Positions 1-40,983 are shown, counted from the stretch's first letter. The stretch is 40,983 nt of DNA from Planctomycetia bacterium (GCA_009919445.1 RGBY01000001.1:1-40983); one strand, 5' to 3'. Numbers and translations: made by a program. Notes: generated by a model not told the origin, from the sequence alone.

Positions 1-89
1 ACTTCCCGAAGTGCCGGGCTGGCCGATTCATGCTGAGAGTCACTCATCGCTATTCCTGAAACGAAGAGTGGGCGCGCCCACCCAAATTC

Positions 90-341
90 TCACCCTCCCG
101 GGCTCTTCACTGGATGTCCGACACCGCCGGCACGGGGAATTAAAACGGTACCATACTTCTCAACCGCCAGCGGCTCCGGCAGATCGTCGAAGAGGCCGCC
201 GATGTTGATCTGGTGAGCATTCATCACGACATCTCTACCGTCACCGGTGAGGAACTCTTTGCCTTTTCTCTCGCCGCGGCACCACGCCTCCGCCCCAAAA
301 AGCAGCCCGGAGGGGGGTTCCAAAAAATTCCGGACTAGCAT
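90..341 (-). CDS. hypothetical small protein (83-aa ORF, start uncertain)
   Basis: Only ORF in 1-448 with coding-like third-position G/C bias (cac cag atc aac atc ggc ggc ctc ttc gac...). No family recognised. Confidence 0.3.
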   Translation of the reverse strand: MLVRNFLEPPSGLLFGAEAWCRGERKGKEFLTGDGRDVVMNAHQINIGGLFDDLPEPLAVEKYGTVLIPRAGGVGHPVKSPGG

Positions 342-448
342 CAGCGACCAACTGGCCTTCAGGCCACCACGCCCTTTCAGGGGGGAGGCCGTCTTGCACG
401 GGGCAGGCGAATCCGTAGACTTGGTCGATTCGCGGTCCGGAAAGTTCC

Positions 449-521
449 GCTAGCGTAGCTCAATTGGCAGAGCAGCTGATTTGTAATCAGCAGGTTGCGG
501 GTTCAACTCCCGCCGCTAGCT
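449..521 (+). tRNA. tRNA-Thr (anticodon TGT)
   Basis: Cloverleaf read by hand: acceptor gctagcg/cgctagc, D arm gctc..gagc, anticodon stem gctga/tcagc with loop tttgtaa (TGT), T arm gcggg-ttcaact-cccgc. CCA not encoded. Confidence 0.9.
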
Positions 522-1072
522 CACGACGCAGCCGGACGGAAGGCCAGGCGGTTGCGGACGCCCAATGGGATTTTGCCGTGACGGCTGTCGGTAGGCAGGA
601 CGCTTGCCGGCCCCCCGATCCGGCGAGGTCGCCGACGGGCTCCTCAGCAATGAGAGCACGTCAGCCTTGGTTTCGACACGGCTCCCCAAAGGCCGTGGCG
701 AACAAAAATGAATCGCAGAGCATCCTTTATTAACCCCCGTACCATTTCGTCGCGGTTTATAGCCCATACTCATCTATATATAAGGAAGTGCCAACTGGTG
801 TCCTGAGCGAGGAAACTCAATCAGGCCATTTTTGAGCGTCATCATGCGGACGTCCGTCGTGCGGGCAAATCTGCCAGCGGCAGCCCCCACCCGACAAGAC
901 GGCAGAAACACGAACCAAAACCACGCGAGACTATTTCACACGAGACTTTTTATTGAGGAGGAGCAAGCGGCGACGGGACTTCCTCGGAACCCCTCGTCAT
1001 GCGGACGGGCCGGCCACCGGAGCCGTCGCGGTGGAGGTGCCTTTGGGCACCGCGACAAAAGACAATGCGAAT

Positions 1073-1154
1073 GGGGAGTTTCCCGAGCGGTCAAAGGGGT
1101 CAGACTGTAAATCTGATGGCACTGCCTTCGCAGGTTCGAATCCTGCACTCCCCA
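1073..1154 (+). tRNA. tRNA-Tyr (anticodon GTA), class II with long variable arm
   Basis: Acceptor ggggagt/actcccc, ttcccgagcggtcaaagggg D region typical of bacterial tRNA-Tyr, anticodon loop ctgtaaa (GTA), T loop ttcgaat. Confidence 0.9.
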
Positions 1155-1221
1155 CTTGTCCCACCGCAGACGATCTGACCGAGGGTGACGAAACCTCGGG
1201 ACACCAAAACAGGCTCTGACC

Positions 1222-1292
1222 GCGGGTGTAGCTCAATGGTAGAGCAATAGCCTTCCAAGCTAAAGACGAGGGTTCGATTCCCTTCACCCGCT
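1222..1292 (+). tRNA. tRNA-Gly (anticodon TCC)
   Basis: Acceptor gcgggtg/cacccgc, D arm gctc-aatggta-gagc, anticodon loop cttccaa (TCC), T arm gaggg-ttcgatt-ccctt. Confidence 0.9.
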
Positions 1293-1360
1293 TTCCGCCC
1301 CTTTTTGCCGCAATATTTGGAGCACCCCTTCATTAACTGACTAGAAAATTGGCATAATCC

Positions 1361-1433
<73 letters not shown>

Positions 1434-1603
1434 CTTCCCGATACCCCGGGGATTTCCGGTGGCTCGGGCGTCCCGCTGGGAACGATTTCACGATACAATC
1501 CGGGGCCGGAAGGTTCCGGAGGAAATGACGACTGAAGATTTTGACCACGAGCAGGCCACGGTGCCTGCCCCACTATTAACGAGGAAAGGCCGAGGAAAAG
1601 AGC

Positions 1604-2803
1604 ATGGCAAAGGATACGTTTGAGCGAACAAAACCCCACGTGAACGTCGGCACGATCGGGCACATCGACCACGGGAAAACGACGCTCACGGGTGCCCTTG
1701 TCGCCGTGCAGGCGGCAAAGAACCTGGCAGAGGCCAAGAGTTATGCCGACATCGCCAAGGGCGGTACGGTCCGTGACGAAACCAAGACGGTGACGATTGC
1801 GGTTAGCCACGTTGAATACGAAACCGAAAAGCGTCACTACGCCCACATTGACTGCCCCGGCCACGCCGACTTCGTCAAGAACATGATCACCGGTGCGGCC
1901 CAGATGGACGGAGCAATCCTCGTCGTCAGTGCCGCTGACGGCCCGATGCCGCAGACCCGAGAGCACATCCTGCTGGCCAAGCAGGTCGGTGTGCCAGCCC
2001 TCGTGGTCTTCCTGAACAAGTGCGACCTCGTCGATGACCCCGAACTGCTCGACCTCGTCGAGATGGAAATTCGGGAACTGCTCAGCAAGTATGGCTTCCC
2101 CGGCGATGACATTCCGATCATCCGCGGTGCCAGCAAGCCAGCTTACGACAGCCCGGCCGACCCAGAGGCCAGCAAGTGCATCAGCGAACTGCTTGATGCC
2201 GTTGATAGCTACATCCCTGAGCCTGCCCGTGAAACGGACAAGCCGTTCCTGATGGCCATCGAAGACGTCTTCTCGATCGAAGGCCGCGGCACGGTTGCAA
2301 CCGGCCGAATTGAGCGGGGTATTGTCAAGGTTGGTGACGAAGTCGAAATCATCGGCCTGAAGGAAAAGGCTGAGAAGACGACCGTCACTGGCGTTGAGAT
2401 GTTCAAGAAGCTGCTCGACCAGGGGCAGGCTGGCGACAACGTCGGCTGTCTGCTGCGTGGCGTTGCGCGTGACGACATTGAGCGAGGCCAGGTGCTCGCC
2501 AAGCCCGGCTCGATCAAGCCACATAAGAAGTTCGAGTGTGAGGTCTACATCCTCGCCAAGGAAGAAGGCGGCCGCCACACGCCTTTCTTCGCGGGATATC
2601 GTCCGCAGTTCTACTTCCGCACCACCGACGTGACGGGCACCACCAAGCTGATGGGCGGCGTGGAAATGGTCTCGCCCGGTGACAATGTGAAGATGGAAGT
2701 TGAACTGATGGTGCCGATCGCCATGGACGACGGTGTTCGCTTTGCCATCCGCGAAGGTGGCCGGACCGTCGGCTCGGGCGTCGTCTCCAAGATTCTCGAC
2801 TGA
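1604..2803 (+). CDS. tuf: elongation factor Tu
   Basis: 399 aa. G1 motif [21 protein letters not shown]. Full-length EF-Tu-like sequence ending [15 protein letters not shown]. Confidence 0.98.
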
Positions 2804-2819
2804 TCGACAACATGAATCA

Positions 2820-2861
2820 GCGGTGGTGTCCGTTTCGGCGGGCACCGCCGCCTGATCTTTT
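2820..2861 (+). terminator. possible intrinsic terminator or processing hairpin after tuf
   Basis: 13-bp stem gcggtggtgtccg (2820-2832) pairs with cgggcaccgccgc (2839-2851) including two G.U pairs, followed by ctgatctttt. A second perfect hairpin gggtccgg-atca-ccggaccc lies at 2871-2890. Confidence 0.35.
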
Positions 2862-2900
2862 CACCGTGCGGGGTCCGGATCACCGGACCCAGTTCGCCAC

Positions 2901-2973
2901 AGGGGTGTAGCTCAATTGGCAGAGCGCTGGTCTCCAAAACCAGAGGTTGCGAGTTCGATTCCCGCCGCCCCTG
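2901..2973 (+). tRNA. tRNA-Trp (anticodon CCA)
   Basis: Acceptor aggggtg/cgcccct (one G.U), anticodon stem ctggt/accag with loop ctccaaa (CCA), T loop ttcgatt. Conserved position upstream of secE-nusG. Confidence 0.9.
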
Positions 2974-3135
2974 CTTGCCGTTCGGCCCGAGAGGGCCGCG
3001 TGTTTTCCGATCGAAACCAGACGTTCCGGAACTGCGAAAACTGGACAACCGGCTATTTTCCGGGAGCCGGTACTGGTAGAAGAACGGGTTGTTCGGCTTC
3101 TTTTTCCCCCTCCACGCACAGGCAACAAGACTGAC

Positions 3136-3594
3136 ATGGCAGGAACGCAACAATCCTCGGCGACATTCTGGGGGGGCCTCCTCAGCTTCTCGCTCTACAA
3201 GCGACAGCAAGGCAAGGTCACTCGTCAGATAACTTTTGCCGCCATCAGTCTCGCCATCGCCCTCGGTGTTTGGCGGCTTGCGGCACTGTTGCCGATCTGG
3301 ATGGGCGGAGATGCAAGCGGGTCACTCAGCGATGAGTTTGGCCTGATGCGATTCCTCGTGCCCGGGCTGTTGCTTGCGGCTGGCATCTGGTTCAGCTTCC
3401 GGCTAGTCAATACGCCCGGCATTGCTGACTTCTTAATCGCCGTCGAAACTGAAATGACCAAGGTGTCATGGCCGACCCGTGACGAGGTCATCCGTAGTTC
3501 GCTGGTGATCATTTTCCTGATCTTCGCGCTCGCCGGCATCCTTGCCGTTTACGATCTGTTCTGGTGGTTCGTCCTCCGGGCACTCCAGGGCTAA
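3136..3594 (+). CDS. secE: preprotein translocase subunit SecE
   Basis: ATG at 3136 (MAGTQQSS...), downstream of the tRNA that the longer ORF overlaps. Three hydrophobic helices. The conserved C-terminal segment EMTKVSWPTRDEV precedes the last TM. Synteny tRNA-Trp/secE/nusG. Confidence 0.8.
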   Translation: MAGTQQSSATFWGGLLSFSLYKRQQGKVTRQITFAAISLAIALGVWRLAALLPIWMGGDASGSLSDEFGLMRFLVPGLLLAAGIWFSFRLVNTPGIADFLIAVETEMTKVSWPTRDEVIRSSLVIIFLIFALAGILAVYDLFWWFVLRALQG

Positions 3595-3661
3595 ATTCAC
3601 ACGGTTTCTTCCCTCTCCTTCCCGCAAGTCTGCAGACTCCACCGACTGGATCTTCAAACCA

Positions 3662-4462
3662 ATGCACGATCACGACGCCCCTTCGCCATCTGATCCGAAC
3701 AGCCCCGATGATGCCACGACGGCGGCCGAGGCGACTGCCCCTGAGCCTACCGAGCGGCCTGAGTCGGATACGCCACCACCGGCGGATGCTCCCCTGGCGG
3801 AAGCTGACGACGAGGATGACGACGATGGCCCGGTTGAGTTAGAAGACCCGTTCTCGGGTAGCGAAGACGCTCAGCCTGTCATGATGGACGGCGACGAGGA
3901 GGAAGGCGAAGAAAACCAGCCCTCCATGGCCGACATGGACTGGTACATCCTCAAGGTTCAGAGCAACCGGGAAGACTCGATCCGAGACACCCTGATGCGA
4001 CGGATTGCCATGCAGGGCATGGACAAGTGGTTCGGGGAGGTCGTGGTCCCCAAAGAGCAGGTCACGGAATTCAAGAGTGGCAAGAAGCGGGTCGTCTGGC
4101 GAAAGCTCTACCCGGGCTACATCCTGGTGAACATGGTGCTCAATGATGAGACCTGGTTTCTCGTTCGTGAAACCGGGGGAATCGGCGACTTCACTGGCTC
4201 TGGTGGAAAGCCAAGCCCCATGCTGCCGCAGGACGTGGCCAAACTCTTGCACAAGGCCGAAGAAGAAACGGCTGAAACACCGAAGCTCAAGATCAACTTC
4301 AAGAAGGGCGATCGCGTCAAAATCAACGAGGGCACCTTCGAGAACTTCGAAGGTGAGGTTGAGCAGATTGACGAGTCGAATGGACGCGTCACCGTGATGC
4401 TGAGCATTTTCGGCCGCTCCACCCCGGTTGACATCGAGTATTGGCAGATCGAAACGGTGTAG
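3662..4462 (+). CDS. nusG: transcription termination/antitermination factor NusG with ~92-aa acidic/Pro-rich N-terminal extension
   Basis: NGN domain starts at DWYILKVQSNRED. The C-terminal KOW is GDRVKINEGTFENFEGEVEQID. First ATG of the uninterrupted frame after secE is 3662. Internal ATGs at 3926 and 3935 would give a canonical-length NusG. Confidence 0.88.
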   Translation: MHDHDAPSPSDPNSPDDATTAAEATAPEPTERPESDTPPPADAPLAEADDEDDDDGPVELEDPFSGSEDAQPVMMDGDEEEGEENQPSMADMDWYILKVQSNREDSIRDTLMRRIAMQGMDKWFGEVVVPKEQVTEFKSGKKRVVWRKLYPGYILVNMVLNDETWFLVRETGGIGDFTGSGGKPSPMLPQDVAKLLHKAEEETAETPKLKINFKKGDRVKINEGTFENFEGEVEQIDESNGRVTVMLSIFGRSTPVDIEYWQIETV

Positions 4463-4472
4463 CTAGCTTTAC

Positions 4473-4503
4473 GCGAGCAAAGCCATCCATGGCCTTTGCT
4501 CGC
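4473..4503 (+). terminator. stable hairpin just after the nusG stop (no U-tract)
   Basis: gcgagcaaag (4473-4482) pairs with ctttgctcgc (4494-4503), with extra pairs around the ccatgg centre. No T-run follows, so terminator function is uncertain. Confidence 0.3.
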
Positions 4504-4766
4504 TGGGTGGCTTGCGGAAAAGCCAAGGTTGTCAGAACAGCCACGGCTGTTCGCTTACCCACGGACCTCATCTGACCAGAACAGATTCTGCCGCCATTCA
4601 CCGGCTGCCCAGGGATGGCGAGTGGCCTTCTTCAAACTGGCCCGCCTCGGCAGGCAGAGCATTTCAGAAGAGCCGGAAAGCCCAAAAATCGCACGCTCAG
4701 CCGCCATCCCGAAATTCCTTTTTCGCGGCCAATCGCCATTGTTTCTCGGAACTCCTGCATGGGCCT

Positions 4767-4796
4767 TTGACAAGGGCAAATTTCGCGGCATATTGA
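4767..4796 (+). promoter_or_regulatory. candidate sigma70-type promoter for rplK-rplA
   Basis: ttgaca (4767-4772), then a 17-18 nt spacer, then atattg/tattga (4790-4796), about 40 nt upstream of the rplK ATG. Found by eye only. Confidence 0.3.
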
Positions 4797-4836
4797 GGGA
4801 CTTCCCCAATGGGCATTGATTGACAGGAGCCGCTCG

Positions 4837-5262
4837 ATGGCAAAACAGGTGTCTGGACAGGCAAAATTTCAGGTTCCCGGTGGTCAGGCGACCCCGGCCC
4901 CCCCGGTCGGTACGTCGCTGGGACGCTTTGGCATCAACCTGGGCCAATTTGTTCAGCAGTTCAACGACCGAACCAAGGATGCCGGCGGCATGCCGATCCC
5001 GGTCGTCGTCACGGTCTATAACGACCGAACATTCGATTTTGTCACGAAAAGCCCTCCCGCTGCGGCATTACTGAAAAAAGCTGCTGGTCTGGCGAAGGGC
5101 TCCGGCGTGCCCAATAAGACCAAGGTCGGCAAGGTCACCGAGGCCCAACTCGATGAAATTGTCAAAATGAAATCAGCGGACCTCAATGCCCGTGATGACG
5201 AGCATGCCCGACGCATGATCGCGGGAACCGCCCGCAGCATGGGAATTACCGTCGAAGGTTGA
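4837..5262 (+). CDS. rplK: 50S ribosomal protein L11
   Basis: [29 protein letters not shown]... is a typical L11 N-terminus. aggag SD at 4825-4829. Confidence 0.95.
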
Positions 5263-5451
5263 TCTCAGGCCAAAATCTGCCATACTTCTGGATTCCCCGA
5301 ATCGAAGTTCTCTCAGGAATTTCTCGATTCGCGTGACTTCGGAGCAGGCCCGGCTGACCGTTGGCCTGGCGGCGGGAGAATTTCCCTGCCACCCACCCTT
5401 ACTCACACTCCTACCCAAGCCCCTAACAGACAGTTCTCGAGGAATTCGACC

Positions 5452-6132
5452 GTGCCACTGACCAAACGGATGAAAGCCGCTCACGCTGTGAAGCCCGCTG
5501 ACGAAACCCCGCTTCCCGTCCTCGAAGCGGTTGAGGTACTCAAGAAGTTCCCGCCAACCAAATTCGATCAGACGGTTGAGATTCACGTGCGGCTGGGCAT
5601 CGACCCAAAGCAGGCCGATCAAATCGTCCGAGGCTCCATCGTGCTGCCTCACGGAATTGGGAAATCAAAGCGGGTTGTGGTCTTCGCGAAGGGCAACATG
5701 GCAGAAGATGCCAAGGCAGCCGGCGCTGAGGAAGTTGGTGCAGAAGAACTGGCCAAGAAGATCAAAGGTGGCTGGACCGACTTCGACGTCTGCATTGCTG
5801 CGCCTGACATGATGGGTCTGGTTGGCCCGCTCGGAAAGGTCCTCGGCCCCCGGGGGCTGATGCCAAGTCCACGTGCTGGGACGGTCACCGCCGACATTGC
5901 CAAGACCGTGTCCGAGTACAAGGCTGGTAAGGTTGAGTTTCGCAATGATCCCACCGGCATTGTTCATGCTGCAGTTGGCAAGGCGAGCTTTGACCCGGCC
6001 AAACTGGCTGACAACATCAATGCCTTCATCGAACACATTCGTGGCATGCAGCCGAGCGCTGTCCGCGGCCAATACATCAAGACGGTTGCGATCTCCGCGA
6101 CCATGTCACCCGGCGTGATGGTTGCCGCCTGA
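5452..6132 (+). CDS. rplA: 50S ribosomal protein L1
   Basis: 226 aa, GTG start. [34 protein letters not shown] is a typical L1 core. Confidence 0.95.
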
Positions 6133-6184
6133 TCGCTTCCCTACAACCTCCCGAAACCACCTTCCCCCCAGCCCCTCAAAGACC

Positions 6185-6733
6185 ATGAGCAAACTTGTCA
6201 AAAACCTCATGATGCAGAGCCTTCAGTCGCGGCTCGACAACGTCGGCGAAGTGTTCGTCGTCAGCCTGGGCCAACTAACCGCCCAAAAGACGACCGAACT
6301 GCGTTTGGCGCTGCGTAAGAAGAACATCAGCCTGCAGCTGGTGAAGAACAACCTCGCCCGCCGGGCACTCGCCGAGACTCCTCTGGCTCCCGCCATGGAG
6401 AACCTCACCGGCATGCTCGCCCTCTGCTGGGGCGGCGAAGACGTGGTTGATCTGGCGAAGGAACTCAACCGTTTTGCCGGGCTGGCCGAGTTTCAGGGCA
6501 TTGAGTGCCGCGGCGGTGCCATGGACGGGACGAAACTCGAACCAGAAGACCTTGGCCGGGTAGCCAAGTGGCCTTCTCGGACCGAGCAGCTTTCGATTCT
6601 CTCGGGGCAGATCTGCTCCGCTGGCGCCACACTCTCTGGACAACTGCTTGGAGCAGGCGGAACCTTGGCCGGTCAGCTGGCCAGTCGAGTTGATGACCTG
6701 GAAAAGGCTGGTGATGCTGGCACGGCGGCCTGA
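6185..6733 (+). CDS. rplJ: 50S ribosomal protein L10
   Basis: ATG at 6185 (MSKLVKNLMMQSLQSRL...). L10-like sequence (TELRLALRKKNISLQLVKNNLARRAL). Position between rplA and rplL. Confidence 0.92.
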   Translation: MSKLVKNLMMQSLQSRLDNVGEVFVVSLGQLTAQKTTELRLALRKKNISLQLVKNNLARRALAETPLAPAMENLTGMLALCWGGEDVVDLAKELNRFAGLAEFQGIECRGGAMDGTKLEPEDLGRVAKWPSRTEQLSILSGQICSAGATLSGQLLGAGGTLAGQLASRVDDLEKAGDAGTAA

Positions 6734-7010
6734 CCACCGCCCTGCTTTGGGGCTGCGATGAAGCGGCCACCAAGAAAATCGTCAAGCCCAAAATTTTGGG
6801 TCTAGGCAACAAGGAAATTCGTGGTAAATAGAAAGGCTCGCGATTTTTCGAAGCCGCACAGCAAAGACGGCTCGTCGGTCGCAGGCGTAAAAGAAAAAAC
6901 AACCGTGTAACCCGGGACAATGGCGTGACGGGACACGGAGACGGGCAAGAAATTCACTATCATCGGACTGCCTAGCGGCACCGGTTTCTCGAGGGAAAGG
7001 ATCGCGATCG

Positions 7011-7442
7011 ATGGCAACGGCTGAAGCAACAGAGTCAACCCGGGAATTTTCGACTGAAACGAAGGAACTCGGTGATCGCATTGTCGGCCTGACACTAAAG
7101 GCTGCAAAGGAACTGTCGGACTATCTTGACGAGGTTCATGGCATCAAGCCTGCCTCTGGTGGGGCCGTCATGGTCGCTGCCGGTGGTGCGGGCGGCGGCG
7201 GCGAAGGTGGCGGCGAGGCAGCTGCTGAAAAGACTGAGTTTGATGTTGTTCTTGAGTCGTTTGGCGACAACAAGATCGGCGTCATCAAGGTCGTTCGTGC
7301 TGCCACCGGCCTGGGCCTGAAGGAAGCCAAGGATCTCGTCGAAGGTGCCCCTGGCAAGGTCAAAGAGGGCATCTCGAAAGAAGACGCCGAGAAGCTGCAG
7401 AAGGAACTCGAAGAGGCTGGTGCCAAGGTCTCGGTCAAGTAG
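7011..7442 (+). CDS. rplL: 50S ribosomal protein L7/L12
   Basis: 143 aa. Gly/Ala hinge [22 protein letters not shown] followed by the C-terminal domain [27 protein letters not shown]...[10 protein letters not shown]. Confidence 0.93.
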
Positions 7443-7459
7443 GAAAAAGCCCGCATTTC

Positions 7460-7511
7460 CCGTTTGTCAGCCAGACCCTTGGCGGTTTGGCTGACAAACG
7501 GTATAGTTTTT
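7460..7511 (+). terminator. rplL-rpoB intrinsic terminator/attenuator
   Basis: Perfect 13-bp stem ccgtttgtcagcc (7460-7472) pairs with ggctgacaaacgg (7489-7501), followed by tatagttttt. Position is analogous to the E. coli rplL-rpoB attenuator. Confidence 0.6.
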
Positions 7512-7641
7512 GCGTGCAATCCTTCCTTTCGGTCTCTTTTCCTGTTCCCGTCCAGGTCATTCGGCCTGCCTGCCGGTCTTTCTCTGTGCCCGTGCAAGTC
7601 TGTCAGCGTCCTTTATCTGCTGGGCCAGTCTTGCGGTGGCA

Positions 7642-10600
7642 ATGGCAACTCGTGCTGTTCGCCGACTCCAGCCCACTGAAATTCGTCACTTTGGCAGCGA
7701 CCGTAGCAGCCATTCCATGCCTGACCTGACAGAAATTCAGACCCGGTTTTTCGAGTCGTTCCTGCAGCATGACGTTCCGCATGCCAAGCGGAAGGATCAG
7801 GGCATTGAAGGTGTCCTTCGAGAAATCTTTCCAATCGAGAGTTACGACAAAACCGTCCGCCTTGAGTATGTCCGCTACGATCTCGGCAAGCCGCGGTACA
7901 GCCCTGACGAATGCCGGCAACTGCGGCTGACCTACGGCCGTCCGCTGCGAGTCTGGTTGCGGCTGACGCGCGAGCAGCCCATCGAAGAAGAGGTCTATCT
8001 CGGCGACGTCCCGATCATGATGGGTGGTGGCGAGTTCATCATCAATGGTGCCGAGCGTGTTGTGGTTAGTCAGCTTCACCGCTCACCTGGTATTGATTTT
8101 GTTGCTGACACCGAGTCGAGCGACCGGAAAACCTACAACTGCCGAATCATTCCTGAACGCGGCAGTTGGATTGAGTTCAACATCTCAAAGAAGGACACGC
8201 TCCAGGTCCGCATCGACCAAAGCGGAAAGTTCTCGGCTCTGACGCTGCTACGGGCGATGGACCCGAAGCTCACCAGTGACGCCGACATCTTGAAGCTCTT
8301 CAACAAGACCAAAGTTGAAAAGGTCGCTGGTAGCCGCAGCGTCAGCAAACTGGAAGGCAAGGTCGCGGCTGATGACATCGTCTACCCCAAGGGCAGCGAT
8401 CGGGCTGGCGAGATCCTTGTCGAGGCTGGTGGCCTGATCACTCGCGACAAGTCTGAGCTCATCTGCACGTCTGGGCTGAAGGCAGTCGAGGTTATGCAGG
8501 CCAACAAGATGCCGCTGATCGAAAACAGCCTGCGTGAAGACGCTGATGAGGCTCGCAAGCGGACCGCCGTGGCCCCGAGCCACCAGGATGCCCTGATCCG
8601 CATCTACCAGAGACTGCGACCTGGTAATCCGGCTGCACTCGATAAGGCAATCACCCTTTTCGACGAGAAGTTCAAGGACACCAATCGCTACCGTCTTGGT
8701 CGCGTTGGCCGCTTCCGCATTAATCGGAAGCTCGGTCTGTCTGTGCCTGAAACCGAGATGACCTTGCGTGCCGATGACCTCATCGCGGCCATTCGGTACA
8801 TGCTCGAACTGATGGAGGGCGACAACGAAACAGTAGAAGTCGACGACATCGATCATCTTGGCAACCGTCGTCTGCGAACCATCGACGAACTCGCCAGCGA
8901 TGAACTCCGGAAGGGCTTCCTCAAACTCCGTCGCACCGTGCAAGAGCGAATGAGCCTTAAGGACGTCGCCGAGATGACGCCTCGCTCGCTCATTAACCCC
9001 AAGAGTATCTCCGCAGCAATCGAATACTTCTTCGGACGCGGCGAACTTTCTCAGGTGGTCGACCAGACCAACCCGCTGTCGATGCTCACCCACGAGCGGC
9101 GGCTCTCGGCTCTTGGCCCGGGCGGCCTCAACCGCAAGCGGGCTGGCTTTGAGGTCCGTGACGTGCATATCTCGCACTACGGAAGAATCTGCCCGATTGA
9201 GACCCCTGAAGGCACCAACATCGGCCTGATCTCCAGCCTGGCTATTTACTCTGGCGTTGACTCCTACGGCTTCCTGGTCACTCCATATCGCAAGGTCGCG
9301 AAGGGCAAGCTCCAGGACGACGTGGTCTGGCTTCGAGCTGATGAAGAGCATGAGGCTTATCTGGCGCCGGCCGATGCCCCAGTGAAAGACGGCAAGGTTA
9401 CCGGCGAAACCATTGTGGCTCGCTACCGCGGCGACTTCATCCTCGTGCCGCCGGAGAAAATTGAATACATCGACGTGGCGCCAAGTCAGATGGTTGGCGT
9501 TTCGGCTGGCCTCATCCCGTTCCTTGAGCACGACGATGCCAACCGGGCCCTCATGGGTTCAAATATGCAGCGCCAGGCTGTGCCTCTTTTGGTGACCGAA
9601 CCACCGATTGTCGCCACCGGCATGGAGCGTGACGTCGCGGCGAACTCAGGGCTCTTGGTCCGGGCAGCACGCAAGGGCACGATCACGTACGTTGATGCCG
9701 AGACAATCGAAATCAACGGGACTGACGTCTATCAGCTCCGCAAGTATGTTGGCCTCAACGAACGAACCTGCCAGAACCAAAAGCCAATCGTGCAGCTTGG
9801 CCAAAAGGTCGAAAAGGGCGAGGTCATCGCCGACGGTGCTGCCACCTTCAAGGGCGAATTGGCACTGGGGCGGAACGTGCTCGTCGGCTTCATGGCCTGG
9901 GATGGCTTCAACTTTGAAGATGCCATCATTATCAGTGAAGAACTTGTTGAGGACGACGTGTACACCTCGATTCATATCGAGGAGTACGACATCGAAATTC
10001 GTGACACCAAACTGGGCCGTGAGGAATTCACCCGTGACATCCCCAACGTCGGCGAGCGGGCTCTCCGCAACCTCGACGACAGTGGCATTGTCCGCAAGGG
10101 CACCTATGTGCGGCCCGGTGACATCCTCGTCGGCAAGGTCTCGCCGAAGAGTAAGACCGAACTGACACCGGAAGAAAAACTGCTGCATGCCATCTTTGGG
10201 CGTGCTGGCGAAGACGTGAAAAACGACTCGCTTGAGGTTCCCTCTGGCGTCGAAGGCATTGTTATCGCCACCGAGAAGTTCGCTCGCCAGATGAGTCTTT
10301 CTGAGGATGAGCGACGGGAATTCCAGAAGCAGGTCAAAGAAGCTGAGAGCGAGGGCAATCTGGCAGTCGCCGAAGCCTTCGGCGGCCTCGTTGCCGAAAT
10401 TGAGAAGGTGCTGCAGAAGCCGTTGTCGGCAGCTGATGGCAGCCCCCTGGTTCGCAACCAAGATCACAAAGTGGTGGCTGAGCGGGCCGGGCAGTTCAAC
10501 CTCGACGAACTCGACATCCGTTCCCCCCAGCGGAAGGCTGATATCGACAAGCTCTACAAGACGCTCTGGCCTGCCGTTGAGGAAGCGATTGATGCCAAAG

Positions 10601-11385
10601 ATCGCAAACTCAACAGCATGAAGCGGGGTGATGAACTCCGTCCTGGCGTGCTGCAGATGGTCAAGGTTTATGTGGCTGCCAAGCGGGTTATCTCCGTCGG
10701 TGACAAGATGGCTGGCCGCCATGGAAACAAGGGCGTGATCGCCAAGATCCTTCCCAAGGAGGACATGCCCTTCTTGGCCGATGGCACTCCCGTGCAGATC
10801 ATGCTCAACCCGCTCGGCGTGCCGAGCCGTATGAATGTTGGCCAGATTCTTGAAACCCATCTCGGATGGGCCGGCAAGATGCTCGGCTTCCAGGCCGTTA
10901 CGCCGGTCTTCGATGGGGCTAGCGAAGAAGAGATCAATGCTGTTCTAGCTGACGCTGGCCTTCCTAAGCACGGAAAGGCCCAGCTGTTTGATGGTCGTAC
11001 TGGTGAGGCCCTCGAGCAGGAGACCACCGTTGGCTACATCTACATGCTCAAGCTGCATCATCTTGTCGACGACAAGGTTCATGCCCGCTCGACCGGCCCG
11101 TATTCACTGATCACCCAGCAACCGCTTGGCGGCAAGGCTCGGTTTGGTGGCCAGCGGTTCGGCGAGATGGAAGTCTGGGCACTGGAAGCCTATGGCGCAG
11201 CATACATCCTGCAGGAACTGCTGACCGTCAAGAGTGACGACGTCGAAGGACGTACCAAAATCTATGAGAGCATGGTCAAGGGTGAAAACACACTTGAGGC
11301 TGGCACCCCGGCCAGTTTTGACGTGCTCACCAATGAGATCCGAGGGCTTGCCCTCAACATGCAACTGGAGAAACGGCGGGTCTAA
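7642..11385 (+). CDS. rpoB: DNA-directed RNA polymerase subunit beta
   Basis: Start chosen at ATG 7642 ([18 protein letters not shown]...), which aligns with the conserved RpoB N-terminus. Conserved blocks include [59 protein letters not shown]. Confidence 0.97.
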
Positions 11386-11494
11386 CTCAGCCCGTTCACC
11401 AAACCAAACCACCAGATGGGCCCGACCCTACGTTCACGAGCCCTCGCCTTTCGCAGCCTTCAAACACAACTGACTATCCCCAGGAGACCTCTCC

Positions 11495-14400
11495 GTGAGC
11501 ATCGGTGAAGCCACCTACGATCGCGTCAATGACTACTCGGCCGTCAAGATCAGCCTGGCCAGGCCGCATGATATTCGCAGCTGGTCATTCGGCGAGGTAA
11601 AGAAGCCCGAAACGATCAACTACCGCACCTACCGTCCTGAGAAGGACGGCCTGATGTGCGAGAAGATCTTTGGGCCAGAAAAGGACTGGGAATGTTCCTG
11701 CGGCAAGTACCGCGGGATGAAGTACAAGGGCATGATCTGCGACCGCTGCGGTGTCAAAGTGACGCACAGCCGCGTTCGCCGGAAGCGGATGGGCCACATT
11801 GAGCTCGCTGCGCCTGTGGTGCACATCTGGTTCTTCAAGGCGATGCCGAGCCGGCTTGGGGCTCTGCTAGACATGAAGACAACCAGCCTGGAGAAAGTCA
11901 TCTACTTCCAGGACTATGTCGTTCTGGACCCCAAGGACACTCCCCTCAAGAAGCAGCAACTTCTCTCCGAGGAAGAGTGCCGGCAGGCACGCGACGAGTA
12001 TGGCGAGACGGCCTTTGAGGCCGAGATGGGCGCCGATGCCGTTCGCAAACTCTTGCTCGACCTCGATCTGGTCGAACTGTCGAAGGTGTTGCGAGAAGAA
12101 CTGGCCACCACCGGCTCAAAGCAGAAGAAGAAAGACCTCGTCAATCGACTGAAGATTGTGGAGGCCATTCGTGACAGCGAAAACAAGCCCGAGTGGATGG
12201 TCCTCGATGTCATCCCCGTCATCCCCCCCGACTTGCGTCCACTGGTCATGCTCGACAGTGGCAATTTTGCCACCAGCGACCTCAATGACCTCTACCGCCG
12301 CATCATCAACCGGAACAACCGGCTCAAGAAGCTTGTTGACCTGAATGCCCCCGAGGTCATCATCCGCAATGAAAAGCGAATGTTGCAGCAGTCGGTTGAC
12401 GCTCTCTTCGACAACAATCGCTGCAAGCGGCCCGTCCTGGCTTCCAGCAACCGACCGCTCAAGAGCCTGACGGACATGATCAAGGGCAAGCAGGGCCGGT
12501 TTCGTGAGAACCTGCTCGGCAAACGAGTCGATTACTCTGCCCGTAGCGTCATTGTCGTTGGCCCAACCCTGCGGCTCCATCAGTGTGGCCTGCCAAAGAA
12601 GATCGCGCTGGAACTCTATCAGCCGTTCATCATTCGCCGGCTGAAGGACCTGGGCCATGCCGACACCATCAAGTCAGCGAAGAAGATGCTGGAGAGGAAG
12701 GACGCCGAGGTCTGGGACATCCTGGAAGAGGTGATCCACAACCATCCTGTTCTTCTGAACCGGGCCCCGACCCTGCACCGCATGGGCATTCAGGCATTTG
12801 AGCCAGTCCTGGTCGAAGGCCATGCCATCAAACTTCACCCGCTGGTCTGCAAGGGCTTCAACGCCGACTTTGACGGTGACCAGATGGCGGTCCACCTGCC
12901 GCTGTCAATTGAGGCTCAGGTCGAAGCACACACGCTGATGCTGGCGACCAACAACATCTTTAGCCCCGCCAACGGTGCGCCGATCATCTCGCCGTCACAG
13001 GACGTCGTGATGGGCTGCTATTACCTGACGATGGCAATGCCCGGCCGTGGTGGCGAAGGGATGGTCTTCCGGAGTTTTGAAGAGGTCGAACTGGCTCACT
13101 CGTTCGGCAAGGTCGACACCCACGCCATGATTCGAGTGAAACTGCCGGCCAACCGACGCCTCAAGACCGAAAATGATACTGACAGCCAGCCGGGTGCCGT
13201 GATCGAAACCACAGCCGGCCGCGTGCTGTTCAACTCGATCCTTCCAGAAGGGATGCTGTTTTACAACATTCCTATGCGTTCCAGTGAACTGGCTCGGGTC
13301 ATTTCGGACTGCTACCAGTTGCTCGGCCGGAGGAACACGATTGACCTTCTCGACGACATGAACCGAGTTGGTTTCAGCTGGAGTACCCGCAGTGGTCTCT
13401 CCTTTGCCACCGACGACCTGATTACGCCGGAAAGCAAACTGAAGATCATCGGTGACGCCGAGAAGTCAGTGATGAAGATCCTCAATCTCTACCAACGCGG
13501 CGTTATCACCGACGGCGAACGCTACAACCAGGTGCTGGACACCTGGACCCACGCCCGCGAGCAGATCACCAAGGAGATGATGGCCGAACTGGAGCAGGAC
13601 ACCGATGCTCGGGAGGTTCGCTACAGCGGCTACGTCAATCCAATCTTCCTCATGGCCCACTCCGGTGCCCGTGGTGGCGTTGAACAGATTCGTCAGTTGG
13701 CTGGCATGCGTGGCTTGATGGCCAAGCCATCCGGCAAGATTATTGAAACGCCCATCAAGGCAAACTTCCGTGAAGGCCTTACGGTGCTGGAATACTTCAG
13801 CTCCACCCACGGTGCCCGAAAGGGTCTGGCTGACACCGCTCTGAAGACGGCCGACTCTGGCTACCTCACCAGAAAACTCGCCGACGTTGCCCAAAACGTT
13901 GTTGTGACCATGCACGACTGTGGCACCACACAGGGCATTGAAAAGACCGTGATCTATCGTGGTGAAAAGGTCGAGGTCAATCTGGCCGATAGCATTCGGG
14001 GACGGGTGAGTCGCACCAACATTGCCAATCCCATCACCGACGAGGTGGTGGTGCACGAGGATGACCTCATCACACCCAAGACCGCGCGGGACATCGAGGC
14101 TTTGGGCCTCGAAAAGATCCAGGTCCGCAGCGCGCTGACCTGCGAAGCCCCCCTGGGCGTTTGCCGTCTCTGCTACGGAATGGACCTTTCCACCGGCTCG
14201 CTGGTCGAAGAGGGTATGGCTGTCGGGATCATTGCGGCCCAGAGTATTGGCGAGCCAGGCACCCAGTTGACGATGCGGACATTCCACATCGGTGGTGTCG
14301 GTCAGCGTGCCGTTGAGGAAAACGAGTATCGCGCCAAGCGGCCTGGTACCGCGAAATTCACCCGTATCCGAACTGTTCAGAATGAAGAGGGTGAACTGGT

Positions 14401-15871
14401 CGTCTTGGCTCGAAATGGTGAAATCGCCATCTTGAACGAGAAGGGCCAGGAAGCTGACAAATTTGAGATTCCGGCTGGTGCCATCCTCAAGGTGGCTGAA
14501 AACGAGAAGGTCAAACAGGGGACCGTTCTTGTCCAGTGGGATCCCCACTCGATTCCGATTCTCTCGGAAGTGCCGGGGAAGGTTCGCTACGAAGACGTGG
14601 TTGAGGGCGAAACCCTGCGAATCGAGAAGGACCCCAGTGGTCACATCCGCCGTATGATCATGGAGCACAAGGGTGTCTACCACCCGCAGGTTGTGCTCGA
14701 GGATGAGTCCGGCAAGATTCTCGATTTCTACTACCTTCCCGAGAAGGCCTACATCGAGGTTGCACCCGGCGAGACCGTGAAGGCCGGGCACATCCTTGCG
14801 AAGACACCGCGGGAAGCCGGCGGCACGCAGGACATCACTGGTGGTCTGCCCCGCGTCACTGAAATCTTTGAGGCCCGGAAGCCAAAGGATCCCGCGATCA
14901 TGGCCGAGATTGATGGCAAGGTCGAGGTCAGTGGCGAGAAGCGACGTGGCAAGCGAACGATCATCGTCCGCAACGAAACGGGCGTCGAGCGAGAGCATCT
15001 CATCACTCATGGCAAACACATGCGTGTACACGCTGGTGACATCGTTCGCGCCGGTGAAGCCCTCGTTGACGGCCCACTGGTCCCGCACGACATCCTGCGG
15101 ATCTCTGGTGAAGAAGAAGTGCAGCGGTACCTGGTTCGCGAGATTCAGAATGTCTATCGCAGCCAGCGTGTTGAAATTGATGACAAGCACATCGAGATCA
15201 TCGTTTCCCAAATGCTCCGCAAGGTGAAAATCGACACCGTCGGTGACACCTCCTTGCTGCCGGGCAGCATGCTCGACAAGCATGACTTCCGTCAGGCGAA
15301 TGAGCGTCTCGCTGGCTGCCTGCGGATTACTGATAAGGGCGACAGTGAATTTGAGGTGGGCAGCATTGTTCCCAAGGATGTGCTCACTCAGACCAACGAA
15401 ACGGTGGAGGCCCTCGGCGGCACACCCGCCAAGGGCACCAAGCCGAAATCGGCCACGGCCAGCACGCAGTTGTTGGGAATCACCAAGGCAAGTGTGCAGA
15501 GTTCGAGCTTCATCTCGGCTGCCAGTTTCCAAGAGACGACCAAGGTACTCACCGAGGCTGCCCTGGCAGGCCGCGTCGACAACCTGGTTGGGCTCAAGGA
15601 GAATGTGATCTTGGGCCACCTCATTCCGGCTGGCACAGGATTCAACACCTTCCAGTCTTCAGAAGTTCGGGTTCGGCCAGAGGCGCTCGAAGCCCTCCGC
15701 ATCGATCGTGAAGATCTTCTGGCTCGCGACTTCCCGCTCCTTGAGGCTGCCGGCCCAAGCGACGAGGAGCTGGCTGCTGGGGCAGAGAGTCTGACCGATG
15801 GTGGCCAGCCGACCCTCGACATTTTTGCAGAATCATCTGAAACCTCAGAAAATCCCTCTGAAGGGCTTTGA
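11495..15871 (+). CDS. rpoC: DNA-directed RNA polymerase subunit beta prime
   Basis: GTG start. Zn-binding CSCGKY...CDRCGV. Catalytic [12 protein letters not shown]. 1458 aa with an acidic C-terminal tail. Confidence 0.98.
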
Positions 15872-15968
15872 GCCCCGGGCACCTGCCTCTCGGTCGGTGC
15901 TCCCCTAGGGTTTTCCTGAGTGCCAGACGATGGCTGCTTGAGGGCCTTTTGCTGCAGAGAGTTTCTGG

Positions 15969-16958
15969 ATGACCGGTGTTGAGACGACCAGCGGCCGGCA
16001 GGCAGTCCTGCCCAACCTGAGTGAGCCGCCTCGTTTGGCACCGTCTGAGGATGTCTCAGAGGCAGCCATTCGCCTCTCTCGCAAACAGCCTGCCAACCAA
16101 ACTGCGGCAGCTATCTTGGGAAACCGGCTGACAACCGTCTGGGGCCTCTGCCAAGAAGCCGGAGACCCTCTGGCTGATCCCGAGGTCGTCCATCGCCTGC
16201 GGGTAGCCACGCGTCGCTCTTTAGCCGCCTTCAGCCTGTTGAAGCCACTTCTGCCTCGCAAACAGCATCGCCGATTCGTGCGGTGGCTCCGCAACCTCCG
16301 TCGTGCAGCGGGTACAGCCCGTGATCTCGATGTCATTGTCGACCGGCTGCAGCATCACCTGCCACCGGTCGCCGATCCAGAGAGCACCCTGCTGAAACTC
16401 CTGAATCTGCTGGGGGACTATCAGGTTGCCAGCCGGGTACCGCTCCAAAAATGGCACCATCACCTGCTCAGGAGCAACTGGGCCCAACGGGTCGACGAGC
16501 TAACACGCGGTCTCTCCACCAAACAAAAATGTGAACGCTATGGCTCGTTTGTCAGCCGACGGCTGACACGCTGCGGGAAACGGTTCTTTGCAACCGCCGG
16601 TCACTCCGCAAAACGAGCCGACGACTTGCACCAGATTCGTATTGAAGGGAAGCGGCTGCGGTATAGCCTTGAGCTTGTTCCCACGCAGAGCCGGAAATCT
16701 GCTTATGACCGCTGCCTGCGTTCACTCAAAAAGATGCAGGTTGCCTTGGGTGACTTTACTGATCACACCGCAGCGGCAGGGTGCTTCGAGCGACTGCGTG
16801 AAGAGGGCCTGCCAGCTGAACTTATGCCTCTCGTAGAAGAACTCCGTCGAGAGGAGCATCTTCTGGCCGAATTAGCCCAGCAACGGTTCACCATCTGGTG
16901 GAATAACAAACGCCGACGACGCCTGCGTCGCCGCTTCTCCAAGACTCTCAAGCGATAG
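15969..16958 (+). CDS. CHAD domain-containing protein
   Basis: Helical, Arg-rich repeats typical of CHAD: VHRLRVATRRSLAAFSLLKPLL...RNLRRAAGTARDLDV and LHQIRIEGKRLRYSLEL. Confidence 0.7.
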   Translation: MTGVETTSGRQAVLPNLSEPPRLAPSEDVSEAAIRLSRKQPANQTAAAILGNRLTTVWGLCQEAGDPLADPEVVHRLRVATRRSLAAFSLLKPLLPRKQHRRFVRWLRNLRRAAGTARDLDVIVDRLQHHLPPVADPESTLLKLLNLLGDYQVASRVPLQKWHHHLLRSNWAQRVDELTRGLSTKQKCERYGSFVSRRLTRCGKRFFATAGHSAKRADDLHQIRIEGKRLRYSLELVPTQSRKSAYDRCLRSLKKMQVALGDFTDHTAAAGCFERLREEGLPAELMPLVEELRREEHLLAELAQQRFTIWWNNKRRRRLRRRFSKTLKR

Positions 16959-16960
16959 CC

Positions 16961-18184
16961 ATGCCCAAGATCAGCCCCCCTTCAGCAGACACTCCCCCAG
17001 CTTTCGCAAGCAGCCTGCTGGCGTCAACGCCCGCTCTCATCGTGCTGGCGATCATCGCAGCTGGACTCCTCTGGTGGGGCTGCCAGATCGCCCTCATGCC
17101 AGCAGCCTCACCTGCCGTGCAGGCATCGGGGCGACCGGCCCTGCCAGTTTCAAGTGCGCGGCAGCAGCCAACTTCTTCCACCAATCCAGAGAGTGGCTTT
17201 CTGCCGACGAACCCGGCTTCTTCACCGCCGCCACGCCCGGCTCCCGAAGGCATGGTCTGGGTGCCGGGCGGAGAATTCTCGATCGGTTGCAGCGACCCCC
17301 GTGGTATCCCTCACGGGGGCACCAACCCAATGGCCGATGCCCGCCCCATTCATCGAGTCACGGTCAAGAGTTTCTGGATGGATGCGACTGAGGTGACCAA
17401 CCGGCAATTTGAAGCCTTCGTGACAGCCACTCACTATGTGACTGTCGCCGAAATTCCACCACGTCCTGAAGACTTCCCGGGAGCCCCCGCCGAAAATCTG
17501 GTGGCTGGCTCCATTGTCTTCACTCCCCCCGACCGCCCTGTTGGGCTCGGAGACCATCTGCAATGGTGGCGGTATGTACCCGGCGCGAACTGGCGACACC
17601 CGTTCGGGCCAGCATCATCAATTCAAGGGCACGAGGATGAACCGGTCGTGCACATTGCCTTTCCTGATGCTCAGGCATATGCCGACTGGGCCGGCAAACG
17701 CCTTCCGACCGAAGCCGAGTGGGAATTTGCGGCACGCGGTGGCCAGGCAGGTTTAGTCTATCCCTGGGGAAATCAGTTCCGTCCCGAAGGCCGCTGGATG
17801 GCAAATACCTGGCAAGGACGGTTTCCATCCGAGAATACAGCCGCTGATGGATTTACCGGCATTGCGCCCGTCCGGCAATTCCCCCCCAACGACTACGGCC
17901 TCTACGACATGTCGGGTAACGTCTGGGAGTGGTGTGCTGACTGGTATCGTCCTGACACCTACCAGAGGCAGCAACTGGGTGAACTGCCCACAGAGAATCC
18001 AACCGGCCCCGACACCAGTTTTGATCCGCAGGAACCAGGGATTCCTAAACGGGTCCAGCGGGGAGGGTCATTCCTCTGCACCGACCAGTACTGCTCCCGC
18101 TATATCGTTGGTACCCGCGGAAAAGGCGACGTCACCAGCGGCTGCAACCACATTGGCTTCCGCTGCGTGCAGGACGTGCACTAG
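16961..18184 (+). CDS. formylglycine-generating enzyme family protein (SUMF1/FGE-sulfatase domain), membrane-anchored
   Basis: N-terminal TM plus Pro-rich linker. FGE blocks GGEFSIGC, WMDATEVTNRQFEAFV, GNVWEWCADWY, RVQRGGSFLCTDQYCSRY. Start is 2 nt after the CHAD stop. Confidence 0.85.
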   Translation: MPKISPPSADTPPAFASSLLASTPALIVLAIIAAGLLWWGCQIALMPAASPAVQASGRPALPVSSARQQPTSSTNPESGFLPTNPASSPPPRPAPEGMVWVPGGEFSIGCSDPRGIPHGGTNPMADARPIHRVTVKSFWMDATEVTNRQFEAFVTATHYVTVAEIPPRPEDFPGAPAENLVAGSIVFTPPDRPVGLGDHLQWWRYVPGANWRHPFGPASSIQGHEDEPVVHIAFPDAQAYADWAGKRLPTEAEWEFAARGGQAGLVYPWGNQFRPEGRWMANTWQGRFPSENTAADGFTGIAPVRQFPPNDYGLYDMSGNVWEWCADWYRPDTYQRQQLGELPTENPTGPDTSFDPQEPGIPKRVQRGGSFLCTDQYCSRYIVGTRGKGDVTSGCNHIGFRCVQDVH

Positions 18185-18209
18185 CCTTCGCAGGCACGTC
18201 CGGACCAGC

Positions 18210-19967
18210 TTAGGACCGCTCTTTTTTTCGCAGCAATTTCCGCAGGCTCGCAAGTGTTCGGGTATTGGCTACGTCCTTTGGCTCAAGCCCCGCCCGCCGG
18301 GCCTGCAGCACACCACACCGCATGACATCGAGTCCCTCGGTGGAATGGGCATCGGTTGAGATGACCATCTGGACACCAGCCTGACGGGCCGCCGCAGCCA
18401 GGGTGTCATCCAGATCGAGCCGCCAAGGATTGGCGTTTATCTCGAGGCAGGTGCCGGTAGCTGCTGCCGCATCAATGACCTGCTGCATATCAACATCATA
18501 GGCCGGGCGACGATTGATCAGTCGTCCTGTTGGATGACCGATACAACTGACGGCAGGATGATGAATGGCTTCAAGAATTCGGCCTGTAATCCGGTCGCGT
18601 GCCTGCTTCTGCCCATAGTGCAGACTCGCCACGACCCAGTCTGCTTCAGCCAACACATCCTCTGGAAGGTCGAGCCCCCCTTTCTCCAGCATGTCGACCT
18701 CAATCCCCTTGAGCACGACCAGCGGGGACTTGCCTTCAGCAGCCAAGGACTCATTGAGCCGGTCAATCGACCGCCATTGCCGCCGCAGCCGTTTCTCATC
18801 GAGGCCATGAGCCATCGTCACCCGCTTACTGTGGTCGGTAATGGCAATGTAAGACAGCCCTCGCTCAATGGCCGCCTGTGCCATCTCCGTCAGGGTTGCT
18901 TCGCCATCAGTGGCAGTGGTGTGCATATGCAGATCACCGCGAATATCGGCAAGTGTGACCAACTGGGGGAGGCTCCCCGCTTCGGCCCGCTCAATCTCTC
19001 CCCGTCCCTCACGAAGTTCCGGTGGAATCCAGAGCAGCCCGATCGACTGGTACACCTCTTCTTCGGTTCGCCCCGCCAATGGCTTGGCTGCCTGGTCATC
19101 AATTCGCGTCACGCCATATTCATTGATGGTAAGCCCCTGCTCTCGGGCTCGACTGCGGACCCGCACATTGTGTTCTTTTGATCCCGTAAAATATTGCCAG
19201 GCAGCCCCAAACGACGCCGCAGTGACTACCCTGAGGTCAATCTGGATTTGCTGTGGCCCGCGAATGCTTGTCTTCGTCTCACCCCGAAGCAGTGTTTCAC
19301 CAGCTGCGTTCCAAGCCAGCAGATGATCCATCACCTCGTTTGGCTTCTTGCTCTGCGCCAGAATGTCGATGTCGCCGACTGTTTCACGGCCACGCCTCCA
19401 ACTGCCAGCAGCTTCGACCCGCTCCGCTGCAGGACAGTCTCGCATCCACGCGAGGAGTTGCTGCACGATGACGTCAGCTTCTTGCCAGAGCAGTCGACTG
19501 TGTGCCGGATCTTGGGCAAAGGCCAGGTTGGCCAGAATCATGGCCTCTGTCTTTTCGCCAAACCCCTTGAGGTCACGCACGCGGCCTGCCCGGCAGGCGT
19601 CGCCAAGGTCGTCAAGCGAGGTAAGGCCGAGCGAATCGACCAAGATCTTCACCTTCTTGGGGCCAAGACCTGGAACCCGCATGAGTTCAAATGCGACCTG
19701 CGGGACTTCCTGCTCAAGCTGCTCAAGTAGTGGGAGTCGGCCACCGTCAAGCAGGGCCTCAATCTTTATCGCCAGATCCTTCCCAATTCCCTCAAGATCA
19801 GTGAGCGAACGGCCTGCTGCCTCACGGATGGTTGCCAGTGACTCGACCGTTCCTTTCACCAGCCGAGCCGCATTACGGTAAGCCCGTATGCGGAAAACAT
19901 TCCCCCCCTGATACTCAAGAAGATCGGCAACATGATCAAAGAGCGAGGCGATCTCAGCGTTGGTCAC
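18210..19967 (-). CDS. polX: DNA polymerase/3'-5' exonuclease PolX (Pol beta-like domain plus PHP domain)
   Basis: HhH motifs (GIGKDLAIKI, VPGLGPKKVK), nucleotidyltransferase GSWRRGRETVGDIDIL, PHP GDLHMHTTATDG...ITDHS. The in-frame GTG at 19967 gives MTNAEIASLF... and lies 8 nt after the upstream stop. The ORF-track ATG at 20105 would overlap the upstream gene by ~130 nt. Confidence 0.85.
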   Translation of the reverse strand: MTNAEIASLFDHVADLLEYQGGNVFRIRAYRNAARLVKGTVESLATIREAAGRSLTDLEGIGKDLAIKIEALLDGGRLPLLEQLEQEVPQVAFELMRVPGLGPKKVKILVDSLGLTSLDDLGDACRAGRVRDLKGFGEKTEAMILANLAFAQDPAHSRLLWQEADVIVQQLLAWMRDCPAAERVEAAGSWRRGRETVGDIDILAQSKKPNEVMDHLLAWNAAGETLLRGETKTSIRGPQQIQIDLRVVTAASFGAAWQYFTGSKEHNVRVRSRAREQGLTINEYGVTRIDDQAAKPLAGRTEEEVYQSIGLLWIPPELREGRGEIERAEAGSLPQLVTLADIRGDLHMHTTATDGEATLTEMAQAAIERGLSYIAITDHSKRVTMAHGLDEKRLRRQWRSIDRLNESLAAEGKSPLVVLKGIEVDMLEKGGLDLPEDVLAEADWVVASLHYGQKQARDRITGRILEAIHHPAVSCIGHPTGRLINRRPAYDVDMQQVIDAAAATGTCLEINANPWRLDLDDTLAAAARQAGVQMVISTDAHSTEGLDVMRCGVLQARRAGLEPKDVANTRTLASLRKLLRKKERS

Positions 19968-19975
19968 AGCGGCAA

Positions 19976-21151
19976 TTACTGGGCATGGGTAGGGAGTGCT
20001 GCCGTCGGATACGTCGGCTGCCAGCCCTGAGCATACGGTCCAGTAGGAGCCTTCGTGAATGCCGGCTGCCATCCAGCAGGTGAGATGCTGCGTGACGGCT
20101 GCCATGAGGTGGTGTGACTGGTCGGCTCCAAAAGCTTGGGAAATGCCCGAGTCGCACTCGTCGGCCCGTTTCCAGGAACCACCGGCATATCGCTATTGCC
20201 CTGCAAGGGCCTGCCATAGGATTGCTGGCTGCCACCAACTGGGCCACTGCTCACTGGAGGAATCGGCCGCAGGGCTGGGGCAGGGGCCGTCTGCCCGTTG
20301 GCATCGTCACGGGTCGCTGAGACACCGGCTGCGGGCGGCTCAGTGGCCTGCTGAGCCGCTGGCGACTGATTGGCTGGCTGCTCGGGACGCCGGGAGAGTT
20401 CTGGAATCGGCTTCAGTGACGGCGCCGGGCTGAGTGCTGGCGGACTGGTGGGCTGAGGCTGCACCGGAGCCTGCGGCATCATCGCGGTGCCACTTTGTGG
20501 CACGATCTGCTGTTGGTAGGTGCTCCCGGTGGCCGGCGGCAGAACAGGCTGTTGGGTCGGTACGGACGGAGGGACAGTCGCCCCGGCAGCGCCCCAGGCC
20601 TGTGGGGTTGTCTGAGATGGTGCCGCGAAAGGACTGGCGGCTGTTCCTGCCGGGCCCGGGACGGTACCAGCGTATGCCGGAGCAGTCGCTCCCTGTTGCA
20701 CCTGAACGTACTTCGTGGTGTAGACAGCCCGGTATTGAGTGACCGGCACACTTACCGGCTTCTGCACGTAACTGGTAACCGGCTGCATGCATTCCACGGC
20801 ACAGCCTGTGCAAGGATCAATTTCACACGATGACTGATAACAGGTTACGGGGACGCACTGATACTGCGTTCGATAGGTTGTCTCCGGGACGTAACTAACC
20901 TGCTGAACAGGGACCATCACCGGTTGGGCAGGAGCCGGCGGTGTCACCGCGACTGGAGCAACTGGAGCGATTGGCGTGACCGGAGGAGGAGCCGGCACTG
21001 GTGCCACTGCATAGGCAGGGGCAGCCTTTTTAAAGCAACCACAACCAGAGAGCAGACCTGACAGGCAGCACTGCGCCTGGGCAACGGCTGGATGAATAAA
21101 CAGAGCACCAGCTAGCAGAATGACATTGATTGAAAGACGCCGCGAATGCAT
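19976..21151 (-). CDS. secreted Cys/Pro/Ala/Gln-rich protein, possibly a YTV-like planctomycete envelope protein
   Basis: aaggagag SD before the ATG. Signal peptide MHSRRLSINVILLAGALFIHPAVAQA. Cys clusters CCLSGLLSGCGC and CVPVTCYQSSCEIDPCTGCAVEC. Y-rich motifs TTYRTQY and TQYRAVYTTKYV. Long P/A/Q/T low-complexity tail. Confidence 0.7.
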   Translation of the reverse strand: MHSRRLSINVILLAGALFIHPAVAQAQCCLSGLLSGCGCFKKAAPAYAVAPVPAPPPVTPIAPVAPVAVTPPAPAQPVMVPVQQVSYVPETTYRTQYQCVPVTCYQSSCEIDPCTGCAVECMQPVTSYVQKPVSVPVTQYRAVYTTKYVQVQQGATAPAYAGTVPGPAGTAASPFAAPSQTTPQAWGAAGATVPPSVPTQQPVLPPATGSTYQQQIVPQSGTAMMPQAPVQPQPTSPPALSPAPSLKPIPELSRRPEQPANQSPAAQQATEPPAAGVSATRDDANGQTAPAPALRPIPPVSSGPVGGSQQSYGRPLQGNSDMPVVPGNGPTSATRAFPKLLEPTSHTTSWQPSRSISPAGWQPAFTKAPTGPYAQGWQPTYPTAALPTHAQ

Positions 21152-21381
21152 CGCACTCTCCTTGAGTCAGGTTCGACGGGTTGGGCAAACGTGCCCGATT
21201 CTCCCGTCAGCACTCCAACACTAGGTTGCGTTGCCACCACTTTGCTTGAGAAAAACATCTTTTTTGTTCGTGAATTTTCTCTTCCTGCCTGCCACATTCG
21301 TTATGTCCGCTACAACCCCACTACAATCTCGTGGACAGGCCTCGTTTGATGAGAATTTCCTCAAAAAAAACTCGAGCCAGT

Positions 21382-22005
21382 TCATGCGGCCACCTGCTCT
21401 CGCACCCATCTTTCATAGCGGTCATAGAGCTCGAAAAAGGCTTCCCGCGTATTTCCGCCATGCCGACTGAAGATTGCACGAAGCAATGCGTCGTCAAATT
21501 CAACCGGCGGGCTAGGCGACTGCCTGAGGAGGTCAGCCACAAGCTCCACAAACTGCTGCTCCTCTGAACGCGTCTCCCAGAGAACAGGCCAATCTCCACA
21601 GCCGCAGGGCTGGTGCGTCGTGACAACGAGTCGCCCCGGCCGCTGACTCGCCAGTCTTGCCAGCAGCCCCCGCGGCCAGGCCAGAACCTCCCAGCTGTCG
21701 ATGCAGAGCAACTCATCAGCCGCTCGTCTCCCCAGCACCGTTGCCACCGCCCGGGGCCAGTCAGCCAGCGAACGCAATCGCAGGAAGCGGGTCGGCCACC
21801 CACGTGTCGCGGCTTCCACCAGGAGATGGCGAAGCAGTGTTGATTTCCCACTGCCATGGGGGCCGCTGATGATTCCCCGCCCGCCCAGATGCTCCAGCCG
21901 GTCGAGTACGGCCGCCGGTGAATGGGTTCGTGACCGCCAAGCCAGCTGGCCCGGCCTGGTGAAACGTGTTGCAAACGGGTTGTGAGGGGACCGTGCCACA
22001 ATCAT
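21382..22005 (-). CDS. minimal P-loop NTPase (207 aa), family not recognised
   Basis: Walker A GPHGSGKST. Walker-B-like LLCIDSWE. Possible sensor VVTTH. ATGA overlap with the upstream gene (22002-22005). Confidence 0.75.
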   Translation of the reverse strand: MIVARSPHNPFATRFTRPGQLAWRSRTHSPAAVLDRLEHLGGRGIISGPHGSGKSTLLRHLLVEAATRGWPTRFLRLRSLADWPRAVATVLGRRAADELLCIDSWEVLAWPRGLLARLASQRPGRLVVTTHQPCGCGDWPVLWETRSEEQQFVELVADLLRQSPSPPVEFDDALLRAIFSRHGGNTREAFFELYDRYERWVREQVAA

Positions 22006-22463
22006 GAGACCGCTGGCTCTGGAGGCCGCGCCACCGGCACATCGCCCAGAAAAAACACATGCTCAGAGACAAAGTCTCGACCACCAACAAAAAAGAGTCG
22101 CACCCGCACGCACCAGCGGATCTTGACGATGACTCCTTCGTAAGACAGAGGGCTGGGCGGAAGCTTTCCTGAAATAACACCGACCAGAGGCTCAGCTGAC
22201 GCAGGCTCAGGTTCCACCCGTTCAAGCGGCTTCCTTTCAAAGAGGATCACCCCAAGATCCTCTTCCCCCTTCCCCTCGGTGTACCAGGCAACTGACTGTT
22301 CAATGGCCGTGACGGCATGACGATCGACTCCGACCACTCGGTACCGAGCCCGAATGTTGTCTCCCGGCGCATAGTTGCCATCGTCAACGTTGAAATCAAC
22401 CGTCACCTGAGGGCTCAGTGGTGGGCTACTGGATGGTGCCAGGCCGGCGGCCGTTCGCATCAT
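22002..22463 (-). CDS. small soluble beta-rich protein, paralogous to the C-terminal domain of the upstream membrane protein (arrestin/Ig-like sandwich suspected)
   Basis: 153 aa. ATGA overlaps at both ends. Motif PPSPLSYEGVIVKIRWCVRVRL parallels PPRAMHSFHSTHNTLSWQLVLRG in the neighbouring gene. Confidence 0.65.
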   Translation of the reverse strand: MMRTAAGLAPSSSPPLSPQVTVDFNVDDGNYAPGDNIRARYRVVGVDRHAVTAIEQSVAWYTEGKGEEDLGVILFERKPLERVEPEPASAEPLVGVISGKLPPSPLSYEGVIVKIRWCVRVRLFFVGGRDFVSEHVFFLGDVPVARPPEPAVS

Positions 22464-23812
22464 GAGGCAGCCCCCTGTCCAGAGTGCCAGGAAACAGGTG
22501 CAGCCCCCATGGCCGCAGTGGTATCAGACGGATAGATGACCAGTGGGAAGACTCGCTTGAGTTCTGGCCAATGATCTGGCTGGCCGCGCAAAACTAGCTG
22601 CCAACTCAGTGTATTGTGGGTTGAGTGAAAGGAGTGCATGGCTCGCGGTGGCACCCGAAACTGCAGTTCGGCTTCAAAGGGAGTTCCAGGAAGTGGTTCG
22701 ACTCGATTCCAACATCGAATGACTTCACTACAAACAACCTGCCGCTCCGTGCGGACATCAGTCCCCTGACGAAATGTTGCCTGCTCTTCCAACTCAAGGC
22801 GGAGCTCGAGCCGCCGAAAGGCCACCGAGCCAGCCTGAGAAAGCAGCACCTCATACGAACCACCCGGACGCAACGGATGATCTGAAATTTCGAGATGCGA
22901 GGGGCCGATCGCCGTGACCCGAAGAAGCCGGCGGAAAAACAGCCCGATCGCAAGCAATCCCACCAGCGTGAACGGGGCCAACAAAAGTAAGAGCCACCAG
23001 TCAGCGCGGCCTCCCGCCACATCGAAACCAGCACCAATTGCCAGAACGATCACCACGGCATTCCAGAGCCCGGCAAACAATCCGGAACCGAGCAGAGTCC
23101 ACGCCTCCGGGCTTTCAGTCGGTAGCCGAAACCGGAGGACAGTCCCCGGCGAATTGACCAGATTGTCGCAGGCGGGAATGGCCGGAAACCCACTGGCCTC
23201 TGGCATGCCACGCGTCAACCGCTTCAATAAGCCCCAGACTTCAGCCGCTTGCCGCTCCTCTGACCGCCCCCAGCCGCCAGCGGCATGGAGCAATCCACTG
23301 CTCCCAAAGGCGACCAGAGCCCCGGGCAAAAGCAGCGTTAACAACCAGAGCCACCAGTTGTAGCCCCGCTTGAGCACCACCGTCGTGACATTGTCAGGGT
23401 CATACCAACACGACACCGGTCGATTGAGCTGCCACTGTGCAAGCTGGGCAATTGCAGTCTCCCGCTGCGATGAGGTCTCGGCCAGCCTACCGGAACTCCA
23501 AGACCGCACGAGTTTGCCCCGAGCCTGATACTCCACCAGGATGGCTGGTCGCCATGACTGCCGGCGATTTCCAAAAATATCGGTCGTCGTATGACGAGCC
23601 AGCCCTTTGCCGATTAAACGACCGCTGGCCTCAACAAACTGGTTATTGATCCGCCACTCCGAGACCGCCACGCCGGTGAGCATCAGCCCTCCGATGACGA
23701 GACCAGCAGTCAACAAGACCAGGTAGTAAATCGCCTCTCCAAGCGAGCCCCAAGCCGGCAGCCCGGTTCGGCGTTCACCGCGTTTCTTGCTGAAAAAACT
23801 GGGCAGCCTCAC
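22460..23812 (-). CDS. four-TM membrane protein with DUF3592-like extracytoplasmic domain and C-terminal beta-rich cytoplasmic domain
   Basis: GTG start with gggagaag SD. TM1 ~27-49. DUF3592-like block (ASGRLIGKG...WRPAILVEYQARG...VSCWYDPDNVTTVVLKRG). TM2 ~153-175, TM3/TM4 ~238-295, then a ~130-aa beta-rich domain. Confidence 0.75.
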   Translation of the reverse strand: MRLPSFFSKKRGERRTGLPAWGSLGEAIYYLVLLTAGLVIGGLMLTGVAVSEWRINNQFVEASGRLIGKGLARHTTTDIFGNRRQSWRPAILVEYQARGKLVRSWSSGRLAETSSQRETAIAQLAQWQLNRPVSCWYDPDNVTTVVLKRGYNWWLWLLTLLLPGALVAFGSSGLLHAAGGWGRSEERQAAEVWGLLKRLTRGMPEASGFPAIPACDNLVNSPGTVLRFRLPTESPEAWTLLGSGLFAGLWNAVVIVLAIGAGFDVAGGRADWWLLLLLAPFTLVGLLAIGLFFRRLLRVTAIGPSHLEISDHPLRPGGSYEVLLSQAGSVAFRRLELRLELEEQATFRQGTDVRTERQVVCSEVIRCWNRVEPLPGTPFEAELQFRVPPRAMHSFHSTHNTLSWQLVLRGQPDHWPELKRVFPLVIYPSDTTAAMGAAPVSWHSGQGAAS

Positions 23813-23866
23813 GCGTGCTTCTCCCGGCGGACCGGCCCCTTGCTGCGGCCCAACCGGCCGCCCGGC

Positions 23867-24169
23867 CTACCGCAGTTTCGACAGATCCTCTGTGCGGGTC
23901 ACCACAATGTCGTCAGCCGGTGCATGCTTCCGAAAAAAGCCGATCTTTTCCAGCGACTTGTAGACCTCTTCAAGGGTCTTCTCACCGAAGTTGGAGATGC
24001 TCAAGAGATCGGCACGGGTACAGTTCAGCAGGTCATGAACTGTGAAGATGCCTTTTTCCTCAAGGCAGTTGGTGGTTCGCACTGACAGGCCAATTTCAGC
24101 AGTGCTCATCTCAAGCTTTTCAGCAAGCTCGTCGGACTGGGTAAGGCTCTTGTATGGAATGCGTGGCAT
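23867..24169 (-). CDS. stand-alone RNA polymerase alpha-subunit C-terminal-domain (alpha-CTD)-like protein, 100 aa
   Basis: LSVRTTNCLEEKGIFTVHDLLNCTRADLLSISNFGEKTLEEVYKSLEKIG matches the RpoA alpha-CTD helix-hairpin-helix core. ATG at 24169 is preceded by gggaggg SD. The ORF-track start at 24247 is less likely. Confidence 0.8.
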   Translation of the reverse strand: MPRIPYKSLTQSDELAEKLEMSTAEIGLSVRTTNCLEEKGIFTVHDLLNCTRADLLSISNFGEKTLEEVYKSLEKIGFFRKHAPADDIVVTRTEDLSKLR

Positions 24170-24439
24170 GGGGTCCCTCCCGTGCAATGTGGGTGGTGGT
24201 ATGACTCGGGCCACCCGCACCAGCGTCGGGTGAAGCCCTCGGGCCATTGCAACGGCCTACCTGCCGTCGCGGTCCAGCAGGCTGGAACTGGTTTTCGTTC
24301 CACTGCTGGCATGTCAAAGGAATATAATCAATTTTGTCAGAATCCGACCACCTGCAGCCTGAGGAGAGGCCAGCAGCCTTGCGTTTCTGTCAGATCGGAA
24401 CCTGTCCTTTCCTTTCTCCCAAAGCGAACGCCTAGCACC

Positions 24440-26875
24440 GTGCGGCGACTTTCTCTCGACTCACTCAACCCGAGCCAGCGGCAAGCGGCAACCCACGTCG
24501 AGGGCCCGTTGCTCGTGCTTGCAGGCCCCGGCAGCGGAAAAACCCGCGTTGTGACCCACCGGATTGCCCATCTCATCACGCAAGGCATTCCTGCCCACCA
24601 AATCGTTGCCCTCACCTTTACCAACAAGGCAGCCGAGGAAATGCGCCGGCGGGTCACCGATCTGGTTGGTCCCCAGCCTGTGGAGATGGGAACCTTCCAT
24701 CGGTTCGCTGCCCGGCTGCTCAGGGTTCACGCCCGCCTGGTCGGCCTGACCAGCGACTATTCGATTCTCGACACTGATGACTCGCAGTCCGTACTCAAAC
24801 GAGCTGCCAAAAAACTTGGGCTGTCCCTGAAGCACACCCCCATCGGCCGACTTGCCGGAACAATCAGTCGGGCGAAAAACGACCTGGTCACACCAGAAAC
24901 CTTTGAGCCACGTTGGGGCCGGCCAGCCGACGAGATCGTTGCCAAACTCTGGCCGGTCTACCAAGAGATGCTGCTGGAATCCAACTCCGTTGACTTCGAC
25001 GACATTCTCATTCACATCGCGCGGCTGCTTCTTGATAACCCAGACCTCCGACGCCAGCTTGATGCCCGCTATCGCTGGCTCCTTGTCGATGAATATCAAG
25101 ACACCAACGCCGTGCAGTACTGCATCTTGCGGGGGCTGTCTCTCGACTATCAGAATCTGGCGGTGACAGGAGACCCTGACCAGGCCATCTATGGCTGGAG
25201 GGGGGCGAGCATCCGCAACATTCTCGAGTTCGAGCGCGACTATCCCGCCGCCGCCGTGGTGACCCTCGAGCAGAACTACCGCAGCACGGCCAATATTCTG
25301 GGCACCGCCGATCGGGTCATTGCCAATAACAGTCGTCGCAAGCCAAAACAGCTTCAGACCGATGCAGGGGCTGGCTCCCAGGTTCGCATCGTCCTTGACA
25401 GTAGCAGTCATGACGAGGCTGAACGGATCGCCACCGAAATTGCTGATGCCATTACCAGCGGCATCCGGCAGCCACGTGACTTCTGCATCTTGTTTCGCAC
25501 CAATGCTCTGTCCCGTTCGCTCGAAGTCGCCCTGCGGAACCGCCAGGTTCCCTACCAGCTGCTGCGGGGACTGGAGTTCTTCAAACGCCGCGAGGTTCGC
25601 GATATTGTTGCCTGGCTGCGGCTGCTGAAGAATCCTCGTGATGACGAAGCCCTGCTGCGAATCGTCAATGTCCCACCTCGAGGAATCGGCAAGCAGTCAC
25701 TCGATCGGCTGGCGGCCTGGGCAGAACAGCAGCAACTCTCACGACTCGAGGCCACCCGGCAGGCGGCTGCTGTCCCCGGCTTGTCCCGCCGAGCCATCCG
25801 GGCTTATGAACAGTTTGGTGATCTTGTCAACCAACTCGAGCAGGTGCACCAGCGGGCTGAGGGGGCGGTAGCCCCTCTGGTTGAAGCCATTCTCGACCGA
25901 ACCGGCTACCGCGAACTTCTGGCTGCCGAAAAGGATGAAGAAGGCGATGAGCGACTGGCCAACGTCGAAGAACTGGTGACCGCTGCCCGTCAGGTTGACG
26001 AATCCTTCGAGGCCGTCCTGCCTGACGACGACCCGCTTGGCCAGTTTCTTGAGCAGACTGCACTGGTTGCCGACACGGACGTCTGGGACCCGTCGGGAAA
26101 TCAGGTTTCCCTGATGACCTTTCACGCCTGCAAAGGGCTTGAGTTTCCGGTTGTCTACATGGTTGCGCTGGAAGATGGCATTTTGCCGCACGAGCGAAGC
26201 CTCGATCAGGACGACCAACTTGAGGAGGAACGCCGTCTTGTGTTCGTCGGCATCACTCGGGGAGAACAAGAGGTTCATGCGAGTGCGGCTCGCATCCGCG
26301 ACTATCGGGGAAGCCGCCGGATCGCAGCACCGAGCATATTCCTCACTGAAATGATTGGTGCCGAAACCCTGCTCACGGGCCCTGAAGCACCAACACTCAG
26401 TTCGCTGGGCCACGAGGAGGACAGTGACTGGTCGCCGCGAGAAGACGATCCATTTGCCGACTACTTCTCCTCAGGTCCAGACGATGAATTCCCCGGCGTC
26501 TCGGACCAGCCGGCAGACACCATGCCCCTGCAGCAAGAGCGAGCTGACGGACTGGTTCTCGAACTCGACTCAGAGCCTGCTGAGCCTGCCGTGAAACCGC
26601 CGGCCAAACAGTCCCGCTCTCGCGGTGATCTCACCAGCCTGGCCAAACTCCGTGAATCACCTGCGCTTCGTGCTGCCAGTGAACTTGGAAGCGGACGCCC
26701 TCGAGTCGCTGACTTTCACGTCGGGCAGCGGGTCCGCCATGCTGAGTACGGCGAGGGCGTGCTGGAACGCATCAGTGGCAACGGGCCACGAGCCGTCGCT
26801 GCTGTCCGTTTTACGAATGCCAGCCGCACCCGCAGTTTTGTGCTGGCCCACGGCGGCCTTGAACCGATCGGCTGA
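24440..26875 (+). CDS. ATP-dependent DNA helicase, UvrD/PcrA/Rep family (SF1A) with C-terminal Tudor-like domain
   Basis: Motifs LAGPGSGKT, TFTNKAAEEM, VDEYQDTN, GDPDQAIYGWRGA, QNYRS, TFHACKGLEFPVV, VGITRGE. The C-terminal FHVGQRVRHAEYGEGVLERI resembles the UvrD/PcrA Tudor domain. Start is GTG 24440 (MRRLSLDSLNPSQRQA) or ATG 24311. Neither has a clear SD. Confidence 0.9.
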   Translation: MRRLSLDSLNPSQRQAATHVEGPLLVLAGPGSGKTRVVTHRIAHLITQGIPAHQIVALTFTNKAAEEMRRRVTDLVGPQPVEMGTFHRFAARLLRVHARLVGLTSDYSILDTDDSQSVLKRAAKKLGLSLKHTPIGRLAGTISRAKNDLVTPETFEPRWGRPADEIVAKLWPVYQEMLLESNSVDFDDILIHIARLLLDNPDLRRQLDARYRWLLVDEYQDTNAVQYCILRGLSLDYQNLAVTGDPDQAIYGWRGASIRNILEFERDYPAAAVVTLEQNYRSTANILGTADRVIANNSRRKPKQLQTDAGAGSQVRIVLDSSSHDEAERIATEIADAITSGIRQPRDFCILFRTNALSRSLEVALRNRQVPYQLLRGLEFFKRREVRDIVAWLRLLKNPRDDEALLRIVNVPPRGIGKQSLDRLAAWAEQQQLSRLEATRQAAAVPGLSRRAIRAYEQFGDLVNQLEQVHQRAEGAVAPLVEAILDRTGYRELLAAEKDEEGDERLANVEELVTAARQVDESFEAVLPDDDPLGQFLEQTALVADTDVWDPSGNQVSLMTFHACKGLEFPVVYMVALEDGILPHERSLDQDDQLEEERRLVFVGITRGEQEVHASAARIRDYRGSRRIAAPSIFLTEMIGAETLLTGPEAPTLSSLGHEEDSDWSPREDDPFADYFSSGPDDEFPGVSDQPADTMPLQQERADGLVLELDSEPAEPAVKPPAKQSRSRGDLTSLAKLRESPALRAASELGSGRPRVADFHVGQRVRHAEYGEGVLERISGNGPRAVAAVRFTNASRTRSFVLAHGGLEPIG

Positions 26876-26898
26876 TCACCCCCAGCCGACCCGCGGCC

Positions 26899-27894
26899 TC
26901 AGCTCGTGACGGCCGCCACAGCCTCGCTAATCAGTTTTCCGGTTCCAGCAGCAAGCCACCGCCAGCCGAGGAGCTGCAGGGTGAAAGCAACCAGCACGTC
27001 GACCATGGTCAACCGGCGGGCGTGGATACCTGTACGGCCTATAGTGCGACGGCAAATGCTGGCTCCACCGCAGCGGCAGCATGAGAGGAAGAGCCCGATG
27101 AGGCTAACCGTCATGACCGCCTGCCAGCCACAAAGACCACCGACCAACGCCAGCCCGCCAGCCAGAAATGGTCCGGCATAGCCTGCAGCACGCAACAGGC
27201 TGCCAAGCAGCCAGCCCGCCAGCAGACCAAGCAGGCTTGTCAGCCCAGCTGCTTGACCAGGAGAAAGTGAGCCGAGAGCCCCCTCCAGCACCACTGGCGG
27301 AACCGCCACGGCGGGCTGCAGCCAAGGCCACAGCAGGGACAGCACCGGCAGGGTCAGTCCCACAAGAACAGACCAGCGTCGGGGCAGACGCTGCTGATCG
27401 TATTCCAGCAGGGCCCACGCCAACAGCGTCGCCAGACCAGTCACATGGAGCAGGCAGATGGCCAAAAGTCGACCATTCGGATGAAACAGGAGCTCATCAA
27501 CTCCCCGCCACCAGCGGCCCTGGGCAACCTCGTTCCCAAGTGGCAGGGTGTATCCGCCAGAGAGAATTTCGACTGCTGCCACCGACCCAATCAAAACGGC
27601 TGCAACGGCTTCGACAAATGGATACCGAACGGGAATCGGCACCAGGCAGTCACGACACCGCCCCTGCAAAAGAAGCCAGCCGAGAACTGGCAGGTTGTCC
27701 CGTGGACGGATCGCCTGCCCACAGGCTGGACAGCGAGAACCACCGAAAACAACGGACATGCCCAACGGCACCCGGTGAGCAACAACATTCAGAAAACTCC
27801 CGATATTGCCACCGACCACAAAGAAAAACACCACCGCCGCCACTTCTGCAAGCGACTGACCGAACGATTCGACTGTGAATGCTTCCCAGGGCAT
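26899..27894 (-). CDS. prepilin peptidase (A24)-like membrane protein, probably catalytically degenerate
   Basis: N-terminal PilD-type domain GSFLNVVAHRVP...SRCPACGQAIRPRDNLPVLGWLLLQGRCRDCLVPIPVRYPFVE. Polytopic C-terminal part contains no GxGD motif anywhere. Confidence 0.7.
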   Translation of the reverse strand: MPWEAFTVESFGQSLAEVAAVVFFFVVGGNIGSFLNVVAHRVPLGMSVVFGGSRCPACGQAIRPRDNLPVLGWLLLQGRCRDCLVPIPVRYPFVEAVAAVLIGSVAAVEILSGGYTLPLGNEVAQGRWWRGVDELLFHPNGRLLAICLLHVTGLATLLAWALLEYDQQRLPRRWSVLVGLTLPVLSLLWPWLQPAVAVPPVVLEGALGSLSPGQAAGLTSLLGLLAGWLLGSLLRAAGYAGPFLAGGLALVGGLCGWQAVMTVSLIGLFLSCCRCGGASICRRTIGRTGIHARRLTMVDVLVAFTLQLLGWRWLAAGTGKLISEAVAAVTS

Positions 27895-28060
27895 CCCGAC
27901 TCACTCCAGAAATCACTGACCGATTGGCTCGACCGGTTTTCTCCCGGCGCAACGCCACCGGTTTGATACAGTACCACCATCGCCAGAGAAGTGTCGGTCG
28001 ACGGCCGTAGGAAACCGGAAGAATCCGTCCGACTGGTGCATCCCCTCGTCCCCGCACGCG

Positions 28061-29095
28061 ATGCCTGCAAACGTCGATCGTAGCCCCGCCATTCCCGCAG
28101 ATGCCACTCGTTCCAGCCCCTCAACCGCTGGCCTACGGTGGCTCCCTCGTTGGGCTGCCCCTCTCTTGCGACTCCTGGCCACGCTGATCCTGATCACCCT
28201 GGTGCTCCGCGGCGTCGACTGGAATTCCCTACTTGGGCTGCTTGAAGCCCTTGACTGGCGGTGGTGCGTCAGCGGCCTCGCCACTGCTGTCGGAATCCAA
28301 GTCGTCGCAGGAATTCGCTGGTCCTCACTGGCCCGGCCAATTGGCTTCAACCATGGCACCGGCTTTTTCGTCTGGCGGTTTTTTGAAGGGCTGTTTTTCA
28401 ACCTCTGCCTGCCATCCTCAATTGGCGGCGATGTGATCAAAGCCTATCGGCTTGCTGATACGACAAGAGGGCGGCTCCTGGCTGGCTGCACGATTTTTGC
28501 CGACCGCCTTACTGGTGTCTCTGCGCTTGGCGTCTTGGCTGGCGCTGCCCTTCTGGCAATCGAATTCGAACTTGCCACCCTGGCTACCCTCGCTGTTGGC
28601 CTCCTGCTCCTAGCCGGGGTACTGCTGTTCTTTCGCCTGACCATTGGCAGCCTGGACCACCTGCTTGAACTGCTGCCAGCAAGCCATCGACTCCGTCAGT
28701 TTCTCGCCCAACTTCTGCCCTACCAACTGCGGCCCAGCTTGATGAGCCGCGCCGTCGGCTGGAGCATGATCGTGCAGGCCGGTGCGTCGATCTCAGTTGC
28801 CCTGCTGGCCCGCGGAATCGGCGTCCAGCTCAGTCTGGGCATCTGGTTTTCGGTCGTCCCGTTGATCGCATTGGCAATGGTGCTCCCAATCAGCATCAAT
28901 GGGGTCGGCCTCCGTGAAGGAGGCATGGCCCTTCTGCTGGGCCCCTGGGGAGTCGCCAGGGAGCAGGCCATCGCCATTGGCCTTCTCTGGTTTTTTGCAA
29001 CCATTGTTACCGGGCTGATCGGCGGGGTGCTGTTCCTGCTTGACCGGCAGCCCCCAGCCACTCCCATCACGACGGCTTCCGCCTCTGATCAGTGA
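28061..29095 (+). CDS. flippase-like / lysyl-phosphatidylglycerol-synthase TM-region family membrane protein (UPF0104)
   Basis: Polytopic membrane protein with the family hallmark FFNLCLPSSIGGDVIKAYRL. Confidence 0.75.
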   Translation: MPANVDRSPAIPADATRSSPSTAGLRWLPRWAAPLLRLLATLILITLVLRGVDWNSLLGLLEALDWRWCVSGLATAVGIQVVAGIRWSSLARPIGFNHGTGFFVWRFFEGLFFNLCLPSSIGGDVIKAYRLADTTRGRLLAGCTIFADRLTGVSALGVLAGAALLAIEFELATLATLAVGLLLLAGVLLFFRLTIGSLDHLLELLPASHRLRQFLAQLLPYQLRPSLMSRAVGWSMIVQAGASISVALLARGIGVQLSLGIWFSVVPLIALAMVLPISINGVGLREGGMALLLGPWGVAREQAIAIGLLWFFATIVTGLIGGVLFLLDRQPPATPITTASASDQ

Positions 29096-29621
29096 GCAGA
29101 ATTGCTGCCACCGTCTTGGCATCTTCGATCCGGCCATCGAGGCACATCGCCACCGCCTCATCCCAGCCCACCACACGGGTTTCGATCTGCTCGCCCGGCT
29201 CAAGTGCCTGTGGCCCCGGCGTCAGCCCCCGGGCAACAAACAGATGCATCCGCTCCCGCAAAATCCCTGGCGACATCCAGAGGCTGCCCACGGCTTCAAG
29301 GGACTCGGCTCGATAGCCGGTCTCTTCAATCAGTTCACGAGCTGCCGCTGCCTCCAGTGACTCTATCCGGTCGAGCGTACCGGCTGGTATTTCGATAAGC
29401 GTGCGGCCCACTGCTCTCCGGAAAACATTGATTAGGCAAACCGTATGGTCATCCAACAACGGCACAATTGCCACGCTTCCAGGGTGCTTAATCAGATCAC
29501 GGGAACGGTGGCTGCCATCGCGGCACACTTCCTGGACGCGGACAACACGAAACCGTGATGCCTTCAGCAGTTCTTCGCCATCATCCTCTTCACGTTCTTC
29601 AGGCTGCTGGTCGAGGGACAT
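29067..29621 (-). CDS. NUDIX hydrolase (ADP-ribose pyrophosphatase-like)
   Basis: Exact Nudix box GTLDRIESLEAAAARELIEETGY (G-x5-E-x7-REUxEExGU). The 3' end overlaps the convergent flippase-like gene by 29 nt. Confidence 0.85.
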   Translation of the reverse strand: MSLDQQPEEREEDDGEELLKASRFRVVRVQEVCRDGSHRSRDLIKHPGSVAIVPLLDDHTVCLINVFRRAVGRTLIEIPAGTLDRIESLEAAAARELIEETGYRAESLEAVGSLWMSPGILRERMHLFVARGLTPGPQALEPGEQIETRVVGWDEAVAMCLDGRIEDAKTVAAILLTDQRRKPS

Positions 29622-29643
29622 GTCTCACGCTCCTGCTAAAAGG

Positions 29644-30621
29644 CTACTCATGCGTGAACGCAGGTCTTGCCGGCCGGCCGTCCACGGTGAGAGAATCACT
29701 CTGTTTTGTTGCTTGGAGTGGCACGATTGCCATCACCAGCCAGCCCGGGGGTGACTCCAATCGCGCCGCCGAAGTTACGGATGCAATCGCCTTCCCGGCA
29801 CTGGTGACGACAGCCCCTGCCGCGACGGGTGCTTCACCCTCGACCGTCAGCACGGTGAGTTGGCGATTGACATGGCCTAACGCATCCAATCGGGCCACGG
29901 TTTCCTGGCCGAGATAGCATCCCTTGGTAAAGCAGATTGTTTGCTCGGTGAAGCCGACTTCCTGAGGCAGTGTCTTGGCAGGAATGTCGCTGGCTAGTGG
30001 CCAGCCCCGGCGCAACCGTCTCGCCGTCTGCTCTTCTACAGATAGGGGAGCCGCCGTCGCAGCGAGGCCAGCCGTCAGGAGGGCAACCTCAGCAACTGCA
30101 CCTTCAAGCAGAAAGCCGTCTGCACCATACCAGTCAAAACATGTCAGGCGAGCTGACAACGGCTGCGTGAGGCCAACACCAGCTTGCAGATGACCGCTGA
30201 TAAAGTTCTGCGGGCGTTCTGGCAGTGGTTGGTCAAACTGCTCCTGCAGCCAGTCAACTGACGCGCCCCCCAGAAACACCACTCCGGCTTCCAGACCGCT
30301 GACATCACGGAGTTCGAGTTGCTCTCGGATGTGATAGCGATCGAGATGAGCCAGCAGCGCCGCCGCATGACCTGTCGCAACATCGATCAGCAGGCCATTT
30401 TCAATGCGGCGAATCAGGGCCAACTCGAGCACCCACCCACGGGCGTCACAAAAAAAACTGGCACACCCCTCACCCACGTTGAGATCACTGACTTTATTCG
30501 TGGTGAAGTTTTCAATGAAGTTGCAGGCATCAGCACCCGTAACGCTGATCTGGTCACGTGGCCCCAGCGCAGACCAGATCAGGGGTGTCGCTGCCGGAGC
30601 CAGCGCCGAACGGGTGGTCAT
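29644..30621 (-). CDS. ygfZ: YgfZ/GcvT-like folate-binding protein
   Basis: Signature FTKGCYLGQETVARL (KGCYxGQE). ATG at 30621 has gagga 9 nt upstream. The GTG at 30774 would add 51 non-descript residues. Confidence 0.78.
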   Translation of the reverse strand: MTTRSALAPAATPLIWSALGPRDQISVTGADACNFIENFTTNKVSDLNVGEGCASFFCDARGWVLELALIRRIENGLLIDVATGHAAALLAHLDRYHIREQLELRDVSGLEAGVVFLGGASVDWLQEQFDQPLPERPQNFISGHLQAGVGLTQPLSARLTCFDWYGADGFLLEGAVAEVALLTAGLAATAAPLSVEEQTARRLRRGWPLASDIPAKTLPQEVGFTEQTICFTKGCYLGQETVARLDALGHVNRQLTVLTVEGEAPVAAGAVVTSAGKAIASVTSAARLESPPGWLVMAIVPLQATKQSDSLTVDGRPARPAFTHE

Positions 30622-31132
30622 GCTCAGAATTCCTCGTGTCTGCCAACTGTCGTCACTGCTACGGATTGGCCCAGAGCAGGATGCTGCGGCCACCCGTCCC
30701 GGCACTATAGCGACCGCCGCCACCCGGGCCCTCCAGCAGTCCTCATAATTTTTTTCTTGAACCGAACGCTTCACGGCCGGGCTGCGTAACAGATCTCACA
30801 CAACCTGAGATCACACCAGTTGACCCAACACCTCGATACCCCCAAATGGACAGCATTTTCGCCACTTTTTGAAAGCAACGCTTTCCTCTGGGTGGTCACG
30901 AGGGTACAGTTTCATCAGCCGGACGTGCGGGCAAGGCATGGTCCGTTCTGGTGAGCAACAACGGCAATCTCTTCTCTCGCTCACAATTTCCTGAATACGC
31001 TGCGCGGCTTCCATTGCGCGAAGAAGACAGCGTCAGAAATCATGAGCCAGCTGAAGGCATTGCCGTCGGTTCCGTCGGGGGAGCGTCTTGAAATGAGGCA
31101 CTCCCTGGGTTGCTTACGAGAAGGAGGCGACG

Positions 31133-31798
31133 ATGGCCACGGTTCCCTATCGAGTCGAACGTCAAGAAGACTACGACGATCAAGAAAACTCCTACCACGA
31201 TCCAATGGCAGTGGCTGACGCCGCCTATTCGGATGCTGCTCGTGCTGAGGCTGATTGCCGGGCAACAAGTGGCAGATCATCCGCTAGGGATGAACGGCCG
31301 CAGGCCCGCCACCGCCTCCGGGCTCACCCTGCCGCCAGCCGTTCCGCTCGGCGGAGGTTGCATCGGATTGCCGAAGTCCGTCAGCAACAGGGAGTCACGC
31401 TCCGGAATGTTGCCCGTCGCCTGGGCATCGAAATGGCGGTCATTCGTCGACAGGAACAGGGGGACTGCGACCTGCGAATCAGTGATCTCCAGCGCTGGCA
31501 GCAGGTTCTCGATGTTCCGATGGCCGACCTGCTCGAGGAGGGAGAGGGGCAACTCTCTGGACCAGTCCTTGCCCGCTCTCGCATGGTGAAACTGATGAAG
31601 ACAGCAGCCGCGATTCGCGAGCAGATTGGGGAAGAGCAGGCTGGCCGGCTGATCGGTCAGTTGATCGAACAGATTTTGGAAATCATGCCCGAACTTGCCG
31701 ACGTCACCCCTTGGCACACGGTCGGCCAACGCCGAACCCTGGATGAAGTGGGGCGGACAGCCCGCGACACCGTGCCGGATGAATTATTCCGACGGTAG
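31133..31798 (+). CDS. XRE-family helix-turn-helix protein with disordered N-terminus
   Basis: aaggagg SD. HTH_3-like core GVTLRNVARRLGIEMAVIRRQEQ...LRISDLQRWQQVLDVPMADLL. Helical C-terminal half. Confidence 0.65.
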   Translation: MATVPYRVERQEDYDDQENSYHDPMAVADAAYSDAARAEADCRATSGRSSARDERPQARHRLRAHPAASRSARRRLHRIAEVRQQQGVTLRNVARRLGIEMAVIRRQEQGDCDLRISDLQRWQQVLDVPMADLLEEGEGQLSGPVLARSRMVKLMKTAAAIREQIGEEQAGRLIGQLIEQILEIMPELADVTPWHTVGQRRTLDEVGRTARDTVPDELFRR

Positions 31799-31908
31799 CG
31801 ATGCCTGTCCGACCAACTGCGGCTCCTGTCGGATGAGATCCGATGGCGGCACGCTTGGTCTGTCTGGTAGCATGCTGACGCTGCGGTCAAATCGATGTCT
31901 TGGCCGTG

Positions 31909-32031
31909 ATGACAGTCATGATTCCCCCGACAGAGGTCTTTGACGTGTTCTCGCTTCTTGGTGTGCTCGGCATTGTGGTGATTATGTTTGTTGGCGTCGC
32001 CCTCACAGCGCGACTGGTCCTGGGGAAATAA
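31909..32031 (+). CDS. possible 40-aa single-TM micro-protein (or 28 aa from GTG 31945)
   Basis: Not in the ORF track (<60 aa). MTVMIPPTEVFDVFSLLGVLGIVVIMFVGVALTARLVLGK. agagg lies 8 nt before the internal GTG. Fits the gap between the HTH gene and a convergent membrane-protein gene. Confidence 0.25.
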   Translation: MTVMIPPTEVFDVFSLLGVLGIVVIMFVGVALTARLVLGK

Positions 32032-32047
32032 CGCCAGCTGCATCACC

Positions 32048-32425
32048 TCATTGCTTGGCTGTCCCAATGACTCCCATGACAGCCAGGGCCAGAAACGCGT
32101 ACAGCGTGGAGCCGAGAACGCCCCAGGCTGCCACCGCCAGCCCAAAGTAATCCCGCAGCCAAACTCGTAGCGGTGGTTCTGCACTCTTGGGCACCTTGTG
32201 CTGCACCGGACCACTCCGATCCGATTGCTGCTGCATGTCTTGCCGAAACTGATCCCACTGCTGCTGAACCGCCGGCCGCTCAAGCTTCGCGAGCCAGTTG
32301 CCGCGAAGGTTCCAAAGAACCAGTGGCGGCAACACCATCAACAGCACCCAGCCCACGATGAGCGCCACCCCGACACGAAGACGGAGCATCTCACGGCGTG
32401 GGGAACTTGGAAATGAAGCATTCAT
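32048..32425 (-). CDS. hypothetical two-TM membrane protein
   Basis: 125 aa. TM helices VGVALIVGWVLLMVLPPLVLW and GLAVAAWGVLGSTLYAFLALAVMGVIG flank a Gln-rich loop. Confidence 0.55.
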   Translation of the reverse strand: MNASFPSSPRREMLRLRVGVALIVGWVLLMVLPPLVLWNLRGNWLAKLERPAVQQQWDQFRQDMQQQSDRSGPVQHKVPKSAEPPLRVWLRDYFGLAVAAWGVLGSTLYAFLALAVMGVIGTAKQ

Positions 32426-32632
32426 TGACTGAAGTCGCTCAAGGGCTGGAACGGCAGAGAGGATGGGCCCGCACTGCCCCCAGTTTACCCGGTTTCACAG
32501 CAAAGCCGATGCACAGGATCGCTCCACTGCAAAACTCCTCTCGTCTGCCAAAATTGTGAATGCTACCGTCCGCATCGCCGCGGGACCTTTGCCGTTTCCC
32601 CCGCCGTTTCATTCCCTGACTGACGCTGCACT

Positions 32633-33715
32633 GTGCTTCACCAACGTTCGCCATTCTCCGCCTGCCTGCCGCCGGTCCTGCTCGCGGCGATTGTCATGCT
32701 CTGGCCATCACCGGCTGCCGGGCAGAGTGGCTGGCTGCCGACAAGTTGGTTCACCAAGCCACAGATCGACCCGCAGGCAATGTTCCCCCTTTCTGAGCAA
32801 AACGGCCCCTGGCTTGTGCTTGCCACCACGTTTCGGGGAGACGGCGCACGAGATGATGCCCGTCGGCTTGCCCAAGAACTCCGCAGCCGCTTCCGTCTGG
32901 ACGCCTACACCCACGAGCAGGCCTTTGACTTCACGGGTGAACAGCGTGGGCTTGGGCTCAACCCCGATGGCAGCCCGAAAAAAATGCGGTATGCCAATTC
33001 CCAGCAGGTTGTCGAGGTCGCTGTGATGGTTGGTGACTTTGCCGCCTGCGATGATGCCCGCGGCCAGAAGGCACTCACCCGGATCAAATCATTGCGGCCA
33101 GAAACCCTGACTGGCGAGCAAGGCAAGAGTCGCGCCTACTCCGACTTCCGACGAATGCTCGGCCTCGATAAGCAGACCGGGAAGAGGCCACTGCATATGG
33201 CCTTCATGATTCCCAACCCGCTGCTACCGAAGGACTATTTCAATCGACCACAACTCGACCAGTTTGTGATCGATATGAACGCTGATGTTGAGCACAGCCT
33301 GCTCGACTGTCCGGGACGCTACAGCGTTCGAGTCGCTACCTTTACCGGTGCCGGTGGCTTCGATGCCGAGACACTCAACACAGGTGATGATGCGGCTGAC
33401 AGCCGACTGGTGCAGGCGGCCGAGAAGGCACACCGCTTGACCAAGTCGCTCCGTCAGCAAGGCTGGCAGGCCTATGAATTCCACGACCGCGAATCGAGTA
33501 TTGTCTGCGTTGGCAGCCTGTCGCAGTTAGCGGTCGAGCAGCAGGACGGCTCTCAGGTGCCCAGCCCTGAACTTGTTCGCATTTCGACGGAGCTTGGCCC
33601 CGACCAAGAAAAACTTGCTGCCGGCACGATCCTCCCCAAGCGAATTGAGGGTATCCTGCTCGATATCGAGCCCCGGCCAATCGATGTGCCGAGGCTACCG
33701 ATCGGCCGGCGGTAG
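32633..33715 (+). CDS. secreted hypothetical protein
   Basis: GTG start. Signal peptide ...ACLPPVLLAAIVMLWPSPAAG. 360 aa of non-repetitive globular-looking sequence. No family recognised. Confidence 0.7.
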   Translation: MLHQRSPFSACLPPVLLAAIVMLWPSPAAGQSGWLPTSWFTKPQIDPQAMFPLSEQNGPWLVLATTFRGDGARDDARRLAQELRSRFRLDAYTHEQAFDFTGEQRGLGLNPDGSPKKMRYANSQQVVEVAVMVGDFAACDDARGQKALTRIKSLRPETLTGEQGKSRAYSDFRRMLGLDKQTGKRPLHMAFMIPNPLLPKDYFNRPQLDQFVIDMNADVEHSLLDCPGRYSVRVATFTGAGGFDAETLNTGDDAADSRLVQAAEKAHRLTKSLRQQGWQAYEFHDRESSIVCVGSLSQLAVEQQDGSQVPSPELVRISTELGPDQEKLAAGTILPKRIEGILLDIEPRPIDVPRLPIGRR

Positions 33716-33766
33716 AGTGATTGATCTCGCCGGCTTCTGCAGATTCGTCCGAATTCTTGAGGAGCC

Positions 33767-34396
33767 TTGCGAGTGCCCGTTTCGCCAATTCTTGTGCTTG
33801 GCACAACCAACAGCGGCAAGCGACAGGAACTGACAGCCCTGCTCGAGCCCTTTGGGATCGCCTGTCAGTCGCTTGCTGACTTTCCCGCCGCCCTCGCCGT
33901 GGCTGAAACTGGCACAACCTTTGCTGAAAATGCTGCTCTCAAGGCAAGCCAGCAGGCCCTGGCGCTCGGACACTGGGTGCTGGGTGAAGACAGCGGCCTG
34001 GCGGTCGATGCCCTCGGGGGCGGCCCCGGGGTTTACTCTGCCAGATTCTCCGGCCCCGAGGCGACTGACGAAGCCAACAACACCCTCCTTCTGGAAAAAC
34101 TAGCGGGGGTGCCTGCCGATCAGCGGACGGCTCACTATGCCTGCCATGCTGCCCTCGCCGATCCTGAAGGGACCATCCGGGCTACCGCGAGTGGCCGATG
34201 TTGCGGCCGGATTGCCGACACTGCAGCTGGCTGTGGCGGCTTTGGCTATGACCCTTACTTCATTGTGCCGGAATACCACCGCACCTTTGGTGAACTTGCT
34301 CCGGCTGTCAAAAGCCTGATCAGTCACCGTGGTCGGGCCATTCGGGCGATGCTGCCGCAGATTGTGCGGCTGCTTCGCGACCAGCCTGCTTCCTGA
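33767..34396 (+). CDS. rdgB: non-canonical purine NTP pyrophosphatase RdgB/HAM1 (dITP/XTP pyrophosphatase)
   Basis: ILVLGTTNSGKRQEL, ETGTTFAENAALKA, GEDSGLAVDALGGGPGVYSARF, FGYDPYF, SHRGRA. TTG start sits 6 nt after gaggag. Confidence 0.9.
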   Translation: MRVPVSPILVLGTTNSGKRQELTALLEPFGIACQSLADFPAALAVAETGTTFAENAALKASQQALALGHWVLGEDSGLAVDALGGGPGVYSARFSGPEATDEANNTLLLEKLAGVPADQRTAHYACHAALADPEGTIRATASGRCCGRIADTAAGCGGFGYDPYFIVPEYHRTFGELAPAVKSLISHRGRAIRAMLPQIVRLLRDQPAS

Positions 34397-34450
34397 GCCT
34401 CGAAACAAAACCATCTGCGTGGCAAACCTGCTGCCCGAAGGGGATCGTTT

Positions 34451-35545
34451 TCATGCAGCGCCACGCTGCTGCTTGTGCAGCCAACGCTGAACACTCGCCA
34501 GTACCTGATCGGTGCCATCCATGGTGCCCATGAGATTGGCCAGGGGCGTGGCAAAGCGGTCGAGACTCTCGAGAAACGACCGGACACGACCGCTTGTTAC
34601 CTGCTCAAGATGCACAAAGTCACCACAGCCCATACTCCGCAAAAAATAACTGTTCATACGCTGCTCGCCGTGGGCCCGCTCAGGCAGCACCAGCAGCGGC
34701 TTCCCCAGATGAATCGCCTCACCGATGAGTTGATTCCCTGCAGCAGAAATGACTGCCCGGCAGCCAGCGAGATCGTCAGCAAACCGCTGGTCGTCAATCG
34801 GATGAAACGAAAGCCTGCCGATCGATTCGCGTTCCCCAAGCCCATAAACCTTGACGGGCAAGCCGCATCCAGCCAGCGTTTCGAGGGCTGAAAAGGGGGT
34901 ATGCCGACGAAGATAACTCAGCACATAGCCACCATCGCTCGGCTCTGCCTTCGTAACTTCACGTCGCAGCAACGGTCCAACCTGAACGACATGCTCCCAG
35001 CCACGGCGAAGGCCTGGACGAAAAAAAGCTGACACAATGGTCTCAGCCGGCTCACCCATGTACATCCAGACGGCATGGCTCATAAACCAAGCATTCCAGC
35101 GCAAGGTCCAGGGCAACGGTTCCAGATCGTAGGCCAACAGAAAATGCTGATGGTCGACACTGAGCAACGGTACTTCCTGACGGGCTGCCGCGCGGGGAAG
35201 GGCAGGCTCAAAGTCAGTGATTGCCAAGGCAACCTCGTGAGCCTCCAAATCAGCCATCAGGCGATCGACAAGTGGACCGAGGGAACGGGCCTGGTACTCC
35301 AGGCCAGCCCGAATGGTTCGGGGAACATCGAGACGGCCACCGCTGTACTCGAAGATAATCCCAGGGATTTCCCGAACCGTCACCCGGGGGTGTCCTGTCG
35401 CGAACCGCTGCTCAAGAAAGCGGAAGGCATCAGCCGCCGTATAAACCAGAACATCATGCTCCCGCTCAAGCCGCTCGATGAGCGTACTGATCCGGGTGGC
35501 GTGGCCTCTCCCCTCACCGCATAGACTGATTGCAATCGTTGCCAT
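34451..35545 (-). CDS. GT-B glycosyltransferase (family 28 / MJ1255-like)
   Basis: ATG at 35545 gives MATIAISLCGEGRGHATRISTLIERL, a typical N-terminus for this GT group. C-terminal GNQLIGEAIHLGKPLLVLP nucleotide-sugar-binding-like block. Confidence 0.78.
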   Translation of the reverse strand: MATIAISLCGEGRGHATRISTLIERLEREHDVLVYTAADAFRFLEQRFATGHPRVTVREIPGIIFEYSGGRLDVPRTIRAGLEYQARSLGPLVDRLMADLEAHEVALAITDFEPALPRAAARQEVPLLSVDHQHFLLAYDLEPLPWTLRWNAWFMSHAVWMYMGEPAETIVSAFFRPGLRRGWEHVVQVGPLLRREVTKAEPSDGGYVLSYLRRHTPFSALETLAGCGLPVKVYGLGERESIGRLSFHPIDDQRFADDLAGCRAVISAAGNQLIGEAIHLGKPLLVLPERAHGEQRMNSYFLRSMGCGDFVHLEQVTSGRVRSFLESLDRFATPLANLMGTMDGTDQVLASVQRWLHKQQRGAA

Positions 35546-35723
35546 GCCTCTTCCATTCCGTCGGGAACCCGCTTGAGTTCCTGGCCCATGTTCACTGCCA
35601 GAGATTATTGTGGGGCAATGGGCTCCCACAGCCTAACCTGTGGTTTCGCCTGCGGACTACGCCCAGTCCGCACGCCGCTTCCCACTGCTGCCAGTGAAAC
35701 CATTCTTGCGAAGAAAGATCGTC

Positions 35724-37037
35724 ATGCGTGCCGCTCTGATTTATCGCGTTGGCATCATGCTGCTGGCCGCTGGATTCTCCAGCCCAGCAAGCCTCGCCGT
35801 TGACGCCGAGACAGCAGCGGGACCAACCAATGAGCAGCTCATCCGACGGCTGTCTCATGGCACCCTGGTCGTACGGGACGCCGCAGCAACAGCGTTGGGC
35901 CGCCGTGGCCGCTCTGCTCTGGCTGAAATCGAAGAGGCCATTCCGCTGGCCGAAGGTGAAGCCGCCTTTCGATTGACTCGCCTTGCCGCCGCCATCGCTC
36001 TGGCGGAGACCAGCCGCCAAACAGAACCGAGCGTGGTGACACTTGCACTCACCGATCAACCGCTGGAACAACTTGCCCAGCAGATCATGATTCAAACCGG
36101 AAACCAGATTTTGGTTCCTGATAATGCCGCTGTCTTCAGTTTGACCTGTAACCAGCTGCCGTTCTGGGACACGATGGAAAAACTGGCTGCCGTCACAGCA
36201 GGCCGGATTGTCTTGGACGACCGCCCCCCGGGGCTGGGCATCGCCCCCGGAGGCTCAGCCGCTGGGCCAGCGTTTCCCGCAGCGATAGCTGATCTCATCC
36301 GGGTCGCCGTGCACCGTATTGATCGGCTTGGGCCAGACGGTGACCGTGGCTTTCGGATCGTCTTGCGAGTTGCCTGGGAGCCGCGACTGACTCCCCTCAT
36401 CGTCAGGCTCCCGCTGGCTTCCATCGTTGCCGAAAGTGAAGACGGCGCCACGATTCGACAGCCAAGCCGCCTTGGCGTTGTTGAACCATTCATCAACAGC
36501 AATCGCTGCTGGGTTGACCTGCCCGTTGTGCTCAGCCGGCCACCGGCTGGCGTCACTCGACTAGCCAGCCTCCGCGGCACCGTTGAAATGTGGCTGCCGG
36601 GCTTCAGCCATCGTTTCCGGCTGCCACTCACTCCTCGCGGGTCGGAGATGGCAAAACCGAGCAACTGCCTCGGCACCATGACCGCTGAACTCGAAGAGTG
36701 GTGGCCGACGGTGACACCAGCCGGTCAGGGCCTCACCCTGCGAGCAACGGCCCAACTCGCTGAGCCCTCCGCAGCCTGTGAGTCTCACCGAGGCTGGCTG
36801 GCTGATCGGGTCCCGACACTCCTGCGCCCCAGCGGCCCCGCCGTAACCACGTTGCACCATCGCGTCGTGGGCCGCAGCAGTCGCGGGCTGACAGTGGAAA
36901 CAACTTTCCTACCGCCGCTGCCAAGCCCTGATGACAGACTTCAGGTCAGCTGGCAACTGCCAGTGGGCATCTCCCGGCTTCCTACCGATTTCTGGCTTGT
37001 GAACATTCCGCTGGAAAGCAGCACCGAGATGGACTAA
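35724..37037 (+). CDS. secreted hypothetical protein
   Basis: ATG at 35724. Signal peptide MRAALIYRVGIMLLAAGFSSPASLA. 437 aa, family not recognised. Confidence 0.68.
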   Translation: MRAALIYRVGIMLLAAGFSSPASLAVDAETAAGPTNEQLIRRLSHGTLVVRDAAATALGRRGRSALAEIEEAIPLAEGEAAFRLTRLAAAIALAETSRQTEPSVVTLALTDQPLEQLAQQIMIQTGNQILVPDNAAVFSLTCNQLPFWDTMEKLAAVTAGRIVLDDRPPGLGIAPGGSAAGPAFPAAIADLIRVAVHRIDRLGPDGDRGFRIVLRVAWEPRLTPLIVRLPLASIVAESEDGATIRQPSRLGVVEPFINSNRCWVDLPVVLSRPPAGVTRLASLRGTVEMWLPGFSHRFRLPLTPRGSEMAKPSNCLGTMTAELEEWWPTVTPAGQGLTLRATAQLAEPSAACESHRGWLADRVPTLLRPSGPAVTTLHHRVVGRSSRGLTVETTFLPPLPSPDDRLQVSWQLPVGISRLPTDFWLVNIPLESSTEMD

Positions 37038-37173
37038 CGCCCACCTAGGCTGGCTACCCCCCCAGGATTCTCCAGGTTCGCGTTGTTCTGGTTCATTCTG
37101 GCCGCTATCGTCCTCAGCCCTTGTGGGTGCTCACGTTCACCCCGAATCCGCCTTCGGGCCGCATGGACCAGCG

Positions 37174-37839
37174 ATGAAAATTCGTACGTTTCTCCTTTTC
37201 GTCTGCATGATTGTGGTGCCTCTTCTGGCGATGTTTTCGCACAAGATCCCGCCAGAAATCCGTGCCGCCTGCGGCGACCTGATCCTGCGTCCGGCGATCG
37301 ATCTGATTGAAGCGGCAGCCAGTGCGACAGAACCGAAGCCGGCTGCACCGCCAGTCACTTTTGAGGCACCACCAGCCGGGCCTCTCCTGGCCGGCTCGCC
37401 ACCCACCGAGGCCCCTGGTACCGATCAGCCTGACAGTCCCCTCGCTGAAAATTCCTCTTCGTCGCGGGCAGCAGACCCTGCAACCGCCCTCCTCACCAGT
37501 TCGCCCCCCGCCAGTTCCCACCAGTTCCCTCCGGCCAGACCGGCGGCCTCCCTCTCGCTGGCTGCAGGCAGGCTTGATGCTGGCAGTCTGCGTCAGCAGT
37601 TGGCAGCAGTTGGTGCCCACCGGCTCCTTCTCGAGCCCACAGCAGACGGGAGTGGGCAATTCCACGGAAGCTGCCGTGTCGCTGTCGATCCCAGCGGAGA
37701 ATTGCAGCGACTTTTTCACGCCCATGCCAGCAGTGAAGCCGAAGCCCTTCAAAACCTGCTCGAACAGGTCAACCGATGGCAGCAGCGTCTGGCCGCGACA
37801 CCACCGGGCGGCCAGGCTCGCGGGGCAGTCGTCCGTTGA
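37174..37839 (+). CDS. membrane-anchored hypothetical protein with Pro/Ala/Ser-rich linker
   Basis: ATG at 37174 (MKIRTFLLFVCMIVVPLLAMF). Good third-position GC bias in this frame. Structured C-terminal ~70 aa. Confidence 0.62.
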   Translation: MKIRTFLLFVCMIVVPLLAMFSHKIPPEIRAACGDLILRPAIDLIEAAASATEPKPAAPPVTFEAPPAGPLLAGSPPTEAPGTDQPDSPLAENSSSSRAADPATALLTSSPPASSHQFPPARPAASLSLAAGRLDAGSLRQQLAAVGAHRLLLEPTADGSGQFHGSCRVAVDPSGELQRLFHAHASSEAEALQNLLEQVNRWQQRLAATPPGGQARGAVVR

Positions 37840-37875
37840 TTTCAATCTGATGGTCGCCACACCACGGCCAGCTTC

Positions 37876-38616
37876 ATGATGCCGACACCACGACGGAAGT
37901 CATCCTGGGTCAGACAGCGGCTGCTCACCCGGCCCAAGTCAGTACTCGGCCTGCACCCCCGCCGAGGCGGTCTTCACTCGCTGCATCTGCCTCATTCATG
38001 GCCACGCCACGTCCGCCGCCGGAAACGCTGGAGCCGAGCCAAGTCAGCCGGCCTGGATCCCGTTACGGAGGCCGTCGGCAGCCACCACCGCAGCGACGAC
38101 CTGGCCCGGCTTGAGGCAGCCCTGTTTATCTCCCGAGAACCACTTCCCATCCGCCGGCTGGCAAAACTCGCCCGGCTGCCGGATGCCACACGGGGCCGCA
38201 GCCTGCTGCGAGAACTGAACCAGTTCTTCGACGCTGCTGGATCTGCCTTTCGAGTCGAGCATGTCGCTGGAGGGTTTCAGCTGCTGACTCGTGCCCAGTT
38301 TGGGCCATGGGTGCGGCGAACCCTGGAATATCCGGCTGAAAACCGGCTCTCAACGGCTGCCCTCGAAACCCTTTCGATTGTTGCCTACCGCCAACCAGTG
38401 ACCCGGCCGGAAATTGAGGCCATCCGCGGGGTCGGCTCAGAAGAAATGCTGCGGCAACTCCTCGACCGAGATCTGATCGCCATTGGTGGGCGGAGCGACG
38501 AGCTGGGGCGTCCGAATGTCTATATCACCAGCCGGTACTTCCTCCGGGTCTTCGGCCTCGGACGAATCGAGGATCTCCCCCCGATCGAATCGCCTCCGGC
38601 CGACTCGAACGCCTGA
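37876..38616 (+). CDS. scpB: segregation and condensation protein B with basic N-terminal extension
   Basis: LEAALFISREPLPIRRLAKL..., TAALETLSIVAYRQPVTRPEIEAIRGV, GRPNVYITSRYFLRVFGL. About 75 extra R/K/H-rich residues at the N-terminus. Confidence 0.85.
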   Translation: MMPTPRRKSSWVRQRLLTRPKSVLGLHPRRGGLHSLHLPHSWPRHVRRRKRWSRAKSAGLDPVTEAVGSHHRSDDLARLEAALFISREPLPIRRLAKLARLPDATRGRSLLRELNQFFDAAGSAFRVEHVAGGFQLLTRAQFGPWVRRTLEYPAENRLSTAALETLSIVAYRQPVTRPEIEAIRGVGSEEMLRQLLDRDLIAIGGRSDELGRPNVYITSRYFLRVFGLGRIEDLPPIESPPADSNA

Positions 38617-38778
38617 GAGGTCCGGTTTTTTTGCCGTCGCCGCTTGCACCGCACCGGTGCCGTTGGCATATTGCTCAGCCCGCTTGATTTGCTGCGAATG
38701 GCAGCCCGCAGACTGCCGAATGCCAGCCGATCAGGAGGTGACGACCACCAAATACGGTCGCCCCCAAAACCTGCACGA

Positions 38779-38806
38779 AAGTTGCCGGAAAAAAACGCCG
38801 ACAACC
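38779..38806 (-). terminator. orphan intrinsic-terminator-like hairpin on the minus strand
   Basis: Read on the minus strand: gccgaca-cttggt-tgtcggc followed by gttttttt (seven T). No minus-strand gene ends nearby. Confidence 0.4.
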
Positions 38807-39000
38807 AAGTGTCGGCAGCAAACCGCCTCCACAAGCTCGACCTCGCTGGGATGATCCCTGAGGGACAGCCGCCAGAGCGGCAGGCGACCGGCAAAAAATT
38901 TTGACCAGGGACTTGGCTGGAGGCCCGGTCATCGTCCACAATTTTCGACAGTGTTCTTTTCCACGAATGACCTCGTGAAGCGACTTCAGGAGACGAAGCA

Positions 39001-39498
<498 letters not shown>

Positions 39499-39517
39499 TC
39501 GCCCAGGTTCGTCCGCA

Positions 39518-39538
39518 GCAGCACTCGCCTCGTGCTGC
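39518..39538. terminator. hairpin between convergent genes (acidic protein / M28 peptidase)
   Basis: gcagcac-tcgcctc-gtgctgc, a 7-bp stem followed by cttt. Weak U-tract. Confidence 0.3.
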
Positions 39539-39556
39539 CTTTCCCATCAAGTCTCA

Positions 39557-40798
39557 TCAATCATTCCAGGTGAGCCTGACATACTGGCCCTTTCTGGAAA
39601 CGGTCACGTCAACCGCGGACGACTTCCCGATAGCCGCGAGCCGTTGCATCATGTCCTGCTGGCCGGTGATTGGCGTTCCGTCAATCTCAACGATGCGATC
39701 TTTCAGCCTGAGTCCGCCACGTTCTGCTGGAGAACCAGCCCGCATGGCAACTACCAGGGCTGCGGTCGGGTTGGCCGAATCTGCTCGGATGCCAATACCC
39801 CAACGCCCCGGGCTGTCCGGCGCAGAGCCGGTGGCATCGGCGACTTGCAGGAGCGTGTCGAATGTCAGCCGAGCCACGGGCTCAAGGCCATCCAGATTGA
39901 CGAGATGGGCATCGTCGCTTGGCCGGTGGTAATCGTTGTGCAGGCCGGTGTGAAACATCAGTGTGGGGATACCGGCCTGCAAGAACGAGTAATGATCCGA
40001 GTCTGGCTCGACCTTCCAATCGAATGCCAACTGCAGGGCTGTCCCGCCTGAAAGGCAGTTGGTTCGGGTGACGAGTTCCTCAAGGCCAACCGCGGACCGG
40101 GTGCCATAAACCGACACGGTCTGCTGCCGCAGCCGGCCGATCATGTCGAGATTGATTGAAAAGACAATCGTCTTGCCCTCGATGCTCGCCGGGCGGGACC
40201 GCAGAAAGTGCTTGGAGCCCAGCAGACCCTGTTCCTCGCCATCCCAAAAGGCCAGCAGAATTGGCCGCCGCGGAGGCTGCGGCAGACTCGCCAGAGCCTC
40301 AGCAATCTCAATCAGCCCGGCAACCCCTGAGGCATTATCATCGGCACCATTGTGAACGAACCCAAAGGGGCCATAGCTGTTCCGCTGATTCCCATAGCCC
40401 ACATGGTCGTAGTGGGCGCCAACAACCACCAACTCGTCTTGGCAGGCAGGGTCGGCCCCCGGCAGCAGGGCCAGGATGTTTCGTAACGAGCCGTGACGAC
40501 TTGCGAACGACTGAAAAAAGCTGCCGTTATCGCCTGCCGCCACAAATCCAAGCGGAGCGATGACCTGCTCCACATAGCGACCAGCTGCCCGCCCCCCGCG
40601 CCGGCCGGCTTCGCGCCCCTCGAAGGCATCGTCAGCAAGTGCCTGGACGTGCCCTCCGGCATCACGGCCAAGAATTCCCGCCCGTCCTCGCAACGCCTCG
40701 GCAGAAAAAGCTGCCTCACGAGGGATGACGAACAAACCAGCCGTCACCACCAGCAGCAGGAGCCCGCTTGCGAGCCGTGCGATGACATTTCGGGGCAT
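39557..40798 (-). CDS. M28-family zinc aminopeptidase with C-terminal PDZ domain
   Basis: HYDHVG, NGADDNASGVAGLIEIAEAL, FWDGEEQGLLGSKHF. PDZ-like GIGIRAD...AGSPAERGGLRLKDRIVEIDGTPI. ATG at 40798 gives the signal-anchor MPRNVIARLASGLLLLVV. A GTG at 40846 is also possible. Confidence 0.85.
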   Translation of the reverse strand: MPRNVIARLASGLLLLVVTAGLFVIPREAAFSAEALRGRAGILGRDAGGHVQALADDAFEGREAGRRGGRAAGRYVEQVIAPLGFVAAGDNGSFFQSFASRHGSLRNILALLPGADPACQDELVVVGAHYDHVGYGNQRNSYGPFGFVHNGADDNASGVAGLIEIAEALASLPQPPRRPILLAFWDGEEQGLLGSKHFLRSRPASIEGKTIVFSINLDMIGRLRQQTVSVYGTRSAVGLEELVTRTNCLSGGTALQLAFDWKVEPDSDHYSFLQAGIPTLMFHTGLHNDYHRPSDDAHLVNLDGLEPVARLTFDTLLQVADATGSAPDSPGRWGIGIRADSANPTAALVVAMRAGSPAERGGLRLKDRIVEIDGTPITGQQDMMQRLAAIGKSSAVDVTVSRKGQYVRLTWND

Positions 40799-40957
40799 TT
40801 CCACGCGGTGACTCCGGGGGCTCCTTGCAAGTGATCCCAACGTCACTCAGAATGCCTTTTAGGAATTCTCTCGTCCAGAGAAATTCCAGGGCGGCAAGTC
40901 GCTGCGGCCATTCCTGCAGATTGCAATATGGCCTGTGGAGTGACCCATCGCCTGCCG

Positions 40958-40983
40958 GGAGAGGTGGCAGAGTGGTCGAATGC
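40958..40983 (+). tRNA. 5' fragment of a class II tRNA, probably tRNA-Ser, truncated by the window end
   Basis: ggagaggtggcagagtggtcgaatgc resembles a tRNA-Ser acceptor/D-arm. The anticodon lies outside the window, so the isotype is unconfirmed. Confidence 0.5.

Follow-up and report, generated by a model that had tools for sequence, protein, structure and literature searches.

The only prokaryotic family of the arrestin clan described in the literature that we examined is Spo0M (PF07070; Alvarez, 2008, PMC2515105), a cytoplasmic bacterial protein with one arrestin-like lobe, for which interactions with proteins of cell division have been reported (PMC5325327). Spo0M is soluble, of about 250 aa, and has neither a membrane-anchored partner lobe nor a coupled NTPase. 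The alpha-arrestins (ARRDC3, TXNIP), the beta-arrestins and Vps26 share the same seven-strand sandwich, and arrestins carry two such lobes in tandem at the cytoplasmic face of the membrane. Proteins with the DUF3592 domain (PF12158), which lies between two transmembrane (TM) helices, are typically small, two-TM proteins; no established function was found in the literature on DUF3592, and one mycobacterial member has been predicted to act as cofactor for the mannosyltransferase MptB (bioRxiv 10.64898/2026.07.15.738315). Here we describe a locus in a stretch of Planctomycetia bacterium DNA of 40,983 nucleotides (GCA_009919445.1 RGBY01000001.1:1-40983, the window) that appears to encode a membrane adaptor not previously described in bacteria, whose fold class is known. 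Like arrestins, its predicted lobes have a P-x-S-[FY] motif ahead of a conserved strand and are placed at the cytoplasmic membrane face; unlike arrestins, they are divided in the window between two polypeptides, with one lobe covalently joined to a four-TM protein, have a dedicated P-loop NTPase as partner, and are found in a bacterial host. The module also differs from arrestins in that neither PPxY, clathrin or AP2 motifs nor a receptor-kinase system is known for it.

Gene order and conservation

Positions 21382-24169 hold four genes, every one on the minus strand. The features of the locus and its downstream flank are as follows.

23867-24247, minus: orphan alpha-CTD-like gene (ORF call); probable true start at ATG 24169, from homologue N-termini
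22460-23812, minus: membrane protein gene, GTG start, 450 aa (ORF call)
23357-23674, minus: predicted periplasmic DUF3592 beta domain, residues 47-152 (Pfam and AlphaFold2 model)
23111-23275, minus: predicted cytoplasmic TM2-TM3 loop, residues 180-234 (conservation and model)
22523-22906, minus: predicted arrestin-like lobe A, residues 303-430 (AlphaFold2 and Foldseek)
22460-22463, minus: ATGA stop/start overlap of the membrane protein and lobe B genes (sequence inspection)
22002-22463, minus: small protein (lobe B) gene, 153 aa (ORF call)
22002-22005, minus: ATGA stop/start overlap of the lobe B and NTPase genes (sequence inspection)
21382-22005, minus: P-loop NTPase gene, 207 aa (ORF call)
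21375-21391, minus: weak terminator-like hairpin and T run at the NTPase stop (consensus scan only)
19976-21151, minus: gene for a 391-aa secreted Cys/Pro/Ala-rich protein, 230 nt downstream of the NTPase gene

A gap of 54 nt separates the alpha-CTD stop (23867) from the GTG of the membrane protein gene (23812). The gap, the common strand and both ATGA overlaps had been reported in a first-pass annotation of the window, and all were confirmed. The tight coupling of the last three genes that it had read from these overlaps is upheld by 88 related loci, among which the membrane-to-small junction has a 4-nt start/stop overlap in 76 and the small-to-NTPase junction in 46; the other small-to-NTPase junctions range from -7 to +12 nt, save for one locus (L088) at +63 nt. 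Because the 4-nt overlaps recur in this way, the ATGA arrangement is not due to chance.

The triad of membrane protein, small protein and NTPase genes was found in 78/78 GTDB loci that extend far enough for evaluation (80 loci in total), and it is tightly spaced in all 78 of these Pirellulales loci. Beyond them it occurs in about six genomic contexts, with differing flanks, represented by L005 (Gemmata), L087, L088, L089, L090, L091 and L092. One clade, syntenic from uvrD to polX, supplies much of this count, so that the number of loci overstates the weight of co-occurrence as evidence. In the window the surroundings (nusG, rplA, rpoB, rpoC, polX and uvrD) constitute a core housekeeping region; the position of the locus is syntenic and fixed across 80 species-level genomes, and its GC content is that of its surroundings. 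We regard the triad as an operon core that is chromosomal and vertically inherited, its three genes being translationally coupled.

The conserved unit thus identified comprises three genes, not four. The alpha-CTD gene lies upstream of the triad in every evaluable locus of the Pirellulales, as well as in L088, L089 and L092, yet it is not beside the triad in L087, Gemmata L005 or L091, and in L090 a PQQ_2 gene on the opposite strand sits between the two. Hence the four-gene module that had been proposed stands as regards the triad, and falls as regards the alpha-CTD gene as a core member: this gene often lies next to the triad but can be separated from it, and is outside the universal core. 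Since it is always found with a divergent uvrD gene, it may be part of the uvrD neighbourhood rather than of the module.

The membrane protein and the two beta domains

The membrane protein has 361 homologues, many of them about 53% identical over the full length; in alignment the protein shows 84 invariant columns and a mean column identity of 64%. The AlphaFold2 model (mean pLDDT 71.8) places helices at residues 20-46, 153-179, 235-260 and 272-302, giving a predicted order of basic cytoplasmic N-tail, TM1, periplasmic DUF3592 domain, TM2, cytoplasmic loop, TM3-TM4 hairpin and lobe A. The N-tail contains six K/R against one D/E, and three K/R (R294, R295, R298) lie at the cytoplasmic end of TM4. 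Because helix positions and charge counts alike support an N-in topology, a four-TM protein with DUF3592 outside and the C-terminal beta domain inside, as had been predicted from the sequence, is supported by the model.

Residues 81-151 match DUF3592 at 2.6e-7 (31.7 bits against a Pfam cut-off of 25.3), with helices 20-46 and 153-179 on either side and pLDDT values of 80-91 in the domain. Here, in contrast to typical DUF3592 proteins, the domain is appended to the N-terminus of a four-TM protein with an arrestin lobe. It is the least conserved of the folded parts (0.63) and is missing from several family members (L005, L091, P0403/L092 and P0500/L090); it is variable and dispensable, a proposed input domain. 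Foldseek also aligned about 200 columns of the TM-beta domain-TM half of the protein with beta4 subunits of BK (Slo1) channels (9czq_F and 6v22_E, E ~1e-6, TM-score ~0.5). This likeness is limited to the optional DUF3592 part, no channel partner is known, and membership of CaKB (PF03185) was rejected (E 0.098; 12.8 bits, the cut-off being 25.1), leaving a resemblance of fold only.

The TM2-TM3 loop holds WG[KR]SEE and the near-invariant motif P.[IV]P.CD.[LM].NSPGT.L.[FY]RLP.ES. Residues 210-234 are the most conserved segment of the protein (0.86 majority frequency, 10/25 invariant), and conservation notwithstanding, residues 200-233 have AlphaFold2 pLDDT values below 50. We propose that this loop is a docking peptide.

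Lobe A is modelled as a seven-strand beta sandwich straight after TM4 (pLDDT 74-91), and lobe B, a single 153-aa domain, likewise has seven strands (pLDDT 81.5, pTM 0.73). Foldseek searches of the PDB with lobe A gave the ARRDC3 N-lobe (4r7x, E 4e-8) and Spo0M (5cl2, 1.4e-7), followed by TXNIP-N (4gej), beta-arrestins and Vps26 (6h7w), with E-values for ARRDC3, Spo0M, TXNIP and arrestin spanning 4e-8 to 1e-5; lobe B gave Spo0M (4.7e-7), and ARRDC3, TXNIP-N and beta-arrestin more weakly. For both predicted domains the arrestin-type matches had a Foldseek probability of 1.00, TM-scores against arrestin single-lobe targets were 0.5-0.7 when normalized to those targets, and the top 25-30 matches were nearly all of the arrestin clan, bacterial Spo0M among them; Ig-like matches had E-values 100 to 1000 times worse, with nanobody, alpha2-macroglobulin and GH3 FnIII-like domains appearing for lobe B at about E 1e-4. 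On these models both beta domains have the arrestin-type seven-strand sandwich fold, and the arrestin-like reading offered at first pass therefore holds at the level of fold. Sandwiches of seven strands are able to arise by convergence.

The corresponding HMMs tell less. Neither lobe had a significant match to the arrestin clan (Pfam CL0135), Arrestin_N, Arrestin_C and Vps26 included: the membrane protein reached E 0.083 with Arrestin_C (13.6 bits against a cut-off of 27.7), and among 33 small-protein members Arrestin_C was matched by three (best 0.095) and Arrestin_N by one (0.2), with none matching the Spo0M or Vps26 HMMs. Lobe B of the window itself matched nothing in Pfam or NCBIfam. Even so, Arrestin_C and Arrestin_N are the sole Pfam families to recur for the beta domains, if weakly. 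Spo0M, a top or near-top structural match of both lobes, has a different phyletic range, and membership of that family was rejected on the absence of a Spo0M HMM match at E<=1 or E<=10 and the single-domain nature of the small protein, entry 5cl2 carrying a second, non-arrestin domain. Because this bacterial protein is structurally as close to the lobes as eukaryotic arrestins or Vps26, the tie to eukaryote-like endomembranes that had been suggested is not borne out.

The two beta domains had also been described as paralogues, a claim that is sustained by their common predicted fold and not by sequence, hhalign giving non-significant probabilities of 1.6% and 3.7% for lobe A against lobe B. 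The second of these alignments brings the P-x-S-[FY] motif regions together, and the P-x-S-[FY]...W-x-[VL]-x-V-R motif falls at the equivalent strand position of each lobe. The window encodes the two lobes as separate, translationally coupled polypeptides. Homologues of lobe B (777 cluster representatives at 50% identity, E<=1e-3) include natural fusions to lobe A in P0403, P0495, P0500, P0404 and P0494, the first three with linkers of 40-60 aa, and at least three lineages have joined the membrane protein and lobe B genes into a tandem two-lobe protein. Two fusions were checked on their contigs, and in these the NTPase gene follows with a 4-nt overlap; next to the gene of the fused P0495 protein there is no NTPase gene, and a DEAD helicase gene adjoins it. 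Lobe B further possesses an invariant basic stripe (K114/R116/R120/R122) and conserved hairpin tips, of which the acidic one reads EGKGEED.

The NTPase and the alpha-CTD-like protein

The product of the third gene of the triad has the sequence characters of a minimal AAA+/STAND-class P-loop NTPase of about 200 aa with Walker A and B intact. Walker A is GPHGSGKS (G48, P49, H50, G51, G53 and K54 invariant) and the Walker B-like motif is hhhhD(S/G)(W/Y)E, with hhhhD103..E106 conserved. In common with AAA_16, NACHT, nSTAND and Hda-like NTPases the protein has Walker A, a Walker B-like hhhhDG.E, a conserved T/H past the next strand (VTTH) and, in a helical C-terminal region, a conserved arginine (R187, invariant inside GN.RE); unlike them, it lacks sensor repeats, effector domain and winged helix, and its N-terminal peptide NPF.TRF.RPG is invariant and unique. 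All Pfam matches of the window NTPase fall below cut-off (AAA_16 31.7/32.6 bits, nSTAND3 25.7/27.2, NACHT 21.4/26.7). Among 41 family members AAA_16 was matched by 38, NACHT by 32 and nSTAND5 by 28, curated cut-offs having been compared for the window NTPase alone. Its matches are all sub-threshold and the small protein has none; the earlier statement that neither the NTPase nor the two beta-rich proteins match a characterized family is sustained. In Lignipirellula cremea the NTPase is encoded without the other two triad genes nearby.

The alpha-CTD-like protein, of about 100 aa and helix-hairpin-helix (HhH) type, matches RNA_pol_A_CTD (PF03118) at 7.5e-19 (67.7 bits against a cut-off of 23.8), and its start at ATG 24169 agrees with homologue N-termini of the form M..RIP. 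The '265 determinant' residues of Escherichia coli RpoA bind DNA; the alignment with RpoA shows R265, N268, C269, G296 and K298 to be invariant, with T in place of S299. Identity with full-length RpoA was rejected, since TIGR02027 gave only 60 of the 227.8 bits required by its cut-off and covered model positions 226-292 only, with no alpha N-terminal dimerization/assembly domain.

Proposed mechanism and alternative readings

We hypothesize that the module is a split arrestin-like assembly of two lobes, tethered to the membrane and equipped with a minimal switch ATPase of AAA+/STAND type, a reading to which we give about even weight as a whole. We are confident of its architecture, consider the pairing of lobes A and B rather probable, and advance the role of the ATPase as a switch tentatively. 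Lobes A and B would pair at the inner membrane face, as arrestin N and C lobes do, and the conserved TM2-TM3 loop (NSPGT..RLP.ES) and/or the basic N-tail would dock, plausibly by strand addition, onto the lobes or the ATPase; the basic stripe and acidic hairpin tip of lobe B are candidate contact surfaces. ATP binding and hydrolysis by the NTPase might then drive assembly or resetting of the complex, or release of a client. DUF3592, if present, would pass in a periplasmic or envelope cue, and the DNA-binding protein encoded upstream in most Pirellulales may be an output or partner. Its role is most likely a housekeeping one, as an adaptor or signalling device between envelope and cytoplasm, rather than defence against phage.

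The lack of significant arrestin-clan HMM matches, the non-significant alignment of the lobes, the Ig-like and FnIII-like matches of lobe B and the prediction for the mycobacterial DUF3592 protein would all suit generic Ig-like/E-set sandwiches, unrelated to arrestins in evolution or mechanism, within a membrane complex of other function such as an envelope-enzyme scaffold or chaperone. We consider this unlikely in view of the far better E-values of the arrestin-clan structures, the recurrence of Arrestin_C and Arrestin_N alone, the motif at the matching strand of both lobes and the tandem fusions, which resemble the two-lobe arrestin layout; and because DUF3592 is dispensable in the family, a function centred on it is improbable. 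The membrane module might instead be an anti-factor that holds the alpha-CTD-like protein and releases it on envelope signals; at activator sites or UP-like DNA, the released protein would then compete with the C-terminal domain of RNA polymerase alpha or mimic it. The co-directional position of its gene close upstream, in the Pirellulales loci and others, the retained DNA-binding residues and the presence of rpoB and rpoC in the same window favour such transcriptional control, but the gene is displaced or not adjacent in several contexts and, given its constant association with uvrD, may belong there, and we judge the idea to be distinctly improbable.

A conflict or defence role had also been raised. 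In such a system a STAND-like NTPase would sense infection and the four-TM protein disrupt the membrane. The NTPase family does weakly match NACHT, nSTAND3, nSTAND5 and AAA_16, and many abortive-infection systems contain a membrane protein. Against PADLOC-DB 2.0, however, none of the four proteins matched significantly: the NTPase gave weak generic matches (mad8 1.2e-4; mad3; PtuA), the alpha-CTD protein weakly matched the HhH part of PglW (6.7e-5), and the membrane and small proteins matched no model. Neither a nuclease, protease or TIR domain nor an effector domain of another kind is present, and the high conservation of the membrane protein and the unremarkable GC content of the locus also count against defence. 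Because the locus is fixed in a core housekeeping region, the family was not found in the IMG/VR, phage or plasmid records searched, and no defence model was significantly matched, we consider this role very unlikely. Slighter still is the likelihood of a replication/repair accessory, in which an Hda/DnaA-like mini AAA+ protein and the HhH DNA-binding protein would tie chromosome transactions to the membrane. In its favour are a weak NCBIfam Hda match of the NTPase (4e-4), ORC4 and RuvB in the PDB profile search, and neighbouring uvrD and polX (most loci), dnaB within 6 kb (L087), dnaG-rpoD (L090) and the helicase beside P0495. All similarities of the NTPase, though, involve the P-loop region alone and lie below family cut-offs, and the neighbours vary with context, being neither co-directional nor coupled with the triad; beside the triad of Gemmata L005 and L091 there are no replication/repair genes.

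The hairpin at 21375-21391 (a 5-pair stem with the tail CGAGTTTTTT) possibly marks the end of the operon. The gene for the 391-aa Cys/Pro/Ala-rich protein, which had no match in a Pfam search, was not found downstream of the triad in L088, L089, L005 or L091; it comes after the NTPase gene in all evaluable Pirellulales loci, as well as in L092 and, with different flanks, in L087 (E 5e-7), and its secreted product is a possible accessory partner of the triad.

Gene layout and the three-gene core

The four minus-strand ORFs, the two ATGA stop/start overlaps and the 54 nt gap from the stop codon of the alpha-CTD gene to the GTG start of the membrane protein gene, all claimed in the first-pass annotation, are present in the sequence, and the start codon proposed there for the alpha-CTD gene, ATG 24169, is likely because homologues begin M..RIP at that point.

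Features of the module and its downstream neighbour
23867-24247, minus strand: ORF, alpha-CTD-like gene, likely start ATG 24169
22460-23812, minus strand: ORF, membrane protein gene, 450 aa, GTG start
22460-22463, minus strand: ATGA stop/start overlap, membrane protein gene/small protein gene
22002-22463, minus strand: ORF, small protein gene, 153 aa
22002-22005, minus strand: ATGA stop/start overlap, small protein gene/NTPase gene
21382-22005, minus strand: ORF, P-loop NTPase gene, 207 aa
19976-21151, minus strand: secreted protein, 391 aa, 230 nt downstream of the NTPase gene

The membrane, small and NTPase proteins (the triad) are annotated by NCBI, in the matching MAG record, as hypothetical or as 'ATP-binding protein'. 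Many long alternative-frame ORFs without homologue support also overlap the real genes (including 21321-22001 and 21761-22240, both minus strand) and were treated as artefacts typical of ~60% GC DNA. A promoter scan, which is uninformative for planctomycetes, returned no sigma-70-like sites.

Hundreds of proteins are related to the membrane protein over its full length, at ~50-85% identity. The small protein forms 1108 clusters at 90% identity, and at 50% identity an exhaustive profile search gave 777 representatives with E<=1e-3 and 389 with E<=1e-10. When the GTDB species genomes were scanned by pattern, a relative of the membrane protein was encoded in 350 stretches, the best 80 of them mostly from Pirellulales MAGs; in these best 80 of 350 the order is uvrD (divergent), alpha-CTD, membrane protein, small protein, NTPase, secreted Cys/Pro-rich protein and polX. 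The small protein and NTPase genes are present in 78/78 of the best 80 loci that reach far enough, a co-occurrence that is weak functional evidence alone because the whole neighbourhood is syntenic. The informative cases for linkage of the triad are the loci with different flanks. A Gemmata sp. locus (L005) encodes a 352-aa membrane protein without DUF3592, a 130-aa small protein and a 195-aa NTPase, with a 4-nt overlap at both junctions; L091 encodes a 308-aa core membrane protein, a 134-aa small protein and a 194-aa NTPase; in L087 the triad is flanked by dnaB, dksA-like, lspA and other genes; L088 and L089 have different genes downstream; and in L090 and L092 the membrane and small protein genes are fused. 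Across 88 loci, the 4-nt start/stop overlap occurs at 76 of the membrane-to-small junctions and 46 of the small-to-NTPase junctions, the remainder of the latter lying between -7 and +12 nt except in L088 (+63 nt).

Natural fusions were also found: of the 150 top representatives of the small-protein family, five join the membrane and small proteins: P0403 (591 aa), P0495 (721 aa) and P0500 (506 aa), with linkers of ~40-60 aa, and the fragments P0404 and P0494. In the fusions, a transmembrane hairpin is followed by two arrestin-like lobes in tandem, an order that is the bilobed layout canonical for arrestins. Contigs confirmed both P0500 and P0403, each followed by the NTPase gene with a 4-nt overlap; the NTPase is not adjacent to P0495. 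Two apparent fusions of the small protein to the NTPase (P0543 and P0511) appear to be frameshift or truncation artefacts. These computations show that the three genes are tightly coupled, that DUF3592 is optional and that natural fusions of the lobes exist. A lone NTPase gene occurs in the complete genome of Lignipirellula cremea (CP036433.1, L004:7001-7597), with neither the membrane nor the small-protein gene lying within 7 kb.

Of the four-gene module originally proposed, the triad stands, recurring in differing contexts, but the alpha-CTD gene does not belong to it throughout: it is missing beside the triad in L087, L005 and L091, and in L090 an opposite-strand PQQ_2 gene separates the two. 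We therefore place the core at three genes and regard the alpha-CTD gene and the secreted protein downstream as companions specific to certain lineages. The alpha-CTD gene is always accompanied by the divergent uvrD, even when split from the triad (L090). Its product matches RNA_pol_A_CTD (Pfam, 7.5e-19), lacks the alpha N-terminal domain and retains R265, N268, C269, G296 and K298 of E. coli RpoA, residues established in E. coli alpha as the DNA-binding '265 determinant'; judged by sequence, it is probably a small DNA-binding protein. The secreted protein is Cys-rich, then Pro/Ala/Gln-rich, with VP.T.YR and PVT.Y repeats and no Pfam family. In every Pirellulales locus that could be evaluated it comes next after the NTPase, as it does in L087 (with other flanks) and L092, and a protein of the same type, for which homology is not established, follows the lone NTPase in Lignipirellula. 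It follows the NTPase in three context classes but is absent in others, so it was not taken as a fifth member; it may be an accessory partner of the triad. In the Gemmata locus, the opposite strand upstream of the triad carries a gene (L005:239-3862, minus strand) for a 1207-aa protein that combines Ser/Thr kinase and Tubulin_2 domains.

Arrestin-type lobes and the membrane protein

AlphaFold2 models of the membrane and small proteins were built from input alignments of 33-35 sequences. The membrane protein model (mean pLDDT 71.8) has a basic N-tail, TM1 (20-46), a well-predicted beta domain in the DUF3592 region (60-137), TM2 (153-179), a low-confidence loop (183-233), TM3 (235-260), TM4 (272-302) and a seven-strand sandwich (305-424, pLDDT 74-91), here called lobe A. 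The N-tail contains six K/R residues and the cytoplasmic end of TM4 another three (R294, R295, R298), a distribution that fits an N-in orientation, which puts DUF3592 outside and the sandwich inside; model and charges thus support the topology first predicted. DUF3592 scores 31.7 bits against a Pfam cut-off of 25.3, is the folded region of lowest conservation in the Pirellulales alignment (0.63), and is absent from P0403, P0500, L005 and L091, all of which retain the four TM helices, the loop and lobe A. The most conserved part (0.86) is the cytoplasmic loop segment 210-234, predicted to be disordered, in which 10/25 residues are invariant, including NSPGT and RLP.ES. The literature searched gives no function for DUF3592. 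The TM-DUF3592-TM unit (23276-23755, minus strand, residues 20-179) matches beta4 subunits of the BK (Slo1) potassium channel in structure (9czq_F, 6v22_E; Foldseek E ~1e-6, TM-score ~0.5) and CaKB (Pfam) weakly (0.098), which suggests a possible link at the level of predicted fold between DUF3592 and BK beta subunits.

The small protein (lobe B), which has no Pfam match, is modelled as a confident seven-strand sandwich (pLDDT 81.5, pTM 0.73). In Foldseek searches of the PDB both sandwiches recover one common set of arrestin-clan structures, comprising the ARRDC3 N-lobe (4r7x, 4r7v), the TXNIP/VDUP-1 N domain (4gej, 4gei, 4gfx), Bacillus subtilis Spo0M (5cl2), visual and beta-arrestins, Vps26 and VPS26C. 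The best E values are 4e-8 (membrane protein) and 4.7e-7 (small protein), with TM-scores of 0.5-0.7 relative to single-lobe targets; Ig-like and FnIII-like (non-arrestin) matches reach ~1e-4 only. Computation on the predicted models thus shows both lobes to be arrestin-type. Searches of PDB sequences with the family profiles gave nothing significant for the two beta proteins (collagen adhesin and opsin matches had E above 0.09), and Arrestin_C and Arrestin_N signals across family members were sub-threshold in Pfam scans. The lobes therefore lie outside Spo0M, Arrestin_N and Arrestin_C by HMM criteria yet share the same fold, and their assignment as arrestin/Vps26-like, as first suggested, rests on predicted fold and not on sequence membership.

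The two lobes had also been called paralogues. They share a predicted fold, and the motif pointed out in the first-pass annotation is the sole region superposed by hhalign (LP.SPLSY...W.VRVR against P..AMHSF...W.LVVRG; E 0.011, probability 3.7%), but paralogy is unsupported at the level of sequence because neither BLASTP between the proteins (E 0.25) nor hhalign between the family profiles (probability 1.6%, or 3.7% with more diverse alignments) was significant. The tie to eukaryote-like endomembranes raised at the outset finds nothing specific in its favour, since bacterial Spo0M is structurally as close to the lobes as eukaryotic arrestins are. Lobe B carries an invariant alternating basic stripe (K114, R116, R120, R122) and an invariant acidic hairpin tip (EGKGEED), and both may be solvent-exposed interaction surfaces.

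The NTPase and a proposed mechanism

The NTPase family (~195-270 aa) has a Walker A motif GPHGSGKS, a Walker B-like hhhhD(S/G)(W/Y)E, a conserved VT.H and, in a C-terminal helical segment, the invariant R187 in GN.RE; the sequence thus shows intact nucleotide-binding motifs. In Pfam, 38/41 members match AAA_16, 32 NACHT and 28 nSTAND5; the matches of the window NTPase to AAA_16, nSTAND3 and NACHT are all under family cut-offs, and the family profile matched PDB sequences in the P-loop only. We regard it as a minimal AAA+/STAND-class NTPase of the switch type. Ahead of the P-loop domain in every homologue stands a near-invariant peptide, NPF[AS]TRF.RPG (21979-22005, minus strand, residues 1-19), which could be a docking peptide or resemble the AAA+ 'box II'.

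Our working model is that lobe B would dock on lobe A, which is tethered to the membrane, and that the two would make up a bilobed arrestin-like unit at the inner membrane face, with the conserved loop and/or the basic N-tail acting as docking peptides. The NTPase might cycle this assembly or free a client; DUF3592, if present, could relay a periplasmic cue; and in Pirellulales the alpha-CTD-like protein would be one candidate output.

In eukaryotes, arrestin-fold proteins are central membrane adaptors, while the Spo0M family is soluble and poorly understood. Spo0M is the sole prokaryotic arrestin-clan family described in the literature searched (PMC2515105; PMC5325327). That literature contained no bacterial arrestin-like module with an ATPase or AAA+ protein, or in planctomycetes, and work on DUF3592 or bacterial arrestins gave no description of the triad. 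The combination of membrane-anchored lobe, free lobe and mini NTPase appears undescribed. The free-lobe family, with its 777 clusters at 50% identity, is a large one; it shows strong conservation and lacks any annotation. It is tempting, if somewhat improbable, to see here a genuine two-lobe prokaryotic arrestin that is 'split': a polytopic membrane protein tethers one lobe, the other is supplied in trans, a dedicated mini AAA+/STAND ATPase drives both, and natural fusions reproduce the eukaryotic tandem layout. Were this so, the three genes, which link an arrestin-like unit physically to the membrane and pair it with an ATPase, would be the first arrestin-like membrane adaptor system of bacteria, and would serve as a living model of how bilobed arrestin/Vps26 adaptors arose from single-lobe ancestors. 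Planctomycete genetics and biochemistry could then address the binding partners of bacterial arrestin folds and the evolution of two-lobe arrestins, and one DUF3592 architecture would gain its first functional context.

Genomic setting

The module is set between two flanks of core housekeeping genes.

Flanks of the module
3542-20105: nusG, rplA, rpoB (7510-11385), rpoC (11495-15871), CHAD protein, FGE-sulfatase-family protein, PolX/PHP (18210-20105)
24182-27894: divergent UvrD/PcrA (24182-26875), prepilin peptidase

A role in conflict or defence had been put forward as an alternative. NCBIfam and PADLOC hold nothing specific for the four proteins, and the uniform GC content across the window, the lack of relatives in the IMG/VR, phage and plasmid collections and the absence of any PADLOC model fitting the membrane or small protein argue against a mobile defence system; a mobile-element origin was rejected on the lack of relatives in those collections. 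The uvrD to polX block is syntenic across 80 species-level genomes, and the membrane module is widely conserved in Pirellulales and Gemmata, though uncharacterised so far. A housekeeping role for the triad is probable.

Among the loci are MAGs titled 'Candidatus Kuenenia' (L025, L035, L039, L040, L045, L046, L050, L054, L063, L065, L070 and L082) and 'Chitinophagaceae' (L022 and L055) that carry the Pirellulales-type uvrD-to-polX block at 50-69% protein identity; these organism labels are probably wrong.
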